Source: Escherichia coli (lineage in GTDB: Bacteria; Pseudomonadota; Gammaproteobacteria; Enterobacterales; Enterobacteriaceae). Taken from it: 64,000 bases of DNA. Positions 1 through 64,000 of the stretch are shown one piece after another. Numbering within the stretch: position 1 is the first letter of the stretch; each line of letters begins with the position of its first letter. The position numbers and the translations under genes are program-made. Below the pieces are notes generated by a model. It made no database searches. It had not been told where the DNA came from and saw only the letters and a list, made by a program, of their open reading frames with translations. The stretch lies in NCBI RefSeq assembly GCF_051903065.1, contig NZ_CP178438.1. One strand, written 5' to 3'.

Positions 1-14733: not shown

Positions 14734-15306
14734 TCAGAACTGGCCTGCTACGGGATACCAGGGGTTACCGGCGAGGCAACGGGCTTCCGGATCGCACACA
14801 CCACGACGATCGCGGGCGAAATCACTGAACGCCCAGATCAAATCTTTGAGGATGTCTTCGCAGTCCGGTGAACGACTGTCCAGCACCACATCCCGGGTTA
14901 TCTGTTTCTGGTACGGTGCCGCTTCCCCCGGTGACGCGAAGCCCAGTACGTTGCTCCAGGCATCCAGAATCAGCCGGTCCAGTTCGGGGCCGTCGAAATA
15001 CTCCTGTCTGACGCACAGCACCACGTGGTATTCCGGCTTTTCCGGATGACGGGTCAGGAGCCAGCAAAGGTCGCGTCCGGGTTTCGCATTCATCAGCGCA
15101 CTGACGGTTTCGATAAAATCCATACCAAACCAGGTCTGTCTGCTGTTGAAGGCGTTGTCATGTTCCCACGGCAGACGAAGCAGGATCCGCCGTATCCGTG
15201 AGCCGGACTGCTCACGCAGCGCACGCTCAAGGACGCCGATGACTTTGTTCTGATAAGATGGCCAGAAGGGTGCCAGGCTATAGTCGAAATAAGGGATAGC
15301 ATTCAT
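14734..15306 (-). CDS. YagK/YfjJ-family (inovirus Gp2-like) protein, paralog 1
   Basis: …KPEYHVVLCVRQEYFD… matches the H-x-H core of the other two paralogs; start moved to internal ATG 15306 (MNAIPYFDYSL…) with GGAG RBS. Confidence 0.55.
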   Translation of the reverse strand: MNAIPYFDYSLAPFWPSYQNKVIGVLERALREQSGSRIRRILLRLPWEHDNAFNSRQTWFGMDFIETVSALMNAKPGRDLCWLLTRHPEKPEYHVVLCVRQEYFDGPELDRLILDAWSNVLGFASPGEAAPYQKQITRDVVLDSRSPDCEDILKDLIWAFSDFARDRRGVCDPEARCLAGNPWYPVAGQF

Positions 15307-15553
15307 AAGATATGCTCCATTATGCGCAACCCACAACGCGCCCTGCCCGTGAATGAGCTGACGTGTTATGGCTTGCGGATGAGATTGATGGAATAAGTGA
15401 AGAACTGAAGCAGAACGGGAAGATAAGGGACAGAACACCGGATGCAGGTTCAGGGTGAATGATCTCCGTTGACTTCAGTTCACATCATTAATCATCGAGG
15501 TAAGTTTTTACCGACTAAGTGTTTCCGGGCCAGGAAACTCATGATTCAAACTT

Positions 15554-16120
15554 TCAGAAGTGAGGCTTACGAGGACGCCCTGCTGCAGGACGTTCAGGAA
15601 CTTCATTGCAGCCGTAGGCACACAGCCCGTCTTTTTGCTCTTCTTTCGCCAGATAATGCAGGGCACCGCGAATATTATTGATGCTTTCAGGATCGTTGTG
15701 GCGCACAGGAATGTTGATGTTGTATGTATAATGCGGCTGATATGTACAGCGGTGTGCCGAACCGCTGTTATGCGTAATAGACCGCCAGCATTCCGTAATC
15801 CGCTCCGCAAAGGGATATATTTTTTTAACCCTCTGACGATCGATCCAGAAAACCGCATGCGCATGAAAACCATGATCAACCGTCCATTCAATCACCCAGA
15901 AGAAGCCAACGATATTTTCAAATTGTTCTACCTGCTCCAGCAGCATACGCAACTGCAATTCAAGCCAGCGATGATCAGGTTGTAAGAAATCAGGCGTATC
16001 TTTCCTGTAGAAGAAATCCATGCGTAAGGCCCGCAGGCAGGAATAGCGTGCCATCATTTGATTGATGTGATTGTCAAGTAAAGCGGTAAAAAACCAGTTT
16101 GGTGTATAAGATTTAGGCAT
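15554..16120 (-). CDS. YagK/YfjJ-family (inovirus Gp2-like) protein, paralog 2
   Basis: 188-aa ORF; …DHGFHAHAVFWIDRQRVKK…; preceded by about 1 kb of AT-rich ORF-free DNA. Confidence 0.6.
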   Translation of the reverse strand: MPKSYTPNWFFTALLDNHINQMMARYSCLRALRMDFFYRKDTPDFLQPDHRWLELQLRMLLEQVEQFENIVGFFWVIEWTVDHGFHAHAVFWIDRQRVKKIYPFAERITECWRSITHNSGSAHRCTYQPHYTYNINIPVRHNDPESINNIRGALHYLAKEEQKDGLCAYGCNEVPERPAAGRPRKPHF

Positions 16121-17154
16121 GTTGATGACTCCTGAAAGTTAATGATGTTTTAAGCTCTGTGAGCGAATTAATGCTTTCGCTCATAATCAGATCTAAAACG
16201 GTAATAACTTACAGATGGTATTTATCAGGCATGCTGTAGCAGAATGAATACGACGGGTTATTAACGATACGCAGCATTATGCAGAAAGAAATGGATTATC
16301 TGATGGTATTTGCTAAAGAGATGAGATAAACGAGGAGCGAATAAAATACAGAATCAATAAACATCACGAAATACTGCAAAACACGCGATAAAAACCCACA
16401 ACCAGAAGGTTAAGAAATATATTTCGACCAATCAATCATAAACTACAAACTTGCTCTCAGTGGTTCTAAAAAAACGTGAACAAGGCCAACGCAATAAACT
16501 TATACGCCCTCATCCAATCTGTTCTTAAGGACATGAACGTTAACCGCACACATTACCAGAGTAAAAAATACCACTGGCATGATTTTTACTCTGCATCTTA
16601 AACAATACAACCCGAAACAAACATAATCAGGAATTCACTCTGTTAATTTCATTGTTTATCCTGCACTGTTAAACATGACGAAATCATGGACACCTTATCA
16701 AAGAGTAAACATTCAGTTAATCAGTGATGACAGAAGTATTGATATTTACCGGAATGGTTAAAACATATCAGATAAACAATCATTGTTAAGCAAATACAGC
16801 TCATGATGGATAAAATTAAAATAAATTATTATTTCACTGAAAACAGGAACAGAGAGTGAGTAAAGACAGGAAGTAAATAACAATAGAGATTATATCAAAA
16901 AGGGAGTGAGTATAATAATAGTAATAAACCTAAATTAAAAATATCCATGTTTTATGTAAATACAAATCTGTTTCATAATTATGTACAGAGGTTCGTTATA
17001 ACGAATCTGTAAGTAATTCAGTGTAATTGCTACCATATTAAAGGTGATCGCTCAGGTGTCAGCGCCAGCGATAATAAGACGGTCACCATTTGGATTTTCC
17101 GCTCCACCCAACATGTTGTTTCCTTAAGGTTCTCACACCAGAAATGACATCAAC

Positions 17155-17547
17155 ATGCTGAGCAGAGAGGACTTTTACATGATAAAGCAAATGCGCCAGC
17201 AGGGCGCGTACATTGTCGATATTGCGACTCAGATTGGTTGCTCTGAACGAACGGTCAGGCAATGGGTTATACGGGCGGACGTTCCATGCTGCGTTACTAC
17301 ATCCAGCCCAAACGTAAAATGCGTCCGTCAAAAAGAACAGTTCGCTTCGAAACTCAGCCTGGATACCAGCTCCAGCACGACTAGGGCGAAGTTGAGGTGG
17401 AGGTTGCCGGGCAACGGTGCAAAGTTAACTTTGCGGTTAATACGCTGGGGTTCTCCCGCCGCTTCCATGTCTTCGCCGCACCAAAACAGGATGCTGAGCA
17501 TACACCAGAGCAGGAACATCTGCAGCCGTTACCGAGTTCCGCATTAA
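17155..17547 (+). pseudogene. IS21-family istA fragment
   Basis: N-terminus MLSREDFYMIKQMRQQGAYIVDIATQIGCSERTVRQ matches IS21 IstA, then the frame decays; candidate IS21 left end TGTCAGCGCC at 17057. Confidence 0.6.
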
Positions 17548-17662
17548 GCGCCGTTTCGACAGTTAATTTCGTCAGCATACGGGAAAACTGATTGAGATCG
17601 GCCCCGGTTTTGAGGCCTTTAGCCAGTTCAGCCGCAAGGACTTTAAGCGTCTTTTCGTCCAC
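17534..17662 (-). pseudogene. IS256-family transposase N-terminal fragment
   Basis: MDEKTLKVLAAELAKGLKTGADLNQFSRMLTKLTVETALNAEL is the conserved IS256-family N-terminus; frame lost at the junction with the IS21 fragment. Confidence 0.55.
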
Positions 17663-17930
17663 AATCTACTTGTCTACGTTGTTGGAGTGAACATATCAAA
17701 AAACGGCAATTACACAATTTAAATTACAGTCTCTATGAGAACAGTTCAATTTTTTAACTCTCGTTTTCCTCCCTGGCGTTATATGCATAAGCAACTTGAA
17801 AGACCCGATGATAGTTATAATTTCAGGTTATGTCCATGACGACCAATTTGTAACTAAAACAATAAACGGTAACGCTGCCATATAAGCATCAAAAGCGAGC
17901 ATTACAGCAACATTCAACCGATTAGATGTA

Positions 17931-18371
17931 TCACTCATAATCAGAACAAGATGATGATGTGCCCTGAGATATAAGAAAATCATCAAGAGAACCTCCGGCT
18001 TTTATTGCTTCTGCAATAACAGAAGGCCGACGACCTTGTCCACTCCAGTACATTATTTGACCGTTATACTCATACCTGTACTTATTAGACTCTCCTGAAT
18101 CGTTTTTTCTGCCCGTCTGTAATTTTTTGCCAAATTCACGATACACATCTTCCGCCGTTACACCTGCGTCATCCATGTACTTTTTGATAATTGCCAAAGA
18201 ATCCTTCAACTCATTACGCTGCTCAATGGCCTTTTCAAGGTTATCCTTAACTTGATTGAAGTCTTCATCAGACATTTCCATGATCAACTTCCGGACAAGG
18301 TTGGAATTAAGAAGTGATGTACGAACAGTAGAGAGATCTTCATTCTCAACAGAAAACTTCTTCTTGCTCAT
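17931..18371 (-). CDS. H-NS-family nucleoid-associated protein (horizontally acquired paralog)
   Basis: 146 aa; C-terminal DNA-binding region …KYRYEYNGQIMYWSGQGRRPSVIAEAIKAGGSLDDFLISQ contains the H-NS TWTGQGR-type motif; N-terminal coiled-coil region. Confidence 0.8.
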   Translation of the reverse strand: MSKKKFSVENEDLSTVRTSLLNSNLVRKLIMEMSDEDFNQVKDNLEKAIEQRNELKDSLAIIKKYMDDAGVTAEDVYREFGKKLQTGRKNDSGESNKYRYEYNGQIMYWSGQGRRPSVIAEAIKAGGSLDDFLISQGTSSSCSDYE

Positions 18372-18500
18372 CTATCAATACTCTGCTTATCATTAACTTA
18401 TGATAAATCCTATCAGGTGATTTTTTATAAAAATAATGGCTACATCACAAAATGTGATACTTAATATTTACTTCATTCAAAGTGAGTGAACTTTCCCGGA

Positions 18501-19250
18501 TAGGCTAGCCCCCTGAATCTCCAGTCAACCAATATCACTTAAATAAGTGATAATCTTAATATTAGTTTTTAGACTGGTCATTGGAAAACAGATGATTGAT
18601 GCCTCAGGACCGGAGAAACTCAGACGGCATACTGCACAGGAAAAGATCGCTAATGTTCAGAAGAGCTTTGAACCAGGAATGACGGTCTCCCTCGTTGCCC
18701 GGCAACATGGTGTAGCAGCCAGTTACTTCTCTGGCGCAAGCAATACCAGGAGGGAAGTCTTACTGCGGTGACTGCTGGGGAACAGATCGTTCCTGCCTCT
18801 GAACTTGCTGCTGCCATAAGGCAGATTAAAGAACGCCAGCGCCTGCCCGGAACAAAACGATGGAAAATGAACTCATTAAAGAAGCCGTTGAATATGGACG
18901 TGCAAAAAGTGGATAGCGCACGCTCCCTTATTGCCGGGGTGATGCACTGGGCGGTCACTACCGGCGGCTTCAACAGTGAAACAGTACAGGACGTCATGCC
19001 AGGAGCGGTGGAACGCCGCTTCGGCAACGAGCTTCCGGCGTCTCCAGTGGAGTGGCTGACAGATAATGGTTCATGCTACCGGGCTAATGAAACACGCCAG
19101 TTCGCTCGGATGTTGGGACTTGAATCGAAGAACACGGCGGTGCGGAGTCCGGAGAGTAACAGAATAGCAGAGAGCTTCGTGAAAACGATAAAGCGTGACT
19201 ACATCGTGTTCATGCCCAAGCCAGATGTTAATGACGGCATTGCATAACCA
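18501..19250 (+). mobile_element. IS2 remnant (internally deleted and 3'-truncated)
   Basis: IS2 left end TAGGCTAGCCCCCTGAATCTCCAG; OrfA-like [44 protein letters not shown], frameshift, then OrfB C-terminal segment …[24 protein letters not shown]…KRDYI… with the OrfB N-terminal half missing. Confidence 0.7.
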
Positions 19251-19499
19251 TGCAGTAGCAATCGAACATTACAATGCAGCATAGTTCTAAGTTATCGCTC
19301 GCCGCAGGTATATATGCGGCAGCGGATCAGTAATGGGTTAAATGATAACAGATGTCTGGAAGTATAGGGAGAAATTCCCTGAGGGATTCCCAAAAAATTT
19401 AGTAAACCAATATCATATTGGTATACCGTTGTTGTAAAATGTTCAGCCCTGCGTCAAGTGACAAGGTGTTTAGTATGAGTGGGGAATGTCGGAACCTGT

Positions 19500-20113
19500 T
19501 TAGGATTCTGTGTAAATGCCTTTTTTCAGAAGTGACAGGCAGTCACCGAACTCGATAATAAAGCGGCTCATTGCCATACACCTGTCCTTCAACGACACCG
19601 TCCATTTCTGGGACGCAGACTGGATTGCCAGCCACACCACTTTTTTCACCGAGTCGTCTGTCGGGAACACTTTACGCTTTTTGATCGCATGGCGGATCAC
19701 ACTGTTTAGTGACTCGATGGCATTCGTCGTATAGCGCACTTTGCGAATGTCCGTCAGATAAGCGAAGAACGTGGTAAGATTCGGTCAGTTAGCCTGCCAG
19801 CTCCGACTTATCTAGTGCTTGCTAGCCTGTCTCTTCCGTGGGTGCCTGATTAAATCTCTTTCAGGTCGCGAGTGACGGCTTTGTAGTCCTTCCATGACAC
19901 GAAGCGCAGGCTGTTGCGCACCATATGCACGATGCATAACTGGATGCTGGCCTCCGGATATACTGTGTTGATGGCATCTGGAAAGCCTTTCAGGCTATCT
20001 ACACAGGTGATGAGGATATCGTTCAGACCGCGGTTTTTCAGTTCAGTCAGCACATTGAGCCAGAACTTCGACCCTGTACACGATTCTGTGTGAAACAACG
20101 GGGAGCAGGTCAT
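19500..20113 (-). pseudogene. IS256-family transposase, 5'-truncated and frameshifted
   Basis: Two pieces (…[33 protein letters not shown]…IVHMVRNS… and …RYTTNAIESLNSVIRHAIKKRKVFPTDDSVKK…) in different frames; N-terminal third absent here. Confidence 0.65.
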
Positions 20114-20127
20114 CGCTTCCCAACCCG

Positions 20128-21006
20128 TTATTTCAGCGTGCCGAACTGTTTGTCTTTCAGTGCATATAGTCGGTCGAACTCAGCATAGGGCTCTCCCGTT
20201 TCAGCCGCGTGCCGGGTTTTAGCATCCAGAAGGTCGGGTAAAGGGATCCTATGATTCAGTGAGTGGTAAAGATCATAACCACTGACACAGATAACCCGCT
20301 TCCCTTTACCAAAAGCCGTCAGGCCTTCAGGCGTAAAGCCCATCCAACTGATAAAAACACCGCGTGTCCAGGTTGCCTTGGTACTGAGCTTTCCTTCAAA
20401 TACATGGAGGTCGGCAGCCGACGTTCTTTTCTGATGCCACTTTGCCTCCATCAGGTAAAATTCATCATTCAGTCGGAAACTTCCGTCAATCTGTTCGCCT
20501 GTATTTCGGAAAGACGAACGGGGAGCAAGCTTAAAGATACTGAACAGTTCAGCAAGCCAGGCTTCAAACCGAAAACCACGTGGATGTGGCGGCAGAGATT
20601 TCATCTCGTTCATTTCAGCGATAAGTGAATGCCAGTCAACACCATGCCATGCCTGGACAGGCTTAACGCCTTTGGCTTCATCGGTGTCAGCGTTTTCTAA
20701 GCGGGAAATCAGTGCAAGATAGTCATTACGGCTTTGTTCAGCCTGTTCAGGCATGGATTCCGTTTTATACTGCCAGAGCGCACCAAGAACCCGCAGAGCG
20801 GTCTCACGATCAACCTGTTTCAGCAAGCATCTAACTCGTTTGGCTTTTGACGTCCCCTCTTTCTGATAACGTTCATCATCAATATCAATGTTCAATTCTT
20901 CATCGAAAAAAGCAGACAAGGTGCGGTTAGAGAAATCCAGTATCCAGCCAGGATCGCTCTCGAACACAATATTAAACAGCCTCAAATCCTGCATTTTCAG
21001 TTTCAC
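20128..21006 (-). CDS. Mrr-like restriction endonuclease-fold protein with unknown N-terminal domain
   Basis: 292 aa; C-terminal …[25 protein letters not shown]… is a PD-(D/E)xK (D…E-A-K) core resembling the Mrr catalytic domain; N-terminal 130 aa unassigned. Confidence 0.55.
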
Positions 21007-21333
21007 GCCTACCTCCTTTTTTCACAGTATAACGGGATGAAAGTGGGGGAGGAAATGAGTCAGAACCTGTACACCAGCATTAGGGGATTCCGCGTCTGGT
21101 ACAAAGCAGACTATGAGAAGAGAGACGCTATAACATTTGAGTCCTACCAATCGATCTGTTCATTTCTATGAATGGCAGTAAATGCAAATAACCAGAACAA
21201 CCAAAGGTTTTTCGACTTATGTGTCACGAACGGAAGTAGATGGCAATCCATTGCATTACTTCAGGACGACTTTTCAGAAAGCGAGCTAAGGGCGTTGGCA
21301 TAAACTCAGGCATCGGATGCTGTTTTACAGGGT

Positions 21334-22065
21334 TCACCTGCCATCCAGTAGACGCCCCAGCCCACGACTGCAACCATAATTACGTTGACCAGAACCGTCA
21401 TGCTGCTTCGTCTCATACTTCACGAGATAACGGGCTCTCTCCATGGCTTTCTGCATCGCTTCCACATCACCACGCTTGACCCAGAGAACAGCGGATCCAC
21501 CAGATTTTTTGTCAGAATCCTTCCGGGTATCAGAACATCCACCAGGCACAGGCGTATCATCGGAAGAAGGGCGAGCATCAGATGATGTCGGTTTACGGAA
21601 AGGCGTCCGCCTGGAAAAATGAACCAGTCCATTACCCTGCCAGGGCTCAAGATGCAGAGCACTGCACCATGCCAGCTTGATCAGTGTCGCCAGCGAAGAA
21701 GGAACGGTGAAATCCCCTGGCGAGCACCAGGTATCTTTGTTGAGCAGTAATATCACGTGATAATGTTTCCTGCCTTTTTCCTTGCCAAACTCCCGACACC
21801 AGAAATAACGCAGAGTGGTTGCACGCACACGCTTGTTGGCACGTCGTTTTTTCCGCTGGTAAGCCTGAATTTTTGCTTTCAGGGATGCAAAAAAACGAGA
21901 AATCACCGCTGAATCTAAATCGGTATCCATGATGGTGGCAGGCATATACTCAGGGAAACGTAAATCCACCCGGATTAACGAGACGGCACGGTGTTGCGCC
22001 AGGGCACCGTTGAGAATACTTTCAAAACGGGATAACCAGTAAGCATTGTGTATTGGTTGATTCAT
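21334..22065 (-). CDS. YagK/YfjJ-family (inovirus Gp2-like) protein, paralog 3
   Basis: 243 aa; …KHYHVILLLNKDTW… core; preceded by about 1.5 kb of AT-rich ORF-free DNA. Confidence 0.6.
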   Translation of the reverse strand: MNQPIHNAYWLSRFESILNGALAQHRAVSLIRVDLRFPEYMPATIMDTDLDSAVISRFFASLKAKIQAYQRKKRRANKRVRATTLRYFWCREFGKEKGRKHYHVILLLNKDTWCSPGDFTVPSSLATLIKLAWCSALHLEPWQGNGLVHFSRRTPFRKPTSSDARPSSDDTPVPGGCSDTRKDSDKKSGGSAVLWVKRGDVEAMQKAMERARYLVKYETKQHDGSGQRNYGCSRGLGRLLDGR

Positions 22066-23579
22066 GATGAGAGATCTCCGTTGATTTGGATTGACTTCAC
22101 ATCATTAATCACCGCGGTAAAACTTTACGGCATCCGGCATTGAGCAATGCTACAACTTTCGGATTAAGAGTGATTGAAACGGAACAAACCATCCCGGAAC
22201 AAAAAGATAATTCTACACGCAGGGTAAAAACACTCAAGAACAGCGAATGGATTTAAAAACGACATGGACAACGAGAAAAGTCAGAAGGGAAAAGGATCCA
22301 CAGAACATTCAAACAAAACACCAGAAACGCAACCAGAACGCTTCCTGGTAATGCAAATCAACAACAACCCCAAAACCTACAGCTTAATCACACAACTCAA
22401 TCACGGATGCGAATGACACGTTTAAAACCTGTTTACAGATAACGCCGTTACACGATCATCCCCATCAGAATCGATTTTCCCTTCCTGAAAGCGTTACGTT
22501 TCACTACGCACCATAAAAACGATTAACCATCGATAACGTAAACTTCATCTGAATCAAAACACCAAAACCGTTCATCACACTTTCGCAATGCAAGAAGAGT
22601 CACATCATGACGAAAACAATGACCTTACACGGAAAAGAAAACGTCAGGAATCGTTAATGCCTCAATCTGATTGTTATCAAAACATCCAGAAAGTCGTTTA
22701 ACAGAATCGTCGTAAGCACATCGAAAAGAACGTCAGATTACTTCAGGAAAGTTCGGGTTGATTTAGCGTAAAGATACTTTTCTCATGCTAACGTCGAAAC
22801 TCGAAATATCAGGAAAGGTTAAACGTAACATCAGTAAAATCGAATAGCAGATTGATTGCTGAAGCAGAAAGGTTTTACAGCAGCATTAAACTGATTTTAG
22901 CTAACGTAAAGATTTACTAAACTGGATGTATTTCAGACAAAGCAATGTGTACAGCAATGCTTAACGAAAACACTTGTAGAAGTGTTTATGAAAATACGTG
23001 TATAACACTTACTGAAATGCTTAGTAAAAATACGTGTATATAGTATCATACCGACATTCTCAACTCTTCCAAACATCCATGCAGACTGAATGTTGATTAC
23101 CCGTTTTCACATCAGGCATGGTTCTTTACTGACCAAAAAACAAACTGGTTTACTCTTGAATTATTTTCTCTACCTCAGAAAACATGGTCTCAGGAATCTG
23201 TTATGGCTTCGTAGTTTCTGTTGTTCTTTTCATAAAAGTTATAAGTTATTGTCATAATCATACGATAATCACTTTATGTTAGTTTTTACTGTTACACGCT
23301 ACTGACTTTTTCAGTCATTGCCAGAAAGGGGCTCTTTTTACTTCCATTTCACCACTCAACAAATGCAAAACTCGTCCAGTAAAGCGGACCACCACTTGCT
23401 CACAAGCAACGAATCGTCTCCAGGAACAGCCCTCAAACATTGCAGAAACAAAAACAACAAAACCCTCATTATCACTGATGTTCGGAAAATTTCCATGACC
23501 CAAAAAACGAAATTTAAATGAGACGCATTATCATGCGTGTGATCAAAAAGACGTTATGGTAGCTTTCAGTTAAATGGTG

Positions 23580-24710
23580 CTATTTCTCATAAATCCACTT
23601 AACTTTTTTTACTGATTCATCCCAGAGAACCACTTTATCAGTAAAAAATGAATTATATAGATTGACGAGTTTTTCTGTTTCAGTTATTCCCAATGCATTA
23701 TGTATCAGTTGTAGATATGCTTTTATCCAGATTTCTTTACCCTCCCTCCACTTATCTATAAAAATTTCCAACTTACTTAATCGTTGATTTATAAAAAATG
23801 AATCAATATCATGAAAAAACTCAACAAGAAAACAGCACGAGATAATCTCAACAAAAAACAAATTCTCCTTAAAAGCATTATAAAACTTTATCAACACATA
23901 ACGAAAAACACCTCCTGTTAACCTTTCCTGTTCATAAAACAACAAGCCAAAAATAGGCGGAAATCTTTTAACCACACCACTTTTAATCCAGTAAGGATGA
24001 TGATTAGTCTTTACTGGCAGTGAATAAAAGAACAATTCGGTTTCTCTTTTCCCACCACAAACAGACAAAACAGTCTTATAAAGACTTTTTGAATCACTAT
24101 ATCCTGACACTCCAGACGAATTAGCAGGGTATTTTCTTTTTACTTTTTGCCTTAATGGAGCTGGAAGAATAATAAAACGGGATGGTAGATAACAATCGCT
24201 TTCAGAAGACCTGCATTCGCACACATGAAGATTTATATTTACATCCGGACAATTCAAAAACCACACAGAATAATTATCGCTCCGTTTGCAATATGAAACC
24301 CATGAATAAATTGCATAAAGTTCAGAAAGTACATCTAACTCTGCTTTTGATTTAAATGTGATACCGTTTCTTCGAATTCTCGTTTCCAGCGTTCTCCATG
24401 CCGGAGTTTTCAGTATCTCACGAACTTTTTTATTAAGTTCAACCAGCGATGGTCCCTGCTCCTGTTTATGTTTCTTCCTGCTGTTAATGATTTCTCTTTC
24501 TTTTACTAATTTTTTCTTACTTTTGGGTCCTTTTATCTTTCTTGGCAATGCTTCATTTAATCTGTGAACAGGATTTTGCTCTCTTCTTTTTTTGAGCTCA
24601 CAAAACCTCTCATAATGTTTTCTGCACAGTCTTTTCTCCACTGCCATTTTTACTGAGAAAACCTGATTGTTACAATTTTTTCTGACGCATTTGTTTTTAC
24701 GTCCGGTCAT
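23580..24710 (-). CDS. Hypothetical low-GC protein with N-terminal Cys cluster
   Basis: 376 aa, Lys-rich; N-terminal CVRKNCNNQ…CRKHYERFC suggests a zinc ribbon; no homolog recognised. Confidence 0.5.
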   Translation of the reverse strand: MTGRKNKCVRKNCNNQVFSVKMAVEKRLCRKHYERFCELKKRREQNPVHRLNEALPRKIKGPKSKKKLVKEREIINSRKKHKQEQGPSLVELNKKVREILKTPAWRTLETRIRRNGITFKSKAELDVLSELYAIYSWVSYCKRSDNYSVWFLNCPDVNINLHVCECRSSESDCYLPSRFIILPAPLRQKVKRKYPANSSGVSGYSDSKSLYKTVLSVCGGKRETELFFYSLPVKTNHHPYWIKSGVVKRFPPIFGLLFYEQERLTGGVFRYVLIKFYNAFKENLFFVEIISCCFLVEFFHDIDSFFINQRLSKLEIFIDKWREGKEIWIKAYLQLIHNALGITETEKLVNLYNSFFTDKVVLWDESVKKVKWIYEK

Positions 24711-24894
24711 CCTCTCATCTCCTGAAACCGCAGTATGTCATTAGTTCCCGTTCTGAAAAACTCACTTCATACTCCATTACACTTTAACAATAATATCCGT
24801 AATTCAGACATTCCATCATTTTTCACGTCCATATTACCTGAATGATAAACCGGATTAGTGTGATCCGGTTCAGTGAAATCAACAGGATACCGGT

Positions 24895-25779
24895 ATGTCA
24901 TTCAGCCATTCTTCCCTCTCCGCACAAGTGAAATCATATCTGACGTTTCTTCCTGAAGAAATTCGTCAGAAAATTCTTGAACATCTCCACAGCGTTATTC
25001 ATTACGAACCCGTGATTGGCATTATGGGTAAATCCGGCACCGGCAAAAGTAGCCTGTGTAATGCTATTTTTCAGTCCCATATCTGTGCCACACATCCCCT
25101 GAACGGCTGCACCCGCCAGGCTCATCGTCTTACCCTGCAGATCGGTGAACGCAGAATGACGCTGGTCGATCTGCCCGGCATTGGAGAGACGCCGCAACAT
25201 GATCAGGAATACCGGGCGCTTTACCGTCAGTTACTGCCGGAAGTGGATTTGATTATCTGGATCCTGCGGGCAGATGAACGCGCGTATGCCGCCGACATTA
25301 CCATGCATCAGTTTTTACTGAATGAAGGCGCAGATCCCTCGCGTTTTCTGTTTGTTCTCAGCCATGCCGATCGCGTGTTTCCTGCTGAAGAATGGAATGC
25401 CACAGAAAAATGCCCGTCCCGTCAGCAGGCGCTCTCACTGGCGACGGTGACAGCCCGGGTGGCAACCCTGTTCCCTTCATCATTTCCGGTACTCTCCGTT
25501 GCTGCACCTGTCGGCTGGAACCTTCCGGCGTTTGTGTCGCTGATGATCCACGCACTGCCACCACAGGCAACCAGCGCGGTGTATTCACATATCCGGGGAG
25601 AAAACCGCTCTGAACAGGCCCAGAAACACGCACAACAGACTTTTGGTGAAACCATCGGGAAAAGTTTTGACGTCGCCGTTGCCCGTTTCAGTTTTCCGGC
25701 CTGGATGTTACAGCTTCTGCGTAAAGCCCGGGACCGCATTATCCACCTGCTGATCACACTGTGGGAGCGTCTGTTCTGA
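24895..25779 (+). CDS. YeeP/YkfA/YfjP-family GTPase (CP4-type prophage)
   Basis: P-loop GIMGKSGTGKSSLCNAIF and DLPG motif; N-terminus close to E. coli YeeP/YkfA. Confidence 0.8.
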   Translation: MSFSHSSLSAQVKSYLTFLPEEIRQKILEHLHSVIHYEPVIGIMGKSGTGKSSLCNAIFQSHICATHPLNGCTRQAHRLTLQIGERRMTLVDLPGIGETPQHDQEYRALYRQLLPEVDLIIWILRADERAYAADITMHQFLLNEGADPSRFLFVLSHADRVFPAEEWNATEKCPSRQQALSLATVTARVATLFPSSFPVLSVAAPVGWNLPAFVSLMIHALPPQATSAVYSHIRGENRSEQAQKHAQQTFGETIGKSFDVAVARFSFPAWMLQLLRKARDRIIHLLITLWERLF

Positions 25780-25981
25780 CACACTCACGCCGACAGGATG
25801 TGTCGCTGGATTAACGAGCATTCTTCTTTTTATGAAATCATGCTTAAAAATCAGATAATTAAAAGAATATTTTTTCTGCTGCATTTTATTCCTGATTATC
25901 CGGATGCGACACATCCTTTCAACATCATGATGCATAATAACATCATGAAATAAAAGATGTTTTCTTACGGAGTGCACATCT

Positions 25982-26662
25982 ATGTCTGATAATCGTTCCC
26001 GGCATGATCGCCTGGCGGTTCGCTTATCACTCATTATCAGCCGACTGATGGCCGGAGAATCTCTGTCACTAAAAACACTGTCAGATGAATTTGGCGTTAC
26101 AGAACGTACTTTACAGCGCGATTTTCATCAGCGTCTGGTTCACCTGGATTTAGAGTACAGAAATGGCAGGTACAGCCTCAGACGACAGAGCAGCCCGGGT
26201 GCGATCCCTGAAATGCTTTCTTTTATACAGAATACCGGGATCGCACGGATACTTCCGCTCCGGAACGGACGACTGATAACCTGTCTTACCGACAACCAGG
26301 AGCCCTCTCCCTGCCTTATCTGGCTACCGGCGCCGGATATCACTGCAACGTTCCCCGAGTGTTTCTCGCAACTCATCCTGGCAATAAGACAGTGTATCCA
26401 CATCTCTCTGATGACTGAGCGATGGTATCCGTCACTGGAGCCCTGCCGGCTCATTTATTACAGCGGTAGCTGGTATCTGATCGCGTTACAGAAGGGAAAA
26501 CTGCAGGTCTTTCCTCTGGCAGATATCAAATCAGTCAGCCTGACATCAGAACGGTTTGAACGGAGAGGCCACATCCACAGTCTGGTCGCTGAAGAGCGTT
26601 TTATCTCCGCCCTGCCACATTTCTCTTTCATCCATAAACTTATCAACACCTTTAACCTGTGA
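25982..26662 (+). CDS. Putative HTH/WYL-type transcriptional regulator (YfjR-like)
   Basis: N-terminal HTH-like region (RLSLIISRLMAGESLSLKTLSDEFGVTERTLQRDF); position after the GTPase matches CP4-type islands. Confidence 0.55.
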   Translation: MSDNRSRHDRLAVRLSLIISRLMAGESLSLKTLSDEFGVTERTLQRDFHQRLVHLDLEYRNGRYSLRRQSSPGAIPEMLSFIQNTGIARILPLRNGRLITCLTDNQEPSPCLIWLPAPDITATFPECFSQLILAIRQCIHISLMTERWYPSLEPCRLIYYSGSWYLIALQKGKLQVFPLADIKSVSLTSERFERRGHIHSLVAEERFISALPHFSFIHKLINTFNL

Positions 26663-26809
26663 TTGCCGGCCTGCCAAAGCCGTCCCGACAGGTATGGAGA
26701 CAATATGTTGAACAGAAAACTAAATATACGGCTACGTCATTCCCTGAACAGTCACTGCATACCTTCCATCATTATCAATAACACCGTACGTTCATTTCAG
26801 AGGTCAGTC

Positions 26810-27487
26810 ATGAATACCAGAGCTCTTTTTCCCCTGCTGTTCACTGTGGCATCATTCTCCGCCTCCGCCGGCAACTGGGCTGTCAAAAACGGCTGGTGTC
26901 AGACCATGACGGAAGATGGTCAGGCGCTGGTAATGCTGAAAAATGGCACGATTGGTATTACCGGCCTGATGCAGGGATGCCCGAATGGTGTACAGACGCT
27001 CCTGGGCAGCCGTATCAGTATTAACGGTAACCTGATCCCCACATCACAAATGTGTAATCAGCAGACGGGATTCAGGGCTGTTGAGGTGGAAATCGGACAG
27101 GCGCCGGAAATGGTCAAAAAAGCCGTTCACTCCATAGCAGAGCGTGATGTGTCCGTTTTACAGGCATTTGGTGTACGAATGGAATTCACCCGCGGTGATA
27201 TGCTGAAGGTCTGTCCGAAATTTGTCACATCACTTGCCGGTTTTTCCCCGAAACAGACGACCACTATTAATAAAGATTCCGTCCTGCAGGCTGCCCGGCA
27301 GGCATACGCCCGGGAATATGACGAGGAAACAACAGAAACCGCTGATTTTGGCTCTTACGAAGTAAAAGGCAATAAGGTTGAGTTTGAAGTATTCAATCCT
27401 GAAGACCGTGCGTACGACAAAGTGACCGTCACGGTTGGTGCTGACGGTAATGCCACCGGCGCCAGCGTTGAATTTATCGGAAAATAG
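26810..27487 (+). CDS. Secreted hypothetical protein
   Basis: GAGG RBS then ATG 26810; signal peptide MNTRALFPLLFTVASFSASA; track ORF from 26663 rejected as a 5' over-extension. Confidence 0.55.
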   Translation: MNTRALFPLLFTVASFSASAGNWAVKNGWCQTMTEDGQALVMLKNGTIGITGLMQGCPNGVQTLLGSRISINGNLIPTSQMCNQQTGFRAVEVEIGQAPEMVKKAVHSIAERDVSVLQAFGVRMEFTRGDMLKVCPKFVTSLAGFSPKQTTTINKDSVLQAARQAYAREYDEETTETADFGSYEVKGNKVEFEVFNPEDRAYDKVTVTVGADGNATGASVEFIGK

Positions 27488-27516
27488 CCGGTATGTAGGA
27501 CTGCCACCCTGTTTTA

Positions 27517-27726
27517 TTGCCCGAAGGCCCTTTCTCACGCGAACAGGCGGTTGCCGTCACAACAGCTTACCGCAATGTGCTTATTGAAGATGACCAGGGA
27601 ACGCATTTCCGGCTGGTTATCCGCAATGCCGAAGGGCAGCTACGCTGGCGGTGCTGGAATTTTGAACCTGATGCCGGAAAACAGCTAAATTCGTATCTCG
27701 CCAGTGAGGGAATTCTCAGGCAATAA
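27517..27726 (+). CDS. DUF905-family protein (YkfF-like)
   Basis: …[53 protein letters not shown]… closely matches YkfF; only a TTG start is available because ATG-TAG sits immediately upstream (27493-27498). Confidence 0.55.
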
Positions 27727-27815
27727 ACGTCTTCATTTCATCCATCAGGCCGCGTCTTCTCCGGGAGACGCGGCCTTTTCGTTTATACCGCTAATTCATT
27801 CATAAGGAGCAAAGT

Positions 27816-28634
27816 ATGCAATTAGCCAGTCGTTTTGGTTATGCGAATCAGATACGCCGTGACCGTCCGCTGACACACGAAGAACTGATGCACTATGTAC
27901 CCGGTATTTTTGGGGAAGACCGGCATACCTCCCGCAGTGAACGCTATACGTATATCCCCACCATCACCGTGCTGGAAAGTCTGCAGCGGGAAGGCTTTCA
28001 GCCGTTCTTCGCCTGCCAGACCCGTGTGCGCGACCCGGGCCGCCGGGGATACACCAAACATATGCTGCGTCTGCGGCGGGCCGGAGAGATAAACGGAGAA
28101 CATGTCCCTGAAATTATTCTGCTCAACTCTCATGACGGTACCTCCAGCTACCAGATGCTGCCGGGTTACTTCAGGTTCGTCTGCCAGAACGGATGCGTCT
28201 GTGGTCAGTCTCTGGGGGAAGTGCGTGTTCCGCACCGGGGAAATGTGGTGGAGAAAGTTATTGAAGGGGCTTACGAGGTGGTGGGGGTTTTTGACCGGAT
28301 AGAGGAGAAGCGTGATGCCATGCAGTCGCTGGTCCTGCCGCCACCGGCACGCCAGGCGCTGGCACAGGCGGCACTGACTTACCGTTATGGTGACAAACAT
28401 CAGCCAGTCACCACTGCCGACATTCTGACACCACGACGCCGGGAGGATTACGGTAAGGACCTGTGGAGTGCTTATCAGACCATCCAGGAGAATATGCTGA
28501 AAGGCGGAATTTCCGGTCGCAGTGCCAGAGGAAAACGTATCCACACCCGTGCCATTCACAGCATCGACACCGATATTAAGCTCAACCGCGCATTGTGGGT
28601 GATGGCAGAAACGCTGCTGGAGAGCATGCGCTGA
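27816..28634 (+). CDS. DUF932-family protein (YfjQ/YafZ-like)
   Basis: 272-aa ORF with the conserved CP4-island DUF932 pattern as recalled. Confidence 0.65.
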   Translation: MQLASRFGYANQIRRDRPLTHEELMHYVPGIFGEDRHTSRSERYTYIPTITVLESLQREGFQPFFACQTRVRDPGRRGYTKHMLRLRRAGEINGEHVPEIILLNSHDGTSSYQMLPGYFRFVCQNGCVCGQSLGEVRVPHRGNVVEKVIEGAYEVVGVFDRIEEKRDAMQSLVLPPPARQALAQAALTYRYGDKHQPVTTADILTPRRREDYGKDLWSAYQTIQENMLKGGISGRSARGKRIHTRAIHSIDTDIKLNRALWVMAETLLESMR

Positions 28635-28725
28635 TGCTGTTTCCCTGAAAGTGCAGCCCTGACTCACGTCTGTACCAGTCCCCAGGCATTCTTCCATTCA
28701 TTTGCTTTTTATAAGGAATAATCTC

Positions 28726-29211
28726 ATGACAACCTCTTCGCATAATTCCACCACACCTTCTGTTTCCGTAACTACTGCATCAGGGAATAACCAGTCTCAA
28801 CTGGTTGCCACTCCCGTCCCTGATGAACAGCGCATCAGCTTCTGGCCGCAGCACTTTGGCCTCATTCCACAGTGGGTGACCCTGGAGCCCCGTGTCTTCG
28901 GCTGGATGGACCGTCTGTGTGAAGACTACTGCGGTGGTATCTGGAATCTGTACACCCTGAATAACGGCGGCGCATTTATGGCGCCCGAACCGGATGAAGA
29001 TGATGGAGAAACCTGGGTACTGTTCAATGCCATGAACGGTAACCGCGCTGAAATGAGCCCGGAAGCCGCCGGCATTGCTGCCTGTCTGATGACGTACAGT
29101 CATCATGCCTGTCGTACGGAGTGTTATGCCATGACGGTCCATTATTATCGGTTGCGGGATTACGCCCTGCAACATCCGGAATGCAACGCCATTATGCGCA
29201 TCATTGACTGA
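28726..29211 (+). CDS. Antirestriction protein (KlcA/ArdB family, YfjX/YafX-like)
   Basis: AAGGA RBS then ATG 28726; …RISFWPQHFGLIPQWVTLEPRVFGWMDRLCEDYCGGIWNLY… is typical of the family. Confidence 0.7.
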   Translation: MTTSSHNSTTPSVSVTTASGNNQSQLVATPVPDEQRISFWPQHFGLIPQWVTLEPRVFGWMDRLCEDYCGGIWNLYTLNNGGAFMAPEPDEDDGETWVLFNAMNGNRAEMSPEAAGIAACLMTYSHHACRTECYAMTVHYYRLRDYALQHPECNAIMRIID

Positions 29212-29225
29212 AAGGGGCCGGAACA

Positions 29226-29702
29226 ATGCAACAGCTTTCCTTTCTGCCCGGAGAGATGACGCCCGGCGAGCGCAGCCTCATTCAGCGGGCCCTGAAAACC
29301 CTGGACCGCCATCTTCATGAACCCGGCGTGGCCTTCACCTCCACGCATGCGGCACGGGAATGGCTGATTCTGAACATGGCAGGACTGGAGCGGGAAGAGT
29401 TCCGGGTGCTGTATCTGAACAACCAGAATCAGCTGATTGCGGGTGAAACCCTCTTCACAGGCACCATCAACCGCACAGAAGTCCATCCCCGGGAGGTGAT
29501 TAAACGTGCCCTGTACCACAATGCCGCTGCCGTGGTGCTGGCGCACAATCACCCGTCCGGTGAAGTCACCCCCAGTAAGGCAGACCGGCTTATCACTGAA
29601 CGTCTGGTACAGGCGCTGGCCCTGGTGGATATCCGGGTGCCGGACCATCTGATAGTCGGTGGCAGCCAGGTATTCTCCTTTGCCGAACACGGTCTGCTTT
29701 AA
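29226..29702 (+). CDS. RadC-like JAB-domain protein (YeeS/YkfG family)
   Basis: JAMM-like HNHPSGEVTPSKAD motif. Confidence 0.8.
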   Translation: MQQLSFLPGEMTPGERSLIQRALKTLDRHLHEPGVAFTSTHAAREWLILNMAGLEREEFRVLYLNNQNQLIAGETLFTGTINRTEVHPREVIKRALYHNAAAVVLAHNHPSGEVTPSKADRLITERLVQALALVDIRVPDHLIVGGSQVFSFAEHGLL

Positions 29703-29788
29703 CCCGTCACCGTCACAATCACCTTCATATCACTTCAGTTTCTCTTTCTCAGCTGTTTCTTACTTTCACATTCAGGAGGACTATTCTC

Positions 29789-30010
29789 ATGAAAATCATC
29801 ACCCGTGGTGAAGCCATGCGTATTCACCGTCAGCATCCTGCATCCCGTCTTTTTCCGTTCTGTACCGGTAAATACCGCTGGCACGGTAGCACGGATACAT
29901 ATACCGGCCGTGAAGTACAGGATATTCCCGGTGTGCTGGCTGTGTTTGCAGAACGCCGTAAGGACAGTTTTGGTCCGTATGTCCGGCTGATGAGCGTCAC
30001 CCTGAACTGA
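29789..30010 (+). CDS. DUF987-family protein (YeeT-like)
   Basis: MKIITRGEAMRIHRQHPASRLFPFCTGKYRWHGS…, near-identical to YeeT as recalled. Confidence 0.7.
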   Translation: MKIITRGEAMRIHRQHPASRLFPFCTGKYRWHGSTDTYTGREVQDIPGVLAVFAERRKDSFGPYVRLMSVTLN

Positions 30011-30089
30011 GTCTGGAAGGGCATTCAGAAGAGCAGAATTATCGCCACCACCGGACCATTCTTAACCAATTTTCTGTGAGGATTTTATC

Positions 30090-30458
30090 GTGTCAGACAC
30101 ACTCCCCGGGACAACGCTTCCCGACGACAATAACGACCGCACCTGGTGGGGACTGCCCTGCACCGTGACGCCCTGTTTTGGGGCACGTCTGGTGCAGGAG
30201 GGTAACCGGTTGCATTACCTTGCAGACCGCGCCGGTATCAGAGGCCGGTTCAGCGACGCGGATGCGTACCATCTGGACCAGGCCTTTCCGCTGCTGATGA
30301 AACAACTGGAACTCATGCTCACCAGCGGTGAACTGAATCCCCGCCATCAGCATACCGTCACGCTGTATGCAAAAAGGCTGACCTGCGAAGCCGACACCCT
30401 CGGCAGTTGTGGCTACGTTTATATGGCTGTTTATCCGACGCCCGAAACGAAAAAGTAA
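30090..30458 (+). CDS. cbeA: CbeA/YeeU-family antitoxin (type IV TA)
   Basis: MSDTLPGTTLPDDNNDRTWWGLPCTVTPCFGARLVQEGNRLHYLADRAGI… matches YeeU. Confidence 0.8.
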   Translation: MSDTLPGTTLPDDNNDRTWWGLPCTVTPCFGARLVQEGNRLHYLADRAGIRGRFSDADAYHLDQAFPLLMKQLELMLTSGELNPRHQHTVTLYAKRLTCEADTLGSCGYVYMAVYPTPETKK

Positions 30459-30547
30459 CTCTCCAGAATAACCTTCTTCTCCGGCCTGGTGCTTTCACCA
30501 CGCCACTTTTCCATTTTTCATCTCTGCATATCAGGAAAATCTTCAGT

Positions 30548-30925
30548 ATGAACACATTACCCGATACACACGTACGGGAGGCATCGCATTGCCAGTCTCC
30601 CGTCACCATCTGGCAGACACTGCTCACCCGACTGCTGGACCAGCATTACGGCCTCACACTGAATGACACACCGTTCGCTGATGAACGTGTGATTGAGCAG
30701 CATATTGAGGCAGGCATTTCACTGTGTGATGCGGTGAACTTTCTCGTTGAAAAATACGCACTGGTGCGTACCGACCAGCCGGGATTCAGCGTCTGTACTC
30801 GTTCTCAGTTAATAAACAGTATTGATATCCTCCGGGCCCGCCGGGCAACCGGCCTGATGGCCCGCGACAATTACAGAACGGTAAATAACATTACCCTGGG
30901 TAAACATCCGGGGGCGAAACAATGA
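30548..30925 (+). CDS. cbtA: CbtA/YeeV-family toxin (cytoskeleton-binding)
   Basis: Internal ATG 30548 (MNTLPDTHVREASHCQSPVTIWQTLLTRLLDQHYGLTLNDTPF…); track ORF from 30407 is an over-extension. Confidence 0.8.
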   Translation: MNTLPDTHVREASHCQSPVTIWQTLLTRLLDQHYGLTLNDTPFADERVIEQHIEAGISLCDAVNFLVEKYALVRTDQPGFSVCTRSQLINSIDILRARRATGLMARDNYRTVNNITLGKHPGAKQ

Positions 30926-31410
30926 AACTGGCCCTGACGCTGGAAGCCGACAGCATTAACGTGCAGGCACTGAACATGGGGCGCATTGTCGTTGACGTCG
31001 ATGGTGTTACTCTCGCTGAACTGATTAACGTGGTCTGCGATAACGGTTACTCCCTTCGTGTTGTTGATGAATCTGACCGGACATCAGCAGAGCGCACGCC
31101 ACCATCTGCGGCCCTTACCGGCATACGCTGCAGTACCGCACATATCACGGAAACGGACAATGCCTGGTTGTACTCGCTGTCAAATCAGACGAATGACACC
31201 GGCGAATCAGAATGGATTCATTTCACAGGTAGCGGATATCTGTTACGTACCGATGCGTGGTCATACCCGGTTCTGCGGCTTAAACGCCTGGGGCTGTCCA
31301 GAACGTTCCGCCGTCTGGTTGTCACACTCATCCGGCGTTATGGCGTCAGTCTCATTCATCTGGATGCCGGTGCTGAATGTCTGCAGGATTTACCCACTTT
31401 CAACTGGTAA
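30922..31410 (+). CDS. YeeW-like protein
   Basis: ATG overlaps the cbtA stop (ATGA); 162 aa; position and sequence consistent with YeeW. Confidence 0.55.
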   Translation: MKLALTLEADSINVQALNMGRIVVDVDGVTLAELINVVCDNGYSLRVVDESDRTSAERTPPSAALTGIRCSTAHITETDNAWLYSLSNQTNDTGESEWIHFTGSGYLLRTDAWSYPVLRLKRLGLSRTFRRLVVTLIRRYGVSLIHLDAGAECLQDLPTFNW

Positions 31411-31429
31411 CCAGGACAAAAGACACAGG

Positions 31430-31627
31430 ATGAAATCATTAACCACAGAAACGGCGCTGGATATTCTGATTGTGTGGCTGCAGGACAATATCGACTGCGA
31501 ATCGGGAATTATCTTTGACAACGATGAGGATAAAACGGATTCGGCAGCACTGTTGCCCTGTATCGAACAGGCCAGGGAGGGTATCCGTACCCTGCGCCAA
31601 CTGCAGCTTCTGCACCAGAACCGATAA
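31430..31627 (+). CDS. Small hypothetical protein (65 aa)
   Basis: ATG 31430 (MKSLTTETALDILIVWLQDNIDCESGIIFDNDEDK…); the longer track ORF 31058-31627 overlapping yeeW is rejected. Confidence 0.4.
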   Translation: MKSLTTETALDILIVWLQDNIDCESGIIFDNDEDKTDSAALLPCIEQAREGIRTLRQLQLLHQNR

Positions 31628-32098
31628 ATATTACTCACCATACTTCATTCCACTGACGCCAGCCTGAACAGGGCTGGCGTTTTCATTTATCTGCAAAAAG
31701 GAATATCAATTATGTCTGAAATCACAGCCTCCCGTCCGGAAGTGGTCAACGGGGACATTATCTGCTCCACCTCAGTCAGCCACATTCTGGCTGTACAAAA
31801 GAGTACACAGCTGCAAATCGACACACTTATCCGGCATCAAGTGAGCGATATCAGTTAACAGATATAGATGGAGAAGATGCTTTTATCCGGATTGGTTCTA
31901 TCGCGATGGTGCGAGTACTACTTGATGCAATGAAGCCTGTCGAGGAAGATGACGAGTAACAGAGCTCGGTATCTCAATCAGGAGCTGATTGTCCTGGTTC
32001 GATGCCGAAAACCAGTGATTTTTCGTGTTGGTATCTGTGTTGGTATAAGATGATATTGTTTATTATTAACAATTTTAAATCATGAGGTTAAGTCACAT

Positions 32099-32122
32099 GT
32101 TCGAGTCCGGCCTTCGGCACCA
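32099..32122 (+). repeat. 24-bp copy of the tRNA-Leu (leuX) 3' end: island boundary direct repeat
   Basis: GTTCGAGTCCGGCCTTCGGCACCA equals the leuX T-arm/acceptor 3' end (from memory); no D-arm or anticodon arm upstream, so it is an att fragment, not a tRNA gene. Confidence 0.65.
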
Positions 32123-32346
32123 CATCGTATGCAAATCGAGTCGCTCAAGGGCGGCTTTTTTTGTGTCTGGAATCCGTTAGTTACCTATCTTTCTCGCTAT
32201 TTTAACTCTCTCAGAGCCAGCCAATTTCAACCCATCGCAAACGAAAAATGTTGGTACAGGCGTTGGTATTTTCGGTTCGACATTAATTTGTATTAGCTCA
32301 GTCCTGATCTGACAGCTATCTGCCAGATCAGGTTCGGATTAATACA

Positions 32347-35300
32347 TTATATCTGCCCGCCTACACCTTTAAACTTCTCAATAAACGCGACGATCTTCTG
32401 GAAAACCGTCTGTTTTTTCGTCTTATATTGCGGATTTAACGGACTGAGTTTTGGCAATGTCTCGTTTAATTCCGTGCCATTTTCGGTTGCGTATTCGCGT
32501 TTTAAAGACGTGCGAATATAGCGTTTCGCCGCCTCTTCATTGAGATTTTCTTCTTTGATCAATGCTGCTGCTTCACGTTGCTGTTCGCGTTGAGCAAAGG
32601 TAAAAAACGCGTCAATGATGCTGGCTTTATCCGGCAAATCATCCAGGTTCGTTTGCTGAATAAAATCGACCACCAATCCTTCTTTGGCACGGTTCCCAAG
32701 GCTTGAACGAATTAAGCGTTTGACCTCTTCGGTCATTTCGCCCTTACCTTTGTTTTGTCTGTTGTGTTCGAAAATCAGTCCAAGGATATAATCCAGGTTT
32801 ATTTCCTGAGACTTCAGCAAATCGACCTCAAAAACCACGTCATCCCAGTCGGTGGTTGATTTTTCTTTTTTGTCAGCTTCTTTCTCACGGCGCTGCCAGT
32901 CACGAATATCGTTATAGGCTGAACGGTAATCCTGAATCTTGCGATCAGCAGGGAGACGAATCGTTTGTAATTCAGCGAACTTTTCATCATCCACATAATG
33001 TTCTGCTTTGAATTTTTCTACCGCAACAGGATCGCTAAGATCGATTTGTTGCAGGGCTTTCAGCATGGCAAATTCATCATAGTTTTGCAGGATGTTCTCG
33101 GCACGCAGGTATTCACCAAACAGTTTTACGAAGTCTTTCTTCTCTTTTTCACTTTCAATATTGGCAGGGTCAGGGAACCGTTGTTCCAGTTCTGAAACTA
33201 CTGCCATAAAGCCGCGTTTAGCTTCACCAGTGGCAGCATCAGTAAAGCCTTCCATATACTCTGCATAACTCTTTTCTAACACCACATTTTTGGTATTTTT
33301 ATCACCAAACAGCGTTATGGCATCAATGGTTGAGCGTTCCAGATCCCGGAAAGTGACGATGTTACCGAAGGTTTTAGTGGCGTTATAAATGCGGTTGGTG
33401 CGGGAAAATGCCTGCATCAGGCCGTGAAAACGCAAGTTTTTATCGACGAATAGCGTGTTCAATGTTGGAGCATCGAAGCCGGTTAAAAACATCCCCACGA
33501 CAATTAACAGATCGATATCTTGATTTTTAACCCGTTGGGCTAAATCACGATAGTAGTTCTGAAAACCGTTACTGTCGGTGCTGAAGTTAGTTTTAAAATA
33601 GCTGTTATACTCACGAATTGCAGCGTCAAGAAACTCTTTAGCACTGCTGTCCATTGCGCTGGTATCAAAAGTTTCATCGGAAATTTCACCAATGGCATTT
33701 TGCTCTTCATTGGCGGCAAAGGAGAAGATTGTCGCAACACGCAGCGGTTTATAAGTAGCCGATTTATTAGCTGCTTCCTCTTGTAACCGTTTAAACGTAG
33801 CGTAATAGGCTTTCGCGGCATCCACGCTACTCACTGCCAGCATGGCATTAAAGCCTTTGGAACTTGGGAAAGTACGGTGGGTCTTCTGGCGGAAGTTATT
33901 CAGAATATATTGCGTAATTTCCTGTATACGCATGGGATGAAGAAACGCCTGCTGATTTTCAGCCGCACTCAGTTTTTTCTCGTCGGTTTCTGTCTCTAAA
34001 GACTTAAACTGTGGCCGCACATCGTTGTAGTCCACCTTGAATTTGAGCACTTTTTCATCACGAATCGCATCGGTAATCACATATGAATGCAATTCACGAC
34101 CAAATACGCTGGCGGTCGTTTCTGAGCCTAAAGCGTTTTCCGGGAAAATAGGGGTACCGGTAAAACCAAACTGATAATAGCGTTTGAATTTCTTCTTCAG
34201 ATTTTTCTGCGCTTCTCCAAACTGGCTGCGGTGACATTCATCAAATATAAACACCACTTGCTGATTGTATACAGGCAGGTCGCTTTCTGCTTTCATCAGG
34301 TTATTAAGTTTCTGAATAGTGGTGACGATAATTTTGTTATCGTCCTTATCCAGATTTCGTTTAAGACCTGCTGTATTTTCCGAGCCGTTAACACTATCTG
34401 GCGAAAAACGCTGATATTCCTTCATGGTCTGGTAATCGAGGTCTTTCCTGTCGACCACAAAGAAGACTTTATCAATAAAGTCCAGTTCTGTTGCCAGACG
34501 TGCGGCTTTAAAGCTGGTCAGGGTTTTACCAGAACCGGTTGTGTGCCAGATAAAGCCACCGCTTTCGGGGGTAGACCAGTTTTTCGCTTTATAGGAGCTG
34601 TTGATTTTCCATAAGATACGCTCAGTGGCGGCAATCTGGTACGGTCGCATCACTAGTAGCGTTTGGCTAATATCGAACACGCTGTAGTTCACTAAGACAT
34701 TAAGCAGAGTATGTTTCTGGAAAAAGGTAGCGGTAAAGTCTTTGAGGTCTTTAATCAGCGTGTTGTCTGATTTCGCCCAATTCATGGTGAAATCAAAACT
34801 GTTTTTATCGCGCTTTGTGGTGTTGGCAAAATAACGGGTATCGGTGCCGTTAGAAATGACAAACAGTTGCAGATACTTAAACAGGGAATTTTCGCTGTTA
34901 AAACTCTCTTTACTGTAACGATGTATTTGGTTGAAAGCCTCACGAATCGCCACGCCGCGCTTTTTCAGTTCGATTTGTACCAGTGGTAAGCCATTAACCA
35001 GGATCGTGACGTCATAACGGTTAGCATGAGAACCCGCCTGTTCAAACTGCTGGATAATCTGCACCTTATTGCGCATGAGATTCTTTTTATCTATCAGATA
35101 GATATTTTCAAGACGCCCGTCATCAAAAATAAAGTCGCAGATATAGTCGATATGAATTTTACGGGTTTTATCCAGGATGCCATCGCTGGGGTTGTCCAGA
35201 TACTGCTCCGTGAAACGCCGCCACTCGCTGTCATTAAACACCACACCATTGAGGTTCTGAAGCTGTTCCCGAACATTGGACAGCATCGCCGACTGTGATT

Positions 35301-35463
35301 TTACCGAAATAAATTCATAGCCCTGATTCCGCAGGTCCTGAATCAGTTCCCGTTCCAGGTCCGATTCGCTCTGGTAGCTGTCGCCTGTTTGCTCAGCTTT
35401 GATGTACTTATCAAGGACGATAAAGTTATTGGATTCAGCAATGGTGTGTGTTTGATGAGTCAT
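32347..35463 (-). CDS. hsdR: Type I restriction enzyme R subunit (Type IC, EcoR124-like HsdR)
   Basis: 1038 aa (same length as EcoR124I HsdR as recalled); helicase motifs TGSGKT and DECHRSQ. Confidence 0.95.
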
Positions 35464-35584
35464 AGCGCATCCTTTGTGCCGCCTGGCAAGGGCCGGAAGG
35501 GCGTTAAGAGTGACTTCCGGCGCGTAAAAAATAGTCTATATACAGACCGGGTGTTAAGGTGGCCCGGTCGGTAGCAATGGTCAA

Positions 35585-36865
35585 TTAGTTACTGATAGTT
35601 TCAGGTTTGGGAAAACTGAACAGTAAATCACGATAGTACTCGTATTGTTTCTGGCGCAACTCGATTTCACGCGGGAGGCCTTCGGTGATGGAGTTTGTCA
35701 GAGTGTCGAATTTATCGAGTATTGCGACGATACGAGCTTGTTCCTTAAGTGATTTTTCGTGATCTTTAGGATATGGAACCGGAATCATAATTTTTGAAAA
35801 ACCATTAATGAGTAGTGTATTAACTTTTGTTCTGGCTACATACTTTGCTTTTTCAGAAATAAACGAATCGGTTTGCATGTAATAGGAAATAAATTTTGGA
35901 TTCAAAGAATGTCGAAAAGCATAACAGTGATCATGAATAGCGATATCGTCATCCCCAAGCCATGCCACTGCTTTACCAACGTCTTCTACAGTCTCCCCCA
36001 CGTCAGTTATCACGACATCTCCATGTTTGGCATAGCGTAATGACGCTGCCATATCAGCTCTAACCTGTGATAACGAATGAGTTGTGTAAACACCATATCG
36101 TGTATATATCTCACCATAATGGATTACACTGATACCACCATCTTCTACATAATCTGCTTTAGTAAAACGTTTTCCACGAATAAACTCACCAATTTCCCCC
36201 AAAGTCTTCCACTCAACCTCACCCTCTTTAAAACTCAACAACTGGTCGCGATAGTAGTTGTACTGTTTTTTACGCATGGTAAGCTCTGCTGTAAGCTCTG
36301 CTGTAAGCTCAGTAAATTTATCCAGAATCCGAACGATTTCAGACTGGATGGCAAGGGATTTTTCCGGATTGCCCGGGCAGGGGATGGGGATGAGTAGTTT
36401 TGACATCAATGCATTTGAGCTTAGATTCGGCTGTGCTCCGCCCCCTGCAAGGATATAAATAGTCTCTGTATTTAACAATAAAAAATGGTATAAATAATTA
36501 TTGTTTAGAATATTTTCTTTGGGTATAAATTTCCCAACACGTTGGTTAAGATAACATTTTATTCCTTTTTTATAAATTCCCACTTTTCCTGTAGTGGCAC
36601 CTGACATTGCAATCAATATATTTCCCATAGATACCTCAAAGGAGGATAAATCTTCCTTGTAATCATTTAGTGAAAAGTATTTCACCTCATCTAAGTCAAC
36701 ATTAAACCCATCTATATTTGTGATTCTAACTATCGGTAACCCAGTTTCTTTAAATAAGCTGCTTTTAAATGCAAATCCATTTTTAAAATCACAAACATCC
36801 TTCAGGGTTTTCCACTCAACCTCAACCCCATCCAGCAATTTTTCCAGATAACTCAACTCGCTCAT
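35585..36865 (-). CDS. hsdS: Type I specificity subunit HsdS (Type IC)
   Basis: Two target-recognition domains separated by the conserved …[23 protein letters not shown]… region with the TAEL repeat; ATG overlaps the hsdM stop. Confidence 0.9.
36279..36310. repeat. 12-bp tandem repeat in hsdS (TAEL repeat, 2 copies plus a partial)
   Basis: GTAAGCTCTGCT x2 then GTAAGCTC on the plus strand, encoding TAEL-TAEL in the HsdS central region. Confidence 0.7.
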
Positions 36866-38416
36866 TTCTGCACCCCGCAGCCTTCAATTTCAGCCACAAT
36901 CGCATCAATATCTTTGCGCAACTGGTCGATTTTGCTGACCGTGGTTTTCAGCTCAGCATTCAGCTCACCGATATCGATAATTTCGCGAGTATCTTTCGCT
37001 TCAACATAGCTGCTCACCGACAGGTTATAGTCATTCGCTACAACGGCTTCAAACGCGACAGATTTCGCCAGATGAGCAACATCTTCCTTGCTGGCAAATA
37101 CCTGCATAATCTGTTCGATATGGGCATCGGTCAGGATATTGTTGTTGGTCTCTTTTTTGAACAGTTCGCTGGCGTCAATAAACTGAACTTTGGTATCGGT
37201 TTTATGTTTAGACAGCACCAGAATATTGACGGCAATAGTGGTGCCAAAGAACAGGTTCGGTGCCAGTGAAATCACGGTTTCGACATAGTTATTATCGACC
37301 AGATACTGACGGATTTTCTGCTCCGCGCCGCCACGGTAAAAAATACCCGGGAAGCAAACAATCGCAGCGCGACCTTTGGCCGAAAGATAGTTCAGCGCAT
37401 GTAGTACAAAGGCGAAGTCAGCTTTGGATTTGGGGGCCAGGACGCCAGCCGGGGCAAAACGTTCATCGTTAATCAGCGTCGGGTCATCGCTGCCAATCCA
37501 TTTCACCGAATACGGCGGGTTAGAAACGATGGCATCAAACGGTTTTTCATCTCTGAAGTGCGGCTCAGTCAGTGTATTGCCCAACTTGATATCAAACTTG
37601 TCGTAGTTGATGTTGTGCAAAAACATGTTCATACGCGCCAGGTTATAGGTCGTATGGTTGATCTCCTGACCAAAAAAGCCTTCTTCGATGATATGGTCAT
37701 CAAACTGCTTTTTCGCCTGCAACAACAGCGAACCGGAACCTGCGGCCGGGTCGTAGATTTTGTTAACGTGGGTCTGCCCGTGCATAGCCAGTTGTGCAAT
37801 CAGCTTAGAGACGTGCTGCGGTGTAAAGAACTCGCCGCCTGACTTACCAGCATTCGCGGCATAGTTAGAAATCAGGAACTCATAGGCATCGCCGAACAGG
37901 TCAATCTGATGTTCGTTAAAGTCGCCAAGCTTTAACCCTTCAACCCCTTTCAGAACCGCAGCCAGGCGGGCATTTTTATCCTTAACGGTGTTACCCAGGC
38001 GGTTACTGGTGGTATCGAAATCAGCAAACAAACCTTTGATGTCAGCTTCTGAAGGGTAACCGTAAGCAGAACTTTCGATAGCAACGAAGATGCTGTTTAA
38101 ATCTGCATTCAGTCTGTCATTGGTATTTGCTTTCGCAGCTACGTTGCAGAAAAGCTGACTTGGGTAGATGAAGTAGCCTTTGGTTTTGATGGCATCGTCT
38201 TTAATGTCATCAGTTATTACGCTGTCATCCAGTTTCGCATAACAGATACTGTCATCACCGGCTTCAATATAGCTGGAAAAATTTTCGCTGATAAAACGGT
38301 AGAAAAGCGCGCCCAGAACGTATTGCTTAAAGTCCCATCCATCGACCGAACCTCTGACATCGTTAGCAATTTGCCAGATCTGGCGATGAAGCTCCGCGCT
38401 GCTGAAGACTGGTCAT
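36862..38416 (-). CDS. hsdM: Type I methyltransferase HsdM (Type IC), apparent frameshift near codon 8
   Basis: C-terminal 389 aa intact (NPPY motif, …[11 protein letters not shown]…). ATG 38416-38414 with AAGGA RBS reads MTSLQQR, but the conserved …[23 protein letters not shown]… continues in another frame. Confidence 0.8.
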
Positions 38417-38722
38417 TTTTTATCCTTTGAATGTGTTTTTAACGTCGGCTTTTGCCGGGATTTTACCGGAAGTTGTTTGGTTTTTCAGATTTGTATGACG
38501 GTGAGGAGGGGATTCAGTACCAGATTGTTAGTGCATCTTACTCAGCATTCACCGCTTGAGTCAGGAGGCTACTTTATATGCCCATCGCCCATCCGTAGGT
38601 GATCAGATAATTTATTGCGAGTCACCTTCCCGATTTTCAATCTCATTATTTACCCAATCTTTCACCAGTGGATAATTCGTCTGCTACTAACGGCGAGTGT
38701 ATTTTTTTACGGATGAAAGATT

Positions 38723-39556
38723 ATGCAAACAGAAGCTGAAGTCTTAACCGATCATAACGAACTAATTTGCTCGACCAGTATTGAGCGTATCGTCACAGGA
38801 CGTGATAGTGCACTGAACCAGATAGCGGCGTTAATCCAAAAGCTTGATGATATCTCCAGCCTGACATCCAGTATTGGCGGTGATGTGGCTGGAACCTGGG
38901 CAATGCGTAATGGATATGCCTTTGATTGCTGGCTGATGCAGCCAACCGACAAAGCGATGCCGGTGATCACCCGAAATATCGATCGCAGTATCTGGCGCGA
39001 TCTCATGCTGAAGTCCGGTATGTTGACTCTGATGGATGCCGAAGCTCGCAGTCAGTGGGCAAAGAATCTGGAGGAGGGCGATCTCCCGGCGATTAGCGAA
39101 GCCAACATCCTGAGTACCTTTGAACAACTTCACCACAATAAGCAGGATGTTTTCGAACGTGGGATTATCAATGTATTTAAGGGATTGAGCTGGGATTACA
39201 AAACCAATAATCCCTGTTATTTCGGTAAGAAGATTATCGTTAACAATCTGGTGAAGCATGACCGATGGGGCTACAGCCTGCACTGGGGCTGGCGGCGAGA
39301 TCAGCTTGCCGATCTGGAACGGATGTTCTATCTGCTGGATGGGAAGGTCATTCCCGATAACCGGCATGATGTTGCGATTCGGTTTATGGACTTCGTTAGT
39401 GCTCACCCGCATGAGCAGGTATTTAATGACGATTTATTTGTCATCCGCTATTACCAGAAAGGCAGTGGGCATATCACATTCAAGCGACTGGATCTGGTGG
39501 ATAAGATGAATGACATTGTGGCGAAGCACTATCCGTCAGCGTTATCAGCAAAATGA
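38723..39556 (+). CDS. Hypothetical protein (277 aa) upstream of the McrBC-like pair
   Basis: ORF with ATG start, same strand as the McrBC-like genes, separated from them by about 360 bp; no catalytic motif recognised. Confidence 0.5.
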   Translation: MQTEAEVLTDHNELICSTSIERIVTGRDSALNQIAALIQKLDDISSLTSSIGGDVAGTWAMRNGYAFDCWLMQPTDKAMPVITRNIDRSIWRDLMLKSGMLTLMDAEARSQWAKNLEEGDLPAISEANILSTFEQLHHNKQDVFERGIINVFKGLSWDYKTNNPCYFGKKIIVNNLVKHDRWGYSLHWGWRRDQLADLERMFYLLDGKVIPDNRHDVAIRFMDFVSAHPHEQVFNDDLFVIRYYQKGSGHITFKRLDLVDKMNDIVAKHYPSALSAK

Positions 39557-39914
39557 ATGTCGTATGTTTGCTGTCAATAATGTCGTTACTGGAACCCTCT
39601 GAATTTCGGCATATCCATTTACTGGAAACGATGTTTACCTAAAAACAGTTGATTCCCTATGCAACTAGAAACCTCACACAGGTTGAAAAACGAGTAGCGA
39701 TTTTACGTATGAAAGAATGCTATAGCCTTCTCTGAGAGCCATCAACATCATGCGTTTTGCAGTTAAGTCATCAGATAAATGTGGTGGCTCCAGGGCAGAA
39801 GGTAATTTCAGGATGAAAGTTATTTTTTTTATCACAAAATTTAACATTTTTGAGATTAATCCGATAAGATAAGGCTATCCCAATTTCCCTCCCCCCTACA
39901 TATTGGATTAAGAG

Positions 39915-41969
39915 ATGGTTCAGGATTCATCAGCATTAGCCCCCTTCTTTCGTGCTCAAATTGAAAAAAATAATCAATACAATTCAGTTTGGGGCAAACA
40001 CTACCGCCAGCTTGTAGAACAGATTCAGGCCGAAAAACCAAACTTTTCTGAAGCCACGATTCGGCAGGTATGGTATGAACGTGACAATGGTGTCTCCAGC
40101 CTGATGCAAGGAGGGATGTCATTGGTTGAATTTGAAAATGCACAAAAAGACCTTCTAACGCTCACCCGTCAGATAGCAGAAGAGTGTACACAAGAAAATT
40201 ATAATCGGGTCATTGAACGCCTTATCAAACTTAAAGCGGACGGAGTATTAAATAAGGTATATAGGGCTCTTTGTAATCGTGCTTTTGCAGCAATATACCC
40301 ATCAAAAATTAGCAGTGTCGTGAATGTTAATAATTTTTTTAGTTGCTACAATTATTGCAACAACCATTTCCAGCTAGGTCTTTCCGGAGAACGGGAGTGG
40401 CTGGCTCGCAATGTTGATCTTAAAGAAACGCTAAATCGTGCGCTGGGTGATGATATCGACCCTATTGAGCTGAATATGTCACTTTGGCATCTCTATGCGT
40501 ATGAAATTCAGGATAAAAATGCTATCGGTTTAGTTGGAAGCGAAAGTGCTTTACAAGAAAATGAGCAAGAAGATGATGTTATAAGTTCGCCATTGCCTAA
40601 AAACACAATTCTCTATGGCCCGCCAGGTACAGGTAAAACATATCGTACTATTGAGCTTGCTGTACAAATTTGTGATCCGATCGCTTACTCCCTGCAGGAG
40701 GGTAAGGATGAGAGTGAAAAACGTCGCGAGTTGAAAAAGATTTATGATCAGCTTATCAAAGAAAATCGAGTGCGTTTTATCACCTTTCATCAGAGCTTTG
40801 GTTATGAAGAGTTTATTGAAGGTTTAAGAGCTGAGACTACTGATGACGGTAATGTAAAATACGAAATAAAGGCAGGTATTTTTAAGCAGATATGCGAGGA
40901 TGCCGCCTTTGGTCATGCTGGTGCGCAGGAAATGTTAGATAGCGCACTTACTCGCCTACAAGAACGTTTATCTGAAGGTGAAAATATCACGCTGGAAACA
41001 CAACAGGGTAAGGCCTTCCAGCTGACGTATAAAAGTCAAACCAACTTTGGAATTTTCCCGTCACAATCGAAAAAAGAGGATTTAGGACAGGGTTACAATG
41101 CCTATTTGAAGGATATTCGGCAAGTTTATCAGGATCCACGAGCAAAAGTACATAATCCATCTTATGTACGCAGTATCCTTAACTATTTAATTAATCAACG
41201 TTATCTGCCTCTGAATACTCAGAGCGTAGCTTCAGAAAAAAAGGAAAACTATGTTCTCATTATTGATGAAATAAATCGGGGTAATATTTCAAAAATTTTC
41301 GGTGAACTAATTACCCTTATTGAGCCATCTAAACGGGCTGGTGAGCCAGAATCGCTTAGCGTATTGCTGCCATACTCTTCCACTCCATTTAGTGTGCCGA
41401 ATAACCTTTATTTAATTGGTACCATGAACACTGCTGATCATTCGCTTACTGCACTTGATACTGCACTACGTCGCAGATTTGATTTTGAAGCGATGCTGCC
41501 AGATATTACTGTTCTGAAAGATACTGTCATTAAAGGTATTGATCTGCCTCGTCTATTGCAGACGCTTAACGATCGCATCCAGGTTTTATACGATAGAGAA
41601 CATATGCTGGGGCATGCTTTTTTTATCCCTGTTGTGCAGGCAAAAGAAGACGAAGCTCTGGCATTTGAAAGATTCAAACGGATTATGCGAAATAAGATAC
41701 TACCATTGCTGGAAGAATATTTTTACAATGACTGGCAAAAAATTCGCATGGTACTGGCTGATAACCAAAAAGAGGAAGCACCAGATCTTCAATTTGTACG
41801 TGAGGTGAAATACCAGAAAAAGTATGCCGATCTCTTTGGTGATAACGGAACAGATGACTTGGGAACCAGTTTTCACCTGGCAGCAGAGGATGACAACGTT
41901 TGGGACAATCCAATCGCCTGGCAGCAAATTTATGCACCTCAAAAAGAAAAACGCAGGAGTGCGGAATGA
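39915..41969 (+). CDS. McrB-family AAA+ GTPase with non-canonical N-terminal domain
   Basis: 684 aa; Walker A LYGPPGTGKT, Walker B LIIDEINRGN, McrB-type GTMNTAD motif; the first ~230 aa is a helical region of unknown type. Confidence 0.85.
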   Translation: MVQDSSALAPFFRAQIEKNNQYNSVWGKHYRQLVEQIQAEKPNFSEATIRQVWYERDNGVSSLMQGGMSLVEFENAQKDLLTLTRQIAEECTQENYNRVIERLIKLKADGVLNKVYRALCNRAFAAIYPSKISSVVNVNNFFSCYNYCNNHFQLGLSGEREWLARNVDLKETLNRALGDDIDPIELNMSLWHLYAYEIQDKNAIGLVGSESALQENEQEDDVISSPLPKNTILYGPPGTGKTYRTIELAVQICDPIAYSLQEGKDESEKRRELKKIYDQLIKENRVRFITFHQSFGYEEFIEGLRAETTDDGNVKYEIKAGIFKQICEDAAFGHAGAQEMLDSALTRLQERLSEGENITLETQQGKAFQLTYKSQTNFGIFPSQSKKEDLGQGYNAYLKDIRQVYQDPRAKVHNPSYVRSILNYLINQRYLPLNTQSVASEKKENYVLIIDEINRGNISKIFGELITLIEPSKRAGEPESLSVLLPYSSTPFSVPNNLYLIGTMNTADHSLTALDTALRRRFDFEAMLPDITVLKDTVIKGIDLPRLLQTLNDRIQVLYDREHMLGHAFFIPVVQAKEDEALAFERFKRIMRNKILPLLEEYFYNDWQKIRMVLADNQKEEAPDLQFVREVKYQKKYADLFGDNGTDDLGTSFHLAAEDDNVWDNPIAWQQIYAPQKEKRRSAE

Positions 41970-43276
41970 AATCTTCCAGTCATTTCACTGTGTTCGAATA
42001 CGGGCATTTAGTGAGTGAGGAAGGTGATGCCCGTATAAATAATGCGGTAGTGCTACCTGCAGACCTATTTAAATGGCTTGAGCTGCGCTGTCTGAAAGAC
42101 GATGCTGATAATACTCATCGTTTGCTCACCCTTAGCAGCCGGAATGGAGTAAAAACGCTGCAGGTAAAAAACTATGCAGGAGTAATCTCACTGCCAGGGG
42201 GGCGATTTCTCGAAATCCTGCCTAAAACAGGTCAGGATAATGAGGATACTGTTCGTCAACAAATACTGATGATGTTACGTACGTTAAAATCATTTCGTCA
42301 TATTGCCTCCTCTGAATCTGGCGTCAAAATATCTAAAATGCCTCTGATGGACATCTTTATTCAACAATTTATAGAGAGCGTGCGTAAGATTGTGCAGAGA
42401 GGGTTAAAACGTGACTATTTACGTCAGGAAGATAATCTTCCATGGATAAAAGGAAGATTACGGATCTCTGCACAATTAAGCAAAAACTGTATTAGGCGGG
42501 ATCTTTTTCAGGTGGAGTATGACGAGTACAGCGTCAATCGTCTGGAAAACCGGATACTCAAAACTGCAATCAATAAGATTAGTCGCCAGACCAGTAATCC
42601 ACAATTATTACAGCAGATAACACAGCTGCAGTTTCACTTTGAAAATATCACGTCAGTTCATGATGCTTATATAGCTTTCGAGCAGTTACACTTTGATAGA
42701 CACATGCATCACTATGAGCAAGCATTAGCGTGGGCGAAGATGATTTTATTGGGCGATTCTCCACACTGTATGTATGGGGATGTTAATGCTTTTTCACTGC
42801 TTTTCCCGATGGAGGCTGTTTTTGAATCTTTTGTGACGACATGGATGCGTTATCGTTATTATGATAAATGGCGAGTGGACGCACAGGTAAGTTCAAAAAA
42901 TCTGATTAGTTATAACGGTAAAGCTTTATTTAAGCTGCGGCCTGATATTTGTTTACGGCCTCGTAAAAGTACTACTGGTTCAGTTATTACCTGTGATATT
43001 AAATGGAAGATAGTAAATGGCAGAAAGGACAGTCTTGAACAATCTCAAGCCGATCTCTACCAAATGCTTGCCTATGGATTGAATTACCAGGAGGGGGAAG
43101 GTGATATGATTTTGATATACCCCTATCATAACGGATTTAATCAGCCATCTCCTCATCCTTATGAATTTAGCCATCAGAAGGAAAATAGGTTACGTTTATG
43201 GGTTGTACCTTTCTTTATTGGCGAGAGTTTACAGACATCAGAGTTGCATTTTCCTAGTGGGGCTGAATTTATTTAG
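41966..43276 (+). CDS. McrC-family nuclease partner
   Basis: ATG overlaps the mcrB-like stop (ATGA); C-terminal PD-(D/E)xK-like …RPDICL…CDIKWK…; size and linkage typical of McrC. Confidence 0.75.
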   Translation: MKSSSHFTVFEYGHLVSEEGDARINNAVVLPADLFKWLELRCLKDDADNTHRLLTLSSRNGVKTLQVKNYAGVISLPGGRFLEILPKTGQDNEDTVRQQILMMLRTLKSFRHIASSESGVKISKMPLMDIFIQQFIESVRKIVQRGLKRDYLRQEDNLPWIKGRLRISAQLSKNCIRRDLFQVEYDEYSVNRLENRILKTAINKISRQTSNPQLLQQITQLQFHFENITSVHDAYIAFEQLHFDRHMHHYEQALAWAKMILLGDSPHCMYGDVNAFSLLFPMEAVFESFVTTWMRYRYYDKWRVDAQVSSKNLISYNGKALFKLRPDICLRPRKSTTGSVITCDIKWKIVNGRKDSLEQSQADLYQMLAYGLNYQEGEGDMILIYPYHNGFNQPSPHPYEFSHQKENRLRLWVVPFFIGESLQTSELHFPSGAEFI

Positions 43277-43338
43277 TATTTGTAGGCTATCTCTTTATAC
43301 AATTTATTTGTCTATTTGTATGCACAAGATAGCCTACC

Positions 43339-44268
43339 TCACCCCCTAAAAACCTCTTTCCGATGCCACTCCACAAACCCCTCAAAAGGGTAATTTTTAC
43401 GCACCTGTGGCAACGCAATAGTTTTCCCGTCAAAATCCCAGAATAATCTCTCAACGATCCCTCCGCCGTTTACCGCATCCGAGACCAGTATCCGCATATT
43501 TTCATCCAGGCCAATCGATCCTTTATCAAAGGCTTTATGGTGTATTGCGCAAAGTGCCAGACCATTGGGGATTTCACAAGGGCCGCCGTGCTGTTTCCAT
43601 TTTATATGCGCCGCTTCCAGCGCGACGGTGGTGTCGTCGTGGCGCATATTAAAGCCACATATCGCGCACTGGTATTTATAAGCGCGTAATACATTTTTGC
43701 GAAATAACGGGTCGCGCTGTTTACGGATTTGCTGGAGATCAAAACCCAGCTCGTCAGCAATTTCTTCCTGAATACTCTCGGTGAAGTGCGCTTCGAGTAT
43801 CTGTTGCGCCAGAGTATTGATGAGTTTTTTATTGCCGGTTACCAGGGCGTAGTGCTGTTCATCGAAACCGCCTGCAACGTGGTATTCGTTCAGTTCCTTC
43901 ACTGGCGGTTGTCGGCTGCTCCCTGCTGTTGAGCAACGCTCGGCATTGTGTAATTGCCAGAATCCGTCGCCTTGTAATCGCCAGAACGGCATATCAGGTC
44001 GGTACTGTGAACGCTGTGGCCCAAAACGTTCCAGTAAACTGTGCAGAGGTTCGTAGATTTCCGAGCCATAATCGAAAAGGCGCGGATGTCCATGCAGGTA
44101 TCCCGCTAATACGTATAGCAATAACAATGGCTTATGCGGCGCGCGCTGTTCACCCTTATGCCAGATTTTTATATTGGCAATTGCCTGCTGTAGCGATTTA
44201 CTGGAAGCCATTGATATCCCTGGCAGTGAAATAATTGCGATCATGCTCGCAAATTTTCTGCTGTTCAA
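43339..44268 (-). CDS. HNH endonuclease (HNH_2-type, putative restriction enzyme)
   Basis: C-terminal …YKYQCAICGF…AAHIKWKQHGGP…NGLALCAIHHKAFDKG…; about 190-aa N-terminal domain of unknown function; start may be an internal Met. Confidence 0.65.
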   Translation of the reverse strand: MNSRKFASMIAIISLPGISMASSKSLQQAIANIKIWHKGEQRAPHKPLLLLYVLAGYLHGHPRLFDYGSEIYEPLHSLLERFGPQRSQYRPDMPFWRLQGDGFWQLHNAERCSTAGSSRQPPVKELNEYHVAGGFDEQHYALVTGNKKLINTLAQQILEAHFTESIQEEIADELGFDLQQIRKQRDPLFRKNVLRAYKYQCAICGFNMRHDDTTVALEAAHIKWKQHGGPCEIPNGLALCAIHHKAFDKGSIGLDENMRILVSDAVNGGGIVERLFWDFDGKTIALPQVRKNYPFEGFVEWHRKEVFRG

Positions 44269-44347
44269 GCCTGCAAGTGAAGATATATTACTTTGATCTC
44301 ATTTGTTTTTTTGCTGCTTGTTCTGAGAACGTATAAGGACATTCTCT

Positions 44348-44998
44348 ATGAATAAACTCCCCGATCATCTTCCGCGGCGGTATATTATCGAAGCTATTCA
44401 TTTATGGGATGCGGGAGAAACTCATCAGTTCCAGCCTGCACGGTTGTATGAGATTGAATATCATGGCCGACGTTACCCCTCGAAGGCGATTGCTGGCATC
44501 GCAGCGACATTGATGACGGGGACGCAATTTACCCCTGCGGATTTCACCGGCGGAATAAAATCTAAATGCGTCAAGCTACTTATAGATCAGGGATTTCATA
44601 TTCATCAGGATAAAGCCGCTGCGGCTCCCATAGCCGATGTTCTGTTCCCGGATGAGTTGCCGTCGCAGGGGACCTACGTTGAAGGTGCGGCGATAAAGGT
44701 GACGGTAAACAGCTATGAACGCGATAAAAACGCTCGCGAGAAAGCAGTCGAATATCACGGATGCCAGTGCAACGTATGCGGCGTTGATCTGGTGAAGATC
44801 TATGGCGATATCGCTGAGGGCTTTATCCATATGCATCACCTGGTGCCGCTTTCAGCCATTAAAGAGGATTACCTGCTGGATCCAGTTAATGATTTACTTC
44901 CTGTGTGCCCTAATTGCCATGCGATGTTGCACCGACGCAAACCACCGTTTACGCCGGAGGAGTTAAAAGCGTTGATGGATGCGAATAAATCAAATTAA
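44348..44998 (+). CDS. HNH endonuclease with N-terminal putative DNA-recognition domain
   Basis: …CQCNVCGVDL…HMHHLVPLS…PVCPNCHAMLHR… is a classic HNH; about 110-aa N-terminal domain unassigned. Confidence 0.7.
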   Translation: MNKLPDHLPRRYIIEAIHLWDAGETHQFQPARLYEIEYHGRRYPSKAIAGIAATLMTGTQFTPADFTGGIKSKCVKLLIDQGFHIHQDKAAAAPIADVLFPDELPSQGTYVEGAAIKVTVNSYERDKNAREKAVEYHGCQCNVCGVDLVKIYGDIAEGFIHMHHLVPLSAIKEDYLLDPVNDLLPVCPNCHAMLHRRKPPFTPEELKALMDANKSN

Positions 44999-45005
44999 TG
45001 AACGC

Positions 45006-45986
45006 TCACCTTTCGCGCCAAAACTGCAAAATTGCTTCTACAAACTTGTCAGAAATAATCCCCCGACGGGCTGCCGCGCTGAAATGACTGCTTCGCAGTG
45101 CCGTCGTCCAGTTCTCCGGTGACCGGTACGCTGAACCGTAATATCCCGTGCTTAAATCGTCCGGATCTTCATCAGGCGCGTTCGTCAGTCCTCTTTCACC
45201 TTGTTGCTGGAAGTCGACGAAAATAATATTGGCTAAAACATTATTTTGATAATTGCCATAAATAGCTTCATACGCATGAGGGAAATTTTCTTTCCAGTAC
45301 CAGGTGGTATCGCCGCAAAACCAGGGCGCATCAGTAATATTATTAAGCTGAGAATGGTATTGTTTTAGATCCCTACGAAAGGCTTCAACCATATGATTAA
45401 AGTGTTGAGGGTGTGACGCGTAGTCACTGGTCATTAAGTCAAATTCGCCTTGCATCCAGCATACGCCGAGGAATTTGTTCTGCGGATTTTTTGCCAATGC
45501 GGCTCGCGTTCTGCTGACTAAATCCTGGTATAGCGGAGTATCCGTTCCCCAACGACAAGCATCATGGCTGGCTCCGTGCCGTTCTGAATATGTCCCCTCG
45601 CTGCCCGCGGTAAAAGCCGATCCGCCACGGCAACATGGAACGATGAGAACCCCTGCGTTATCAGGAATAAAGGGCAGTAATTTCCGTGCAATATGCAGTG
45701 CCTGGCCAATGGTGCCGTACTGTGTTTGATGATTCGTTGCCAGAGGATGGTGATAACCCTGCATATCCTGAACATCGTGTGGGCAGTGAGTCAGTGGAAT
45801 AATGTCGTTAAAGTGACATGACGGGCCTCCGGGATGCGTATGCGCAAATCTCGCTAATTGTTTAATTCTGGGATGAGGCGCATCTTCCCTGTCCGGTAAT
45901 GGCAGTCCTTCGCCATACGCCATGGCATTAGACTGACCAGCAACGGTAAGAACATAGTAATAATCGGGCGATATTATTGCGTCCAT
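45006..45986 (-). CDS. nanS: 9-O-acetyl-N-acetylneuraminate esterase
   Basis: 326 aa; sequence and synteny with nanM-nanC as in E. coli K-12. Confidence 0.9.
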   Translation of the reverse strand: MDAIISPDYYYVLTVAGQSNAMAYGEGLPLPDREDAPHPRIKQLARFAHTHPGGPSCHFNDIIPLTHCPHDVQDMQGYHHPLATNHQTQYGTIGQALHIARKLLPFIPDNAGVLIVPCCRGGSAFTAGSEGTYSERHGASHDACRWGTDTPLYQDLVSRTRAALAKNPQNKFLGVCWMQGEFDLMTSDYASHPQHFNHMVEAFRRDLKQYHSQLNNITDAPWFCGDTTWYWKENFPHAYEAIYGNYQNNVLANIIFVDFQQQGERGLTNAPDEDPDDLSTGYYGSAYRSPENWTTALRSSHFSAAARRGIISDKFVEAILQFWRER

Positions 45987-46049
45987 ATAATTTTCGCGTA
46001 ATTGAAATGATAAATTGATAGCAGGGCCCTTTACTGGGGCCCTGAAGCG

Positions 46050-47156
46050 TTAGTTTTGTACTGTAACTTTATTATCCTTCACAGAGATCAAAACTGAATC
46101 CGTCACCGCTTTGCCGCCTGCAGATTCACCGCCAATAATCAATAGACTATTATTCCAGGGCAATGATACTCCGTAGGCCCGACCTTGCGATAATTCACCA
46201 GATTTATCCCATTTCCCGTTATGCCAAAGATGAATATCAGTGCTATATGATTTTTTCAGGCCTTCATGCGCATAGTTCTTACCGTTCTGGTAATTTTCTC
46301 GTGAACCTTTGAATCCGGCCCCTCCGGCAAATATAAGAGAATCATTGCTTATCCCCGCAAAACCGCCAGCGACGCCATCTGGTGATGAGACGGGAGCAAG
46401 CTTATTCCATTTTAAATTATTACCGGTGAAATCAAGTTCAAATACGGCATCCGTTCGCAATCCGGGTTTGGCTTCGCCATTAATAAGCCAGGTTTTATCA
46501 CCTTTATTCACAACCGCCGCACCAGCCGTTCCGTACCAGGGAGATTCGCCAGCGTAACTCCATTGCTGTGTTGAGGGATCAAAAGACAACAGAAACTTAT
46601 TGAAGAAATAATCTTCTGCTTTTTTGTCAAAATAATGGGCATTGATCTTGTCTATAGTTGCTGAATCTTTTCCAGCCTCGTTGAGATCTTCAAAATAGCC
46701 ATTGAAGATATTCTGGTTAACACCGCCAGTAACATAAGCCTTGCCGTTGTGTACAAAAGTCACATGACCCGCCATGCCCATCGGTGCATGCGACATCAAT
46801 TTAACCCAGCTATTGGTTTTGGGGTTGTATTTGTGTACGTCATTAAATACCTGAGTCAAGCCCTTGCTATTTTTGCCAATGCCGCCAAACACATACAGAT
46901 TGCCATCAATAAATGCAGAGGTTGCTTGATCTCTTGGTCCGCCAGGGAATGCAGCTAACGCTGTCCATTTTTTATCTTTGGCCTGTGTATCCAGCTTGTA
47001 CCATGCCGTACCTGCGCTACCTAAACCAATGTAGACAGTGTCGTTATCAATTGCTCCGGTACCACTTTTAAATGGCACAGGAGTTTCCGGTAATACAGAC
47101 GCGTTTGCGGCAAATGAAGCCATCATGATAGCAAGCGCCGTTATTGTTTTATTCAT
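46050..47156 (-). CDS. nanM: N-acetylneuraminate mutarotase
   Basis: Start at ATG 47156 (MNKTITALAIMMASFAANA…, AGGAGA RBS), 368 aa; Kelch-repeat protein. Confidence 0.9.
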   Translation of the reverse strand: MNKTITALAIMMASFAANASVLPETPVPFKSGTGAIDNDTVYIGLGSAGTAWYKLDTQAKDKKWTALAAFPGGPRDQATSAFIDGNLYVFGGIGKNSKGLTQVFNDVHKYNPKTNSWVKLMSHAPMGMAGHVTFVHNGKAYVTGGVNQNIFNGYFEDLNEAGKDSATIDKINAHYFDKKAEDYFFNKFLLSFDPSTQQWSYAGESPWYGTAGAAVVNKGDKTWLINGEAKPGLRTDAVFELDFTGNNLKWNKLAPVSSPDGVAGGFAGISNDSLIFAGGAGFKGSRENYQNGKNYAHEGLKKSYSTDIHLWHNGKWDKSGELSQGRAYGVSLPWNNSLLIIGGESAGGKAVTDSVLISVKDNKVTVQN

Positions 47157-47175
47157 TGTGACTGTCTCCTGTCTA

Positions 47176-47892
47176 CTACAGTTTAAATGACACACCAATG
47201 CGATAACTGTTTTCCGATAAATTATCTCTGCCGTTGTAAACACCCTGACGGTCAAGGTAGTCATATTCTATGTATGGCGTAATATCCGGCGTCATATGGT
47301 ATTGTAGAACAAATGCATTTTCCGTCGCCCATTTCTTATGGTTTGCATAGCGATAATCGTTCTGTTTGCTGTATAGCGTCGTTTGCCATGCGAAGGTGAA
47401 ATCACTATTAATATGGTAAGTGACATATCCATCCCAACGATGAACGTTATCACGAGACATATCACCGGATAAGTCTTGTTGTCGGTAAGCTTTCCAGTCG
47501 TAACGATAGCGAATGCCAAAATTAAGATCTTTTGTCGCGTCCCAGGACAGTTTTACGTAGGGTCCGTAGCGTGTGCCGTTGCTGCTAAAATGCGTTAACA
47601 TTCCCGGGCGCACCGTCCATTGATCATCAAGTTTAATTGCGTAATTAACTTCAACCTGAACATCATTGAGTGCGGCATTTTCCTTTTTATTATCATGAAT
47701 GGTATTCCAGGTATTACTTTCCATACTTGCCCACCATCCATTTTGCCATCCCTCACTGACTTTGAGTCGAGTCTCATAGGCGTGGCTTCCACTACGATAT
47801 CCACCACGTACGTCCAGTGTCGCAGCCTGAGAAATTAATGGGGACGAAAAGCACAGTAATAATACGCCAGAAAGTATTTTAGCCTTTTTCAT
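47176..47892 (-). CDS. nanC: N-acetylneuraminic acid outer-membrane channel
   Basis: Start at ATG 47892 (MKKAKILSGVLLLCFSSPLISQA…), 238 aa. Confidence 0.9.
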   Translation of the reverse strand: MKKAKILSGVLLLCFSSPLISQAATLDVRGGYRSGSHAYETRLKVSEGWQNGWWASMESNTWNTIHDNKKENAALNDVQVEVNYAIKLDDQWTVRPGMLTHFSSNGTRYGPYVKLSWDATKDLNFGIRYRYDWKAYRQQDLSGDMSRDNVHRWDGYVTYHINSDFTFAWQTTLYSKQNDYRYANHKKWATENAFVLQYHMTPDITPYIEYDYLDRQGVYNGRDNLSENSYRIGVSFKL

Positions 47893-49348
47893 AAATTTCA
47901 CTCATTTGTAGGATACAGAAAGCAATACAAAGCCCGCATAAACAATTAGCATTTATGTTGTGTAATATTTTTTTGCCAGGCTTATAGTGTCTTTGGCAAC
48001 CGGTAGCTGTATTTTATATTTTTTTGTATAAGGTCTCCTGTGAAAAATCTCTTTTCACATTATTTAAATAAACAGAGATCCAGATTAAATACCTGAGTAT
48101 AAAATCTCTTCTGATGTTTAATTGATTTGAATGTTCGTAAGCTATATCACTTACTCAATCCATTTTACCCAGAGTCATAAAATAGAGTGTCTGTTGATCT
48201 CATTTTCATATTCCTTTCAGACTGAAGTGCGTTTTCATCACCCGATGAGAAAGAACTGAAGCGATGTTTGCCATAGATTGCAAGATGCCCTGTCTCATTG
48301 TCTATCGTGGTGCACCTTTATACCTGTTATACCAGATCAAAAATCACGCAATCCATACAACAAAACCAGATTTGCAATTCGTGTCACAAAATATGTCGAT
48401 CTTTTTCTAAGAAGAAGATGCCATGTGAAGCCAGACGAACACTTGCGGTGGTCTTCAAAAACTAAAGATCTTCTTTTAACTATATGTTTTATAAATAATT
48501 TATTTAGAGTCTAAACAAGGGAAGCTTTGCAAGCTAACTCAGTGAGCTTGGTGAAAATAAGTGTTTACCCGCCATCAGGCTGAGCATAATTCTCATCATG
48601 AAATATGTTTCCTGGTTTGTGGCTTGTAACTGGTCACTTCTGAAGTCGATCTGGAGAGGCTTGTTGATGTTGGTGTTTTCAGGATGATGTTTCACTTAGT
48701 TTGTTTGCCGTATCGCCCGGCGAATGGCTGTGATTGAGGAAGGTTTAAGTCGCAGTGACCAAAGCCATATTTACCAGCGAATGTAGATGAAAAAATCGTC
48801 TCCTGCGTTCCCCCATATCTCCAGGATAAAAAGGAATGTAACAATCTCATGGCTTAAACTGACGAACCAGCCAGGAATAATCGCTAGGGACCTAAGAATT
48901 AGCTTGATAATAGCCACTAAGAAATTACTGTGTTCCATGAAATAGCCATTTTGTGGCAAATGGAGTTGACTAATAATGTCATATGTGAGACGGCTAGTTG
49001 AACGAATATTAAATTTTGCTGAATTTTTTATGTTGATTTTACTTGTTACAGAACATATCACATGATATATAGATAAGATTAGTTGCATTAATGATGAGGG
49101 TTATTATTAGATTCGTATCAGATTGATAAATATATAAAAGTATATAGCATGCAAGAGCATAGCGTTTGTATGGCAACGTTATTATAATTAACTGTTGCTA
49201 CCCCATTTAAGTTCACTCAGAAGAACTGGTCCACTTACGTTAGTTATTAAGCAAACGTTCGCTTTTATAAACATAATCAGGATAAAAATGTTGGATTATT
49301 GCTAACCCAGCACAGCTAGTGCGCGTCTGTAATTATAAGGGAAAAACG
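47893..49348. promoter_or_regulatory. nanC-fimB divergent intergenic regulatory region
   Basis: About 1.45 kb AT-rich non-coding region between divergent nanC and fimB; in K-12 it carries the nanC and fimB promoters and distal NanR/NagC/IHF sites (established knowledge, sites not mapped here). Confidence 0.45.
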
Positions 49349-49951
49349 ATGAAGAATAAGGCTGATAACAAAAAAAGGAACTTCCTGACCCATAGTGAAA
49401 TCGAATCACTCCTTAAAGCAGCAAATACCGGGCCTCATGCAGCACGTAATTATTGTCTGACTTTGCTTTGTTTTATTCATGGTTTCCGGGCGAGTGAAAT
49501 TTGTCGATTGAGGATTTCGGATATTGATCTTAAGGCAAAGTGTATATATATCCATCGATTAAAAAAAGGCTTTTCAACAACGCACCCGCTATTGAACAAA
49601 GAAGTTCAGGCTTTAAAAAACTGGTTAAGTATCCGTACTTCGTACCCGCATGCTGAGAGCGAATGGGTATTTTTATCGCGTAAGGGGAATCCGCTTTCTC
49701 GGCAACAGTTTTACCATATTATCTCGACTTCCGGTGGTAATGCCGGGTTGTCACTGGAGATTCATCCGCACATGTTACGCCATTCGTGTGGTTTTGCTTT
49801 GGCGAATATGGGAATAGATACGCGGCTTATCCAGGATTATCTTGGGCATCGCAATATTCGTCATACTGTCTGGTATACCGCCAGCAATGCAGGGCGTTTT
49901 TACGGCATCTGGGATAGGGCCAGAGGACGACAGCGTCACGCTGTTTTATAG
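49349..49951 (+). CDS. fimB: Type 1 fimbriae recombinase FimB
   Basis: 200 aa from ATG 49349 (MKNKADNKKRNFLTHSEIESLL…); tyrosine recombinase. Confidence 0.95.
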   Translation: MKNKADNKKRNFLTHSEIESLLKAANTGPHAARNYCLTLLCFIHGFRASEICRLRISDIDLKAKCIYIHRLKKGFSTTHPLLNKEVQALKNWLSIRTSYPHAESEWVFLSRKGNPLSRQQFYHIISTSGGNAGLSLEIHPHMLRHSCGFALANMGIDTRLIQDYLGHRNIRHTVWYTASNAGRFYGIWDRARGRQRHAVL

Positions 49952-50428
49952 AGATAGTTGAGATACCAGGGATGGTGTTAAAAACTACATTATTCTTACG
50001 ATATATCAAAAATGATTAACCATTTATTAATTGATGTTATTGTGAGTGTGATTCTTAATTATCATAATAAACATTAATTTAACCATATCCATACAAAATA
50101 CAATGGTTTATGTTCTTCAAAATAAATAAACAAAATCATTCATAAATTTACACATCACTTAAATTCTCCTGTTTTCGCACTTTTTTCTTTATTTTTTAAG
50201 CAACTGGAAGTTAATCCACTGCAATCTATTGTTATATTGAATCAAATCAATGAAAATAGATGTTATCACATCAGTGATATTTTATTTTTGTATGATATTT
50301 AATGTAATTGACTGATAGCCACATCACTTCGTGTGTGGTTATCTTTTTATCTATTGGGCTAATTTTGACCGATTGAGGTTTCCTATAGGTATTCATTCAA
50401 ATATATCTCAGTTAGGAGTACTACTATT

Positions 50429-51025
50429 GTGAGTAAACGTCGTTATCTTACCGGTAAAGAAGTTCAGGCCATGATGCAGGCGGTTTGTTACGGGGCAACG
50501 GGAGCCAGAGATTATTGTCTTATTCTGTTGGCATATCGGCATGGGATGCGTATTAGTGAACTGCTTGATCTGCATTATCAGGATCTTGACCTTAATGAAG
50601 GTCGAATAAATATTCGCCGACTGAAGAACGGATTTTCTACCGTTCACCCGTTACGTTTTGATGAGCGTGAAGCTGTGGAACGCTGGACCCTGGAACGTGC
50701 TAACTGGAAAGGCGCTGATCGGACCGACGCCATATTTATTTCTCGCCGCGGGAGTCGGCTTTCTCGCCAGCAGGCCTATCGCATTATTCGTGATGCCGGT
50801 ATTGAAGCTGGAACCGTAACGCAGACTCATCCTCATATGTTAAGGCATGCTTGCGGTTATGAACTGGCGGAGCGTGGTGCCGATACCCGTTTAATTCAGG
50901 ATTATCTCGGGCATCGAAATATTCGCCATACTGTGCGTTATACCGCCAGTAATGCTGCTCGTTTTGCCGGATTATGGGAAAGAAATAATCTCATAAACGA
51001 AAAATTAAAAAGAGAAGAGGTTTGA
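50429..51025 (+). CDS. fimE: Type 1 fimbriae recombinase FimE
   Basis: 198 aa with GTG start (VSKRRYLTGKEVQAMMQ…), as in K-12. Confidence 0.95.
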   Translation: MSKRRYLTGKEVQAMMQAVCYGATGARDYCLILLAYRHGMRISELLDLHYQDLDLNEGRINIRRLKNGFSTVHPLRFDEREAVERWTLERANWKGADRTDAIFISRRGSRLSRQQAYRIIRDAGIEAGTVTQTHPHMLRHACGYELAERGADTRLIQDYLGHRNIRHTVRYTASNAARFAGLWERNNLINEKLKREEV

Positions 51026-51072
51026 TTTAACTTATTGATAATAAAGTTAAAAAACAAATAAATACAAGACAA

Positions 51073-51386
51073 TTGGGGCCAAACTGTCCATATCATAAAT
51101 AAGTTACGTATTTTTTCTCAAGCATAAAAATATTAAAAAACGACAAAAAGCACCTAACTGTTTGATATGTAAATTATTTCTCTTGTAAATTAATTTCACA
51201 TCACCTCCGCTATATGTAAAGCTAACGTTTCTGTGGCTCGACGCATCTTCCTCATTCTTCTCTCCAAAAACCACCTCATGCAATATAAAAATCTATAAAT
51301 AAAGATAACAATAGAATATTAAGCCAACAAATAAACTGAAAAAGTTTGTGCGCGATGCTTTCCTCTATGAGTCAAAATGGCCCCAA
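51073..51386. promoter_or_regulatory. fimS invertible element (fim switch), 314 bp
   Basis: 9-bp inverted repeats TTGGGGCCA (51073-51081) and TGGCCCCAA (51378-51386). Confidence 0.85.
51092..51121 (-). promoter_or_regulatory. fimA sigma-70 promoter inside fimS, pointing toward fimE (phase OFF)
   Basis: On the minus strand TTGAGA-N18-TATGAT lies next to the fimE-proximal repeat; no comparable promoter faces fimA at the other end. Confidence 0.5.
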
Positions 51387-51505
51387 ATGTTTCATCTTTT
51401 GGGGGAAAACTGTGCAGTGTTGGCAGTCAAACTCGTTGACAAAACAAAGTGTACAGAACGACTGCCCATGTCGATTTAGAAATAGTTTTTTTAAAGGAAA
51501 GCAGC

Positions 51506-52054
51506 ATGAAAATTAAAACTCTGGCAATCGTTGTTCTGTCGGCTCTGTCCCTCAGTTCCGCAGCGGCTCTGGCCGATACTACGACGGTAAATGGTGGGAC
51601 CGTTCACTTTAAAGGGGAAGTTGTTAATGCCGCTTGCGCAGTTGATGCAGGCTCTGTTGATCAAACCGTTCAGTTAGGACAGGTTCGTACCGCATCGCTG
51701 GCACAAGAAGGAGCAACCAGTTCTGCTGTCGGTTTTAACATTCAACTGAACGATTGTGACACTACTGTTGCAGACAAAGCAGCTATTGCCTTCCTTGGTA
51801 CCGCAATTGATGGCACTCATCCTAACGTATTAGCTTTGCAGAGTTCAGCTGCGGGTAGCGCAACAAAAGTTGGTGTGCAGATCCTGGACAGAACGGGCGC
51901 TGCGCTGGCGCTGGACGGTGCGACATTTAGTGCACAAACAACCCTGAATAACGGAACCAACACCATTCCGTTCCAGGCGCGTTATTTTGCAACCGGTGCC
52001 GCAACCCCTGGCGCAGCTAATGCGGATGCGACCTTCAAGGTTCAGTATCAATAA
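51506..52054 (+). CDS. fimA: Type 1 fimbrial major subunit FimA
   Basis: ATG 51506 ([23 protein letters not shown]…), 182 aa. Confidence 0.95.
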
Positions 52055-52118
52055 CCTACCCAGGTTCAGGGACGTCATTACGGGCAGGGATGCCCACCCT
52101 TGTGCGATAAAAATAACG

Positions 52119-52658
52119 ATGAAAAGGAAGAGATTATTTCTATTAGCGTCGTTGCTGCCAATGTTTGCTCTGGCCGGAAATAAATGGAATACCACGCTGC
52201 CCGGCGGAAATATGCAATTTCAGGGCGTCATTATTGCGGAAACTTGCCGGATTGAAGCCGGTGATAAACAAATGACGGTCAATATGGGGCAAATCAGCAG
52301 TAACCGGTTTCATGCGGTTGGGGAAGATAGCGCACCGGTGCCTTTTGTTATTCATTTACGGGAATGTAGCACGGTGGTGAGTGAACGTGTAGGTGTGGCG
52401 TTTCACGGTGTCGCGGATGGTAAAAATCCGGATGTGCTTTCCGTGGGAGAGGGGCCAGGGATAGCCACCAATATTGGCGTAGCGTTGTTTGATGATGAAG
52501 GAAACCTCGTACCGATTAATCGTCCTCCAGCAAACTGGAAACGGCTTTACTCAGGCTCTACTTCGCTACATTTCATCGCCAAATATCGTGCTACCGGGCG
52601 TCGGGTTACTGGCGGCATCGCCAATGCCCAGGCCTGGTTCTCTTTAACCTATCAGTAA
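52119..52658 (+). CDS. fimI: Fimbrial protein FimI
   Basis: ATG 52119 ([21 protein letters not shown]…), 179 aa. Confidence 0.9.
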
Positions 52659-52694
52659 TTGTTCAGCAGATAATGTGATAACAGGAACAGGACA

Positions 52695-53420
52695 GTGAGT
52701 AATAAAAACGTCAATGTAAGGAAATCGCAGGAAATAACATTCTGCTTGCTGGCAGGTATCCTGATGTTCATGGCAATGATGGTTGCCGGACGCGCTGAAG
52801 CGGGAGTGGCCTTAGGTGCGACTCGCGTAATTTATCCGGCAGGGCAAAAACAAGTGCAACTTGCCGTGACAAATAATGATGAAAATAGCACCTATTTAAT
52901 TCAATCATGGGTGGAAAATGCCGATGGTGTAAAGGATGGTCGTTTTATCGTGACGCCTCCTCTGTTTGCGATGAAGGGAAAAAAAGAGAATACCTTGCGT
53001 ATTCTTGATGCAACAAATAACCAATTGCCACAGGACCGGGAAAGTTTATTCTGGATGAACGTTAAAGCGATTCCGTCAATGGATAAATCAAAATTGACTG
53101 AGAATATGCTACAGCTCGCAATTATCAGCCGCATTAAACTGTACTATCGTCCGGCTAAATTAGCGTTGCCACCCGATCAGGCCGCAGAAAAATTAAGATT
53201 TCGTCGTAGCGCGAATTCTCTGACGCTGATTAACCCGACACCCTATTACCTGACGGTAACAGAGTTGAATGCCGGAGCCCGGGTTCTTGAAAATGCCTTG
53301 GTGCCTCCAATGGGCGAAAGCACGGTTAAATTGCCTTCTGATGCAGGAAGCAATATTACTTACCGAACAATAAATGATTATGGCGCACTTACCCCCAAAA
53401 TGACGGGCGTAATGGAATAA
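52695..53420 (+). CDS. fimC: Periplasmic chaperone FimC
   Basis: 241 aa, GTG start; PapD-like chaperone. Confidence 0.95.
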   Translation: MSNKNVNVRKSQEITFCLLAGILMFMAMMVAGRAEAGVALGATRVIYPAGQKQVQLAVTNNDENSTYLIQSWVENADGVKDGRFIVTPPLFAMKGKKENTLRILDATNNQLPQDRESLFWMNVKAIPSMDKSKLTENMLQLAIISRIKLYYRPAKLALPPDQAAEKLRFRRSANSLTLINPTPYYLTVTELNAGARVLENALVPPMGESTVKLPSDAGSNITYRTINDYGALTPKMTGVME

Positions 53421-53486
53421 CGCAGGGGGAATTTTTCGCCTGAATAAAAAGAATTGACTGCCGGGTGATTTTAAACCGGAGGAATA

Positions 53487-56123
53487 ATGTCATATCTGAA
53501 TTTAAGACTTTACCAGCGAAACACACAATGCTTGCATATTCGTAAGCATCGTTTGGCTGGTTTTTTTGTCCGGCTCTTTGTCGCCTGTGCTTTTGCCGCA
53601 CAGGCACCTTTGTCATCTGCCGAACTCTATTTTAATCCGCGCTTTTTAGCGGATGATCCCCAGGCTGTGGCCGATTTATCGCGTTTTGAAAATGGGCAAG
53701 AATTACCGCCAGGGACGTATCGTGTCGATATCTATTTGAATAATGGTTATATGGCAACGCGTGATGTCACATTTAATACGGGCGACAGCGAACAAGGGAT
53801 TGTTCCCTGCCTGACACGCGCGCAACTTGCCAGTATGGGGCTGAATACGGCTTCTGTCTCCGGTATGAATCTGCTGGCGGATGATGCCTGCGTGCCATTA
53901 ACCTCCATGATCCATGACGCTACTGCGCATTTAGATGTTGGTCAGCAGCGACTCAACCTGACGATCCCTCAGGCATTTATGAGTAATCGCGCGCGTGGTT
54001 ATATTCCTCCTGAGTTATGGGATCCCGGTATTAATGCCGGATTGCTCAATTATAATTTCAGCGGAAATAGTGTACAGAATCGGATTGGGGGTAACAGCCA
54101 TTATGCATATTTAAACCTACAGAGTGGGTTAAATATTGGTGCGTGGCGTTTACGCGACAATACCAGCTGGAGTTATAACAGTAGCGACAGATCATCAGGT
54201 AGCAAAAATAAATGGCAGCATATCAATACCTGGCTTGAGCGAGACATAATACCGTTACGTTCCCGGCTGACGCTGGGTGATGGTTATACTCAGGGCGATA
54301 TTTTCGATGGTATTAACTTTCGCGGCGCACAATTGGCCTCAGATGACAATATGTTACCCGATAGCCAAAGAGGATTTGCCCCGGTGATCCACGGTATTGC
54401 TCGTGGTACTGCACAGGTCACTATTAAACAAAATGGGTATGACATTTATAATAGTACGGTGCCGCCGGGGCCTTTTACCATCAACGATATCTATGCCGCA
54501 GGTAATAGTGGTGACTTGCAGGTAACGATTAAAGAGGCTGACGGCAGCACGCAGATTTTTACCGTACCCTATTCGTCAGTCCCGCTTTTGCAACGTGAAG
54601 GGCATACTCGTTATTCCATTACGGCAGGAGAATACCGTAGTGGAAATGCGCAACAGGAAAAACCCCGCTTTTTCCAAAGTACATTACTCCACGGCCTTCC
54701 GGCTGGCTGGACAATATATGGTGGAACGCAACTGGCAGATCGTTATCGTGCTTTTAATTTCGGTATCGGGAAAAACATGGGGGCACTGGGCGCTCTGTCT
54801 GTGGATATGACGCAGGCTAATTCCACACTTCCCGATGACAGTCAGCATGACGGACAATCGGTGCGTTTTCTCTATAACAAATCGCTCAATGAGTCAGGCA
54901 CGAATATTCAGTTAGTGGGTTACCGTTATTCGACCAGCGGATATTTAAATTTCGCTGATACAACATACAGTCGAATGAATGGCTACAACATCGAAACACA
55001 GGATGGAGTTATTCAGGTTAAGCCGAAATTCACCGACTATTACAACCTCGCTTATAACAAACGCGGGAAATTACAGCTCACCGTTACTCAGCAACTCGGG
55101 CGCACATCAACACTGTATTTGAGTGGTAGCCATCAAACTTATTGGGGAACGAGTAATGTCGATGAGCAATTCCAGGCTGGTTTAAATACTGCGTTCGAAG
55201 ATATCAACTGGACGCTCAGCTATAGCCTGACGAAAAACGCCTGGCAAAAAGGACGGGATCAGATGTTAGCGCTTAACGTCAATATTCCTTTCAGCCACTG
55301 GCTGCGTTCTGACAGTAAATCTCAGTGGCGACATGCCAGTGCCAGCTACAGCATGTCACACGATCTCAACGGTCGGATGACCAATCTGGCTGGTGTATAC
55401 GGTACGTTGCTGGAAGACAACAACCTCAGTTATAGCGTGCAAACCGGCTATGCCGGGGGAGGCGATGGTAATAGCGGAAGTACAGGCTACGCCACGCTGA
55501 ATTATCGCGGTGGTTACGGCAATGCCAATATCGGTTACAGCCATAGCGATGATATTAAGCAGCTCTATTACGGAGTCAGCGGTGGGGTACTGGCTCATGC
55601 TAATGGCGTAACGCTGGGGCAGCCGTTAAACGATACGGTGGTGCTTGTTAAAGCGCCTGGCGCAAAAGATGCAAAAGTCGAAAACCAGACGGGGGTGCGT
55701 ACCGACTGGCGCGGTTATGCCGTGCTGCCTTATGCCACCGAATATCGGGAAAACAGAGTGGCGCTGGATACCAATACCCTGGCTGATAACGTCGATTTAG
55801 ATAACGCGGTCGCTAACGTTGTTCCCACTCGTGGGGCGATCGTGCGAGCAGAGTTTAAAGCGCGCGTTGGGATAAAACTGCTCATGACGCTAACCCACAA
55901 TAATAAGCCGCTGCCGTTTGGGGCGATGGTGACATCAGAGAGTAGCCAGAGTAGCGGCATTGTTGCGGATAATGGTCAGGTTTACCTCAGCGGAATGCCT
56001 TTAGCGGGAAAAGTTCAGGTGAAATGGGGAGAAGAGGAAAATGCTCACTGTGTCGCCAATTATCAACTGCCACCAGAGAGTCAGCAGCAGTTATTAACCC
56101 AGCTATCAGCTGAATGTCGTTAA
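53487..56123 (+). CDS. fimD: Outer-membrane usher FimD
   Basis: 878 aa. Confidence 0.95.
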   Translation: MSYLNLRLYQRNTQCLHIRKHRLAGFFVRLFVACAFAAQAPLSSAELYFNPRFLADDPQAVADLSRFENGQELPPGTYRVDIYLNNGYMATRDVTFNTGDSEQGIVPCLTRAQLASMGLNTASVSGMNLLADDACVPLTSMIHDATAHLDVGQQRLNLTIPQAFMSNRARGYIPPELWDPGINAGLLNYNFSGNSVQNRIGGNSHYAYLNLQSGLNIGAWRLRDNTSWSYNSSDRSSGSKNKWQHINTWLERDIIPLRSRLTLGDGYTQGDIFDGINFRGAQLASDDNMLPDSQRGFAPVIHGIARGTAQVTIKQNGYDIYNSTVPPGPFTINDIYAAGNSGDLQVTIKEADGSTQIFTVPYSSVPLLQREGHTRYSITAGEYRSGNAQQEKPRFFQSTLLHGLPAGWTIYGGTQLADRYRAFNFGIGKNMGALGALSVDMTQANSTLPDDSQHDGQSVRFLYNKSLNESGTNIQLVGYRYSTSGYLNFADTTYSRMNGYNIETQDGVIQVKPKFTDYYNLAYNKRGKLQLTVTQQLGRTSTLYLSGSHQTYWGTSNVDEQFQAGLNTAFEDINWTLSYSLTKNAWQKGRDQMLALNVNIPFSHWLRSDSKSQWRHASASYSMSHDLNGRMTNLAGVYGTLLEDNNLSYSVQTGYAGGGDGNSGSTGYATLNYRGGYGNANIGYSHSDDIKQLYYGVSGGVLAHANGVTLGQPLNDTVVLVKAPGAKDAKVENQTGVRTDWRGYAVLPYATEYRENRVALDTNTLADNVDLDNAVANVVPTRGAIVRAEFKARVGIKLLMTLTHNNKPLPFGAMVTSESSQSSGIVADNGQVYLSGMPLAGKVQVKWGEEENAHCVANYQLPPESQQQLLTQLSAECR

Positions 56124-56132
56124 GGGGGCGTG

Positions 56133-56663
56133 ATGAGAAACAAACCTTTTTATCTTCTGTGCGCTTTTTTGTGGCTGGCGGTGAGTCACGCTTTGGCTGC
56201 GGATAGCACGATTACTATCCGCGGCTATGTCAGAGATAACGGCTGTAGTGTGGCCGCTGAATCAACCAATTTTACTGTTGATTTGATGGAAAACGCGGCG
56301 AAGCAATTTAACAACATTGGCGCGACGACTCCTGTCGTTCCATTTCGTATTTTGCTGTCACCCTGTGGTAATGCCGTTTCTGCCGTAAAAGTTGGGTTTA
56401 CCGGTGTTGCAGATAGCCACAATGCCAACCTGCTTGCACTTGAAAATACGGTGTCAGCGGCTTCGGGACTGGGAATACAGCTTCTGAATGAGCAGCAAAA
56501 TCAGATACCCCTTAATGCTCCATCGTCCGCGCTTTCGTGGACGACCCTGACGCCGGGTAAACCAAATACGCTGAATTTTTACGCCCGGCTAATGGCGACA
56601 CAGGTGCCTGTCACTGCGGGGCATATCAATGCCACGGCTACCTTCACTCTTGAATATCAGTAA
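56133..56663 (+). CDS. fimF: Fimbrial minor subunit FimF
   Basis: ATG 56133 ([22 protein letters not shown]…), 176 aa. Confidence 0.9.
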
Positions 56664-56675
56664 CTGGAGATGCTC

Positions 56676-57179
56676 ATGAAATGGCGCAAACGTGGGTATT
56701 TATTGGCGGCAATATTGGCGCTCGCAAGTGCGACGATACAGGCAGCCGATGTCACCATCACGGTGAACGGTAAGGTCGTCGCCAAACCGTGCACAGTTTC
56801 CACCACCAATGCCACGGTTGATCTCGGCGATCTTTATTCTTTCAGTCTGATGTCTGCCGGGGCGGCATCGGCCTGGCATGATGTTGCGCTTGAGTTGACT
56901 AATTGTCCGGTGGGAACGTCGAGGGTCACTGCCAGCTTCAGCGGGGCAGCCGACAGTACCGGATATTATAAAAACCAGGGGACCGCGCAAAACATCCAGT
57001 TAGAGCTACAGGATGACAGTGGCAACACATTGAATACTGGCGCAACCAAAACAGTTCAGGTGGATGATTCCTCACAATCAGCGCACTTCCCGTTACAGGT
57101 CAGAGCATTGACGGTAAATGGCGGAGCCACTCAGGGAACCATTCAGGCAGTGATTAGCATCACCTATACCTACAGCTGA
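56676..57179 (+). CDS. fimG: Fimbrial minor subunit FimG
   Basis: ATG 56676 (MKWRKRGYLLAAILALASATIQA…), 167 aa. Confidence 0.9.
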   Translation: MKWRKRGYLLAAILALASATIQAADVTITVNGKVVAKPCTVSTTNATVDLGDLYSFSLMSAGAASAWHDVALELTNCPVGTSRVTASFSGAADSTGYYKNQGTAQNIQLELQDDSGNTLNTGATKTVQVDDSSQSAHFPLQVRALTVNGGATQGTIQAVISITYTYS

Positions 57180-57198
57180 ACCCGAAGAGATGATTGTA

Positions 57199-58101
57199 AT
57201 GAAACGAGTTATTACCCTGTTTGCTGTACTGCTGATGGGCTGGTCGGTAAATGCCTGGTCATTCGCCTGTAAAACCGCCAATGGTACCGCTATCCCTATT
57301 GGCGGTGGCAGCGCCAATGTTTATGTAAATCTTGCGCCCGCCGTGAATGTGGGGCAAAACCTGGTCGTAGATCTTTCGACGCAAATCTTTTGCCATAACG
57401 ATTATCCGGAAACCATTACAGACTATGTCACACTGCAACGAGGCTCGGCTTATGGCGGCGTGTTATCTAATTTTTCCGGGACCGTAAAATATAGTGGCAG
57501 TAGCTATCCATTTCCGACCACCAGCGAAACGCCGCGGGTTGTTTATAATTCGAGAACGGATAAGCCGTGGCCGGTGGCGCTTTATTTGACGCCTGTGAGC
57601 AGTGCGGGCGGGGTGGCGATTAAAGCTGGCTCATTAATTGCCGTGCTTATTTTGCGACAGACCAACAACTATAACAGCGATGATTTCCAGTTTGTGTGGA
57701 ATATTTACGCCAATAATGATGTGGTGGTGCCTACTGGCGGCTGCGATGTTTCTGCTCGTGATGTCACCGTTACTCTGCCGGACTACCCTGGTTCAGTGCC
57801 AATTCCTCTTACCGTTTATTGTGCGAAAAGCCAAAACCTGGGGTATTACCTCTCCGGCACAACCGCAGATGCGGGCAACTCGATTTTCACCAATACCGCG
57901 TCGTTTTCACCAGCGCAGGGCGTCGGCGTACAGTTGACGCGCAACGGTACGATTATTCCAGCGAATAACACGGTATCGTTAGGAGCAGTAGGGACTTCGG
58001 CGGTAAGTCTGGGATTAACGGCAAATTACGCACGTACCGGCGGGCAGGTGACTGCAGGGAATGTGCAATCGATTATTGGCGTGACTTTTGTTTATCAATA
58101 A
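57199..58101 (+). CDS. fimH: Mannose-specific adhesin FimH
   Basis: ATG 57199 (MKRVITLFAVLLMGWSVNAWS…), 300 aa. Confidence 0.95.
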   Translation: MKRVITLFAVLLMGWSVNAWSFACKTANGTAIPIGGGSANVYVNLAPAVNVGQNLVVDLSTQIFCHNDYPETITDYVTLQRGSAYGGVLSNFSGTVKYSGSSYPFPTTSETPRVVYNSRTDKPWPVALYLTPVSSAGGVAIKAGSLIAVLILRQTNNYNSDDFQFVWNIYANNDVVVPTGGCDVSARDVTVTLPDYPGSVPIPLTVYCAKSQNLGYYLSGTTADAGNSIFTNTASFSPAQGVGVQLTRNGTIIPANNTVSLGAVGTSAVSLGLTANYARTGGQVTAGNVQSIIGVTFVYQ

Positions 58102-58167
58102 AGAAATCACAGGGCATTGCTAATGCAGGTACGCAAATATTACCTGAAGCTAAAAACCTGCACGTTA

Positions 58168-58210
58168 GCCCTTTGTAGGCCAGATAAGACGCGTCAGCGT
58201 CGCATCTGGC
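58168..58210. repeat. REP (repetitive extragenic palindromic) element
   Basis: GCCCTTTGTAGGCCAGATAAGACGCGTCAGCGTCGCATCTGGC between the convergent fimH and gntP. Confidence 0.5.
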
Positions 58211-58275
58211 ATAAACAAAGCGCACTTTGCCGACAATCCGAACTGAGCCTGCCATTGGCAGGCTCTGGTGTTCTT

Positions 58276-59619
58276 TTACGCTACCATGCTAATAATCAAC
58301 ACAATAATCAGCCCAACCACGGAGTTGACCAGCTCCAGCAGTCCCCAGGTTTTCAACGTGTCTTTTACTGACAGGTCAAAGTAACCTTTGAACAGCCAGA
58401 ATGAGGCATCATTAATGTGGGTGAGGGTGTTGGAACCCGCAGCCGTCGCCAGCACCAGCAGCGCCGGATTCACGCCAATCAGCTGACCAGTTGCTGGATC
58501 AAGGATTGCAGCACTGATAATCCCGGCGGCGGTCATCGCCGAAACGACACCCTGACCCGTCGCCAGACGAATTAGCACAGTGATCAGCCATGCCATAATG
58601 TAGGGCGAGATATTGCCGTGGGACATCAACATGCCGATGGTGTCGCCAATGCCGGTGTCGATGATAGTTTGCTTCAGCACGCCACCCGCACCGATGATCA
58701 GAATCACCATTGCAATGCTTTTCACCGCACTTTCAAAAGCGTTCATCACCCATTGCATGTCATGACCACGTGCGGTGCCAAAGAGTACGAATGCAACCAC
58801 CATCGCAATAAACATTGCAATCGGCGAGGAACCGATAAAGTTAACCACTTCCCAGGCAGGGGTATCTTTTACCAGCCAGATATTGGCGATGGTGGTAGAG
58901 ATCATAATGATCGCCGGGATCAGCGGCACCAGAATCGAAACGCCGAAAGAGGGCAGATTGTTCATATCTACCGGTTGATCTGCTTTCAGGAATGATGGCG
59001 TTGGGCGCTCAAGATTGCCGAGGAACTTCGGCAGGATCAGACCTGCGCAGATTACACTTGGGATCGTCACCAGTACGCCATAGATATAAACCATCCCCAT
59101 ATCTGCGCCATAAGCATTCACCAGCGCCACCGGACCCGGCTGCGGTGGGAACAGTGAATGTGCGGTAGTGGCAGCTGCTACTGCCGGGATCGCCAGTTTC
59201 AGGAACGGAATTTTAGCTTCGGCGGCAATAACAATAACCAGCGGCGCTAACATGATAAAGGCCACTTCATAGAACATCGCCAGACCAAAAATCAGGCCGA
59301 TGATAATCACTGACAGCTGTACATAGCGCAGACCGAGACGCGCCAGCAACGTATGCGCTATCTGGTGAGCCGCGCCGGAGTCGACCATCAATTTACCGAT
59401 GACCGCACCGAACACCACGATGATAGCCAGTTCCCCCAGCGTGTTGCCGAAGCCCGCTTTCATGGTGTGCAGCAGCGACATCAAATCCATGCCCGCCAGC
59501 ATCCCGACGGACAGCGCCGCCACCAACAAAGCCACCATTGAATTGATTTTGAACTTCAAATTCAGTACCAGCATCAGACCAATGCCGAATACCACCCAGA
59601 GAATGTTAAGCACATGCAT
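58276..59619 (-). CDS. gntP: Gluconate/fructuronate transporter GntP
   Basis: 447-aa multi-pass membrane protein; synteny with uxuAB. Confidence 0.95.
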
Positions 59620-59958
59620 AACGTTTTACCTTACCTGGTTGAACCGTTGTTATTTTGGGCGACATGTTATGTAAATTGGTCAACCATTGTTGCGATGAAT
59701 GTCACATCCTCTGATCAATAACCATCGATTACCCTTTGCTGCAATTTGCAGCAACAACCAGGAGAGTGAAATTCTTGTGATGTGGTTAACCAATTTTAGA
59801 ATTCGGGTTGACATGTCTTACCAAAAGGTAGAACTTATACGCCATCTCATCCGATGCAACGCCACGGCTGCGGTCTGGTTGTTCATCCGGATACCTAAAC
59901 AACTCCAGGGTTCCGCGTCTCTTTGCTGTGGAACCCACTATGTGAAAGAGGAAAAATC

Positions 59959-61143
59959 ATGGAACAGACCTGGCGCTGGTACGGCCCAAACGATCCGGTT
60001 TCTTTAGCTGATGTCCGTCAGGCGGGCGCAACTGGCGTGGTTACCGCGCTGCACCATATCCCGAACGGCGAAGTATGGTCCGTAGAAGAGATCCTCAAAC
60101 GCAAGGCGATCGTTGAAGACGCAGGCCTGGTGTGGTCTGTCGTAGAAAGCGTGCCAATTCATGAAGATATCAAAACCCATACCGGCAACTATGAGCAGTG
60201 GATCGCTAACTATCAGCAGACTCTGCGCAACCTGGCGCAGTGCGGCATTCGCACCGTGTGCTACAACTTCATGCCGGTGCTCGACTGGACCCGTACTGAC
60301 CTCGAATACGTGCTGCCAGACGGCTCCAAAGCTCTGCGCTTCGACCAGATCGAATTCGCTGCATTCGAAATGCATATCCTGAAACGTCCAGGCGCGGAAG
60401 CGGATTACACCGAAGAAGAAATTGCTCAGGCAGCTGAACGCTTCGCCACTATGAGCGACGAAGACAAAGCGCGTCTGACGCGTAACATCATTGCCGGTCT
60501 GCCGGGCGCGGAAGAAGGGTATACCCTCGACCAGTTCCGTAAGCACCTGGAGCTGTACAAAGATATCGATAAAGCGAAGCTGCGCGAAAACTTTGCCGTC
60601 TTCCTGAAAGCGATTATTCCAGTTGCTGAAGAAGTTGGCGTGCGTATGGCGGTTCACCCGGACGATCCGCCGCGCCCGATCCTTGGCCTGCCGCGCATTG
60701 TTTCCACCATTGAAGATATGCAGTGGATGGTTGATACCGTAAACAGCATGGCGAACGGTTTCACCATGTGCACCGGTTCCTACGGCGTGCGTGCTGACAA
60801 CGATCTGGTTGATATGATCAAGCAGTTCGGTCCGCGTATTTACTTCACCCATCTGCGCTCCACCATGCGTGAAGATAACCCGAAAACCTTCCACGAAGCG
60901 GCGCACCTGAACGGTGACGTTGATATGTACGAAGTGGTGAAAGCGATTGTTGAAGAAGAACACCGTCGTAAAGCGGAAGGCAAAGAAGACCTGATCCCGA
61001 TGCGTCCGGACCACGGTCATCAGATGCTGGACGACCTGAAGAAGAAAACCAACCCAGGTTACTCCGCAATTGGTCGTCTGAAAGGCCTGGCCGAAGTTCG
61101 CGGTGTCGAACTGGCGATCCAGCGCGCTTTCTTTAGCCGTTAA
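59959..61143 (+). CDS. uxuA: Mannonate dehydratase UxuA
   Basis: ATG 59959 ([23 protein letters not shown]…), 394 aa. Confidence 0.95.
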
Positions 61144-61223
61144 TATCCACCGGCATGGCTGCGCGCCGTGCCGGTTCCTTCTTCCTTGCCGTCACTCTCT
61201 GAAGACGGATTCTGGAGTTTACG

Positions 61224-62684
61224 ATGACTACTATTGTTGACAGCAATCTGCCGGTTGCCCGCCCGTCATGGGATCATTCTCGTCTGGAATCACGCATTGT
61301 GCATCTCGGTTGCGGGGCGTTTCACCGCGCGCACCAGGCGCTGTATACCCATCATCTGCTGGAAAGCACCGACAGCGACTGGGGCATCTGCGAAGTTAAC
61401 CTGATGCCAGGCAACGACCGCGTGCTGATCGAAAACCTGAAAAAACAGCAACTGCTGTACACCGTAGCGGAAAAAGGCGCAGAAAGCACCGAGCTGAAAA
61501 TTATCGGTTCGATGAAAGAAGCGCTGCATCCGGAAATCGACGGCTGCGAAGGTATTCTCAACGCGATGGCGCGTCCGCAAACGGCGATTGTCTCTCTAAC
61601 GGTCACGGAAAAAGGCTACTGCGCTGATGCGGCAAGCGGTCAACTGGATCTCAATAACTCGCTGATCAAGCACGATCTGGAAAACCCGACTGCGCCGAAG
61701 TCCGCGATTGGTTACATCGTCGAAGCCTTGCGTCTGCGTCGTGAAAAAGGGCTGAAAGCATTTACGGTGATGTCCTGCGATAACGTGCGTGAAAACGGTC
61801 ATGTGGCGAAGGTCGCGGTACTGGGGCTGGCTCAGGCGCGTGACCCGCAGCTAGCGGCATGGATTGAAGAGAACGTCACCTTCCCGTGCACCATGGTTGA
61901 CCGCATCGTTCCGGCGGCGACGCCAGAAACCTTACAGGAAATTGCTGACCAGCTGGGTGTTTACGACCCGTGCGCCATTGCCTGCGAACCGTTCCGTCAG
62001 TGGGTGATTGAAGATAACTTCGTTAATGGTCGTCCGGACTGGGATAAAGTGGGAGCACAGTTCGTTGCAGACGTTGTGCCGTTCGAAATGATGAAGCTGC
62101 GTATGCTGAACGGCAGCCACTCTTTCCTGGCATACCTCGGTTACCTCGGCGGCTATGAAACTATTGCCGACACCATGACTAACCCGGATTATCGCAAAGC
62201 GGCCTTCTCCCTGATGATGCAGGAACAAGCGCCAACGCTGTCGATGCCGGAAGGTACGGACCTGAACGCCTATGCGACGCTGCTGATCGAGCGTTTCAGC
62301 AACCCGTCTCTGCGTCACCGTACCTGGCAGATTGCGATGGACGGCAGCCAGAAGTTACCGCAGCGTCTGCTGGACCCGGTGCGTCTGCACCTGCAAAACG
62401 GCGGCAGCTGGCGTCACCTGGCGCTGGGCGTGGCTGGCTGGATGCGTTACACCCAGGGCGTGGATGAGCAGGGTAATGCCATTGACGTGGTCGACCCGAT
62501 GCTGGCCGAGTTCCAGAAGATTAACGCGCAGTATCAGGGCGCAGACCGCGTGAAAGCGCTGCTGGGCCTGAGCGGTATTTTTGCCGATGATCTGCCGCAA
62601 AATGCGGACTTTGTTGGCGCGGTGACTGCGGCATATCAGCAGCTGTGCGAACGCGGTGCGCGCGAGTGTGTGGCTGCGCTGTAA
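61224..62684 (+). CDS. uxuB: D-mannonate oxidoreductase UxuB
   Basis: 486 aa. Confidence 0.95.
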   Translation: MTTIVDSNLPVARPSWDHSRLESRIVHLGCGAFHRAHQALYTHHLLESTDSDWGICEVNLMPGNDRVLIENLKKQQLLYTVAEKGAESTELKIIGSMKEALHPEIDGCEGILNAMARPQTAIVSLTVTEKGYCADAASGQLDLNNSLIKHDLENPTAPKSAIGYIVEALRLRREKGLKAFTVMSCDNVRENGHVAKVAVLGLAQARDPQLAAWIEENVTFPCTMVDRIVPAATPETLQEIADQLGVYDPCAIACEPFRQWVIEDNFVNGRPDWDKVGAQFVADVVPFEMMKLRMLNGSHSFLAYLGYLGGYETIADTMTNPDYRKAAFSLMMQEQAPTLSMPEGTDLNAYATLLIERFSNPSLRHRTWQIAMDGSQKLPQRLLDPVRLHLQNGGSWRHLALGVAGWMRYTQGVDEQGNAIDVVDPMLAEFQKINAQYQGADRVKALLGLSGIFADDLPQNADFVGAVTAAYQQLCERGARECVAAL

Positions 62685-62708
62685 CTAACTGATTACCCTA
62701 CAGACTTA

Positions 62709-62753
62709 CTGGTCAATCAAACTGATATTTGGTTGACCAGTTTTCGTTTTTTT
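62709..62753 (+). terminator. Rho-independent terminator after uxuB
   Basis: CTGGTCAA…TTGACCAG hairpin followed by TTTTCGTTTTTTT. Confidence 0.65.
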
Positions 62754-62810
62754 GCCCACCTGTACGTGCCAACTTCCAGTGCTAATGGTATAGTTTGAGA
62801 TTAACGGGGG

Positions 62811-62851
62811 CCGTAAAATTGCCCGTTGTAGGCCGGATAAGGCGTTCACGC
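62811..62851. repeat. REP element
   Basis: GCCCGTTGTAGGCCGGATAAGGCGTTCACGCCGCATCCGGC between uxuB and uxuR. Confidence 0.5.
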
Positions 62852-62898
62852 CGCATCCGGCAAAAATTTGATTAACCGCACCTAACGGACACAACACC

Positions 62899-63672
62899 AT
62901 GAAATCTGTCACCTCTGCGCAAAGACCTTACCAGGAAGTCGGGGCGATGATCCGCGATCTGATCATAAAGACGCCGTACAATCCTGGCGAACGGCTGCCG
63001 CCGGAGCGTGAAATTGCAGAAATGCTTGATGTCACGCGGACGGTGGTACGTGAAGCGCTGATCATGCTGGAGATCAAAGGGCTGGTGGAAGTGCGCCGGG
63101 GTGCCGGTATCTATGTTCTTGATAGCTCAGGCAGCCACAACACAGACAGTCCGGATGCCAACGTCTGCAATGATGCGGGTCCTTTTGAGCTGTTACAGGC
63201 GCGTCAGTTACTGGAAAGTAACATCGCCGAGTTTGCCGCCCTGCAGGCTACCCGCGAAGATATCGTCAAAATGCGTCAGGCATTGCAACTGGAAGAGCGT
63301 GAACTGGCTTCCAGTGCGCCGGGCAGCAGCGAAAGCGGTGACATGCAGTTCCATCTCGCTATTGCCGAAGCAACGCATAACAGCATGCTGGTGGAGCTGT
63401 TTCGTCAGTCCTGGCAGTGGCGGGAAAACAACCCAATGTGGATCCAGTTGCACAGCCATCTGGATGACAGCCTGTATCGCAAAGAGTGGTTGGGCGATCA
63501 CAAACAGATCCTCGCCGCGTTAATCAAAAAAGATGCCCGAGCGGCGAAGCTGGCAATGTGGCAGCATCTGGAAAACGTTAAGCAACGTCTGCTGGAATTC
63601 TCGAACGTTGACGATATTTATTTTGACGGCTATCTGTTTGATTCATGGCCGCTGGATAAAGTCGACGCCTGA
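62899..63672 (+). CDS. uxuR: GntR-family repressor UxuR
   Basis: 257 aa (MKSVTSAQRPYQEVGAMIRDLIIK…). Confidence 0.95.
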   Translation: MKSVTSAQRPYQEVGAMIRDLIIKTPYNPGERLPPEREIAEMLDVTRTVVREALIMLEIKGLVEVRRGAGIYVLDSSGSHNTDSPDANVCNDAGPFELLQARQLLESNIAEFAALQATREDIVKMRQALQLEERELASSAPGSSESGDMQFHLAIAEATHNSMLVELFRQSWQWRENNPMWIQLHSHLDDSLYRKEWLGDHKQILAALIKKDARAAKLAMWQHLENVKQRLLEFSNVDDIYFDGYLFDSWPLDKVDA

Positions 63673-63683
63673 CTTATTATAAT

Positions 63684-63716
63684 AAGCGCAAGGGTAAACG
63701 TTCCTTGCGCTTTCTT
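63684..63716. terminator. Hairpin terminator between the convergent uxuR and downstream gene
   Basis: AAGCGCAAGG-gtaaacgtt-CCTTGCGCTT followed by TTCTT. Confidence 0.5.
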
Positions 63717-63812
63717 AAATTAAGAAGTCGCAATGAGTATTACTTTGTAAATTGCAGGGTATTGTTTAAATATCTGTATAACCTGAATATTAGTACTCAT
63801 TCTTCTCAGTGG

Positions 63813-64000
63813 CTATTTACCAATATAATTCCATTCACCATTTTTTAATTCAAACAGTTCTGGAAGAGATGACGGTTGCAGAGTCATGCGTTTGAGTGGC
63901 GCATCTTCATCACCGGGGATAACTTTATATCCCATTTTTGCATGGATCTCCGCGGTACCAGGATAGGCTTCTATACCAATGATTGGGTCATTTCCCATCT
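63813..64000 (-). CDS. 3' end of a minus-strand CDS continuing past the window edge (yjiC-like by synteny, not verified)
   Basis: Open frame on the minus strand to stop at 63813-63815 (…ELKNGEWNYIGK*); the Met at 63998 is probably internal. Confidence 0.6.
   Translation of the reverse strand, partial: MGNDPIIGIEAYPGTAEIHAKMGYKVIPGDEDAPLKRMTLQPSSLPELFELKNGEWNYIGK

Follow-up and report, generated by a model that had tools for sequence, protein, structure and literature searches.

The nearest described relatives of the genes studied here are YfjJ (CP4-57) and YagK (CP4-6) of Escherichia coli K-12, both assigned to PF11726 (YagK_YfjJ_C, formerly DUF3296 / Inovirus_Gp2). The gene family itself is common and already annotated; it is widespread in CP4-type islands, as the original prediction said, and a literature search found no biochemical or genetic data on any YagK/YfjJ family member. 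The K-12 islands have one copy each, located after yfjI (DUF3987) in the order alpA-yfjI-yfjJ, and Kirby, Trempy and Gottesman reportedly found in 1994 that AlpA activates intA and CP4-57 excision. A broader likeness is to HUH initiators such as Ff gpII, phiX174 gpA, AAV and parvovirus Rep/NS1 and SIRV1 ORF119, which have the HUH and Tyr motifs in the same order; in phiX174 gpA the latter takes a two-Tyr Y-x-x-x-Y arrangement. Catalytically dead HUH-fold domains that bind origins are found in papillomavirus E1 and SV40 large T antigen, where they are helicase-fused and belong to eukaryotic viruses. A comparable setting has been described for the Pseudomonas tmRNA-associated islands I23, I44 and I55, which are transduced by a jumbo phage and carry defence cargo without transfer machinery of their own (PMC12595487). 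An inovirus-Gp2-like gene, alpA, intY and RadC are likely core element genes of these islands, and in all three the ORF number of the Gp2-like gene immediately precedes that of alpA (PMC12595487).

The stretch of E. coli DNA analysed here (64 kb, hereafter the window) includes a CP4-type integrative island, 100% identical to that of strain GDSC2BY4G, which houses four paralogs, A to D, together with an alpA gene:

13674..14186, minus strand, paralog D, UCP030791/PF27752-type, 170 aa
14429..14665, minus strand, AlpA-type HTH gene between A and D, 78 aa
14734..15306, minus strand, paralog A, degenerate member, 190 aa
15554..16120, minus strand, paralog B, divergent subfamily, 188 aa
21334..22065, minus strand, paralog C, canonical YfjJ-like member, 243 aa

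The original prediction had named three of these, A, B and C. All three are real and exactly placed, coinciding with minus-strand PGAP CDSs of the 100%-identical record NZ_CP136025.1 (labelled 'hypothetical protein', 'YagK/YfjJ domain-containing protein' and 'inovirus Gp2 family protein', respectively), but the fourth copy, D, had been overlooked. Searches of the other ORFs of the window (45 aa or longer) with the family profiles revealed no further copies at E<=1e-3. The neighbourhood was also correctly described: B and A stand in tandem (gap 247 nt) beside alpA, which begins 68 nt past A, and C lies upstream of a nuclease gene, 327 nt from a restriction-endonuclease gene (20128-21006) with only a faint Mrr_cat Pfam match. 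The island is of the same type as that of yfjJ, with the same proximity to alpA, but it differs from the single-copy K-12 islands in carrying four copies, two of which lack catalytic residues, and in the absence from the window of the yfjI gene, which is present in K-12 and in strain MJ-T. Unlike the HUH initiators, the island paralogs are small, single-domain proteins without a fused helicase, and no phage structural or single-strand-binding genes lie near them. The likeness to I23, I44 and I55 is drawn from their description, and those islands belong to another genus, use another integration site and have a single Gp2-like gene (PMC12595487).

Judged by sequence and profile comparison, A to D are paralogs that diverged long ago and belong to the YagK/YfjJ lineage (PF11726, 'inovirus Gp2') within the HUH rolling-circle-Rep superfamily. 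Paralog C is the clearest case, with direct matches to PF11726 (1.7e-36), PF23343 (3.3e-8) and PHROG replication-initiation families (down to 7e-8), and with 30% identity to K-12 YfjJ over the whole length (E 3e-27). Alignments show an intact HUH motif, H101-Y-H103, and an intact two-Tyr motif, R-Y213-L-V-K-Y217-E-T-K, in which Y213 and K216 form the Y-x-x-K that C shares with YfjJ along with HYH, and the additional Y217 gives the Y-x-x-x-Y layout of phiX174 gpA. Paralog B matches Pfam weakly, at the borderline (PF23343, 2.7e-4; PF11726, 8.9e-4), and several of its relatives (50-60% identity) carry PF11726 in precomputed tables. Its motifs are intact as well (H83, H86-A-H88 and Y156-L-A-K159); 24 relatives of ~50% identity all have H88, Y156 and K159, while H83 and H86 are nearly invariant among them. 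The full predicted catalytic signature, a His-hydrophobic-His metal site and a Tyr-x-x-Lys helix, is thus kept in B and C.

Paralogs A and D retain the predicted fold without the catalytic residues. In A, the HUH position reads E92-Y93-H94, with a lone His, and D162 (in S-D-F-A-R-D) stands in place of the catalytic Tyr; within its subfamily the first HUH position varies (E/C/F) and the replacement motif S-D-(F/M)-(A/V)-R-D-R is shared. Pfam, NCBIfam and PHROG scans of A gave no match, and its relatives are rare, with ~7 full-length sequences of 27-34% identity among 5.8 billion clusters and 1.84 billion representatives. Most of these match PF11726, with 5 of the 12 aligned sequences doing so at E<=1e-3 (best 4.5e-50), and A reaches P0187 at E 4e-15, which, like similar relatives, matches PF11726. 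The AlphaFold2 model of A (pLDDT 84.7, pTM 0.84) places the protein in the same fold: with orthologs set aside, nearly every Foldseek match is a family member, and ranks 8-50 in AFDB50 consist of proteins annotated as YagK/YfjJ or Inovirus-Gp2 and of unnamed prophage/transposase entries (TM-scores of 0.62-0.77, normalised to the query; E from 1e-9 to 1e-6). In D, I89-R90-C91 occupies the HUH position, so that neither His is kept, and L160 stands at the aligned catalytic position, with no Tyr and a shortened C-terminus that ends soon after. PGAP names an identical protein 'UCP030791 family putative phage-derived protein', and precomputed PF27752 matches fall on an E. coli ortholog of D and on distant relatives, which assigns D to the UCP030791 family. 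A Pfam-A scan of D gave no match to PF11726, and a D-family-only profile, searched among 2698 ORFs from the retrieved loci, found C (5e-10) and a C-like protein (1.5e-15). For the models of A and D (pLDDT 86.4 for D), the top structural matches include NS1, AAV Rep and SIRV1 ORF119; at the sequence level, no match of the paralogs to any solved structure was found.

Profile-profile comparison connects the set. With hhalign, C pairs with A (97.7%, E 2e-12), D (98.4%, E 6e-15) and B (94.1%, E 1.2e-7, 176 columns), and A pairs with D (95.7%); A-B (19%) and B-D (1%) are weak, B being joined to the others solely via C and YfjJ. K-12 YfjJ itself matches the A profile at 9e-16 and the B profile at 3e-7. 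Intermediates and profile-profile comparison place all four proteins in the family. The claim that A, B and C form one superfamily thus holds, although direct profile searches were strong for C and weak for B and gave no match for A, which is joined by intermediates, profile-profile comparison and fold. As predicted, the three are otherwise diverged, showing no significant pairwise BLASTP matches among them. The H-x-H core ascribed to them fares less evenly: the quoted segments are homologous in profiles and multiple alignments, and the alignments find the HUH motifs in B and C, whereas A has lost the motif residues but for a single His.

The duplications that gave rise to the paralogs are far older than the island, since the paralogs lie below mutual BLAST detection. 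Each has its own orthologs in other Enterobacterales or metagenomes, at ~30-50% identity and with conserved gene order: alpA is followed by C-like, A-like and D-like genes in locus L002 and by B-like, A-like and D-like genes in L004, and the (B or C)-A-D order beside alpA is kept in relatives just ~30% identical. The replacement motifs of the inactive copies are conserved over the same distance. Pairwise dN/dS among E. coli alleles (5-7 per gene) is 0.21-0.44 for the four paralogs, lowest in this range for A (0.21) and highest for D (0.44), and 0.07 for alpA. Values of 0.2-0.45 do not support the diversifying selection proposed earlier, and point instead to purifying selection, on A and D as well. 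Of the 5426 complete E. coli genomes, 29-48% have any given paralog (B in 1572, C in 1878 and D in 2600).

Of the proposal that the cluster arose by local diversification, or by modular exchange between islands, under diversifying selection, the part on modular exchange finds some support. E. coli islands carry C-A-alpA (strain EC8), B-A-alpA (W60, MJ-T and Esc20) or B and C together (the studied island and STEC434). B and C lie apart here, with IS debris, an hns paralog and the nuclease gene between them, and the E. coli island L047 has, in addition to D, three genes annotated as YagK/YfjJ, of which one is truncated at the end of the locus and one is a 65-aa fragment. A leader element found both at C and ahead of A might also be a recombination site:

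22061..22128, minus strand, ~65-nt leader element, copy 1: C leader, ribosome-binding site and start codon
15449..15511, minus strand, ~65-nt leader element, copy 2: in the B-A spacer, ~140 nt upstream of the ATG of A

The two copies form a direct repeat of 74-79% identity, with the core GATTAATGATGTGAA...TCAACGGAGATC invariant in 9/9 aligned sequences. The ATG of the C copy is replaced by CTG in the copy upstream of A, which is kept with either B or C preceding (L039 vs L043-L045). Exchange may account for the co-occurrence of B and C, which most likely stems from two island variants having been joined into a mosaic rather than from local duplication, but it leaves the origin of the paralogs unexplained; given the dN/dS values, the separate orthologs in the same order and the age of the duplications, we consider this explanation of the cluster unlikely.

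The reading that we prefer, and to which as a whole we give an even chance, is that of four ancient HUH-Rep paralogs, with intact B and C and inactive A and D, engaged in excision-linked nicking. Judging from their residues, B and C most likely work as nickases on the island once it is excised, with A and D most likely as non-catalytic DNA-binding partners. AlpA would switch on excision, and the co-transcribed intact paralog would then make a site-specific nick in one strand of the excised island, via a covalent 5'-phosphotyrosine. The nick could lead to rolling-circle amplification, or yield single-stranded DNA that a helper phage or conjugative plasmid would transfer. A and D might serve as non-catalytic origin-binding or regulatory subunits, a role suggested by analogy with papillomavirus E1 and SV40 large T antigen; unlike the domains in those proteins, they are separate small proteins beside active-motif paralogs, and their DNA binding is putative.

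It is alpA that ties the paralogs to excision control. A same-strand alpA lies within 1.5 kb of B in 30/34 loci, often with a gap of just 39 nt, and the linkage of alpA to B-type genes spans genera. Identical or near-identical alpA products carry the precomputed Pfam domains Phage_AlpA and HTH_17, and the TIGR01764 excisionase domain is matched at E 4e-4, under the model cut-off. As to conserved downstream partners of the paralogs, B has one in alpA; C precedes variable cargo, with ireA, an acyltransferase gene or A-alpA among the genes that follow it in different loci. The candidate nick site would be a conserved element upstream of B:

16914..16938, minus strand, AT-rich element TTAATWTAGGTTWWTTAMTATWATT, conserved, ~800 nt upstream of B

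The element is the core of a ~42-nt block (16897-16939) that is 86-91% identical in Buttiauxella, Atlantibacter, Citrobacter, Enterobacter and Mixta loci and in a MAG, all with B proteins of only ~50% identity. The 25-nt core recurs on the same strand upstream of B in nine other genome-contig loci and a 95%-identical MAG (L005), and upstream of B in six other E. coli loci. It may represent a promoter, an operator or an origin, and the candidate cis elements in general could be simple promoters; no significant DNA secondary structure or hairpin was found in them.

The 64-kb window has no helicase or primase gene alongside the paralogs. In tblastn searches, homologs of B and C were found in just 1-2 of 50,697 phage records, and plasmid homologs reside almost exclusively on large replicons rather than small rolling-circle plasmids, which makes a stand-alone replicase role doubtful. 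The island context comprises YfjP-like GTPase, DUF932, antirestriction, RadC and CbtA/YeeU genes. Identity of the paralogs with the gpII of an inovirus prophage was considered and rejected, as phage homologs are almost absent and no filamentous-phage genes occur among 51 annotated features in 39 kb around the paralogs.

The lack of a replication helicase in the window would also suit a scenario in which none of the proteins is a nuclease and all are domesticated Rep-fold DNA-binding regulators of island genes, for example acting with AlpA. Two of the four are conserved without catalytic residues, and a leader- or operator-like element is conserved before A and C, and another before B. We regard this as rather improbable, because the catalytic residues of B and C are invariant over ~50% divergence and present in YfjJ, which would be hard to explain if catalysis were dispensable. 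Lower still is the probability of an anti-mobile-element function, by which the Rep-like nickases would act on single-stranded or rolling-circle replicons entering the cell, attacking or titrating them. Such a role would fit a location at the edge of the defence-cargo region; the restriction-endonuclease gene follows C here, the abpAB defence genes follow yfjJ in K-12 and dnd or CHAT/DUF3800 cargo follows other copies, but PADLOC models match none of the proteins, the cargo after C is often non-defence, and the constant partner is alpA rather than a defence gene. That A and D are decaying remnants, effectively functionless pseudogenes, is very improbable: their catalytic residues are gone, frameshifted or truncated A alleles are numerous in databases and D has the highest dN/dS, but full-length A and D persist in ~1860 and ~2160 genomes, respectively, dN/dS is well under 1, the replacement motifs are kept at 30% identity and the AlphaFold models are confident.

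Two further neighbours lie on the D side of the cluster:

12962..13585, minus strand, gene E, ECs1377-family protein, immediately following D
14274..14432, minus strand, hydrophobic 52-aa ORF, start overlapping the alpA stop by 4 nt

Gene E (NCBIfam NF052300, 3.4e-96; PHROG 24243, 4e-57) also comes after D in three E. coli loci, L005, L046 and L047, whereas in other genera D is not followed by it. PGAP labels the 52-aa ORF 'hypothetical protein', as it does its counterparts at the corresponding position of other E. coli islands.

A, B, C and D, the YagK/YfjJ (inovirus Gp2-like) paralogs of this region, share a common ancestry and fold, are under purifying selection and are linked to alpA. The coordinates proposed earlier for A, B and C agree exactly with ORFs and PGAP CDSs. 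The original prediction counted three paralogs; all three are real, and a fourth, D (13674-14186), also belongs to the family, with no member beyond A-D in the 64-kb window.

Genes and features of the module in transcription order, all module genes being on the minus strand
22065-21334, minus strand, C
21006-20128, minus strand, restriction-endonuclease gene (faint Mrr_cat match only, on record)
Between the restriction-endonuclease gene and the hns paralog, IS256/IS3 fragments
18371-17931, minus strand, hns paralog (H-NS/StpA-like, 146 aa), between B and C with IS256/IS3 fragments on both sides
Between the hns paralog and B, AT-rich non-coding stretch of about 0.8 kb
16120-15554, minus strand, B
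15306-14734, minus strand, A
14665-14429, minus strand, alpA-type HTH gene
14432-14274, minus strand, hydrophobic 52-codon ORF, start overlapping the alpA stop codon by 4 nt
14186-13674, minus strand, D (PGAP: UCP030791 family putative phage-derived protein)
13585-12962, minus strand, E, ECs1377-family gene

The module genes are common and already named, and the RefSeq names of B and C are correct. Other E. coli islands have the 52-codon ORF annotated in the corresponding place, and the H-NS/StpA-like paralog may be an island-borne xenogeneic silencer.

The placement of A, B and C in one family was upheld, and profile searches failed to join them only at the shallowest level, where A lacks a direct match. 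C matches the Pfam families PF11726 (YagK_YfjJ) at 1.7e-36 and PF23343 (REP_ORF2-G2P) at 3.3e-8, and B matches them at 8.9e-4 and 2.7e-4, respectively. For A, no match was obtained to either family, nor in NCBIfam, PHROGs or PADLOC, and pairwise BLASTP among the three gave nothing significant. A has almost no relatives: among 5.8 billion clusters a word-indexed search returned E. coli orthologs only, and an exhaustive phmmer search against 1.84 billion representatives returned its own orthologs, two full-length relatives (32-34% identity) and an unrelated repeat protein. A profile including both relatives led to a few further ones (P0200-P0205), and the family link was obtained only after the 32-34% relatives had joined the profile; hhalign with the narrow E. 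coli-only profile gave 0.4%. Five of the 12 aligned sequences match PF11726 at E<=1e-3 (best 4.5e-50), and six of the seven from outside E. coli match it at E<=0.1.

Scanning the B alignment against one genome per species yielded 34 loci across Enterobacterales, the ORFs of which were sorted by family profiles, and the resulting family alignments were used for profile-profile comparison. hhalign gave 97.7% (E 2e-12) for A-C, 94.1% (E 1e-7, 176 columns) for B-C and only 19% for A-B. K-12 YfjJ is 30% identical to C (E 3e-27) and also matches the profiles of A and B, at 9e-16 and 3e-7, respectively. The AlphaFold2 model of A is confident (pLDDT 84.7, pTM 0.84), and a Foldseek search of AFDB50 returned its own orthologs first; the listed matches at ranks 8-50, with query-normalised TM-scores of 0.62-0.77, carry the name Inovirus Gp2 family or YagK/YfjJ C-terminal domain, bar five entries with no name beyond prophage protein or transposase. 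The family name is already attached to one UniProt ortholog of A. A PDB sequence search with C and with the B profile gave no match. It is thus by intermediates, profiles and fold that A, B and C belong together.

For D, a profile built from its own family alone recovered a C-like protein at 1.5e-15, C itself at 5e-10, and A-like proteins at 1e-6 (E-values relative to 2698 ORFs from the loci retrieved). hhalign gave 98.4% (E 6e-15) with C and 95.7% with A, multiple alignments are collinear across the whole domain, and the AlphaFold2 model is confident (pLDDT 86.4). D (UCP030791) is a member of the same superfamily, a result that is new at the level of annotation and hypothesis; A, annotated as 'hypothetical protein', and D, annotated as 'UCP030791', can both be placed there. 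A universal downstream partner for D was considered and rejected: E follows D in E. coli only, a DUF2913 gene is next in three other loci, and other genes are found elsewhere. Pfam returned just one winged-helix match for E, which was non-significant.

HUH (His-hydrophobic-His) enzymes nick single-stranded DNA by means of a metal bound by a pair of histidines and a tyrosine to which the DNA becomes covalently joined. An H-x-H core had been ascribed to all three original paralogs; it is present in B and C and absent from A.

Residues at the HUH and tyrosine positions
C, HUH position H101-Y-H103; Tyr position R-Y213-L-V-K-Y217-E-T-K
B, HUH position H86-A-H88 (also H83); Tyr position H-Y156-L-A-K159-E-E-Q-K
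A, HUH position E92-Y93-H94; Tyr position S161-D162-F-A-R-D
D, HUH position I89-R90-C91; aligned Tyr position Leu, with the chain ending soon after

H88, Y156 and K159 are invariant in the B family (24 sequences, about 50% identity), and HYH together with S/D-Y-x-x-K is seen in YfjJ and in the bridging relative P0205. The HUH motif of the A subfamily begins with Glu, Cys or Phe, and the motif in which Asp replaces Tyr is conserved among members only 30% identical. Both HUH-position histidines are absent from the D family, with a single His in 1 of 12 aligned sequences (L002). Read from the alignments, the catalytic signature is intact in B and C and lost from A and D; the view of A and D as conserved, putatively non-catalytic members is new at the level of annotation and hypothesis. 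Y150 of D was rejected as a stand-in catalytic tyrosine, as the alignment puts it some ten residues N-terminal to the catalytic position and metal-binding histidines are missing from D.

The four paralogs are not recent local duplicates, since rare A-like relatives occur in the same arrangement elsewhere: the order is alpA, C-like, A-like, D-like in one locus (L002), and in another (L004) alpA and a B-like gene come first, then a single insertion encoded on the opposite strand, then A-like, D-like and DUF2913 genes. In 30 of the 34 loci alpA lies on the same strand within 1.5 kb of the B-type gene (upstream in 16, downstream in 14), often with a gap of 39 nt, and a D-type gene comes next in nine of these. 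The module variants of E. coli are C-A-alpA (EC8), B-A-alpA (W60, Esc20), YfjI...B-A-alpA-D (MJ-T, XH987) and C...B-A-alpA (the window, STEC434). The gene order beside alpA is fixed, which is likewise new as annotation and hypothesis. Downstream of C the content varies (nuclease gene, IS2 with ireA, acyltransferase gene, or A-alpA), and its other side is constant, with a 376-407-aa hypothetical protein followed by a YfjP GTPase block. The co-presence of B and C with IS debris between them looks like mosaic assembly. Multi-copy YagK/YfjJ arrays are not peculiar to the window, as three YagK/YfjJ genes are annotated in an O157-type island (L047, E. coli 89-3156, 3289-8498), the first or last of a locus edge cutting one of them and another being a 65-aa fragment, with D and E next in order; the 8.5 kb covered contain no A or alpA. 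Interspersed with these genes are two zinc-ribbon genes and an IS600 copy.

A YfjI-family (DUF3987) gene precedes B at L045 7520-9124 and L049 5986-7395 (MJ-T, XH987), as it does yfjJ in K-12, and is absent from the window. If YfjI is a helicase/primase partner of nickase-like proteins, the island in the window would be without such a partner.

Diversifying selection, suggested originally by the clustering of diverged copies, was not supported. Calculated from only 5-7 distinct alleles per gene, the median pairwise dN/dS is 0.21 for A, 0.29 for B, 0.36 for C and 0.44 for D, and 0.07 for alpA; of 5426 complete E. coli genomes, 1976 contain A, 1572 B, 1878 C and 2600 D. These ratios and frequencies argue against diversifying selection and equally against pseudogene decay.

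Two conserved non-coding elements accompany the A-D set, again a new observation at the level of annotation and hypothesis. The first, upstream of B, is an AT-rich block of ~42 nt (16897-16939, minus strand; 25-nt core 16914-16938; sequence TTAATWTAGGTTWWTTAMTATWATT), which keeps 86-91% identity in one MAG and in loci of Buttiauxella, Atlantibacter, Citrobacter, Enterobacter and Mixta, where the B proteins share only about 50% identity. The element includes ATTAAT-ATA-ATTAAT as well as an exact TATAAT, and could be a promoter, operator or origin. The second is a ~65-nt leader (22061-22128, minus strand) that spans the ribosome-binding site and start codon of C, with another copy (15449-15511, minus strand; 74-79% identity to the C copy) about 140 nt upstream of A, where CTG replaces the ATG of the C copy. 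The leader core GATTAATGATGTGAA...TCAACGGAGATC is invariant in all nine aligned E. coli sequences, against about 14% identity between the A and C proteins, and the leader may represent either a regulatory site common to both genes or the scar of a recombination event. An N-terminal extension of A, from GTG 15438 or CTG about 15453, was rejected, the frame and sequence of the extension being unconserved in other E. coli islands. Folding of both elements as single-stranded DNA was not significant (z-scores +0.4 to -1.1) and thus lent no support to an origin hairpin. Promoter and terminator scans performed no better than on shuffled sequence, and neither element was prominent in the promoter scan.

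The family members are genes of chromosomal islands, not replicases of small rolling-circle plasmids. By tblastn, C has a match in 1 and B in 2 of 50,697 phage records, and C-like genes are found on 64 plasmids, nearly all large, out of 72,556; given this near-absence from phages and the few, mostly large plasmids, the 'inovirus Gp2' label is misleading for the A-D genes. Their closest relatives are K-12 YfjJ and YagK, from CP4-57 and CP4-6. PADLOC found no defence-system match for any of nine proteins, including those of the module, and a literature search found no functional study of the family. The yfjJ gene has been reported beside abpAB, and alpA and a Gp2-like gene are among the likely core genes of jumbo-phage-transduced Pseudomonas islands (PMC12595487). 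PICMI satellites use rolling-circle replication, with no mention of a Gp2 or HUH protein in the text describing them.

The YagK/YfjJ proteins are the only nuclease-like core gene products beside the excision activator alpA. AlpA activates intA and CP4-57 excision. CP4-type islands are present in a large share of E. coli genomes, with defence, virulence and resistance cargo, and we know of no replication or transfer machinery in them. An explanation to which we give an even chance is that B and/or C would nick the excised island, that the nick would start rolling-circle amplification or produce a transferable single strand, and that A and D would serve as non-catalytic DNA-binding or regulatory partners. 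Its statements on homology and motifs are close to certain, and its functional part we place well below an even chance. Counting against the mechanism are the lack of a helicase gene in the window, the modest structural scores, the absence of a hairpin at the candidate sites and a literature in which no experimental reports on any family member were found. HUH-fold domains without catalytic residues are the origin-binding domains of papillomavirus E1 and SV40 large T antigen. It is conceivable, if improbable, that a heteromeric HUH complex is the mobilisation engine of CP4-type islands, with one active nickase (B or C), A and D as dead paralogs that confer specificity or bind the origin, co-activation by AlpA, and the AT-rich element upstream of B as origin; very common 'cryptic prophages' would then be mobilisable or resemble satellites, and their Rep assembly would be of a new kind. 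The set is fixed and combines one or two predicted intact HUH nickases with two conserved, apparently catalytically dead paralogs, and the conserved non-coding elements just upstream make a protein of unknown function directly testable.

The chromosome of E. coli strain GDSC2BY4G (NZ_CP136025.1) is 100% identical over the 9.4 kb around A-D, and the full 9.4-kb arrangement is present in 116 genomes. According to this annotated record, the surroundings are a CP4-type island, with YfjP-like GTPase, WYL-type HTH, DUF905, DUF932, antirestriction, RadC/JAB and YeeU/CbtA genes on one side, and variable cargo and abundant IS debris on the other. The right end of the island adjoins a fimH without its N-terminus, truncated by ISKpn26 (L001 35529-37212; window about 33428-35111). 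The annotation shows no further fim gene before gntP, so the strain seems to have lost most of the type 1 fimbrial operon. About 1.5 kb upstream of C (22066-23579) is gene-free by annotation here, without an Rfam match. Other E. coli islands retain this stretch at 74-86% conservation, and in them PGAP predicts an opposite-strand ORF of 531 nt. An Rfam scan of 12-26 kb returned nothing besides a group II intron (10691-12304, plus strand; Intron_gpII domain at 12218-12304, 64.9 bits), which lies within an IS3-family transposase remnant and contains an ltrA reverse-transcriptase/maturase ORF.

Follow-up and report, generated by a model that had tools for sequence, protein, structure and literature searches.

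A stand-alone Escherichia coli gene predicted to join an AbiJ-NTD2 domain to an Mrr-type nuclease: a candidate abortive-infection effector

The window, that is, the whole stretch of 64,000 nucleotides of Escherichia coli DNA that was analysed, contains a stand-alone gene whose product combines two domains. The N-terminal one is assignable to AbiJ-NTD2 by profile and fold matches, and the C-terminal one is a predicted Mrr-type PD-(D/E)xK nuclease. The protein is probably a sensor-nuclease of the abortive-infection type, contained in a single polypeptide and built on the plan of AbiJ, its function being predicted. This architecture was catalogued already in 2013; the E. coli member, the distribution of the family, a structure model, and the genomic contexts were not described there. 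We regard the family as a credible candidate for a widespread defence gene, which will not surprise a specialist.

The gene and its two-domain product

The features of the gene, its product, and its surroundings have the following positions in the window.

20128..21006, minus strand: complete gene, 292 codons plus TAA; product identical to RefSeq WP_000769116.1, "restriction endonuclease"
21011..21016, minus strand: ribosome-binding site GGAGGT, read from the sequence, 4 nt 5′ of the GTG start (21004-21006)
20692..21006, minus strand: AbiJ-NTD2 N-terminal domain (assigned by profile), residues 1-105, six helices, the first followed by a beta-hairpin
20632..20691, minus strand: variable linker, residues 106-125, with low pairwise identity
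20161..20631, minus strand: predicted Mrr-type PD-(D/E)xK nuclease module, residues 126-282, delimited by Pfam, alignment, and model
20563..20565, minus strand: E148, acidic and invariant, in the first helix of the core (motif RG-x-x-FE)
20485..20487, minus strand: D174, predicted catalytic Asp of GEQIDGSF
20440..20448, minus strand: E187-A188-K189, the ExK of the PD-(D/E)xK motif, in LMEAKW (E187 at 20446-20448, K189 at 20440-20442)
about 19500-20113, minus strand: IS256-family transposase pseudogene directly downstream, context only
21334..22065, minus strand: "inovirus Gp2 family" (YagK/YfjJ-like) gene upstream
2217-3440: PDC-S26 candidate, a defence gene of the window not adjoining the nuclease gene
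about 32.3-38.4 kb: type I hsdRSM, defence genes of the window not adjoining the nuclease gene
39.9-43.3 kb: McrBC-family pair, defence genes of the window not adjoining the nuclease gene
43.3-44.3 kb: PT-DNA-binding HNH enzyme, a defence gene of the window not adjoining the nuclease gene

The reading frame of 292 amino acids proposed in the initial annotation is borne out: it lies on the minus strand, starts with GTG behind GGAGGT, and contains both motifs named there, GEQIDGSF and YLMEAKWH. GTG is the likelier start because the in-frame ATG, codon 5, lies 16 nt from GGAGGT. Region 19000-23000 has 100% identity to a chromosomal island of E. coli GDSC2BY4G, and both flanks reported earlier, the IS256 debris and the Gp2-like gene, were found. 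The IS256 remnant has not shortened the C-terminus of WP_000769116.1, since homologues elsewhere are equal in length. The Gp2/YfjJ-like neighbour is confined to the E. coli island lineage and was also seen on plasmid CP057032.1. It was considered as a conserved partner and rejected, being unrelated to the gene upstream of the Pectobacterium copy and missing from the list of conserved neighbours.

For the protein comparison we used 46 diverse full-length homologues with 31-54% identity to the query, gathered by running HMMER unfiltered over 1.84 billion representatives. The AlphaFold model of the full protein, built from this alignment, has a pLDDT of 93.3 and a pTM of 0.82. Across 80 genomes, identity between pairs averages 50% in the N-domain, 25% in the linker, and 58% in the nuclease. 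The N-terminal part was earlier given a length of 130 residues; its globular portion takes up about 105, and a variable linker of 20 residues follows.

The restriction-endonuclease-like core proposed for the C-terminal half holds up. The E. coli protein has one Pfam match, to Mrr_cat (PF04471; residues 144-248, E = 6.5e-5), and a better match to some non-nuclease family was looked for without result. The same model matches 43 of the 46 homologues at E <= 0.001, at best with 1.1e-10. Conservation of the catalytic residues, the other point on which the earlier proposal could have failed, is equally clear in the 46-homologue alignment, where E148, D174, and E187-A188 are invariant and K189 is kept in at least 90% of sequences, with one replacement of K by R. 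E148 is invariant also among 80 genome copies, a set that an 11-sequence search alignment biased toward two catalytic motifs, and there the residues selected by the pattern are not an independent test.

The module has an alpha/beta fold of the restriction-endonuclease-like type. Among its structural neighbours are AspBHI and MspJI, both modification-dependent enzymes, and the structure search also returned the immune nuclease effectors Can2, Card1, Cap4, Avs4, Shedu, and HamA. A conserved C-terminal helix, K263-x-R265-x-A-x-E269-T-G, belongs to the module, and a short tail follows residue 282. Scans of the whole protein against NCBIfam, PADLOC, and PHROGs gave 0 matches at E <= 1, and no meaningful match came from the PDB sequences, whether the query was the protein, the family profile, or the N-domain profile. 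Judged from its sequence, the protein ends in a true PD-(D/E)xK nuclease of the Mrr type, which has the classical E...D...ExK arrangement and is predicted to cut DNA.

The N-terminal domain had been left unassigned, and residues 1-125 match no model in current Pfam, NCBIfam, PADLOC, or PHROGs. However, hhalign and fold searches place it with a domain already present in the literature. AbiJ-NTD2 was defined computationally in 2013 by Anantharaman, Makarova, Burroughs, Koonin, and Aravind (PMC3710099) as a mostly helical domain of ~100 amino acids with a strand after the first helix. The fusions given there join it to AbiJ HEPN, Ymh HEPN, an MRR-type REase (gi 91784007), HKD nucleases, and TIR, and many AbiJ_NTD2 sequences are said to be wrongly placed in the DUF3644 (HEPN) Pfam model. 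The predicted secondary structure of the E. coli N-domain fits this description: AF2 gives a helix at 5-15, strands 16-18 and 21-22 forming a hairpin (16-22), and then five helices to residue 104. Modelled by itself (residues 1-100), the domain reaches a pLDDT of 93.3.

In a Foldseek search of AFDB50 the domain was found at the N-terminus of other proteins, with TM 0.75-0.87 and 23-40% identity. Its carriers are Abi_C proteins (about 260-280 aa), DUF4145, CHP02391, TIR or Pycsar-type TIR, and Mrr proteins, with no HKD fusion among the 50 AFDB50 matches listed. CHP02391 we take to be the Ymh family, via TIGR02391. When the E. coli N-domain was compared with annotated plasmids by tblastn, it matched genes of Bradyrhizobium, Rhizobium, Pseudomonas, and Aeromonas that bear the name "abortive infection family protein", with 37-44% identity and E values of 3e-14 to 1e-7. 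The N-domain profile aligned over residues 1-90 by hhalign with two Abi proteins at 99.6% and 99.8% probability (E 1.6e-24 and 6.7e-30). Both targets keep the signature motifs GYVL-FS-RTF--FF and G-SKA-R-R-F, and in one of them residues 175-245 match Pfam Abi_C (E 4e-13). Across the family the motifs read G20-Y/W-V/I-L23-x-F25-S...F33-F and S53-K54-A-K/N-R57-x-R59. A full-length homologue with 44-45% identity lies on chromosome 1 of Paraburkholderia xenovorans LB400 (L068), which, judging by the gi range, is presumably also the source organism of gi 91784007. Profile comparison therefore identifies the N-domain as the AbiJ-NTD2 of PMC3710099, the match being to the N-termini of Abi_C proteins and not to the type sequence BF1118 (gi 60680647).

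Other assignments of the domain fare worse. Pfam AbiJ_NTD3/4/5 have no match in the 46 members, and AbiJ-NTD1 and NTD3-5 are otherwise set apart by size or description. Homologues are labelled "DUF3644 domain-containing" in several databases; a DUF3644/HEPN identity was rejected, as current Pfam finds no DUF3644 match in the 46 members. Histidine does not occur anywhere in residues 1-105 of the E. coli protein, which makes an Rx4-6H motif impossible. When the 100-aa N-domain profile was run against a large database, all proteins returned were about 200 aa long or shorter, so that fusion partners could not show up there.

Both halves of the protein are mobile modules. The nuclease module recurs with other N-termini at 45-50% identity: about 30 representative proteins have it behind another, unassigned N-terminus roughly 150 aa long, and it is found at the C-terminus of a 1240-aa LRR-Roc-COR protein (P0216) and in Tle1-like and integrase-containing proteins. 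The invariant N-domain residues G20, L23, F25, F33, S53, K54, and R57 are identical in proteins with a DNase and in those with an RNase as effector, and they therefore point to a function of the N-domain itself rather than to an effector-specific interface.

Distribution and gene neighbourhoods

Of 5,426 complete E. coli genomes, 462 (8.5%) have the gene, nearly always on the chromosome. At least 99% identity over the full length is seen in 427 E. coli records, and the carriers include O157:H7, ST131, and NU14. A survey of about 100,000 species, each represented by a single genome, gave 516 confirmed loci, mainly in Alpha-, Beta-, and Gammaproteobacteria. The neighbourhood set consists of the best 80 of these 516 loci, and 79 of the 80 have a single intact two-domain ORF.

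Clustering of ORFs about 8 kb to each side found no family adjoining the gene in more than 7 of the 80 loci, and no second N-domain ORF was found within about 8 kb on either side in any of them. Because there is neither a conserved neighbour nor a second N-domain protein, the gene is stand-alone, as the initial annotation had supposed. Its remark that there is no adjacent methyltransferase is right too: the nearest one in the window is the type I hsdM at about 36.9-38.4 kb, about 16 kb off. An effector-associated-domain partner in cis was also considered and rejected, since a second N-domain ORF was missing and the signal at L080 was spurious.

The surroundings are rich in defence genes, in the E. 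coli window as well as elsewhere. For example, one lineage has the order AbiEi-AbiEii-[gene]-HamA-HamB (Hachiman), and at other loci Gabija GajA or a type II REase adjoins the gene. In a seeded random sample outside the AbiE-Hachiman block, 6 of 20 immediate neighbours were strong, near full-length PADLOC matches (PifA, Mokosh MkoB, QatA, RmrA, PDC-S15, and a ZorD-like Mrr nuclease). This share is believed to be much higher than that of defence genes in genomes at large, the latter being an estimate. The Pectobacterium copy is cargo of an ICE, between integrase/anti-restriction genes and TraG/TraU, with Shedu and SLATT nearby; the Acinetobacter copy lies near TIR and SIR2 genes, and the Burkholderia ubonensis copy beside SMODS+SLATT. 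As support for a defence role, such an association with defence islands is circumstantial.

Some copies are decayed. L007 has a frameshift in the last helix of the N-domain together with D174A, L010 is frameshifted within its linker, L018 is a decayed copy, and the copy of K. pneumoniae ATCC 13883 is broken. Truncated protein clusters were found in E. coli and Klebsiella. Stand-alone N-domain genes beside a separate Mrr gene, considered as an in-trans, two-gene form, proved to be frameshifted copies and were rejected. Such decay fits a costly gene and equally a dispensable one.

A separate observation concerns AbiEii. A sensitive profile search detected it immediately upstream of the nuclease gene, in the same orientation, in 9 of the 80 loci (~11%), and never elsewhere in those locus windows. 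The gap between the two genes is -4 to +71 nt in eight loci, and in L084 the ORFs overlap by 70 nt. The linked AbiEii proteins are of three types, two of them ~32% identical and the third without a significant BLAST match to either, and on a crude NJ tree the linked nuclease genes are scattered over 4-5 separate places. The decayed copies L007-L009 also lie downstream of AbiEi-AbiEii. This arrangement suggests a recurrent three-gene operon variant, AbiEi-AbiEii-nuclease; the E. coli copy has no AbiEii.

The predicted six-helix fold of the N-domain offers another lead, since in the model it appears most similar to the PYD, CARD, and DED domains. Pfam Death, CARD, PYD, and DED have no match in the 46 members, and the N-domain profile has none among PDB sequences. 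CARD and PYD domains polymerise homotypically in animal inflammasomes. It is a speculative and rather improbable idea that AbiJ-NTD2 is a death-fold-like six-helix domain and that the nuclease and its HEPN and TIR siblings are activated by homotypic polymerisation upon infection. If true, an entire class of bacterial immune effectors encoded by single genes would be governed by a death-fold assembly switch, which ~10% of lineages would have built into AbiE operons as a third gene.

Proposed function and alternatives

If the protein follows the AbiJ plan, then we can ask: how would it work? AbiJ-NTD2 would be the sensing or regulatory part and the Mrr-type domain the DNA-cutting effector, in place of the HEPN RNase of AbiJ. 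The N-domain would keep the nuclease inactive in an uninfected cell. A cue from a phage or another mobile element might then be recognised by the N-domain or act through it, and the nuclease would be released, possibly via a change of oligomeric state. Once released, it would cut DNA of the invader and perhaps of the host, and the infection would be stopped.

The hypothesis of a sensor plus a toxin was put forward generically for AbiJ-NTD fusions (PMC3710099). AbiJ has no known mechanism, and phage mutations that escape it lie in ssDNA-annealing proteins (PMC13064643). By analogy, these proteins may serve as a lead to the trigger; they are not evidence for it. No experimental test of the AbiJ-NTD2 + Mrr architecture, or of any AbiJ-NTD2 protein, was found in the searchable literature.

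Could the gene act for the mobile elements that carry it? As a factor of competition or maintenance, it would exclude or destroy rival plasmids and ICEs or serve as an addiction-type toxin. The family occurs in 409 plasmid records, 223 of them from Klebsiella and 236 conjugative, and it travels on the Pectobacterium ICE mentioned above. On one Klebsiella plasmid the gene adjoins the maintenance modules VapBC and CcdAB, none of 50,697 phage records carries it, and a 2026 preprint reports activity of single-protein HEPN systems (Ishtar) against conjugative plasmids. However, most of the 80 sampled loci lie among anti-phage systems, plasmids and ICEs commonly carry defence systems anyway, and there is no conserved antitoxin-like partner. 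This explanation, which we consider unlikely, differs from the abortive-infection reading only in the target and not in the mechanism.

The initial annotation named two kinds of single-gene effector, and they have not fared alike. The abortive-infection style agrees with the architecture, while modification-dependent restriction has become the weaker part. As a Type IV enzyme of the Mrr kind, the protein would read modified bases with its N-domain and cut with Mrr_cat, with no need of a methyltransferase. Such an enzyme would account for the Mrr_cat domain itself, which is the catalytic domain of Mrr-type enzymes, for AspBHI and MspJI among the structural neighbours, for a solitary gene without a methyltransferase, for the invariant basic patch S53-K54-x-x-R57-x-R59 in the N-domain, and for the RefSeq name. 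The N-domain, however, is not the Mrr_N winged helix and has no reader fold, Mrr_cat being the sole Pfam match in the 46 members. RNase (HEPN) and TIR effectors, which do not act on DNA, have the same domain, and the PADLOC Type IV models (mREase_IV) give no match. The N-domain is also mildly acidic (median pI about 5.5-5.8), a point of little weight as the net-charge analysis discriminates weakly. Altogether we find restriction of modified DNA a decidedly unlikely function.

Finally, the E. coli gene might be an inert passenger, left over in a decaying island and either silent or dispensable although it looks intact: the island is full of IS fragments and pseudogenes, it contains an H-NS-family gene and the flanking DNA is AT-rich, a promoter and terminator scan that included the 327-nt upstream spacer found nothing above shuffle expectation and no promoter-like site, and there are the truncated clusters in E. 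coli and Klebsiella and the dead copies elsewhere; yet the ORF is intact in nearly all species sampled and the hundreds of E. coli records agree almost perfectly over its full length, and we hold this to be highly improbable. The motifs of the catalytic site and of the N-domain do not vary among Alpha-, Beta-, and Gammaproteobacteria, and thus purifying selection acts at the level of the family.

The sensor-nuclease reading, if true, would mean that PADLOC 2.0 and NCBIfam have missed a single-gene immune nuclease. It would also give a tractable E. coli entry to the AbiJ-NTD2 sensor common to HEPN, TIR, and nuclease effectors, and the trigger of one AbiJ-NTD2 protein would likely explain the whole class. 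If the gene is inactive, the gain is a better annotation only, "AbiJ-NTD2/Mrr-type nuclease" in place of "restriction endonuclease" or the erroneous "DUF3644".

Comparison with known systems

The closest relatives in design are the fusions of AbiJ-NTD2 with an Mrr REase listed in PMC3710099. They have the same two domains in the same order as the E. coli protein, and there is no architectural difference. Many proteins of the Abi_C "abortive infection family" also begin with AbiJ-NTD2. The 46 members have no Pfam Abi_C match, and the PADLOC AbiJ models do not match the E. coli protein. AbiJ itself (Abi-859, Lactococcus) is a single gene with a predicted sensor-effector logic, as here. Its effector, in contrast, is a HEPN RNase, while that of the E. 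coli protein is a PD-(D/E)xK nuclease and a predicted DNase.

E. coli Mrr and the Type IV enzymes composed of Mrr_N and Mrr_cat share with our protein the Mrr_cat domain with D...ExK and the solitary gene. They differ at the N-terminus, where Mrr has the Mrr_N winged helix and our protein AbiJ-NTD2. The nuclease module differs too, forming a distinct subfamily with the C-terminal KxRxAAETG helix.

Shedu (SduA) follows the same plan: a single polypeptide begins with a swappable regulatory domain and ends with a PD-(D/E)xK nuclease. Its DUF4263/SduA_C nuclease domain is not that of the E. coli protein. The N-domain of Shedu is highly variable and was found by experiment to be allosterically autoinhibitory (10.1101/2023.08.10.552793).

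The Avs/NLR-like STAND systems, Zorya ZorD, and the CARF nucleases (Can2, Card1) employ a like nuclease domain as immune executioner. Unlike them, the E. coli protein has no NTPase, helicase, or cyclic-nucleotide sensor, and a helical domain of 105 residues stands in their place. A small domain of this kind is also familiar from the effector-associated and bacterial death-like domains described by Kaur, Iyer, Burroughs, and Aravind in 2021 (PMC8195603), where, as here, a small terminal alpha-helical domain is joined to alternative effectors of the REase, TIR, and HEPN types.

AbiEii beside the nuclease gene

In nine of the loci compared (the best 80 of 516 confirmed), the immediate upstream neighbour of the nuclease gene, set in the same orientation, is AbiEii. 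These loci, numbered in their own local coordinates, are L034, L035, L038, L039, L064, L060, L075, L059 and L084, with the nuclease gene at about 8001 in each. The gap between the two genes is -4 to +71 nt in eight of them, and in L084 the two ORFs overlap by 70 nt. Within about 8 kb on each side of the nuclease gene, AbiEii was found at no other position in any of the 80 loci. The linked AbiEii proteins fall into three types: two share about 32% identity and the third has no significant BLAST match. The nuclease genes beside them are dispersed over the nuclease family tree. The arrangement AbiEi-AbiEii-nuclease may represent a recurrent operon variant.

Decayed copies and the Klebsiella variant

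Three copies of the nuclease gene have decayed (local coordinates):
L007, 5001-5869
L010, 5001-5844
L018, 8001-8705

The L007 copy has a 1-nt frameshift within the last helix of the N-domain, its catalytic Asp is also substituted (GEQIAGSF), and this form is present in more than 24 contigs. The frameshift of L010 falls in the linker, and the copy in K. pneumoniae ATCC 13883 is likewise broken. Many short database "DUF3644" proteins are fragments from such copies. The AbiEii association was also observed at L007-L009, which carry decayed copies.

An 88.6%-identical nuclease variant is widespread on Klebsiella plasmids, for example:
K. pneumoniae plasmid pKPN-9a0d (L095), 7001-7879

It is a lone gene with a bacteriocin-type ABC exporter/CAAX immunity cluster on one side, VapBC and CcdAB modules on the other.

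Other genes of the window

The window also contains:
2217-3440 (+), PDDEXK-like family protein, 407 aa, matching PADLOC candidate system PDC-S26 (E 7e-34)
10691-12214 (+), group II intron reverse transcriptase/maturase (ltrA), an insertion among IS3 fragments
17931-18371 (-), H-NS-family gene, with the nuclease gene about 2 kb away
23580-24710 (-), hypothetical protein, 376 aa, between the Gp2-like gene and a YeeP-like GTPase
32347-35463, hsdR of a type I R-M system
35585-36865, hsdS
from 36862, hsdM
39915-43276, McrB/McrC-family pair
43339-44268, phosphorothioate-DNA-binding HNH restriction enzyme
44348-44998, second HNH endonuclease

Two hypothetical genes that follow the PDDEXK-like gene (3485-4021 and 4455-5300) had no PADLOC match, nor had the 376-aa protein. 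The gene for this protein is embedded in strongly AT-rich DNA (GC about 33%) and is conserved together with the rest of the island, plasmid CP057032.1 included. The H-NS-family gene may have a bearing on whether the island is silenced.

The defence cluster (32347-38400, 39915-43276, 43339-44268, 44348-44998) adjoins nanC/fimB. In related strains a PrrC-type anticodon nuclease lies within the hsd operon, from which it appears to be absent in the window. In strain GDSC2BY4G (L001), whose island matches the window at 100% identity around the nuclease gene, the position of the R-M/McrBC cluster is taken by a gene annotated "AbiJ-NTD4 domain-containing protein" (33657-34391), next to an IS5-family insertion that disrupts fimH. 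This island family thus has, besides the nuclease gene, another member of the AbiJ-NTD class.

The nuclease module behind other N-termini

The nuclease subfamily carries the signature GEQIDGSF / LLEAKW / KxRxAAETG in an alignment of 33 proteins (A3). In about 30 representatives it stands behind another N-terminal region, unassigned and about 150 aa long, which might be AbiJ-NTD1. Further fusion partners are found in Tle1-like and integrase-containing proteins, and one protein of 1240 aa (P0216) joins the same subfamily to an LRR-Roc-COR GTPase.

Follow-up and report, generated by a model that had tools for sequence, protein, structure and literature searches.

The window analyzed here is a 64,000-nucleotide stretch of Escherichia coli DNA, and the tract under study lies in it within a CP4-type island. 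It had been described from the letters alone as about 1.5 kb of ORF-free DNA, A+C-rich and G-poor on the plus strand, located upstream of a Gp2-like gene. This description holds. The largest ORF in the tract encodes 67 aa, no ORF is conserved, and the tract abuts the gene on its start-codon side. The G+C content is 38%, with base percentages of A 36.1, C 21.5, G 16.6, and T 25.8 on the plus strand (A > T and C > G), against a window average that is roughly even. The skew peaks in 22066-22800 (A 38.1, T 21.5, C 23.4, G 17.0). A plus-strand ORF of 50 to 57 aa (22264-22416) is annotated as a hypothetical protein in some genomes, in its 57-aa form, and was rejected as a gene because it is broken in several other variants. 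A similarity between the tract and positions 16121-17056 did not materialize, as BLAST gave no match between the two.

Table. Features of the tract and its neighbors (positions are those of the window)
Feature	Position	Strand	Description
Gp2-like gene	21334-22065	-	243 aa; YagK/YfjJ-family HUH endonuclease; the tract lies upstream
Flagged tract	22066-23579	.	Putatively, for the most part, promoter, repeat-bearing operator zone, and long leader of the HUH nuclease gene
Proximal leader (motif C)	22066-22125	-	Best-conserved block in the tract across E. coli variants (0.98)
Central leader (spacer)	22126-22924	-	Plus strand A+C-rich; fast-evolving, indel-rich, insertion-prone
Terminator-like hairpin and U-rich tail	22313-22345	-	Only terminator-like site in 21900-23800; block 22317-22407 conserved
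Repeat zone	22925-23034	.	Three to four RYGTGTAT (reverse complement ATACACRY) and two CTTAGT; starts at the -10 of motif B
Motif B	23035-23063	-	Predicted sigma70 promoter of the Gp2 gene; PWM 20.8 bits
Motif B, -35 TTGAGA	23063-23058	-	
Motif B, TGTCGG	23056-23051	-	
Motif B, -10 TATACA	23040-23035	-	
Motif A, ATAATTCAAGAGTAAA	23149-23164	-	Family consensus TAAYWYCAGAGTRR; PWM 17.5 bits, best match in the window
Flank outside the conserved unit	23172-23579	.	Variant-specific 3' flank of the 376-aa cargo gene
376-aa cargo gene	23580-24710	-	Neighbor of the tract

The tract is unannotated and was found in 1879 of 5426 complete E. coli genomes. E. coli copies number about 3,250, and carrier strains include O157:H7 86-24 and GDSC2BY4G. 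Of 13 contexts fetched from E. coli, 11 have the tract directly at the start codon of Gp2, and in the remaining two an IS within the leader separates it from the gene. Only four plasmids carry it, all from E. coli. No homologue was found in phages, or outside Escherichia among 80 GTDB loci searched with blastn and nhmmer, and the element is absent from the Sakai leuX region. The proposed boundaries stood only in part. Homology among island variants ends at 23171, so that 22066-23171 forms the conserved unit, but 23172-23579 is common only to variants with the 376-aa gene.

The Gp2-like protein, annotated as "inovirus Gp2 family," is an HUH endonuclease in both fold and motifs. HYH at residues 101 to 103 and Y213-x-x-K216 are invariant across 42 homologues. 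The protein thus has the His-hydrophobic-His motif of the superfamily and a catalytic tyrosine, in a YxxK motif, on an α-helix, and it has an α/β fold of the Rep/relaxase type. The nearest folds are the parvovirus NS1 and adeno-associated virus (AAV) Rep origin-binding nickases, Helitron, and RepB. A viral origin of the family was rejected because it is nearly absent from viral contigs: IMG/VR holds six Gp2-family loci in 2.9 million viral contigs, every one on a large contig. In the window, the AlpA-type gene found after Gp2 in sister variants has given way to a restriction-endonuclease gene and IS debris; therefore, the operon may be partly defunct here. The cargo genes had no match in NCBIfam, PHROGs, or PADLOC, and our literature searches found no functional study of Gp2, YagK, or YfjJ.

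Two short motifs mark the upstream part of the conserved unit. Motif B is the sole strong match to its matrix within the 64-kb window. It contains an invariant TGTCGG (TGTYGG in the family) in the spacer between -35 and -10. Motif A lies 99 bp upstream of TGTCGG and marks the end of the conserved unit. Co-oriented A and B motifs also lie upstream of Gp2/YagK/YfjJ-like genes at 32 of 80 loci from other genera, with four more loci having them further upstream (36 of 80), and upstream of yagK and yfjJ in E. coli K-12. No A+B pair was found elsewhere in the 1.57 Mb scanned. Motif A, paired with B, was also seen in three IMG/VR loci left out of its definition. The A-to-B spacing falls into classes in steps of about 10.8 bp (best period 10.8 bp, R 0.66, from 11 classes and uncorrected for the period scan). 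The neighboring gene family "X," which has only faint RHH Pfam matches, has no homologue beside K-12 yagK or yfjJ, so motif A is not tied to it. These comparisons of sequence show how far A, B, the repeats, and the proximal leader are conserved, where each of them lies, and how specific they are. They indicate a signature that is common to orders of Gammaproteobacteria and that cannot be explained by AT-richness alone, and they support the original prediction that the tract differs from random intergenic DNA.

Motif B reads as a promoter, TTGAGA-17-TATACA, with 9 of 12 consensus matches and a spacer within the 16 to 18 bp range. The final T of the consensus is missing from the -10, and the -35 is poor in many members of the family. 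An overlapping TTGGAA-16-TATGAT was picked up by the promoter scan. The tract as a whole holds five promoter-like sites versus 4.6 in shuffled sequences; therefore, the case for a promoter rests on conserved position. Promoter-likeness peaks at motif B, with a mean of 7.4 of 12, whereas shifted positions give about 6. In K-12, the yagK counterpart of motif B (TTTAGA-16-TATAAT) lies within an RNA polymerase holoenzyme SELEX peak, and this peak is flagged as H-NS-bound (PMC3946193). The sequence and this paralogue together predict promoter activity in the tract, with transcription starting near 23028 on the minus strand. A second promoter may lie closer to the Gp2 gene.

Two direct copies of a short sequence, 36 bp apart near 22992-23004 and 23028-23040, had been noted. 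They are exact and extend to 14 nt each (AAAATACGTGTATA, at 22991-23004 and 23027-23040). By our own estimate, 1.5 kb of such composition would be expected to contain an exact 14-mer repeat about 0.01 times. The related CACTT-type motif reported nearby belongs to a 29-nt composite repeat, AATGCTTA...CACTT, whose copies at 22950-22978 and 23010-23038 are 76% identical. The repeats copy the word TATACACGT of the -10 region, and TATACA occurs again 36 nt downstream. All homologous E. coli islands examined contain the repeats, in three to seven copies of RYGTGTAT and one to six of CTTAGT. The spacings in the window are 36, 49, and about 22 nt and vary in other variants, and the core word is 8 to 14 nt. 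A AAACACTT/AAGTGTTT hairpin in the zone was discarded because it is not conserved among variants.

Unrelated arrays of direct repeats occupy the same position in other genera, including five copies of a 36-nt unit in Limnobaculum and 17 copies of an 8-nt unit in Budvicia. The repeats begin at the -10 in E. coli, Limnobaculum, Budvicia, Proteus, Superficieibacter, and others. Direct repeats next to motif B reach significance in about 10 of 30 loci versus 2 of 25 controls, that is, in about a third of lineages, and are candidate initiator sites. The idea of iteron-like sites therefore gains from the sequence in that the repeats are kept and adjoin motif B, but they are shorter and less regular than classical iterons; three or more repeats of 17 to 22 bp, spaced at about 22 bp or a multiple, are not found in the zone.

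The leader between the repeats and the gene is heterogeneous. Because the plus strand of its central part is A+C-rich, the minus-strand RNA would be U+G-rich and C-poor. Pairwise identity in 22066-23171 is 78 to 93%, versus 83 to 96% at four-fold sites of Gp2. Divergence in the tract equals or exceeds that at the four-fold sites of the adjacent gene, and many of the indels are not multiples of 3. In other strains, IS3, ISEc10, or a 176-aa ORF sits there, and other genera have no counterpart. Several internal blocks (22317-22407, 22454-22569) exceed 94% conservation in variants that are otherwise about 20% divergent. The distance from motif B to the ATG is 100 to 540 nt in other genera. G exceeds C in the RNA sense in 10 of 11 long leaders, and C exceeds G in short leaders.

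The proximal leader consists of a U-run plus AC (22124-22118) and a hairpin, CCGCGGUGAUU...AAUCAACGGAG, at 22117-22076. Its two arms span 22107-22117 and 22076-22086. The 3' arm of the hairpin contains the Shine-Dalgarno GGAG (22079-22076), and its loop holds a mini-ORF, ATGATGTGA, at 22105-22097. Homologous leaders in Hafnia, Kosakonia, Tatumella, and other genera retain the T-run, GATTGATGTGAA, and GGAG. The region from -70 to +3 folds with a z-score of -1.44 here and a mean of -1.18 (p 4.5e-6) over 57 non-redundant loci, in which the Shine-Dalgarno sequence is 60% paired. Covariation in the hairpin is thin, with both sides changing in one of five pairs.

The length, conservation, and strand asymmetry of the tract and its lack of ORFs agree with the structured RNA that had been suggested. 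A weak sub-threshold Rfam match to STnc550 (18 bits versus a gathering score of 48) points the same way. However, searches of Rfam 15, at gathering thresholds on the whole window and in E-value mode on the tract, gave no family at gathering score; the best sub-threshold matches reached 18 to 22 bits versus 48 to 55. Fold z-scores over 22116-23540 ranged from -0.8 to +1.9 and were near 0 on both strands, with one plus-strand window at -2.1, and the plus strand has hardly any structure (-11 to -14 kcal/mol per 150 nt). A modest hairpin signal appears only in the last 60 nt or so before the start codon. The sequence also turns over fast and is not conserved outside Escherichia. Rfam, folding, and divergence thus lend no support to a structured RNA over the tract as a whole, and we consider a large structured noncoding RNA or trans-acting sRNA highly improbable.

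We favor, with modest confidence, the reading that 23171-22066 on the minus strand is the cis-control region and untranslated leader of the island HUH-endonuclease gene, with an unusually long leader of about 960 nt. In this scenario, transcription would start at a sigma70 promoter inside the family-conserved motif B. Motif A, about 100 bp upstream and on the same helical face, would be a second protein-binding site. The repeats (TATACACGT and CTTAGTAAAA) would fall within the first 100 to 200 transcribed bp. They are most likely operator or iteron sites bound by a DNA-binding protein that is specific to the lineage, for which the HUH protein is the prime candidate, or they could make sigma70-bound polymerase pause near the promoter. 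The transcript would then cross about 800 nt of weakly constrained, insertion-prone spacer with one terminator-like hairpin. Owing to the strand bias, this C-poor, G/U-rich leader RNA would be a poor Rho substrate. The conserved hairpin at its end may occlude the ribosome-binding site. Given these promoter, terminator, Rho, and Shine-Dalgarno features, the gene would be held off at several levels, and H-NS silencing of the AT-rich DNA is likely to contribute. The promoter activity, the proteins that bind A, B, and the repeats, and the roles of pausing, Rho, and H-NS are inferred. If this reading is right, a block of about 1.1 kb that stands unannotated in a third of complete E. coli genomes would be a regulatory leader rather than a missed gene or RNA family.

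A different function would follow if A, B, and the repeats were the rolling-circle origin or oriT of the island, with the HUH protein binding the repeats, nicking, and replicating or mobilizing the excised island. We judge this possible though unlikely. The promoter would then overlap the origin, by analogy with geminiviruses and some rolling-circle plasmids. The neighboring protein has the invariant HxH and catalytic tyrosine and a fold near the NS1 and AAV Rep nickases. Enzymes of this type bind tandem direct repeats beside their nick site, and lineage-specific repeat arrays at a fixed position are the pattern expected of Rep-specific iterons. In many genera, motif B contains TAGTATTAT, with 8 of 9 matches to the CRESS-virus nonanucleotide TAGTATTAC; the match is a lead only. 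The A/B module also sits between the nuclease gene and an antirestriction/RadC/DUF932 arm, which may resemble a conjugative leading region. However, folding the A-to-B region of 27 loci as single-stranded DNA revealed no positionally constant hairpin, either at the two motifs or between them, to present a nick site. The window has no second A/B copy as a termination site, and the repeats are irregularly spaced and missing in two thirds of lineages. The rarity of the family in viral contigs also counts against an origin, as does our literature search, which found no report of island replication or transfer driven by a Gp2-type gene. The A/B phasing of about 10.8 bp fits a transcription-control module at least as well. 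That A, B, and the repeats form the cis site of the YagK/YfjJ/Gp2 HUH nuclease, and hence a rolling-circle or transfer origin of CP4-type islands, a widespread class with int, alpA, Gp2-like, and RadC genes, is quite doubtful. In that case, transcription from B through the G>C-skewed leader could open up the duplex, as an R-loop for instance, and so provide a single-stranded nuclease substrate. Such an origin would explain the movement of these "cryptic prophages" and defense islands.

It is also rather unlikely that, beyond a short promoter and ribosome-binding region, the tract is functionless filler, that is, decayed cargo or mobile debris between promoter and gene, AT-rich and silenced by H-NS. 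The repeats would then be products of slippage or duplication, and the strand bias would go back to a former plus-strand gene or to mutation bias. The divergence at or above that of four-fold sites, the many indels, and the mosaic structure agree with this, as do the IS elements and whole genes that the interval takes up in other strains and genera, the lack of a counterpart of the central part elsewhere, and a repeat copy number that varies as in duplication. However, several internal blocks stay conserved while the variants differ around them. The G>C bias is seen again in long leaders of unrelated sequence from other genera, and arrays of repeats reappear in the same place where the sequence is unrelated. 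Nor is a protein remnant detectable: when every ORF of at least 60 aa from 78 related loci was run by tblastn against the variants of the tract, matches stayed at chance level. A pseudogene or decayed coding sequence was rejected because these searches showed no protein similarity beyond that level.

We compared the tract with known systems. It resembles the control regions of HUH Rep genes (the geminivirus common region, the pMV158 double-strand origin with its PDR and DDR, and the AAV Rep-binding element with trs) in that noncoding DNA preceding an HUH gene carries lineage-specific direct repeats in or beside the gene's own promoter, and in that the repeat sequence changes by lineage while a flanking core stays conserved. 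Unlike those regions, it has no conserved nick hairpin, its repeats are short (8- to 14-nt core) and irregular, and a leader of about 1 kb separates the module from the gene. To our knowledge, no replication or nicking activity has been described for the Gp2/YagK/YfjJ family. Plasmid iterons (pSC101, P1, and F) are likewise direct repeats of variable copy number near a replication-type gene. However, the repeats here are not units of 17 to 22 bp at helical spacing, neither DnaA boxes nor a distinct AT-rich unwinding element could be identified, and the associated protein is an HUH nickase rather than a RepA-type initiator.

Promoters under Q- or AlpA-type antitermination (lambda PR', phages 21 and 82, and Pseudomonas aeruginosa PalpB; PMC9371919) share other features with the tract. 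These are an invariant hexamer between -35 and -10, comparable to the 6-bp ABE or QBE, a -10-like word repeated in the initially transcribed region, and a terminator-like hairpin downstream. The operon of sister islands also contains an AlpA-family gene. However, TGTYGG and GGGACG are unrelated sequences. The P. aeruginosa AlpA has about 150 aa, with its HTH around residues 128 to 142, whereas the island AlpA has 78 aa and comprises only an excisionase-like Phage_AlpA HTH, without the N-terminal ring domain. An antiterminator with a ring domain at the RNA exit channel is thus found neither in this protein nor in any gene downstream of Gp2 in the window. Like the long, H-NS-silenced 5' leaders that precede horizontally acquired genes in Enterobacteria, the tract is AT-rich, ORF-free, island-borne, and upstream of a mobile-element gene, and the promoter region of its K-12 paralogue is listed as H-NS-bound. 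Unlike them, it carries a sequence-specific bipartite signature.

This phased A+B signature travels with the gene across many genera and gives experimenters a defined target, so that both the substrate and the control of the nuclease become directly testable. Gp2/YagK/YfjJ-like genes belong to the core genes of a very common class of integrative islands, which includes Pseudomonas islands moved by jumbo phages (bioRxiv 10.1101/2024.08.29.610337). The class also takes in E. coli CP4-6 and CP4-57, the leuX and pheV islands, and the Shigella SRL island.

The tract at 22066-23579 is part of a CP4-type genomic island of Escherichia coli. Strain GDSC2BY4G matches the whole region at 100% identity, and an island adjoining the Zorya genes (ECs_5256-5258 in Sakai SpLE6) in O157:H7 strain 86-24 matches it at 98%. 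A megablast search found the tract in 1,879 of 5,426 complete E. coli genomes, at up to eight places per genome, with identities from 100% to about 77% over query positions 1 to 1106. These copies are almost never annotated. The only plasmid occurrences were on four E. coli plasmids; the sequence was not found in phages and was absent from 78 loci of other genera. Beyond position 23171, the variants differ in both DNA and cargo genes. The original prediction described the tract correctly, but it behaves as a unit only over 22066-23171. Of the 13 E. coli contexts that we fetched, 11 have the tract directly abutting the Gp2-family start codon. In the other two (loci L012 and L013), an IS element in the leader parts the tract from the gene.

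As predicted, the tract lacks substantial ORFs (the longest is 67 aa), and its plus strand is rich in A+C and poor in G (A, 36.1%; C, 21.5%; G, 16.6%; T, 25.8%). This asymmetry is strongest within 22066-22800. The conserved unit is 78 to 93% identical across nine variants, versus 83 to 96% at four-fold degenerate sites of the adjacent gene, and the alignment is a mosaic with many indels that are not multiples of three. None of the proteins encoded beside Gp2-like genes at 78 other loci had a detectable remnant in the tract, and no Rfam family was found. The folding energy was indistinguishable from that of dinucleotide shuffles on both strands, and the plus strand was almost structureless on folding. 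Therefore, sequence comparison indicates that most of the tract is weakly constrained non-coding DNA; the same results speak against a gene, a pseudogene, and a large structured RNA. The protein-binding sites of the original interpretation are plausible, but the structured RNA is unsupported. An ORF of 50 to 57 aa, present in certain annotations of the tract, is broken in other variants.

The Gp2-like protein is, on the evidence of its sequence and predicted structure, an HUH endonuclease. It matches Pfam YagK_YfjJ_C, REP_ORF2-G2P, and phage replication-initiator PHROGs, and 42 homologues have invariant H101, H103, Y213, K216, and K220, which correspond to the HUH motif and the YxxK tyrosine motif. 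The model is confident (pLDDT, 84). Its best superpositions are with the parvovirus NS1 and AAV Rep nickase domains, an archaeal virus Rep, the Helitron transposase, a RAYT, and RepB. The family is nearly absent from viral contigs and is a core component of a widespread island class; the literature searched reports no function for Gp2/YagK/YfjJ proteins. In the E. coli clade only, a low-complexity insert of about 45 residues (about 151 to 195) separates the HUH core from the tyrosine helix; its pLDDT is below 50, and no other genus has it. Frameshifts or truncations affect many database entries of this clade.

Upstream k-mer enrichment in 80 loci with Gp2-like relatives, from one genome per species, led to two motifs. 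On the coding strand, motif A is TAAYWYCAGAGTRR, and motif B, 55 to 120 bp downstream, is TGTYGG followed after about 10 nt by TATAxT/ATATAT. In 32 of the 80 loci, scanning with position-weight matrices (at least 12 bits each) placed a co-oriented pair no more than 1.4 kb upstream of the gene. In four more the pair lies 2.2 to 3.7 kb upstream, and no pair was found elsewhere in 1.57 Mb on both strands. The pair also precedes K-12 yagK and yfjJ and occurs in three IMG/VR loci not used to define the motifs. The window has one strong copy of each, with motif A at the extreme edge of the conserved unit. The distance from A to B comes in classes of 53, 56, 66, 76 to 78, 86, 91, 99, 110, and 118 to 120 bp. 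Of the periods scanned between 5 and 20 bp, 10.8 bp fits these classes best (R, 0.66; nominal P about 0.01). This suggests that A and B are kept on one face of the DNA helix, and the spacing favors a DNA-level rather than an RNA-level function. The signature gives the gene family a defined DNA target. A proposed comparison with the AT-rich tract at 16121-17056 revealed no BLAST similarity. That tract lies upstream of a 189-aa YagK/YfjJ-type gene and contains a motif-A-like inverted pair, CAGAGTAAAAA and TTTTTACTCTG, 16 nt apart, and the motif-A-like minus-strand word AATTAACAGAGTGAAT; no clear motif B was found in it.

We infer that motif B is the promoter of the Gp2-like gene in the window. 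In the K-12 yagK-yagL spacer, genomic SELEX with RNA polymerase holoenzyme identified a "constitutive promoter," TTTAGA-16-TATAAT, at which H-NS was also flagged (PMC3946193). This promoter is motif B, with TGTTGG immediately after its -35 hexamer and TATAAT as the AT-rich part of the motif. The window hexamers match 9 of 12 positions, and transcription is predicted to start near 23028, which would give a leader of about 960 nt. Mean promoter-likeness in 30 loci was 7.4 at B versus about 6 at shifted positions. We found no mapped transcripts for the tract; Sakai leuX lacks it.

Features of the tract and related loci (L numbers are fetched loci with Gp2-like genes)
Feature	Coordinates	Strand	Remark
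GTPase/HTH/DUF932/antirestriction/RadC/YeeU-CbtA arm			Usual arm, right of tract
376-aa hypothetical gene	24710-23580	-	Upstream neighbor of tract
Motif A	23164	-	17.5 bits
-35 TTGAGA	23063-23058	-	By alignment
Motif B	23056	-	20.8 bits
-10 TATACA	23040-23035	-	By alignment; 17-nt spacer with TGTCGG
Terminator-like hairpin and U tract	22345-22313	-	Inside conserved block 22317-22407
"Inovirus Gp2 family" gene, 243 aa	22065-21334	-	Directly after tract
Restriction-endonuclease gene and IS debris		-	After Gp2-like gene
Motif-A-like words	16557-16567, 16584-16594, 16633-16648		Tract 16121-17056
B-to-ATG insertions	L012:2267-3429; L013:1156-3407; L008:2616-3146; L020:2916-4892; L025:3868-4680
Family X examples	L006:5209-5997; L028:3635-4573; L046:2549-3451; L090:3508-4434

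The short direct repeats noted at the outset are present as exact 14-nt copies (22991-23004 and 23027-23040), together with a 29-nt composite repeat (22950-22978 and 23010-23038). On the coding strand they read TATACACGTATTTT, a -10-region word whose first copy is at the -10 element itself and whose next copy is 36 nt downstream. Related copies (RYGTGTAT, plus strand) and CTTAGT(A)AAA units follow. The repeats are conserved in homologous islands, being present in every E. coli variant in differing number, with three to seven copies of RYGTGTAT and one to six of CTTAGT. In other lineages, unrelated direct repeats begin at the equivalent place. Limnobaculum has five units of 36 nt, Budvicia has seventeen copies of TGTAATAC, Proteus and other Budvicia loci have repeats of 31, 16, and 11 nt, and Superficieibacter has repeats of 11 nt. 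Hafnia 9-nt words were not significant. Overall, about 10 of 30 non-redundant loci had significant repeats, versus 2 of 25 control segments. A conserved core with lineage-specific direct repeats is typical of HUH-initiator sites and of operators of autoregulated genes. By this analogy, the repeats may be protein-binding sites. A small AAACACTT/AAGTGTTT hairpin among them was rejected, as it is not conserved.

The interval from B to the start codon is 100 to 300 nt in most genera and 370 to 540 nt in Budvicia and Limnobaculum. In the E. coli clade it reaches at least 1 kb, as it does independently in Hafnia, Siccibacter, Superficieibacter, and Tenebrionibacter. The interval is also an insertion hotspot: IS3, ISEc10, and an opposite-strand ORF of 176 aa occur there in E. 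coli, and opposite-strand genes of 658 and 270 aa in Hafnia and Siccibacter. In the RNA sense, G exceeds C in 10 of 11 long leaders, whose sequences are unrelated; short leaders have C above G. The A+C richness of the plus strand thus mirrors a leader RNA that is poor in C and rich in U and G. Unstructured RNA that is rich in C and poor in G is where Rho loads, so a long untranslated leader would presumably avoid such a composition. We prefer to read the bias as avoidance of Rho loading in RNA that is sometimes read through; alternatives are relic coding or a link to R-loop formation. E. coli variants that differ by about 20% elsewhere keep blocks 22317-22407 and 22454-22569 at more than 94% conservation. 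Apart from the terminator-like hairpin, the conserved stretches are 22355-22407 and 22454-22569. The latter block contains a pair of ATCGAT palindromes, spaced 68 nt apart, together with a TCGATAAC word resembling an H-NS nucleation site.

Conservation among E. coli variants is highest (0.98) over the 60 to 70 nt that precede the start codon, and this segment is recognizably homologous to leaders of Hafnia, Kosakonia, Tatumella, and others. Common to them are a T-run with AC after it, GATTGATGTGAA, and a hairpin with the Shine-Dalgarno (SD) sequence GGAG in its 3' arm; more distant members have a CCTATG...CATAGG hairpin at the equivalent position. In 57 non-redundant loci, folding of -70 to +3 beat shuffles (mean z, -1.18; P = 4.5e-6), and 60% of SD positions were paired (window: z, -1.44; paired fraction, 0.89). 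We rate the hairpin over the SD as suggestive because formal covariation is thin in the alignable subset. A mini-ORF, ATGATGTGA (22097-22105, minus strand), lies in the loop of this putative hairpin. The word TATGA occurs at the equivalent place across genera (loci L019 to L090); it sometimes opens an upstream ORF of 2 to 10 codons and is sometimes in frame with the gene, so the annotated start codon may be wrong in Hafnia-like loci.

We lean toward the view that the tract is a multi-layer control region of the Gp2-like HUH gene. A promoter with an embedded invariant hexamer would be combined with an upstream site phased relative to it (motif A), and the promoter-proximal repeats would serve as an operator, as pause sites for sigma70, or as both. 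Next would come a long leader, prone to H-NS binding, resistant to Rho, and containing a terminator-like element, and a hairpin would occlude the SD. Q/AlpA-type antitermination promoters have a similar layout, and in sister islands AlpA-family genes follow Gp2. However, the island AlpA is a 78-aa HTH protein without the antiterminator ring domain, so we claim analogy only.

The main rival, in which motifs A and B and the repeats together serve the HUH nuclease as an origin, draws on the enzyme class of the neighboring protein and the lineage-specific repeat pattern. We consider it unlikely, since A/B has no conserved hairpin, a second A/B site is absent, and the repeats are irregular. Pure filler is quite unlikely as well, since it conflicts with the conservation of internal blocks and with the recurrence of features in unrelated lineages. 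A trans-acting structured RNA, for which we found no support, is highly improbable. Together, the A/B signature, the repeats, and the leader would belong to a known kind of element, the region that controls an HUH gene or serves as its origin. What is new here is the family-wide signature, the promoter-proximal position of the repeats, and the inflated, compositionally biased leader.

The island contains two tandem modules, each an HUH gene with a long AT-rich upstream tract, and an H-NS paralogue sits between them. The left module (L001:10897-14055; 10.9 to 14.1 kb left of the tract) retains a downstream 190-aa gene and the 78-aa AlpA-family gene. In the right module (Gp2-like gene, 21334-22065), these are replaced by the restriction-endonuclease gene and IS256/IS fragments. 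Cargo is swapped in and out of the slot that separates motif A from the YfjP-type GTPase gene (23580-24710; L007:4993-6216; L006:5209-6944), which is occupied by the 376-aa gene here and by a 407-aa gene or a 262-aa and 316-aa pair in other E. coli islands. Cargo-slot genes had no match in NCBIfam, PHROGs, or PADLOC. Protein family X (260 to 330 aa) is a recurrent, divergently transcribed neighbor of Gp2-like genes in many genera, with only faint C-terminal ribbon-helix-helix/RepB-regulator Pfam hints; no homologue was found beside K-12 yagK or yfjJ. Elsewhere in the island, Rfam identifies isrC, an Hfq-binding sRNA, at 9332-9454 (150 bits) and a group II intron domain at 12218-12304 (65 bits); the intron domain adjoins an ltrA reverse-transcriptase gene.

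Follow-up and report, generated by a model that had tools for sequence, protein, structure and literature searches.

In a 64,000-nucleotide stretch of Escherichia coli DNA (hereafter the window), the gene at positions 23580 to 24710 on the minus strand encodes a 376-aa protein that is a new, catalytically dead variant of the HNH nuclease superfamily. The protein has a novel overall architecture and is a conserved component of a common family of genomic islands. The gene starts with ATG, and its product is annotated in RefSeq as "hypothetical protein" (WP_047928958.1). It lies between an Inovirus-Gp2/YagK-YfjJ-like gene (21334 to 22065, minus strand), which is annotated downstream on the same strand, and a YeeP/YfjP-type GTPase gene (24895 to 25779, plus strand), which is the divergent neighbor. 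A preliminary description, made from the letters of the DNA alone, had placed it in this position.

The open reading frame was shown to be a real gene under purifying selection. A purine-rich, Shine-Dalgarno-like stretch (GGAG/GAGAGG) lies directly 5' of the start, and the probability that a stop-free frame of 376 codons arises by chance at the base composition of the ORF was approximately 3e-13. Among 5,426 complete E. coli genomes, 462 showed a match to the coding sequence, and 458 of these carried it at full length (at least 80% coverage). The 458 intact copies, including that of strain CFT073, which encodes WP_001339473.1, were 95.8 to 100% identical and always chromosomal, and in one E. 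coli genome the gene was split by IS1. The dN/dS ratio, calculated against two E. coli alleles (the 80%-identical allele of locus L007 and the CFT073 allele), was 0.25 to 0.32. We considered whether the frame could be a chance ORF or a decaying, functionless pseudogene, a reading with which the absence of an annotation and of a family match and the IS1-split copy would agree. This reading is almost certainly wrong and is already refuted by the conservation data. The chance probability, the 458 of 462 matching genomes with at least 80% coverage, and the dN/dS ratio of about 0.3 rule out the chance frame that the preliminary description had left open, and the protein is conserved over its full length down to 16% identity and yields a confident AlphaFold2 (AF2) model.

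The gene differs clearly from its flanks in composition. Its GC content was 33.7% (GC3, 28.6%), compared with 50.3% for the Gp2 gene, 53.0% for the GTPase gene, and 46.6% for the window overall. The encoded protein contains 12.0% Lys and has a pI of 9.73 and a net charge of +33. Residues 201 to 376 contain 18.8% Phe, Trp, and Tyr and 37% Ile, Leu, Val, Phe, and Met. These values agree with the initial account of a Lys-rich protein with a hydrophobic and aromatic-rich C-terminal part, encoded by a gene of lower GC content than its surroundings.

Next, we examined the homologs of the protein. The gene had been called an orphan, a term that did not hold, as full-length homologs were found in E. 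coli at 95% and 80% identity, in P0004 at 38%, and in Klebsiella, Atlantibacter, and Citrobacter at approximately 31%. A word-indexed search had recovered P0004 and the matches at approximately 31% in Klebsiella, Atlantibacter, and related genera. More distant homologs in Enterobacterales showed 16 to 23% identity to the window protein. An exhaustive search of 1.84 billion cluster representatives with a profile of the close clade recovered only 38 proteins, among which the full-length distant members (370 to 430 aa) had library-wide E values of 1.8e-14 to 7e-4. A Foldseek search against AFDB50 returned 23 relatives, which came without exception from Enterobacterales (E. coli, Salmonella, Klebsiella, Citrobacter, Serratia, and Providencia). 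When the close-clade alignment was used to scan 100,044 species-representative genomes, three loci were recovered (Klebsiella oxytoca, Atlantibacter sp., and Citrobacter freundii). The family is thus small, taxonomically narrow (Enterobacterales), and uncurated. A homolog of known function was sought for the window protein in Pfam, NCBIfam, PADLOC, and PDB sequences, and none was found, even at an E value of ≤10 in Pfam. Ten relatives likewise showed no family match in these four collections. The only PHROGs match of the window protein was to a family of unknown function (E = 0.1), and an HMM search of all ORFs in the window found no second family member.

The origin of the protein was recognized through its distant relatives. 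In 11 of 28 family members, the columns of a beta-beta-alpha unit carry the motif LEVCH.YPNS.GG.N...N.II.P..INR, and proteins with this intact motif were matched at full length by the close-clade profile (P0030, E = 1.8e-14; P0032, 3.4e-14; P0033, 2.5e-13; 1.84 billion proteins searched). A 75-position profile of the motif, compared with 177,635 distinct PDB sequences, gave five matches with E values of about 1, all of which were HNH nucleases: three IscB-type "HNH nuclease domain" proteins, 4h9d, and McrA. The matches were in register on the His, GG, and Asn residues. When the intact-motif segments were scanned against Pfam, only HNH_4 (3 of 11 segments; best E, 1.4e-3) and HNH_5 (2 of 11; 4e-3) were found. 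Furthermore, residues 142 to 187 of P0030 weakly matched the HNH region of Cas9d, and two AFDB50 relatives are labeled "HNH endonuclease" in UniProt. Every single one of these HNH matches was subsignificant (E values of about 1e-3 to 1). Because they are unanimous and in register, descent from HNH (His-Me finger) nucleases is the only reasonable reading of the family sequences. The trimmed motif profile alone was informative in the PDB comparison; the full-length profile of the intact clade gave only spurious matches to mitoribosomal uL18.

In the remaining 17 members, among them the entire E. coli and Klebsiella clade, every catalytic position is replaced, and the hydrophobic strand pattern and an invariant Pro (Pro183) are retained. 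In the window protein, Glu165 occupies the position of the catalytic His; Tyr174, Arg178, and Arg187 occupy the positions of the three invariant Asn residues; and the GG turn is lost. Across the degenerate clades, E, T, K, S, Y, F, W, or V stands where the intact members have the catalytic His. The AF2 model of the window protein shows the beta-beta-alpha-metal topology of the HNH superfamily, while the general-base His and the structural and metal-ligand Asn residues are missing. By alignment with its intact relatives, the window protein was thus shown to be an HNH derivative without catalytic residues. The preliminary description had mentioned neither the HNH descent nor this loss. A midpoint-rooted distance tree grouped the intact members into one clade and placed the degenerate members on the other side, implying one ancestral loss. 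The genes of the degenerate clade were low in GC in every host (34 to 36%, versus approximately 50% in the flanks), unlike those of the intact clade. The protein might still be an active nuclease that uses noncanonical residues, such as Glu165, the nearby His162, or a local Cys: the beta-beta-alpha scaffold is predicted to be retained, and the E. coli alleles have His162 and Cys154, Cys164, Cys166, and Cys173 around the site. We consider this very unlikely, since Glu165, His162, and the local Cys residues are not conserved even in the Klebsiella-type homologs and the metal-ligand Asn positions are occupied by Arg or Lys.

The AF2 model, built on the alignment of 28 family sequences (mean pLDDT, 83.9; pTM, 0.71), places this core between a finger and a large helical domain. 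The N-terminal region (residues 1 to 55) contains a CCCH zinc-finger-like module at residues 8 to 32 (C8-x4-C13-x15-C29-x2-H32; positions 24615 to 24689, minus strand), modeled with a pLDDT of approximately 96 and followed by a helix. The ligands C8, C13, C29, and H32 were invariant, with fixed spacing, in all 23 module copies, which came from 22 of the 28 members; P0026 has a tandem pair. The module is kept in both the intact-HNH and dead-HNH clades. Conservation of C37 is limited to the closest clade, and the ligand set is therefore likely to be CCCH rather than five residues. The five-residue arrangement that had first been proposed (C8, C13, C29, H32, and C37) is present in the protein, and its first four residues hold across the family but the fifth does not. 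No Pfam zinc-finger family matched the module. A profile of the module gave its best PDB matches with the N-terminal finger of TtuA (E = 0.09) and the zinc-binding domain of ClpK, both nonsignificant. The four invariant ligands, together with the fact that the best, though weak, matches are true zinc fingers, are in line with the original zinc-ribbon-like reading and support the N-terminal cluster as a conserved zinc-finger-like module with putative zinc binding.

The finger is followed by a Lys-rich linker (residues 56 to 88; 30% Lys; positions 24447 to 24545, minus strand), which is modeled with low confidence (pLDDT below 50 for residues 58 to 82) and is poorly conserved in the family alignments. 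In the region of residues 89 to 200, a helical segment starting at about residue 89 is predicted to lead into the beta-beta-alpha unit. The degenerate HNH core, delimited by the model and by column comparison with the intact relatives, spans residues 158 to 193 (positions 24132 to 24239, minus strand) and consists in the model of strands 161 to 165 and 179 to 183 and helix 184 to 193. The remaining part is an all-helical, aromatic-rich C-terminal domain (residues 205 to 376; positions 23583 to 24098, minus strand), in which P252, L256, R263, E288, and Y352 (of the LYNSFF motif) are conserved family-wide. This domain of approximately 170 residues has no known relative, and no solved structure resembles the overall fold of the whole protein. 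A membrane protein was considered and rejected: the Kyte-Doolittle score of the most hydrophobic 19-mer was only 1.8, and this segment falls within a predicted helical bundle.

We then compared the genomic surroundings of the family members. The island in the window is located at the fimH/gntP/uxuA region. A tyrosine recombinase gene lies far upstream, and the island has been extensively rearranged by IS elements. The 376-aa gene heads a leftward set, in which a 1.5-kb ORF-free stretch and then Gp2 follow; in the uninterrupted sets of L007 and CFT073, the genes for a 191-aa protein, AlpA, and UCP030791 follow past Gp2. In the window, insertions of IS, restriction-endonuclease, and H-NS genes have separated the AlpA gene from the 376-aa gene by approximately 9 kb. 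The rightward, divergent set is headed by the GTPase gene and consists of GTPase, WYL-HTH, DUF905, DUF932, KlcA, RadC, DUF987, CbeA, and CbtA.

The arrangement was retained at large evolutionary distances. The divergent GTPase gene is common to CFT073, to the Klebsiella-type islands, and to locus L019. In the islands of Klebsiella, Atlantibacter, and Citrobacter (31% identity to the window protein) and at L019 (P0037; approximately 21%), the family gene is divergent from the GTPase gene and is followed by AlpA and then Gp2. At L010 to L012 (P0035; 16%), it is divergent from a WYL gene and is followed by Gp2 and then AlpA. At the five loci of the intact-HNH clade (17 to 21% identity), the family gene directly follows AlpA or an AlpA-sized gene, and Gp2 was found in none of the five; where an integrase is visible (L013, L024, and L025), these genes lie downstream of a P4-type integrase. 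AlpA was adjacent to the family gene at all loci with enough flanking sequence, except on the short contig of L015, and Gp2 lay downstream of the family gene at 9 of the 10 degenerate-clade loci. A reading of the 5.1-kb contig encoding P0030 as a small plasmid, with a Rep role for the protein, was dropped, as the contig ends showed no overlap and hence no sign of circularity.

Among the loci surveyed, all of which were chosen as carriers of the family gene, the slot divergent from the GTPase or WYL gene is therefore kept between homologs of only 16 to 31% identity. The gene had previously been placed in a slot for variable cargo, and a look into other CP4-type islands had been suggested. A family member was present in CFT073, Klebsiella, Atlantibacter, Citrobacter, L010, and L019, and at all loci with sufficient flanking sequence, homologs of as little as approximately 20% identity lay in this place beside the GTPase or WYL gene and shared a gene set with AlpA and Gp2; the cargo assignment is thus not supported. 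The gene behaves as backbone, not cargo, in islands of the CP4 type (YeeP GTPase/CbtA). It is a fast-evolving backbone gene: between the E. coli and Klebsiella islands, identities were 52% for the GTPase, 70% for AlpA, and 73% for DUF932 but 31% for the 376-aa protein. Within E. coli, the 376-aa gene and Gp2 showed the highest dN/dS ratios of the backbone (0.25 to 0.32 versus 0.04 to 0.19), and the divergences of these two genes track each other.

Two noncoding regions adjoin the gene. The divergent intergenic region common with the GTPase gene (24711 to 24894) was aligned among six islands and contains an invariant, -10-like GTAATAT (24831 to 24837, minus strand). Ahead of it lies a CCGG...N11...CCG pair, which shows conserved spacing among the six islands. 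From this alignment, GTAATAT is probably a -10 element, and the CCGG...CCG pair is probably an operator at the -35 position. A generic promoter scan of positions 23300 to 25000 gave no signal above shuffled sequences, and the scan of the same region showed no terminator-like site downstream of the ORF. The ORF-free stretch between the 376-aa gene and the Gp2 gene (22066 to 23579, minus strand; 38% GC) is conserved between alleles; it was approximately 88% identical to its counterpart beside the 80%-identity allele and is thus as conserved as the coding sequence (86%). It contains an iteron-like repeat cluster at 22950 to 23040, in which an exact 14-mer is repeated at 36-bp spacing with nested imperfect repeats, and the cluster differs by 12 bp in copy number between the two E. 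coli alleles. A whole-window Rfam scan identified no family in positions 22000 to 25000.

Taken together, the reading that we prefer, tentatively and at slightly less than an even chance, is that the gene is a backbone component of P4-integrase-type, CP4-44/CP4-57-like integrative islands of Enterobacterales and encodes a noncatalytic, DNA-binding HNH derivative that serves the AlpA/Gp2 module. Noncatalytic DNA binding is predicted because the protein is very basic, retains the zinc finger, and lacks the catalytic residues. Its four parts are the N-terminal CCCH finger, the flexible Lys-rich linker, the dead HNH beta-beta-alpha core, and the helical domain of approximately 170 residues. Within a module of AlpA (an excisionase/activator) and the Gp2-like protein (a rolling-circle-type initiator), the protein may recognize island DNA and help to control or target excision or replication, and it would not cut DNA itself. 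Candidate DNA targets are the AT-rich 1.5-kb stretch with the iteron-like repeats and the divergent promoter region. Given what is established about H-NS, the gene, with its low GC content, is probably subject to H-NS-type silencing. Several observations count against the preferred reading: the subsignificance of each single HNH match, the rapid evolution of the gene relative to its neighbors (31% versus 52 to 73% identity; dN/dS, 0.25 to 0.32 versus 0.04 to 0.19), the distance of approximately 9 kb to AlpA in the window, and the generic promoter scan that did not rise above shuffled sequences.

A more specific version of this role would make the family a previously unrecognized island maintenance factor whose nuclease activity became dispensable once a Gp2-like (HUH-type) initiator was recruited. 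The dead-HNH protein would then serve a two-part initiator as the subunit that recognizes the origin or site, with the iteron-bearing 1.5-kb stretch as its target. The distribution of Gp2 agrees with this version: at the intact-HNH loci, the gene immediately upstream is AlpA or of AlpA size, and Gp2 is present at 0 of 5 of them, compared with Gp2 downstream at 9 of 10 dead-HNH loci. The correlation between HNH loss and Gp2 presence is weak evidence, because it represents essentially one evolutionary event in the tree, and we regard this version as quite unlikely. If it were true, the "cryptic" CP4-type islands would be replicative elements.

Two other functions were weighed against the preferred role in the AlpA/Gp2 module. 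The protein could act independently of AlpA and Gp2, as an autonomous transcriptional regulator or silencing modulator at the divergent promoter of the GTPase operon. It is a basic protein with a zinc finger, its gene and the backbone operon diverge from a region with the conserved -10-like block and the CCGG..CCG pair, and both the gene and its surroundings are AT-rich in an island that encodes its own H-NS paralog. Nevertheless, these islands already have dedicated regulators (WYL-HTH and AlpA), no regulator family was matched, and the length of 376 aa, the HNH-derived core, and the large, conserved helical domain are together atypical of a simple repressor or activator; such a regulator therefore seems unlikely. 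Rapid divergence and low GC content are the best arguments for a different function, that of a conflict gene at a fixed slot, in which arms-race evolution would act on an anti-phage defense sensor or effector or on an anti-defense protein or decoy. The dN/dS of 0.25 to 0.32, compared with 0.04 to 0.19 in the neighbors, would also fit. We judge this function rather unlikely: no PADLOC-DB 2.0 model matched the protein or 10 relatives at an E value of ≤1, the nuclease residues that an effector would need are lost, dN/dS is well below 1, and position and partners (AlpA and Gp2) are conserved, unlike those of hotspot cargo. Low GC content and a defense-rich island alone are insufficient to count the gene as a candidate defense gene.

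CP4-44/CP4-57-type islands are among the commonest integrative elements of E. coli, Shigella, Klebsiella, and Salmonella, and they carry virulence, resistance, and anti-phage cargo. The present assignment turns a long-standing "no similarity" backbone ORF into a predicted zinc-finger, HNH-derived pseudonuclease tied to AlpA and the Gp2-like protein, thereby offering a testable handle on island excision, replication, or self-regulation. The family is also a clean natural case of a nuclease turned noncatalytic, in which intact and dead clades can be compared.

Finally, the protein was compared with known systems. In the searchable literature library, no paper was found that names or studies the protein or its accession, and the only papers retrieved for named "inactive HNH" precedents dealt with Cas9 and Cap5. 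In HNH nucleases (PF13395 HNH_4, PF14279 HNH_5, 4h9d, McrA 6ghc, and IscB/Cas9), the pattern H-x2-P-x3-GG-x-N-x3-N-x8-N is in register with the distant family members, and at the motif columns, the AF2 model of the window protein retains the beta-hairpin and helix. In contrast to these nucleases, it has no general-base His, GG turn, or three Asn residues, matches no HNH model at an E value of ≤10, and lacks the flanking Cys pairs that many HNH domains have; it adds the unrelated helical domain of approximately 170 residues and a separate N-terminal finger. The finger module aligns with the N-terminal finger of TtuA (3vrh/5mko) and the ClpK domain (8p66) at the "LCxxHY" knuckle and the helix after it, but these matches are nonsignificant (E = 0.09 to 0.7), and the first knuckle of the window protein is C-x4-C, not CxxC. 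P2 Ogr and P4 Delta are zinc-finger transcription activators; they are encoded by P4-type elements and work at the level of DNA and transcription. An activator of the Ogr/Delta type was rejected for the window protein, which showed no match to Ogr_Delta or another Pfam family and is quite different in size and architecture. At the level of the island, the gene set of the CP4-57, CP4-44, and SRL-PAI backbone (int, AlpA/Vis, YfjI/YfjJ-Gp2, YfjP/YeeP GTPase, YfjQ-DUF932, KlcA, RadC, and CbeA/CbtA) is present in the window island. In CP4-57 of K-12, the space between yfjJ and yfjP is presumably occupied by other genes (yfjK-M and rnlAB). In the updated ORF table of the Shigella SRL PAI (PMC6980539), several ORFs in the interval between AlpA (orf41) and the GTPase (orf46) are still marked "no similarity", and this interval is where the window gene lies.

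The state of the HNH core in the ORF376 family was correlated with the neighboring genes. Among the five intact-HNH loci compared (L009, L013, L014, L024, and L025), AlpA or an AlpA-sized gene lies immediately before the family gene, and a nearby Gp2-like gene was found in none. In contrast, the dead-HNH family genes, which include that of the window, are followed by a Gp2-like gene in 9 of 10 loci (loci compared, L002, L007, L010, and L019 to L023). The family tree points to a single split, so the correlation counts as one event. In the intact-HNH clade, another Cys cluster (C-x2..4-C...RN.KYCS..CR) follows the finger and precedes the HNH core, at columns ~115 to 150 of the broad family alignment, and the E. 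coli clade lacks it. In one member, P0026, the N-terminal CCCH finger is present as two tandem copies. In E. coli strain E29 (NZ_CM143894.1, hits H1/H32), an IS1A insertion splits the ORF376 gene in two, and this is the sole clearly disrupted copy among the matches listed.

Comparison of the window with loci L007 (an E. coli island with an 80%-identical allele) and L020 gave dN/dS values of 0.25 to 0.32 for ORF376 (23580-24710, -) and the Gp2-like gene (21334-22065, -) and of 0.04 to 0.19 for the GTPase, DUF932, and RadC genes. ORF376 and the Gp2-like gene are thus the least constrained backbone genes in this comparison. Their pairwise divergences run in parallel across the three loci, as would be expected for co-evolving partners.

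The two genes are separated by a 1.5-kb ORF-free stretch of 38% GC (22066-23579), which is ~88% identical between alleles, a level of conservation equal to that of the coding sequence. Within it, at 22950-23040, is an iteron-like cluster with two exact copies of the 14-mer AAAATACGTGTATA at a spacing of 36 bp and nested imperfect repeats of 26 to 29 nt; the L007 cluster has one 12-bp unit more. Numerous ACGTTA/TAACGT-like motifs lie at 22490-22920. This stretch may serve as an origin or as an array of binding sites. On the other side of ORF376, in the divergent intergenic region with the GTPase gene (24711-24894), a -10-like GTAATAT (24831-24837, -) is invariant, and a CCGG...N11...CCG pair keeps its spacing, across six islands ranging from those of E. 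coli to ones of the Klebsiella and Citrobacter types. A scan for consensus promoters did not pick up this arrangement.

Defence cargo is plentiful in islands with family members, comprising DndBCD and Hachiman-type HamA plus helicase in L001 (strain W5-6), GmrSD_N/AAA_15/DUF3696 plus methylase in L013 and L010, and TIR and BrxR-WYL in L019.

Upstream, within the same composite island as ORF376, Rfam matched the Hfq-binding sRNA isrC at 150 bits (9332-9454), as well as a domain of a group II intron (12218-12304) adjoining an ltrA reverse transcriptase/maturase gene. Flanked by IS256 remnants, a low-GC patch also harbors the island's own gene for a protein of the H-NS family (~17931-18371, -; 30431-30871 in locus L017), which bears on the predicted silencing of the AT-rich region around ORF376. 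In the leftward module (positions concerned, 20128-21006, -, and ~15554-16120, -), a gene for a 292-aa "restriction endonuclease" and IS256 fragments have been inserted between the ORF376-adjacent Gp2 gene and a second set, YagK/YfjJ (Gp2-like)-191aa-AlpA-UCP030791. Therefore, the leftward module of the window is interrupted and partly duplicated compared with those of L007 and CFT073.

Follow-up and report, generated by a model that had tools for sequence, protein, structure and literature searches.

The distal ends of several genomic islands carry one recurrent gene order: YeeP-type GTPase, YfjQ, YfjX/KlcA, YeeS, YeeT, YeeU, YeeV, YeeW/L0008, and DUF957/L0009. It occurs in the SRL PAI of Shigella, in STEC islands at selC, pheU, and pheV, in the LEE PAI (L0007 to L0010), and in PAI II-536, and published maps show the same block as orf46 to orf55 of the SRL PAI and in islands at selC, pheU, and pheV. 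Ag43 often follows the GTPase in these islands, and DUF4942 (L0010) often follows DUF957. The antirestriction proteins YafX, YfjX, and ArdB of the CFT073 island inhibit all four type I restriction-modification (RM) families in vivo; the same three proteins do not inhibit EcoKI in vitro (PMC2836571). Anti-defence islands with klcA and toxin-antitoxin genes have also been described in leading regions (PMC11541004). Here, we analyzed a 64,000-nucleotide stretch of Escherichia coli DNA (the window) that holds a gene block with this distal order at positions 24895 to 31627. The block is an ordinary, already known member of a conserved accessory module of E. coli islands.

Gene content and intactness

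The module consists of 12 co-directional open reading frames (ORFs) without internal stops, listed here from 5' to 3' together with associated signals.

24895..25779, plus strand: YeeP/YfjP-family small GTPase, 294 aa (Pfam MMR_HSR1, E = 2.6e-15; identical to WP_000010408.1, "GTPase")
25982..26662, plus strand: YfjR-like HTH-WYL transcriptional regulator, 226 aa (Pfam HTH_11 and WYL; WYL E = 5e-05)
26810..27487, plus strand: secreted protein with Sec signal peptide, 225 aa
27493..27498, plus strand: ancestral DUF905 start ATG, then TAG nonsense codon (read directly in the sequence)
27517..27726, plus strand: DUF905 (YkfF/YubL family) ORF, 69 aa, TTG start (Pfam DUF905, E = 5.7e-31)
27747..27776, plus strand: strong terminator-like hairpin between DUF905 and DUF932, 13-bp stem, 9 GC pairs
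27816..28634, plus strand: DUF932 protein, YfjQ/YafZ/YubP family, 272 aa (Pfam DUF932, E = 1e-52)
28726..29211, plus strand: ArdB/KlcA-type antirestriction protein, 161 aa (Pfam Antirestrict, E = 7e-37)
29226..29702, plus strand: RadC-like JAB/JAMM metalloprotease-family protein, 158 aa (Pfam RadC, E = 5e-45)
29789..30010, plus strand: DUF987 protein, YeeT family, 73 aa (Pfam DUF987, E = 3e-39, full profile)
30090..30458, plus strand: CbeA (YeeU) type IV antitoxin, 122 aa, GTG start (Pfam CbeA_antitoxin, E = 1e-54)
30548..30925, plus strand: CbtA (YeeV) toxin, 125 aa (Pfam CbtA_toxin, E = 3e-63, profile positions 1 to 112 of 112)
30922..31410, plus strand: full-length DUF5983 protein, 162 aa (Pfam DUF5983_N, E = 2e-31; DUF5983, E = 6e-21)
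31430..31627, plus strand: DUF957 protein, 65 aa, last module gene (identical to WP_001327226.1, "DUF957 domain-containing protein")
31655..31681, plus strand: terminator-like hairpin closing the module

Ten of the 12 ORFs had Pfam matches, with E values from 5e-05 (WYL) to 3e-63 (CbtA), and eight of these 10 had domain-specific E values of 6e-31 or better, mostly with coverage of the whole profile; given these values, the assignments are far beyond chance. The copy of Pfam used gave no match for the secreted protein or the DUF957 protein, and there were no Rfam matches. All products have identical RefSeq counterparts (WP_ accessions), which the PGAP annotation of strain GDSC2BY4G or TCM3e1 lists as intact. 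A preliminary description of the window had regarded the ORFs as intact and assigned their families; a search for frameshifts and truncations that it might have missed found none besides the DUF905 nonsense codon, leaving 11 of 12 ORFs undamaged, and the families agreed with the Pfam matches and with alignments to K-12 proteins. Its gene list had 11 entries, with DUF957 not named separately although position 31627 ends the stop codon of that gene.

The GTPase and the WYL regulator, together with the secreted protein, form a separate unit upstream of the rest. The GTPase translation contains a P-loop (GKSGTGKS) and DLPG, and its identity to YfjP (36%), YkfA (35%), and the YeeP remnant (32%) makes it only distantly paralogous to the K-12 proteins. 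The regulator matched the PADLOC WYL profile (E = 2.6e-18) and is 43% identical to YfjR; the secreted protein had no counterpart among the K-12 proteins compared. ArdB matched PDB 2WJ9 (E = 3e-96), which we take to be ArdB of the CFT073 pathogenicity island, and KlcA (2KMG; E = 6e-20), and it is 65% identical to YafX and YfjX. The protein of uropathogenic E. coli CFT073, encoded in the same island context, matches almost perfectly from residue 24 through the C terminus but differs in the N-terminal ~20 residues and has 157 aa rather than 161 aa (Serfiotis-Mitsa et al. 2010, PMC2836571). The RadC-like translation retains the JAMM motif (H107-x-H109-x7-S117-x2-D120). CbeA matched PDB 2H28 and 2INW (E about 3e-77), and in CbtA the FtsZ-contact residue F65 is conserved (PMC5624674). 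At residue 15, CbtA shares a Cys with YkfI and YpjF. Since R15C in K-12 CbtA abolishes MreB binding (PMC5624674), dual targeting of FtsZ and MreB by this allele is uncertain.

The preliminary description was also right that the N terminus of the YkfF-like gene is disrupted: an ATG (27493 to 27495) is followed directly by a TAG (27496 to 27498) in frame with the DUF905 ORF. Compared with alleles annotated as 77 aa, codon 2 has changed from TCG to TAG through a single C-to-A substitution at 27497. The mutation is recent; the exact 81-mer with the nonsense allele was present in 85 of the 1839 genomes matching the stretch. PGAP annotates the TTG-start coding sequence as intact (WP_032150870.1), with 8 N-terminal codons absent; its Pfam match spans profile positions 3 to 68 of 70, and it resembles YkfF (PDB 2HJJ; E = 6e-27). 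With a nonsense codon at position 2, this copy probably yields little or no product. Other DUF905 copies carry lesions of their own: in STK39-3-E, codon 8 has independently changed from TTA to TAA, and the ECO_2_R copy is frameshifted. Such damage would fit a silent remnant drifting toward pseudogenes, of which the codon 2 mutation would be the first visible step, as would the truncated K-12 copies (yeeP, ypjI, ykfK/L, and yeeW) and the H-NS paralogue encoded nearby by the island. We nevertheless consider decay very improbable: the 11 intact ORFs are identical to alleles of many genomes, and Klebsiella plasmids keep the gene order and reading frames at a nucleotide identity of about 70%, which implies purifying selection.

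Relatives in K-12 and on plasmids

The gene order had been said to reproduce that of the K-12 elements CP4-44, CP4-57, and CP4-6. The block is of the same kind, but the claim is only partly right because the K-12 copies are rearranged or truncated versions. In the K-12 protein alignments that the preliminary description had proposed, only four products were close to CP4-44, namely, RadC (98% to YeeS), DUF987 (93% to YeeT), CbeA (92%), and CbtA (86%), whereas the GTPase (32 to 36%) and the regulator (43%) were distant. The CP4-44 genes yeeS-yeeT-cbeA-cbtA-yeeW are colinear with the window. Unlike in the window, flu and yeeR in CP4-44 separate yeeS from the yeeP remnant, which is a pseudogene, and the WYL regulator, DUF905, DUF932, and ArdB are missing; yeeW is cut to 64 aa (63% identity to the DUF5983 protein, over residues 5 to 64 only), whereas the window genes are full-length. 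CP4-57 (yfjP to ypjF) and CP4-6 (ykfA to ykfI) share with the window the GTPase, DUF932, regulator, DUF905, ArdB (YfjX/YafX), RadC (YfjY/YkfG), DUF987, antitoxin, and toxin families. In both, however, DUF932 directly follows the GTPase rather than DUF905, and the position of the 225-aa secreted protein is taken by YfjS/T or YafY/YkfB lipoproteins. Identities are lower (GTPase, 35 to 36%; regulator, 43%; ArdB, 65%; toxin, 58 to 65%), although DUF932 reaches 74% to YfjQ and YafZ and RadC reaches 83% to YkfG and 78% to YfjY/LfgB. These K-12 blocks stop at the toxin, without DUF5983 and DUF957, and ypjI and ykfK/L are pseudogenes.

Three of the families also occur in the leading region of the F plasmid: DUF905 (54% identity), DUF932 (62%), and antirestriction (27%), which we take to be the genes named yubL, yubP, and yubI, respectively. 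Among the F genes lie ssb, psiB, a parB-like gene, and hok, and RadC, DUF987, and CbtA/CbeA are absent there; the DUF932 gene is the final one ahead of the SLT transglycosylase gene and traM. Next to the window module, no relaxase gene, oriT, ssb, or psiB was seen. On the Klebsiella IncFIB/IncHI1B conjugative plasmid NZ_CP021699.1, the order from the WYL regulator to DUF957 is the same as in the window at about 70% nucleotide identity, with extra small ORFs interleaved. The 6 kb upstream of that block contained no GTPase of the YeeP type, and no transfer genes were visible within 9 kb. By this comparison of sequences, the order in the window is the one kept across genera. Among 5426 complete E. 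coli genomes, 1610 contained 80% or more of the block, and the median number of partial copies was 3 per genome. Parts of the block also matched at least 5000 plasmid records, of which 4256 were conjugative.

The leuX boundary and the neighboring restriction-modification genes

One further feature lies ~470 bp beyond the module end.

32099..32122, plus strand: attR, a 24-nt direct repeat of the 3' end of the leuX tRNA-Leu gene (leuX sequence of GDSC2BY4G)

The repeat was the single exact match in the window (0 expected by chance), and homology to a strain with an empty leuX starts exactly at the repeat. A terminator-like hairpin follows attR at 32138 to 32157, just as one follows leuX itself at the equivalent position, and in a 99.9% identical strain, leuX and an integrase lie upstream. 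These features establish the island context, with the module as the conserved distal accessory part of a genomic island of the P4-integrase type that occupies the leuX tRNA gene. The island also encodes an H-NS paralogue near the module. DUF4942 lies outside attR here, beyond hsdM.

The type I RM cluster (hsdR, 32347 to 35463) lies beyond attR and outside the island. HsdM is required for both restriction and modification in type I systems, and because hsdM of this cluster is frameshifted near its 5' end, the RM system is probably inactive. The preliminary description had seen functional significance in an antirestriction gene beside a type I RM system. Type I systems are the targets of ArdB-family proteins (PMC2836571), and ardB (28726 to 29211) and hsdR are closely spaced, so ArdB might be coupled to its neighbor and, for instance, modulate or disarm it. 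Such coupling is extremely improbable, as attR separates the two, and strain 23CRST027 has the identical RM cluster directly beside an empty leuX. Moreover, the junction was found in 46 genomes, compared with 1610 carrying the module, and closely related modules adjoin other features (such as an HNH endonuclease, or AbiJ and an IS element). With the frameshift in hsdM, these observations mean that the adjacency is incidental.

Proposed role of the module

K-12 offers a precedent for a host-level function. The yfjXY-ypjJ-yfjZF operon of CP4-57 is induced by MqsR, and LfgB/YfjY is a protease that cleaves the antitoxin MqsA under oxidative stress (PMC10846083); a strain without all three toxins is more sensitive to oxidative stress (cited in PMC5624674). 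The ArdB-RadC-DUF987-antitoxin-toxin genes of the window could likewise serve the host as a domesticated stress-response operon, with the protease degrading MqsA and the toxins aiding survival, and the intact JAMM motif agrees with this. We find this unlikely as the main function: RadC shares 78% identity with LfgB, yet the upstream region differs, with DUF932 directly upstream, so that an MqsA-bound lfgA promoter cannot be assumed, and the fact that plasmids carry the block and that genomes contain several copies of it favors a function at the level of the element. The two functions are not mutually exclusive.

We therefore favor, as the probable reading, an establishment (antirestriction) and addiction module of a mobile island. 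DUF905, DUF932, ArdB, and the RadC-like JAB protein would form an anti-defence set, a role that we infer for DUF905, DUF932, and RadC. The set would act upon entry of the element into a new cell, a timing suggested by the DUF905, DUF932, and ArdB paralogues in the leading regions of conjugative plasmids; this analogy draws on three homologous gene families and on colinearity on one plasmid class. ArdB would indirectly block type I restriction, as shown experimentally for the nearly identical protein. On the model of the characterized K-12 pair, CbtA would inhibit the polymerization of FtsZ (and probably MreB), and CbeA would counteract it through filament bundling. By penalizing loss of the island, the toxin-antitoxin pair may stabilize the island in its host.

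Gene content and intactness of the module

The stretch at 24895-31627 holds twelve consecutive open reading frames (ORFs) on the + strand with zero internal stops, 10 of which were assigned by Pfam. The gene list in the preliminary description proved correct against Pfam and RefSeq names, its sole omission being DUF957 as a named gene.

ORFs of the module at 24895-31627, in order, with their Pfam or RefSeq assignment.
+ strand, small GTPase (Pfam MMR_HSR1, E = 2.6e-15)
+ strand, HTH-WYL regulator (Pfam match)
+ strand, 225-aa protein with a Sec signal peptide (no family match)
+ strand, DUF905 (Pfam, E = 5.7e-31)
+ strand, DUF932 (Pfam, E = 1e-52)
+ strand, ArdB/KlcA-type antirestriction protein (Pfam Antirestrict PF03230, E = 6.9e-37)
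+ strand, RadC-like JAB protein (Pfam RadC, E = 5.1e-45)
+ strand, DUF987 (Pfam, E = 3e-39)
30090-30458, + strand, CbeA antitoxin (Pfam CbeA_antitoxin PF06154, E = 1.1e-54)
30548-30925, + strand, CbtA toxin (Pfam CbtA_toxin PF06755, E = 3.1e-63, profile positions 1-112 of 112)
+ strand, two-domain DUF5983 protein of 162 aa (Pfam match)
+ strand, stop codon at the end coordinate 31627, DUF957 protein of 65 aa (named by RefSeq)

The ORFs had also been described as full length, and comparison with RefSeq, K-12, and Pfam revealed no hidden frameshifts or truncations in the 12 ORFs. All 12 products are identical to RefSeq proteins that PGAP calls intact in strain GDSC2BY4G, strain TCM3e1, or both (across 24500-32122, the window differs from these strains by 1 and 7 bases, respectively), and the protein lengths agree with the K-12 homologues and with complete Pfam profiles. 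For the uncharacterized members of the module, the PADLOC and NCBIfam matches were limited to WYL, generic GTPase, and RadC, with no assignment to a known defense system. An Rfam scan of 22000-33000 at permissive thresholds found no IsrC-like or other credible RNA; the lone match, to c4-a1b1, was below threshold (18.5 bits versus a gathering score of 46.7 bits).

The start of the YkfF-like (DUF905) gene is disrupted, as had been noted: an ATG at 27493-27495 shares the reading frame of the DUF905 ORF, but the very next codon, at 27496-27498, is TAG. Related alleles begin ATG TCG GAC TGY CAC CCT GTT TTA TTG CCC and are annotated as 77 aa. Over 81 bases, the allele of strain Ecol_AZ159 differs from the window only at 27497 (C versus A), so that one substitution, turning TCG into TAG at codon 2, accounts for the lesion. 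Of the 1839 genomes with a match to this region, 85 (about 5%) contain the identical TAG-bearing 81-mer, which marks the TAG allele as a derived minority. PGAP rescues the gene as a 69-aa coding sequence that starts at an in-frame TTG at 27517 and covers Pfam profile positions 3-68 of 70. As read from the sequence, this TTG has no Shine-Dalgarno-like motif at a useful distance, the only candidate being an AGGA 16 nt upstream, which makes expression of the 69-aa product doubtful. The copy in strain STK39-3-E (locus positions 351-442) carries an independent TTA-to-TAA change in codon 8, and strain ECO_2_R has a frameshifted copy downstream of Ag43. Judging from these alleles, the short 5' end of the gene is disrupted repeatedly.

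Strong terminator-like hairpins lie after DUF905 (27747-27776) and after DUF957 (31655-31681), which suggests that the module comprises at least two transcription units. The first hairpin has a perfect 13-bp GC-rich stem and a T-rich tail, and only about 40 nt separate it from the start codon of DUF932. A separate promoter would hardly fit into this gap, and the hairpin may therefore act as an attenuator or form an mRNA-end structure instead of terminating transcription fully. A promoter scan gave 11 candidates against a shuffled expectation of 8.2 ± 3.3; with no excess, we claim no promoter.

Upstream of the module, a 376-aa orphan ORF (23580-24710, - strand) with a Cys/His-rich N terminus lies in a low-GC stretch (34-37%). 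It had no match in Pfam, NCBIfam, or PADLOC, its few homologues are all within Enterobacteriaceae, and its AF2 model (pLDDT of 44) is unusable. Further upstream in the island, an H-NS paralogue (17931-18371, - strand) and an Mrr-type restriction endonuclease (20128-21006, - strand) sit among many insertion sequence (IS) fragments and a group II intron.

Gene order and distribution in islands and plasmids

The gene order had been said to reproduce the CP4 modules of K-12. The gene families are indeed shared, but the order is a variant. The distal genes are nearest to CP4-44 (identities of 98% for RadC, 93% for DUF987, 92% for CbeA, and 86% for CbtA), which has flu and yeeR instead of the regulator, DUF905, DUF932, and ArdB, and whose yeeW is cut down to 64 aa, against 162 aa for the DUF5983 protein of the window. 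In CP4-57 and CP4-6, DUF932 directly follows the GTPase, unlike in the window, and DUF5983 and DUF957 are missing. The proximal genes stand much further from K-12, with identities of 74% for DUF932 (YfjQ and YafZ), 65% for ArdB (YafX and YfjX), 43% for the regulator (YfjR), and only 32-36% for the GTPase (YfjP, YkfA, and the YeeP remnant), and K-12 lacks any counterpart of the secreted protein.

Outside K-12, the gene series of the window also appears in the maps published for the SRL island and for Shiga toxin-producing E. coli (STEC) islands at selC, pheU, and pheV. The series DUF905-DUF932-ArdB-RadC-DUF987-YeeU-CbtA-DUF5983-DUF957 is likewise present on a Klebsiella IncFIB/IncHI1B conjugative plasmid (about 70% nucleotide identity), with the WYL regulator first and five small ORFs (four hypothetical and one DUF4234) before DUF905. 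The conserved gene order is thus that of the window and not that of K-12. In the leading region of the F plasmid, the homologues of DUF905, DUF932, and the antirestriction protein share 54%, 62%, and 27% identity with those of the window, and the DUF932 gene is the last before the SLT transglycosylase gene and traM. Leading regions are known to act as anti-defense islands, with klcA and toxin-antitoxin genes among their contents (PMC11541004). Unlike in plasmid leading regions, neither ssb nor psiB is among the 12 module ORFs (Pfam).

To map the distribution of the block, we searched 5426 complete E. coli genomes with a 7.8-kb query (24500-32300). A near-full block, defined as at least 80% of the query in a single place, occurred in 1610 genomes (about 30%), and at least some part of the query matched in 5163 (95%); the median genome had matches in three places. 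The block is a very common, multicopy element. The combination present in the whole window was absent from every complete genome in the collection. The locus looks mosaic: the left 32 kb matches GDSC2BY4G at 99.9%, the side with the restriction-modification (RM) and McrBC genes matches strain 23CRST027 at 99.9%, and the junction between module and RM genes shows 99.3% identity to EM03-18-08 and SEV1.

Right boundary of the island and the type I RM neighbor

GDSC2BY4G, which is 99.9% identical to the window over 1-24900, has a tyrosine integrase beside the tRNA-Leu gene leuX and ahr about 12 kb further upstream, at a position that corresponds to sequence outside the 64-kb window. The window contains a single exact copy of the 24 nt at the 3' end of leuX, at 32099-32122 (0 expected by chance), and after it a terminator-like hairpin (32138-32157) whose position matches that of the hairpin after leuX. 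This 24-nt repeat is attR, the right boundary of the island, and lies 471 bases from the DUF957 stop codon. Within that gap, 31712-31959 holds two overlapping gene fragments, a hypothetical protein without its C terminus and an HTH regulator without its N terminus, both annotated by PGAP as pseudogenes in related strains.

In 23CRST027, an unoccupied leuX directly abuts the same hsdR-hsdS-hsdM-DUF4942-McrBC cluster, and homology to the window starts at exactly 32099. Given this empty site and the position of attR, the type I RM cluster is outside the island, which inserted beside it. The window hsdM (36862-38416, - strand) is identical over all 1555 nt to the 23CRST027 copy that PGAP marks as frameshifted. 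By our own translation, the frame breaks within the first dozen or so codons, and the longest in-frame ORF, from an internal TTG start, has only 389 aa. The junction of module, attR, and hsdR occurs in only 46 genomes, and close relatives of the module have other neighbors, such as an HNH endonuclease or AbiJ with an IS element.

The preliminary description had regarded an antirestriction gene next to a type I RM system as functionally notable. We reject a link between ArdB and the RM cluster on the grounds of the intervening attR, the presence of the cluster at the empty leuX, the hsdM frameshift, and the rarity of the junction; the two are neighbors only because the island integrated beside a variable defense locus.

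A DUF4942 gene (38723-39556, + strand; E = 1e-68) lies beyond hsdM. Genes of this family come immediately after DUF957 in the SRL and LEE islands, whereas in the window the DUF4942 gene is outside attR. By analogy with that adjacency, the RM/McrBC cluster by leuX may sit in what is left of the end of an older island.

Predicted protein activities and significance

Both proteins of the toxin-antitoxin pair closely resemble the characterized K-12 pair. The CbeA gene is directly upstream of the CbtA gene on the same strand, and its product matches the YeeU structure (PDB 2H28; E = 4e-77). In an alignment of the window toxin with CbtA, YkfI, and YpjF, residue F65, which contacts FtsZ (PMC5624674), is invariant. 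At position 15, the window toxin shares a Cys with YkfI and YpjF and lacks the R15 with which K-12 CbtA contacts MreB. The R15C substitution in K-12 CbtA abolishes MreB binding, but R15 is not conserved and YpjF, with Cys15, still binds MreB (PMC5624674), so R15 is not a family-defining feature. With F65 kept and Cys15 present, the window CbtA would be expected to inhibit FtsZ, and its inhibition of MreB is plausible but uncertain. The N-terminal 24 residues are its most diverged portion.

The window ArdB matches PDB 2WJ9, which we take to be the ArdB of the CFT073 pathogenicity island, at E = 3e-96 and is near-identical to it from residue 24 on; the match to KlcA (PDB 2KMG) is weaker (E = 5.6e-20). 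The CFT073-island ArdB, along with K-12 YafX and YfjX, inhibited all four type I families in vivo but not EcoKI in vitro (Serfiotis-Mitsa et al., PMC2836571); ArdB thus acts indirectly rather than by mimicking DNA. In the RadC-like protein, the HxHx7Sx2D metal-binding motif is intact (H107, H109, S117, and D120). The K-12 paralogue of this protein, YfjY/LfgB, has been reported as a protease that cleaves MqsA; the MqsA site from footprinting in the same paper, ACAT-N2-ACAT, is too degenerate to be informative (PMC10846083).

ArdB, CbtA/CbeA, RadC, and the homologies to the F leading region lead us to read the module as a putative establishment (antirestriction) set plus an addiction pair of a mobile island; when the genes are expressed, what the DUF proteins do, and that the pair stabilizes the island are only what we infer. 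DUF932, DUF905, DUF987, DUF5983, DUF957, the GTPase, and the secreted protein are functionally uncharacterized, although so common, and our search of the literature since 2019 for functions of DUF932, DUF905, YfjQ, YafZ, and YubL found nothing mechanistic.

The module is a textbook-type island block that has already been described. As a discovery it matters little: the block is common, and published maps of several pathogenicity islands already show it. The practical gains are that attR is placed, the pairing with the RM genes is explained, a single base is shown to underlie the DUF905 defect, and the conserved gene order is identified.

A further reading, which we consider unlikely, is that DUF905-DUF932-ArdB-RadC-DUF987 forms a portable anti-defense cassette of islands and conjugative plasmids in which DUF932, DUF905, and DUF987 are inhibitors of host defense. 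If this were true, selection in a resident island to shut off or shorten DUF905 would explain its two independent nonsense mutations, both within the first 8 codons, perhaps with translation reinitiating at the TTG after the ATG-TAG start-stop.

Follow-up and report, generated by a model that had tools for sequence, protein, structure and literature searches.

A 24-bp copy of the leuX 3' end at the junction between a ~45-kb island and a restriction cluster in Escherichia coli

Results

The 24-bp repeat and its match to leuX

The window analysed here, a 64,000-nt stretch of Escherichia coli DNA (contig NZ_CP178438.1 of RefSeq assembly GCF_051903065.1), carries island DNA on its left side and a cluster of restriction genes on its right. 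Between the two lies a 24-bp sequence that had been taken, from the letters alone, for the 3' end of the tRNA gene leuX. The features immediately around it are:

32026..32046, + strand, GTTGGTAT repeat pair with 12-bp spacing (52 bp left of the core; position and layout as in P4 attP)
32099..32122, + strand, probable attR core, a leuX 3'-end direct repeat (exact match, P4 core, cross-genome breakpoints)
32123..32295, + strand, pre-existing leuX downstream flank (joined to intact leuX in 204 genomes; homologous to a leuX-int spacer)
32138..32167, + strand, intrinsic terminator-like hairpin (32138-32157) with a T-run tail, at the same place as the post-leuX hairpin in attL
32249..32269, + strand, second repeat pair, GTTGGTAC / GTTGGTAT, with 12-bp spacing (126 bp right of the core)
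32289..32346, no strand assigned, imperfect inverted repeat of 27 nt (complementarity 74%, loop of 4 nt), filling the interval from the relic arm to the hsdR stop codon

The 24-mer (GTTCGAGTCCGGCCTTCGGCACCA) was present as a single exact copy, at 32099-32122 on the + strand, and no further copy was found in the window on either strand when up to three mismatches were allowed; at the same tolerance, matches were obtained in none of 100 dinucleotide-preserving shuffles. Scans for degenerate or partial copies (at most 4 mismatches in 24 positions, 3 in 17 or 2 in 14) yielded nothing credible in the window, their sole match, a 14-mer at 59442 inside gntP, being rejected as spurious. When leuX (tRNA-Leu(CAA), 85 nt) was read in two E. 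coli genomes (loci L002 13897-13981 and L004 18001-18085), its last 24 nt, including the encoded CCA, were identical to the 24-mer at 24 of 24 positions. Identity broke at the 5' edge of the repeat, where GTTCGAG is preceded by cacaT in the window and by gccgG in leuX, and the remaining tRNA body is absent beside the 24-mer, just as the original prediction had described it. ARAGORN detected no tRNA gene in the 64 kb, and the Rfam tRNA model gave no match at E <= 1 in 31000-33000, no cloverleaf being recognized at the 24-mer. A snoRNA match in the Rfam scan of 31-33 kb fell below threshold and was dismissed as chance. The corresponding copy in genome EM03-18-08 (L001 ~10127-10149) is 23 nt in length, one G of a CGGC run being gone; attR may have decayed there, or the short homopolymer may be misassembled.

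The island to the left of the repeat

The left part of the window contains:

1..32098, + strand, distal part of the ~45.2-kb leuX island (ungapped match to E. coli GDSC2BY4G at 99.956%; RefSeq annotation; Pfam CbtA, CbeA and DUF5983)
14429..14665, - strand, AlpA-family helix-turn-helix (HTH) ORF of 78 aa (Pfam Phage_AlpA, E = 2e-10; HTH regulator in the GDSC2BY4G annotation)

BLAST aligned window 1-32122 with the genome of GDSC2BY4G (NZ_CP136025.1) in one ungapped stretch with 14 mismatches (99.956% identity), and this alignment stops on the final base of the 24-mer. In GDSC2BY4G two copies of the 24-mer, perfect direct repeats on the same strand, lie 45,182 bp apart and thus delimit an island of ~45.2 kb, while an intact leuX with an adjoining integrase gene is found ~13.1 kb upstream of the base corresponding to window position 1, leuX itself lying beside the core gene ahr. 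It had been proposed that leuX and an integrase would be located upstream, that the repeat would prove to be a direct copy and that everything to its left in the window would be island DNA; each of these expectations was borne out in this relative. Given its collinearity with GDSC2BY4G, the leuX and int genes upstream and the direct repeats, window 1-32098 is island DNA throughout and represents the distal 32.1 kb of the element. In the source genome of the window, leuX and int presumably also lie upstream of position 1, as judged from this near-identical relative.

The integrase of GDSC2BY4G is encoded by a 421-aa ORF whose start lies 186 bp past leuX. It contains the domains Arm-DNA-bind_3, Phage_int_M and Phage_integrase, all above the Pfam cut-offs, and shares 59.5% identity with P4 Int over 97% of its length. 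Moving from window position 1 towards leuX, the GDSC2BY4G island encodes a patatin-like phospholipase, RdcB, a dynamin-family protein and a GTPase, and further on an IS5 element, an outer-membrane protein and a phosphoethanolamine transferase before the 421-aa tyrosine recombinase is reached. Cargo within the window comprises IS elements, a group II intron, a YadA-like adhesin, H-NS, a restriction endonuclease and a GTPase, together with DUF932, an antirestriction protein, JAB/RadC, a CbeA/CbtA toxin-antitoxin pair, DUF5983 and DUF957. The AlpA-family ORF at 14429-14665 (- strand) is a candidate excisionase or directionality factor of the island.

The left part of the island is rich in insertion sequences, above all in and around the 8-13 kb region, with two copies of IS1 and remnants of IS630, IS256, IS3 and IS110. 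A group II intron reverse transcriptase/maturase gene (ltrA; 10706-12214, + strand) is nested in IS3 fragments there, with a degraded gene of the IS110 family next to it. The same island contains two separate YagK/YfjJ (inovirus Gp2-like) genes (15554-16120 and 21334-22065, both on the - strand), one accompanied by an AlpA-family gene of its own, and an H-NS gene is located close by.

Upstream cargo varies among islands with this right end. Genomes EM03-18-08 and STIN_95 share the right end of the window's island and differ greatly in what precedes it; their islands are longer than the 45-50 kb examined, leuX not being reached within 45-50 kb upstream of the junction in either genome. Relatives sharing this right end carry PAI II-like cargo, e.g. 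dsdCXA and cdiBA.

Repeats flanking the core

The left repeat pair (TGTTGGTATCTGTGTTGGTAT, 32026-32046) and the right one (TGTTGGTACAGGCGTTGGTAT, 32249-32269) flank the 24-mer on both sides, and paired GTTGGTAY repeats also occur upstream of int in attL, where TGTTGGTACAGATGATGGTAT aligns with the right pair. All four GTTGGTAY sites of the 64-kb window lie within the two pairs that flank the core; their number is not above chance (4 found against 3.15 expected), and it is only their clustering and P4-like layout that are informative. By analogy of position, the GTTGGTAY repeats would be bound by Int. The pair at 32026-32046 is a putative set of arm-type integrase sites belonging to the distal (P) arm of the island, and the pair at 32249-32269 is interpreted as relic arm-type sites.

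Breakpoints across genomes

The window to the right of the repeat finds its closest counterpart in a different genome. Window 32099-48357 aligned with 23CRST027 with 0 mismatches, in an alignment that opens on the first base of the 24-mer and starts, in 23CRST027, inside an intact leuX; beyond the 24-mer the two differ only by a 12-bp indel and by two IS903B copies inserted in 23CRST027. The near-perfect alignments with GDSC2BY4G and 23CRST027 therefore overlap in the 24-bp core only, which is the signature of site-specific recombination within that core. GC content also drops at the joint, from 0.50-0.55 to 0.43.

Both states of the locus were searched for in 5,426 complete E. coli genomes. 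The unoccupied arrangement, ahr-leuX-flank-hsdR, was found in 204 of them, counted with a query made of the ahr-leuX spacer, leuX, the flank and the end of hsdR at a coverage of at least 80%. An earlier query was confounded since occupied junctions likewise passed 80% coverage, and another since its matches ran on into int-proximal arms, diverged in sequence, that belong to other islands. The occupied junction (island end, 24-mer and hsdR) was present in 46 genomes, at identities of 94% to 99%. GDSC2BY4G has the same left flank and a perfect 24-mer at its attR, followed directly after ACCA by unrelated sequence, so that the island end joins different right flanks in different genomes. That right flank (L003 16447-17738) contains an AbiJ-NTD4 gene, then ISKpn26 and then a fimH fragment, and the hsd-to-fimG stretch of the window is missing to the right of its attR.

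The window as a whole was carried by none of the 5,426 complete genomes. One genome matched the left 25 kb (window 1-25000 against GDSC2BY4G, 99.9%), and no genome covered the 20-45 kb part of the window at more than 90% coverage and more than 98% identity.

The defence cluster and nanS

The right side of the window contains the following genes, the calls within the cluster resting, unless stated otherwise, on Pfam and the RefSeq annotation of relatives:

32347..45002, no strand assigned, defence cluster of 12.7 kb (its right limit set by the resumed homology in ~5,000 genomes)
32347-35463, - strand, hsdR, type IC (Pfam EcoR124_C domain)
35585-36865, - strand, hsdS
36862-38416, - strand, hsdM, frameshifted
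38723-39556, + strand, DUF4942 gene
39915-41969, strand not given, mcrB
41966-43276, strand not given, mcrC
43339-44268, - strand, HNH_2 nuclease gene, annotated as phosphorothioate-DNA-binding
44348-44998, strand not given, HNH nuclease gene
45006..45986, - strand, nanS (Pfam SASA domain), the nearest gene on the right side of the repeat to be common to most E. coli genomes

The defence cluster does begin directly to the right of the repeat, as had been proposed: hsdR converges on the repeat with its stop codon at 32347, 225 bp from the 24-mer, and is followed by hsdS, hsdM, the DUF4942 gene, mcrB, mcrC and the two HNH nuclease genes. At the far end, 5,055 of the 5,426 genomes match from query position 752-804, equivalent to window 44,951-45,003, i.e. 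from the nanS stop codon. Since homology resumes in ~5,000 genomes at nanS, the accessory region spans leuX to nanS. The idea that nanS had been truncated by the defence cluster (PGAP marks it as partial in relatives) was rejected, as ~5,000 genomes match from its stop codon onwards. No second leuX-derived repeat was found at the right end of the defence cluster at up to 4 mismatches in 24 positions, 3 in 17 or 2 in 14, and the cluster hence has no recognizable distal att site.

Several peculiarities were observed within the cluster. The hsdM gene has a 2-bp (GC) deletion after about codon 7, near 38399, relative to EM03-18-08, which breaks the frame of the type IC methylase. 23CRST027 carries an identical deletion, and its hsdM is labelled frameshifted in RefSeq; hsdR and hsdS are intact. 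The 12-bp indel, at 36279 in the central region of hsdS, is the sole difference from 23CRST027 across 9.6 kb and corresponds to two TAEL repeats in the window against three in 23CRST027. We take this change to resemble the 4-residue repeat difference between EcoR124I and EcoR124II, which alters the spacer length of the recognition site. The DUF4942 gene keeps its position between the type IC hsd operon and mcrBC in all relatives examined. MMC-J-0085 and B1, with the same junction, encode an 'anticodon nuclease' (PrrC-like) inside the hsd cluster; this gene is absent from the window, in which hsdS and hsdM overlap directly.

The flank between the repeat and hsdR

The segment 32123-~32295 could be aligned with the leuX-int spacer of the GDSC2BY4G island at 79% identity (129 of 163 columns; alignment score 102, whereas 300 shuffles reached at most 15), and the two share both the position of the terminator and the repeat pair. 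This homology runs out approximately where the start codon of int would be. From the 79% identity of this ~170-bp flank to the leuX-int spacer, the hsd/mcrBC/HNH cluster appears to be headed by an integrase-less relic of an older leuX element, and the simplest reading of the flank is that it is what remains, on the integrase-proximal side, of an older P4-type leuX element now lacking int. An intact int downstream of this exact arm was found in no genome. Where the site is unoccupied, the hairpin at 32138-32167 would terminate leuX transcription, and the inverted repeat at 32289-32346 may be either the terminator of hsdR or the joint at which the hsd block replaced int.

In more than 1,000 genomes, other islands end next to the first 42-53 nt of the flank; in one of these (L008) an IS3 element and an integrase fragment come after the first 53 nt, and in another (L007) an element with a P4-like primase-helicase precedes the flank. 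An arm homologous to it, at 80-100% identity, was found downstream of leuX in 2,365 genomes. These flank arrangements in other genomes lend support to repeated insertion at leuX.

Discussion

The 24-mer is best explained as the attR core left by site-specific integration of the ~45-kb island into the 3' end of leuX, catalysed by the island's own P4-type tyrosine integrase, a reading to which we assign a probability of about 0.9. The mechanism we propose builds on established knowledge of P4 and other arm-type integrases. The circular form of the island would carry an attP whose core is identical to the leuX 3' end; Int would bind the arm-type repeats on both sides of this core and strand exchange would take place inside it, giving attL, an intact leuX followed by int, at one end of the island and, at the other, attR with its 24-bp partial copy. 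With regard to the order of events, an older leuX element would have inserted first and lost its int, and the 45-kb island would later have inserted between leuX and the relic, so that the defence cluster would already have been in place before the island arrived. The island may still be able to excise.

The alternative that carries most weight accepts the same att site and differs in its history: the scar would be real but old, and a GDSC2BY4G-like island would have been paired with a 23CRST027-like flank by homologous recombination of large flanking segments between strains whose leuX was already occupied, rather than by a fresh integration. We regard this as unlikely, if by no means negligible. 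The presence of the occupied junction in 46 genomes at 94% to 99% identity means that it predates the lineage of the window, and the very different upstream cargo of islands with this right end (EM03-18-08, STIN_95) points to frequent internal shuffling, both of which speak for such an exchange. The switch from one closely matching genome to the other, however, falls within the 24 bp itself, so a RecA-mediated exchange would have to resolve in a very short stretch, and GDSC2BY4G joins the same island end to a different right flank, as expected of independent insertion of the island.

A second alternative, in which duplication or deletion of leuX left the 24-mer behind as a stump, i.e. a pseudo-tRNA fragment formed with no integrase involved, accounts for a tRNA fragment that lacks detectable tRNA structure. 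It is, however, effectively refuted by an extent equal to the P4 attP core plus 4 nt, by the intact leuX with an adjacent P4-type int lying 45.2 kb away in direct orientation in GDSC2BY4G, by edges that are both precise joints across genomes, and by the P4-like paired repeats on either side. A chance match to leuX can be dismissed outright, given identity at 24 of 24 positions, the 0 of 100 shuffles matching with 3 mismatches allowed and an arithmetical expectation of ~5e-10 exact 24-mer matches when both strands, 128 kb in all, are counted.

As the edge of the 45-kb island, the boundary put forward in the original prediction holds; it is not the outer edge of the accessory DNA, since a relic arm lies to its right and conserved sequence begins only at nanS (~45,003). 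Within the tandem series of insertions that extends from leuX to nanS, the 24-mer marks an internal joint. The two YagK/YfjJ genes of the island on the left, one with an AlpA-family gene of its own, suggest that this element may itself have arisen by fusion of two CP4-type elements, between which no leuX repeat survives.

A more far-reaching proposal concerns the relic arm, which keeps a near-consensus repeat pair. The attR would thus form a complete attP-like site on the chromosome, with a P arm, a core and a P'-like arm, that might alter excision or integration, and the leuX terminator and its 'native' flank would be domesticated island DNA. We consider this improbable and offer it only as speculation. 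If it were true, such a pseudo-attP might stabilize the island or favour further tandem insertions, and the leuX terminator and 'native' flank of hundreds of E. coli genomes would be domesticated island DNA heading an integrase-less defence cluster.

The repeat is a correctly identified feature of a known kind at a known locus, hotspot #37, and was in this sense already known; the sole addition to the known picture is the relic arm, which shows tandem accretion. The value of the result is practical only: it provides a base-precise annotation boundary between the 45-kb leuX island on the left and, on the right, the 12.9-kb hsd/mcrBC/HNH cluster that ends at nanS.

Comparison with known systems

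A close parallel is the satellite phage P4 (X51522), which targets the same gene, leuX, and whose 20-bp attP core, as annotated (GAGTCCGGCCTTCGGCACCA), coincides with the final 20 nt of the 24-mer. Its attP is annotated with one tandem pair of 12-bp arm repeats on either side, at a distance of 53 bp upstream of the core and, beside int, of 112 bp downstream; in the window the pairs lie 52 bp before and 126 bp after the core, and the integrase has the same three-domain build as P4 Int. The differences are that identity with leuX extends over 24 bp here against 20 bp in P4, that the island is 45 kb in length and that the arm-repeat motif is GTTGGTAY here against TGGGGGCAT in P4, which fits a related integrase with a different arm specificity. 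The flank has no alignable similarity to the int-proximal arm of P4, only the architecture being in common. Across the full 45 kb of the island in GDSC2BY4G, neither a P4 primase-helicase nor late or capsid-hijacking genes appear in the RefSeq annotation; by that annotation, the island has a P4-type integration module and is not a P4 satellite.

The CP4-57 and CP4-44-type elements of K-12 have the same right-end module as the window, namely an AlpA-family HTH protein, a YfjJ/Gp2-like protein, a GTPase, DUF932, an antirestriction protein, JAB/RadC, DUF987, CbeA/CbtA and DUF5983. In the window this CP4-type module belongs to a leuX island, whereas the K-12 elements are found at other sites, CP4-57 being integrated at ssrA. 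A leuX island of K-12 is KpLE2.

Many named islands share the leuX site, which is among the most frequently targeted tDNAs of E. coli (PMC7545054). PAI II536, the leuX islands of CFT073, UTI89 and ED1a (PAI-CFT073/UTI89/ED1a-leuX) and GI-leuX of ST131 likewise have a P4-like, leuX-specific integrase and flanking direct repeats, and restore a complete tRNA. For PAI II536 the P4-like Int has been described as highly specific for leuX, and the direct repeats matter for excision (PMC3202238). Unlike these pathogenicity islands, the window carries no virulence set, its cargo consisting of IS-rich DNA and a CP4-type module (GTPase, DUF932, antirestriction protein, RadC, CbeA/CbtA).

Finally, the locus corresponds to hotspot #37, which is anchored at leuX, mobilized by an arm-type integrase at the anchor and hypervariable in content (PMC12707154, a 2025 review). 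According to the same review it ranks first in occupancy among 41 E. coli defence islands, with defence genes in 97% of isolates and type IC systems present; the hotspot goes back to Hochhauser et al. (2023), as summarized there (PMC12707154). The window agrees with hotspot #37 in its position and in its type IC restriction-modification system. The review places the integrase at the left anchor, and the hsd/mcrBC block of the window has no integrase of its own, only the relic arm, and lies directly beside leuX in 204 genomes. The tandem arrangement with its relic arm illustrates, with no new principle, how the leuX hotspot (#37) grows by successive insertions.

Follow-up and report, generated by a model that had tools for sequence, protein, structure and literature searches.

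Does the dense run of nuclease genes between a leuX repeat and nanS in this Escherichia coli chromosome hold a new immune system, or does it bring together systems that are already known? The question was raised by an initial annotation of the window, a stretch of 64,000 nucleotides from contig NZ_CP178438.1, which described positions 32123-45005 as a strain-specific insertion of about 13 kb whose uncharacterised components would most likely belong to a new defence system. All eight genes then reported between the leuX repeat and nanS are present, at the coordinates reported, and the G+C content of the segment is 43.4%, vs 46.6% across the window. The stacking of known DNA-restriction genes at the leuX tRNA gene, which is the most familiar of the E. 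coli defence hotspots, is real and is ordinary; we found no evidence for a new defence system, the modules having separate distributions and separate decay.

Limits of the variable slot

The segment does begin directly after a leuX 3'-end repeat. This repeat (32099..32122, + strand) corresponds exactly to the final 24 nt of tRNA-Leu, and the annotated tRNA-Leu of strain 23CRST027 ends in the identical sequence; the repeat occurs as a single copy in the window, where the chance expectation is 0 and where no complete tRNA gene was found. It is the attR-type scar of a CP4-like island that fills the window from about 1 to 32098. Immediately past it comes the sequence that natively follows leuX, terminator hairpin included (32123..32170, + strand; the terminator-like match comprises a hairpin at 32138-32157 plus a T run); this flank forms the left conserved edge of a variable slot. 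The flank is identical at two loci where leuX itself precedes it (L001 and L003), and it is retained in N39, A33 and EC26, with N39 diverging beyond it.

The limits of the slot follow from strains with other cargo: N39, ET350 and Klebsiella hold a different cargo or next to nothing, their homology resumes at 43335-43337, and by these alignments the variable cargo can be placed at about 32170-43335. The leuX' repeat stands 175 nt ahead of the first of two HNH nuclease genes, the SBD-HNH gene, in Klebsiella (L006), and immediately ahead of it in Citrobacter (L013). Of the insertion as first drawn, this cargo stands, but the two HNH genes to its right belong to a conserved flank. The first gene past them is an intact nanS (sialate O-acetylesterase; 45006..45986, - strand), ~98% identical to the annotated nanS of ET350 and further strains, and beyond it nanM is supported by a match to NF010730 (606 bits). 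At this position hsd and mcr genes are missing from K-12, as the initial annotation had stated; the K-12 slot contains yjhR, topAI-yjhQ-yjhP and a 206-nt remnant of the SBD-HNH gene.

A Type IC operon with a frameshifted hsdM

The assignment of the first three genes to an EcoR124-like Type IC operon is borne out by the restriction and translocase subunit. The hsdR gene (32347..35463, - strand) is intact and encodes 1038 aa, which score 2253.5 bits over residues 1-1038 against EcoR124I HsdR (PDB 2w00, chain 2w00_A), where the self-score is 2310; the product also matches TIGR00348 (757 bits) and PADLOC REase_I. The specificity subunit HsdS (35585..36865, - strand; 426 aa) has EcoR124-type conserved regions and aligns over its full length with EcoR124II HsdS (7bst_A, 252 bits). 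It contains two central TAEL repeats, the copy number of which determines spacer length (36281-36313, residues 188-195), compared with three in the 99.9%-identical strain 23CRST027, and an alignment with three other strains shows that the target-recognition domains differ among strains.

The methyltransferase subunit gene hsdM (36862..38416, - strand) is a pseudogene. Alignment with its EC26 counterpart, which is intact and encodes 518 aa, together with three-frame translation, places a 2-bp deletion at codon 7, in a GCGCGCG run at about 38394-38400. The remaining open reading frame of 389 aa starts at an internal TTG (38031) and matches TIGR00497 (487 bits); this TTG, at codon 130, is the sole in-frame restart. 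The same deletion is present in the independent assembly of 23CRST027, where the gene is annotated as 'frameshifted'. In a Type IC enzyme an M2S1 core would be required both for methylation of the bipartite site and for loading of HsdR, and because hsdM is frameshifted at codon 7 both functions have most likely been lost here. The Type I system is thus probably dead in this strain. Restart or slippage could in principle bypass the frameshift, which had been missed in the initial annotation.

The operon shares with EcoR124I and EcoR124II of plasmid R124 a nearly identical HsdR across 1038 residues, the HsdS framework and the hsdM-hsdS-hsdR order. It differs from them in being chromosomal, at leuX, in having other target-recognition domains and hence another specificity, and in the frameshift that probably leaves it inactive.

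An McrBC pair with an unmatched N-terminal domain

The second module is, as first proposed, an McrBC-like GTPase and nuclease pair. The mcrB-family GTPase (39915..41969, + strand; 684 aa, Pfam AAA_5) carries the motifs that it shares with EcoKMcrBC and the Thermococcus gammatolerans system, i.e., Walker A (GPPGTGKT, 235-242), Walker B (IIDEINR, 449-455) and MNTAD (504-508). Its nearest solved structure is T. gammatolerans McrB (6ut3, 1.8e-52), followed by EcoK McrB (5.7e-30); 6hz4 is among the McrB structures that it matches. The mcrC-family nuclease subunit (41966..43276, + strand; 436 aa) matches Pfam McrBC PF10117 at 1e-98 and has the nuclease motif RPD (325-327)...DIK (344-346), corresponding to the PD...DxK motif of the family; the genes overlap, as in the known systems, the mcrC start and the mcrB stop sharing ATGA.

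The likeness does not extend to the part of McrB that would recognize DNA. Residues 1 to about 215, ahead of the AAA+ part, form a helical N-terminal domain that gave no match in Pfam or PDB searches and has no detectable similarity to the reader domains of K-12 or Thermococcus. Both proteins also score far below the NCBI equivalog cut-offs (McrB 117 bits against NF008457, cut-off 637; McrC 107 bits against NF007277, cut-off 338). Orthology to EcoKMcrBC, with the same 5mC/5hmC reader, was considered and rejected on these scores and on the unmatched N-terminal region. EcoKMcrBC also lies elsewhere, in the K-12 immigration control region. From what is known of the family, McrB hexamers would use the N-terminal domain to read modified DNA and, with McrC, would translocate and cut by GTP hydrolysis; that domain is unrelated to the one in K-12 McrB.

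A mobile-element gene between the two modules

Between these modules lies the gene of 277 aa that had been put forward as an uncharacterised defence component. It is intact (38723..39556, + strand), has Pfam DUF4942 as its only domain, and matches no family in PADLOC-DB 2.0 and none in NCBIfam. Homologues with neither McrBC nor hsd as neighbours occur in thousands of islands and plasmids: related copies are found in 4496 E. coli genomes and on 4291 plasmids, 92% of the latter conjugative. In CFT073, N39, Klebsiella and Yersinia the gene is terminal or nearly terminal in CP4-like islands, and the island upstream of our segment retains a truncated copy just ahead of its own attR. In CP4-like/KpLE2-type islands it is accompanied by DUF932, an antirestriction protein, RadC and CbtA/CbeA; on the conjugative plasmid R64 it adjoins oriT/nikA within the leading region, together with ssb, psiB and ardA; and in phages the domain is fused to DNA methyltransferases. 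On this comparative evidence DUF4942 can be classed as a mobile-element backbone gene and not as a recognised defence component, and its most likely role is in establishment or counter-restriction, to the benefit of the mobile element rather than of host defence. In the slot only the gene and the 107 nt natively upstream of it are preserved, the remaining backbone being absent, and the stretch from the gene to the HNH pair yielded no second attR. We infer from homology that this solitary copy was derived from a CP4-like island.

Do the genes nevertheless act together? A single new multi-component system, made of all eight genes or of a subset such as DUF4942 with McrBC or hsd with DUF4942, would fit the tight adjacency of the genes, the orientation of DUF4942 (on the same strand as mcrBC, 358 bp upstream), the purifying selection on it, and the recurrence of the hsd-DUF4942-mcrBC order in 142 of the 5426 complete E. 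coli genomes that we surveyed. The partners are, however, readily found apart. In N39 and Klebsiella the neighbours of DUF4942 (87-91% identity) are an HTH gene and a ParE toxin-antitoxin pair, not McrBC, and DUF4942 is missing from beside the McrBC homologues of about 50% identity. Neither DUF4942 nor McrC has a matching model in PADLOC, and McrB gave weak matches to unrelated models only.

The distributions of the modules are likewise separate. The mcrBC genes occur in 315/5426 genomes, always on the chromosome and always at least 95% identical, and EcoR124-type hsdR occurs in 1320/5426, with 636 of its places on plasmids. Compared with three other strains, identity is 99.5-99.7% for mcrB, 95-97% for hsdR and 93-95% for DUF4942; dS is 0.01-0.02 for mcrB vs 0.18-0.24 for DUF4942, so that the divergence of the modules differs about tenfold. 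Because distributions are separate and divergences different, we read the modules as independent systems stacked side by side, and consider a single new system highly improbable.

The same survey bears on the claim of strain specificity. The whole gene set is indeed uncommon, being absent at leuX from most E. coli, and the genes first listed as unknown do not match housekeeping families. The description fails for the HNH pair, since a query covering it (43300-45005) has a partial match in 4939/5426 genomes, K-12 included.

The divergent HNH nucleases

The two divergently transcribed HNH nucleases reported at the right end can now be named more closely. The first (43339..44211, - strand; 290 aa, 33.3 kDa) is an EcoWI-family SBD-HNH endonuclease, predicted to be phosphorothioate-dependent. 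It scores 439 bits over residues 6-289 against NF045808 (cut-off 180), and its SBD aligns with residues 97-233 of ScoMcrA (5zmm). In the sulfur pocket the HK is present (PHKP, 25-28) and the YP position is MP (74-75), with Met in place of the sulfur-contacting Tyr164 of ScoMcrA. Phosphorothioate dependence is assumed here from family membership; on that assumption the enzyme should, like EcoWI, cut incoming phosphorothioated DNA close to the modified site. At the level of the family it resembles EcoWI (Lutz et al., 2020; PMC7461809), with which it shares the SBD-HNH architecture, the host species, membership of NF045808 and the size (33.4 kDa for EcoWI).

The second gene (44348..44998, + strand; 216 aa) encodes a ScoMcrA-head plus HNH endonuclease. 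Residues 24-87 align with the head domain of ScoMcrA (29-93; 5zmm, whole-sequence E 1e-4), the protein matches PADLOC PDLC03662 (1.9e-5), and its homologues carry precomputed PF26345+PF01844 annotations. The HNH part (CxxC...CxxC, HH...N...H) is invariant across 21 homologues and is nearer to that of E. coli McrA (6ghc) than to that of ScoMcrA.

ScoMcrA of Streptomyces coelicolor is a head-SBD-SRA-HNH Type IV enzyme, and here head and HNH are found in the 216-aa protein and the SBD in its neighbour, so that the domains are divided between two genes, neither with an SRA domain. The pair could therefore be a split ScoMcrA, in which the head-HNH protein partners with or regulates the SBD-HNH enzyme. 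Some room for cooperation is left by the identical divergent arrangement in E. coli, Klebsiella and Citrobacter, and by two further Enterobacteriaceae loci (L029 and L050) where an SBD-HNH gene is followed by another HNH gene. Yet EcoWI is dimeric and acts alone in restricting dnd+ plasmids in vivo (PMC7461809), and the head domain of ScoMcrA is flexibly attached, lies outside the dimer contacts and has no assigned function (PMC6224610). The genes have also been lost independently: both are present at ≥80% coverage in 325/5426 genomes, but in many E. coli genomes only one of the two is intact, its partner being truncated, and this is seen for either gene. Outside these taxa, no SBD-HNH gene was detected near 8 of 10 loci with a full-length head-HNH gene, in flanking sequence of at most 8 kb on each side. 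A functional pair is thus unlikely, and the head-HNH protein is probably one more stand-alone nuclease. Comparison of the loci shows that the two genes are not inserted cargo: in E. coli, Klebsiella and Citrobacter alike they make up the conserved chromosomal DNA that flanks leuX on its downstream side.

Origin of the locus

The position itself is not new, as the locus is the published defence hotspot #37 (PMC10121019, PMC12707154), located downstream of leuX between lptG and uxuR (PMC12707154). The gene order agrees: at L001 lptF-lptG-yjgR-ahr-leuX is followed by the segment and then by the nan and fim genes, and at L095 uxuR lies past fim. Hotspot #37 (Hochhauser et al., 2023) covers the same interval from leuX to the nan/fim genes and likewise has stacked defence systems, often without a recognisable mobile element; 68% of its occupants have none detectable (PMC10121019). 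Type IC systems occupy it in 4% of genomes (PMC12707154), and their presence there is noted in the 2025 EcoSal Plus review. We see no essential difference, the segment described here being one occupant, with Type IC, McrBC and the flanking nucleases.

An origin as a single autonomous or mobilisable element, e.g., a satellite or an integrative mobilisable element, that brought its defence cargo with it into leuX would account for the start of the segment directly past the leuX repeat, for its low G+C content, and for DUF4942, a gene typical of integrative islands. We regard this as very improbable: integrase, excisionase, relaxase and replication genes are all absent from the segment, the sole leuX repeat belongs to the upstream island, and the right part of the segment is conserved flank. 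In addition, in 23CRST027 and LZSFT34 the segment comes after leuX itself, and both an island and a second repeat are lacking.

The segment is, in our judgement, likely to be a mosaic at the leuX defence hotspot, in which independent restriction modules have been stacked and do not make up one system. The fixed frame would consist, on the left, of leuX and the roughly 50 nt that follow it and, on the right, of the divergent HNH nuclease genes beside nanS, the ordinary first pair past the leuX attachment site. Into this frame would have come the Type IC operon, an mcrBC cassette of 3.8 kb that hardly varies, and the DUF4942 gene with its 107 nt of upstream DNA, a gene of the kind found close to the right-hand end of CP4-like integrative islands. 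Integration of a second CP4-like island, this one complete, into leuX would have come later and given the repeat at 32099. Working immunity in this strain would then be modification-dependent, of a Type IV-like kind.

Boundaries of the leuX slot

As the initial annotation had stated, segment 32123-45005 holds eight genes, all found as large open reading frames, with nanS (45006-45986, minus strand), nanM and nanC after them. These are hsdR (32347-35463), hsdS (35585-36865) and hsdM (36862-38416, its frame broken) on the minus strand; a gene for a 277-aa protein (38723-39556), mcrB (39915-41969) and mcrC (41966-43276) on the plus strand; and two nuclease genes, SBD-HNH (290 aa; 43339-44211, minus strand) and head-HNH (216 aa; 44348-44998, plus strand). 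The G+C content is 43.4%, against 46.6% for the whole window. A search of 31000-46000 against Rfam (E <= 0.1) returned no RNA families, and a promoter scan gave 26 sites where 26.0 are expected, which is uninformative on operon structure.

Immediately before the segment, nt 32099-32122 match the 3'-terminal 24 nt of tRNA-Leu leuX exactly and are followed by the native downstream flank and terminator. This leuX' repeat is the scar of a CP4-like island occupying the window upstream, because the identical sequence stands behind the real leuX gene in E. coli 23CRST027 and LZSFT34, and because the window contains no complete tRNA gene. All CP4-like islands that we examined have an HTH gene and the leuX' repeat as their right end. 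Mapping this repeat, which places the end of the island ahead of hsdR, ruled out two other arrangements: an hsd operon inserted inside the island between cbtA and DUF4942, as considered from strain A33, and the HNH pair as the terminal cargo of the island, as considered from Klebsiella, since the pair falls outside it.

The other boundary comes from comparing strains. In the E. coli strains the repeat leads into native leuX flank for about 50 nt, beyond which they diverge: N39 carries other genes, ET350 a Wadjet remnant and K-12 yjhR with topAI-yjhQ-yjhP. Homology resumes at 43335-43337, three bases ahead of the SBD-HNH stop codon. In a Klebsiella locus the repeat lies 175 nt from the SBD-HNH gene and in a Citrobacter locus it abuts that gene, so that both are essentially empty slots. 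Together these comparisons show that the two HNH genes are conserved flank; part of the pair is matched in 4939 of 5426 E. coli genomes, and its earlier assignment to a strain-specific island does not hold. The cargo is then ~32170-43335 and consists of hsdRSM, DUF4942 preceded by 107 nt of native upstream sequence, and mcrBC. At this slot K-12 is without hsd and mcr genes, as the initial annotation had stated, and between yjhR and nanS (NZ_CP064680.1, 4525917-4526440) it retains a 206-nt frameshifted SBD-HNH remnant beside ~120 nt left from the DUF4942 5' region. Because remnants of both genes persist, K-12 descends from a state having both. The frame of the hotspot is thus fixed by the leuX terminator at its left and the SBD-HNH/head-HNH pair at its right, which gives exact boundaries for cataloguing what the slot carries.

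The upstream island itself (window ~1-32098, in leuX) has a backbone of GTPase, DUF905, DUF932, antirestriction protein, JAB/RadC, DUF987, YeeU/CbtA, DUF5983 and DUF957. Its cargo, according to the annotation of a 99.9%-identical strain, includes a patatin-like phospholipase, a PDDEXK-like protein, a YadA-like adhesin, a group II intron and an H-NS paralogue, and also a separate 'restriction endonuclease' gene at ~20128-21006. A 48-codon reading frame at 31712-31858 keeps only the N-terminal piece of a second, truncated DUF4942 paralogue and is 39% identical to the intact copy over residues 11-45 of the latter; HTH-gene remnants come after it, just before the leuX' repeat, and mark the decayed right end of the island. 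Strain GDSC2BY4G (NZ_CP136025.1) matches window 1-25000 at 99.9%. Behind its leuX' repeat an AbiJ-NTD4 gene and ISKpn26 are joined to a truncated fimH, and the hsd-mcr-HNH-nan-fim region is missing from this locus; because the stretch from island end to fimH is lost, this strain is uninformative on the segment.

A Type IC system with a frameshifted hsdM

The designation of the hsd genes as EcoR124-like Type IC was correct: HsdR matches EcoR124I HsdR over its full length with 2253.5 bits (self-score 2310), and HsdS matches EcoR124II HsdS end to end, with different recognition domains. At codon 7 of hsdM, a GC dinucleotide is gone from a GCGCGCG run, so that the frame ends after 17 codons; the one place where translation could restart in frame is a TTG (codon 130). 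A sequencing error is unlikely, because the annotation of 23CRST027, a 99.9% identical strain, records the identical lesion as a frameshift. Type I enzymes require HsdM both for methylation and for restriction, and with hsdM frameshifted we infer that the system is inactive in the present strain. Matching at the family level missed the lesion because the remaining reading frame still scores as hsdM; family models can thus call a Type I system that a 2-bp slip at its start has killed. EcoR124-type hsdR is found in 1320 of the 5426 genomes, with many plasmid copies.

We also note that a 12-bp central repeat of hsdS coding for TAEL (36281-36313) is present twice here and three times in the otherwise 99.9%-identical 23CRST027, which is the classical spacer-length switch between EcoR124I and EcoR124II. 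Both of these strains carry a dead hsdM.

A uniform mcrBC cassette

McrB and McrC have every hallmark of their families, and the pair scores far under the NCBI cut-offs set for the K-12 enzyme. The first ~215 residues of McrB had no match in domain (Pfam) or solved-structure (PDB) searches; a word-based homologue search gave 10 matches only, and an AlphaFold model built from 6 sequences has a low pLDDT (44). The pair occurs in 315 of 5426 E. coli genomes (~6%). The cassette (39915-43276) is at least 99% identical in 288 of these 315, against differences of 3-7% in its flanking genes, which points to a recent spread of the cassette or to repeated recombination between conserved neighbours. Insertion sequences are found here in related strains. 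In 23CRST027, the closest relative, IS903B copies (15706-16673 and 19974-20941 of that locus) interrupt mcrB and clip the end of the head-HNH gene, unlike the window, where both genes are intact; in LZSFT34 an IS3 sits between DUF4942 and mcrB.

Two HNH nucleases

By sequence, the 290-aa protein belongs to NF045808, the family of phosphorothioate-dependent SBD-HNH enzymes that is named for EcoWI, and its SBD aligns to that of ScoMcrA. EcoWI cuts GpsAAC/GpsTTC DNA and alone restricts dnd+ plasmids (PMC7461809). The 216-aa protein joins the ScoMcrA head domain, whose function is unknown according to the authors of the structure (PMC6224610), to an HNH domain resembling that of E. coli McrA. Both genes are present at >=80% coverage in 325 E. 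coli genomes, each occurs intact beside a truncated partner, and in other taxa most full-length head-HNH genes (eight of ten loci) lack a detectable SBD-HNH gene in the flanks compared, at most 8 kb on each side. In Enterobacter sp. MGH 24 and Citrobacter portucalensis an SBD-HNH gene 75-78% identical to ours has behind it, in the same orientation, the gene of another HNH protein, which has only the HNH half in common with the 216-aa protein, and Type I hsd-like genes lie near. This suggests that HNH nucleases differing in their sensor domains have been stacked repeatedly.

Several systems rather than one

The whole gene set occurs in 142 of 5426 complete E. coli genomes. Compared with three other strains of the same arrangement, mcrB is 99.5-99.7% identical, hsdR 95-97% and DUF4942 93-95%, and dS is ~10 times lower for mcrB than for DUF4942. 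McrBC homologues elsewhere lack DUF4942 among the adjoining genes. Given the separate distributions, the unequal divergence, the HNH genes decaying apart and the head-HNH genes that elsewhere mostly lack SBD-HNH, the segment holds several independent systems. The initial interpretation is supported in part: its gene content stands, and the idea of a new system finds no support. Nor is the segment a mobile element in its own right, since it lacks both an integrase and a second att repeat.

Among the 41 defence hotspots of E. coli, #37, to which this locus corresponds, is the most occupied, and 68% of its occupants are without a detectable mobile element (PMC10121019); Type IC systems occur there in 4% of genomes (PMC12707154). 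As a defence island the segment adds little, because descriptions already exist for the hotspot as well as for the Type IC family, McrBC and EcoWI-type enzymes, and the same gene set is annotated in >100 RefSeq genomes.

DUF4942 as a gene of mobile elements

The 277-aa protein belongs to the DUF4942 family; it had no matches in PADLOC or NCBIfam, and we found next to nothing on the family in the literature. The gene is not confined to this locus: related copies are present in 4496 of 5426 E. coli genomes, at a median of two places per genome. In CFT073 DUF4942 is the final gene of a CP4-like island, behind cbtA, DUF5983 and DUF957; in E. coli N39 and Klebsiella it comes immediately after a CbeA/CbtA pair, in Yersinia two genes further along, and in the island upstream in our window a truncated copy stands just ahead of attR. 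Homologues (~38% identity) are carried by 4291 of 72,556 plasmids, 3963 of them (92%) conjugative. Because the family is spread over islands, plasmids and phages, and McrBC homologues elsewhere do without it, we conclude that DUF4942 is a backbone gene of mobile elements.

For its function the likeliest candidate, proposed only tentatively, is that of an establishment or counter-restriction factor of mobile DNA. Several observations fit this reading. In the IncI1 plasmid R64 (NC_005014.1, 65547-66395) the homologue is among the genes nearest oriT, two genes from nikA, where the leading region with ssb, psiB, psiA and ardA has its edge, and the conjugative plasmids with such homologues number ~4000. 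In CP4-like integrative islands it lies near attR. Phages and some relatives carry the domain in fusion with a class I DNA methyltransferase domain, and in the orphan DNA methyltransferases of phages it is the N-terminal module. Finally, its AlphaFold model is confident (pLDDT 92) and a fold search found no relative among solved structures; among the AFDB50 matches listed, each looks like a member of the DUF4942 family itself.

The copy at the leuX slot is intact and under purifying selection (dN/dS 0.07-0.14). If the counter-restriction role is true, this intact, selected gene, with a Type I system on one side and McrBC on the other, would be a gene of counter-defence left stranded within a defence island. 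Cheap experimental targets are the head-HNH nuclease, the all-helical reader domain of this McrB, which ~6% of E. coli carry, and DUF4942 as a link between plasmid leading regions, integrative islands and phage methyltransferases.
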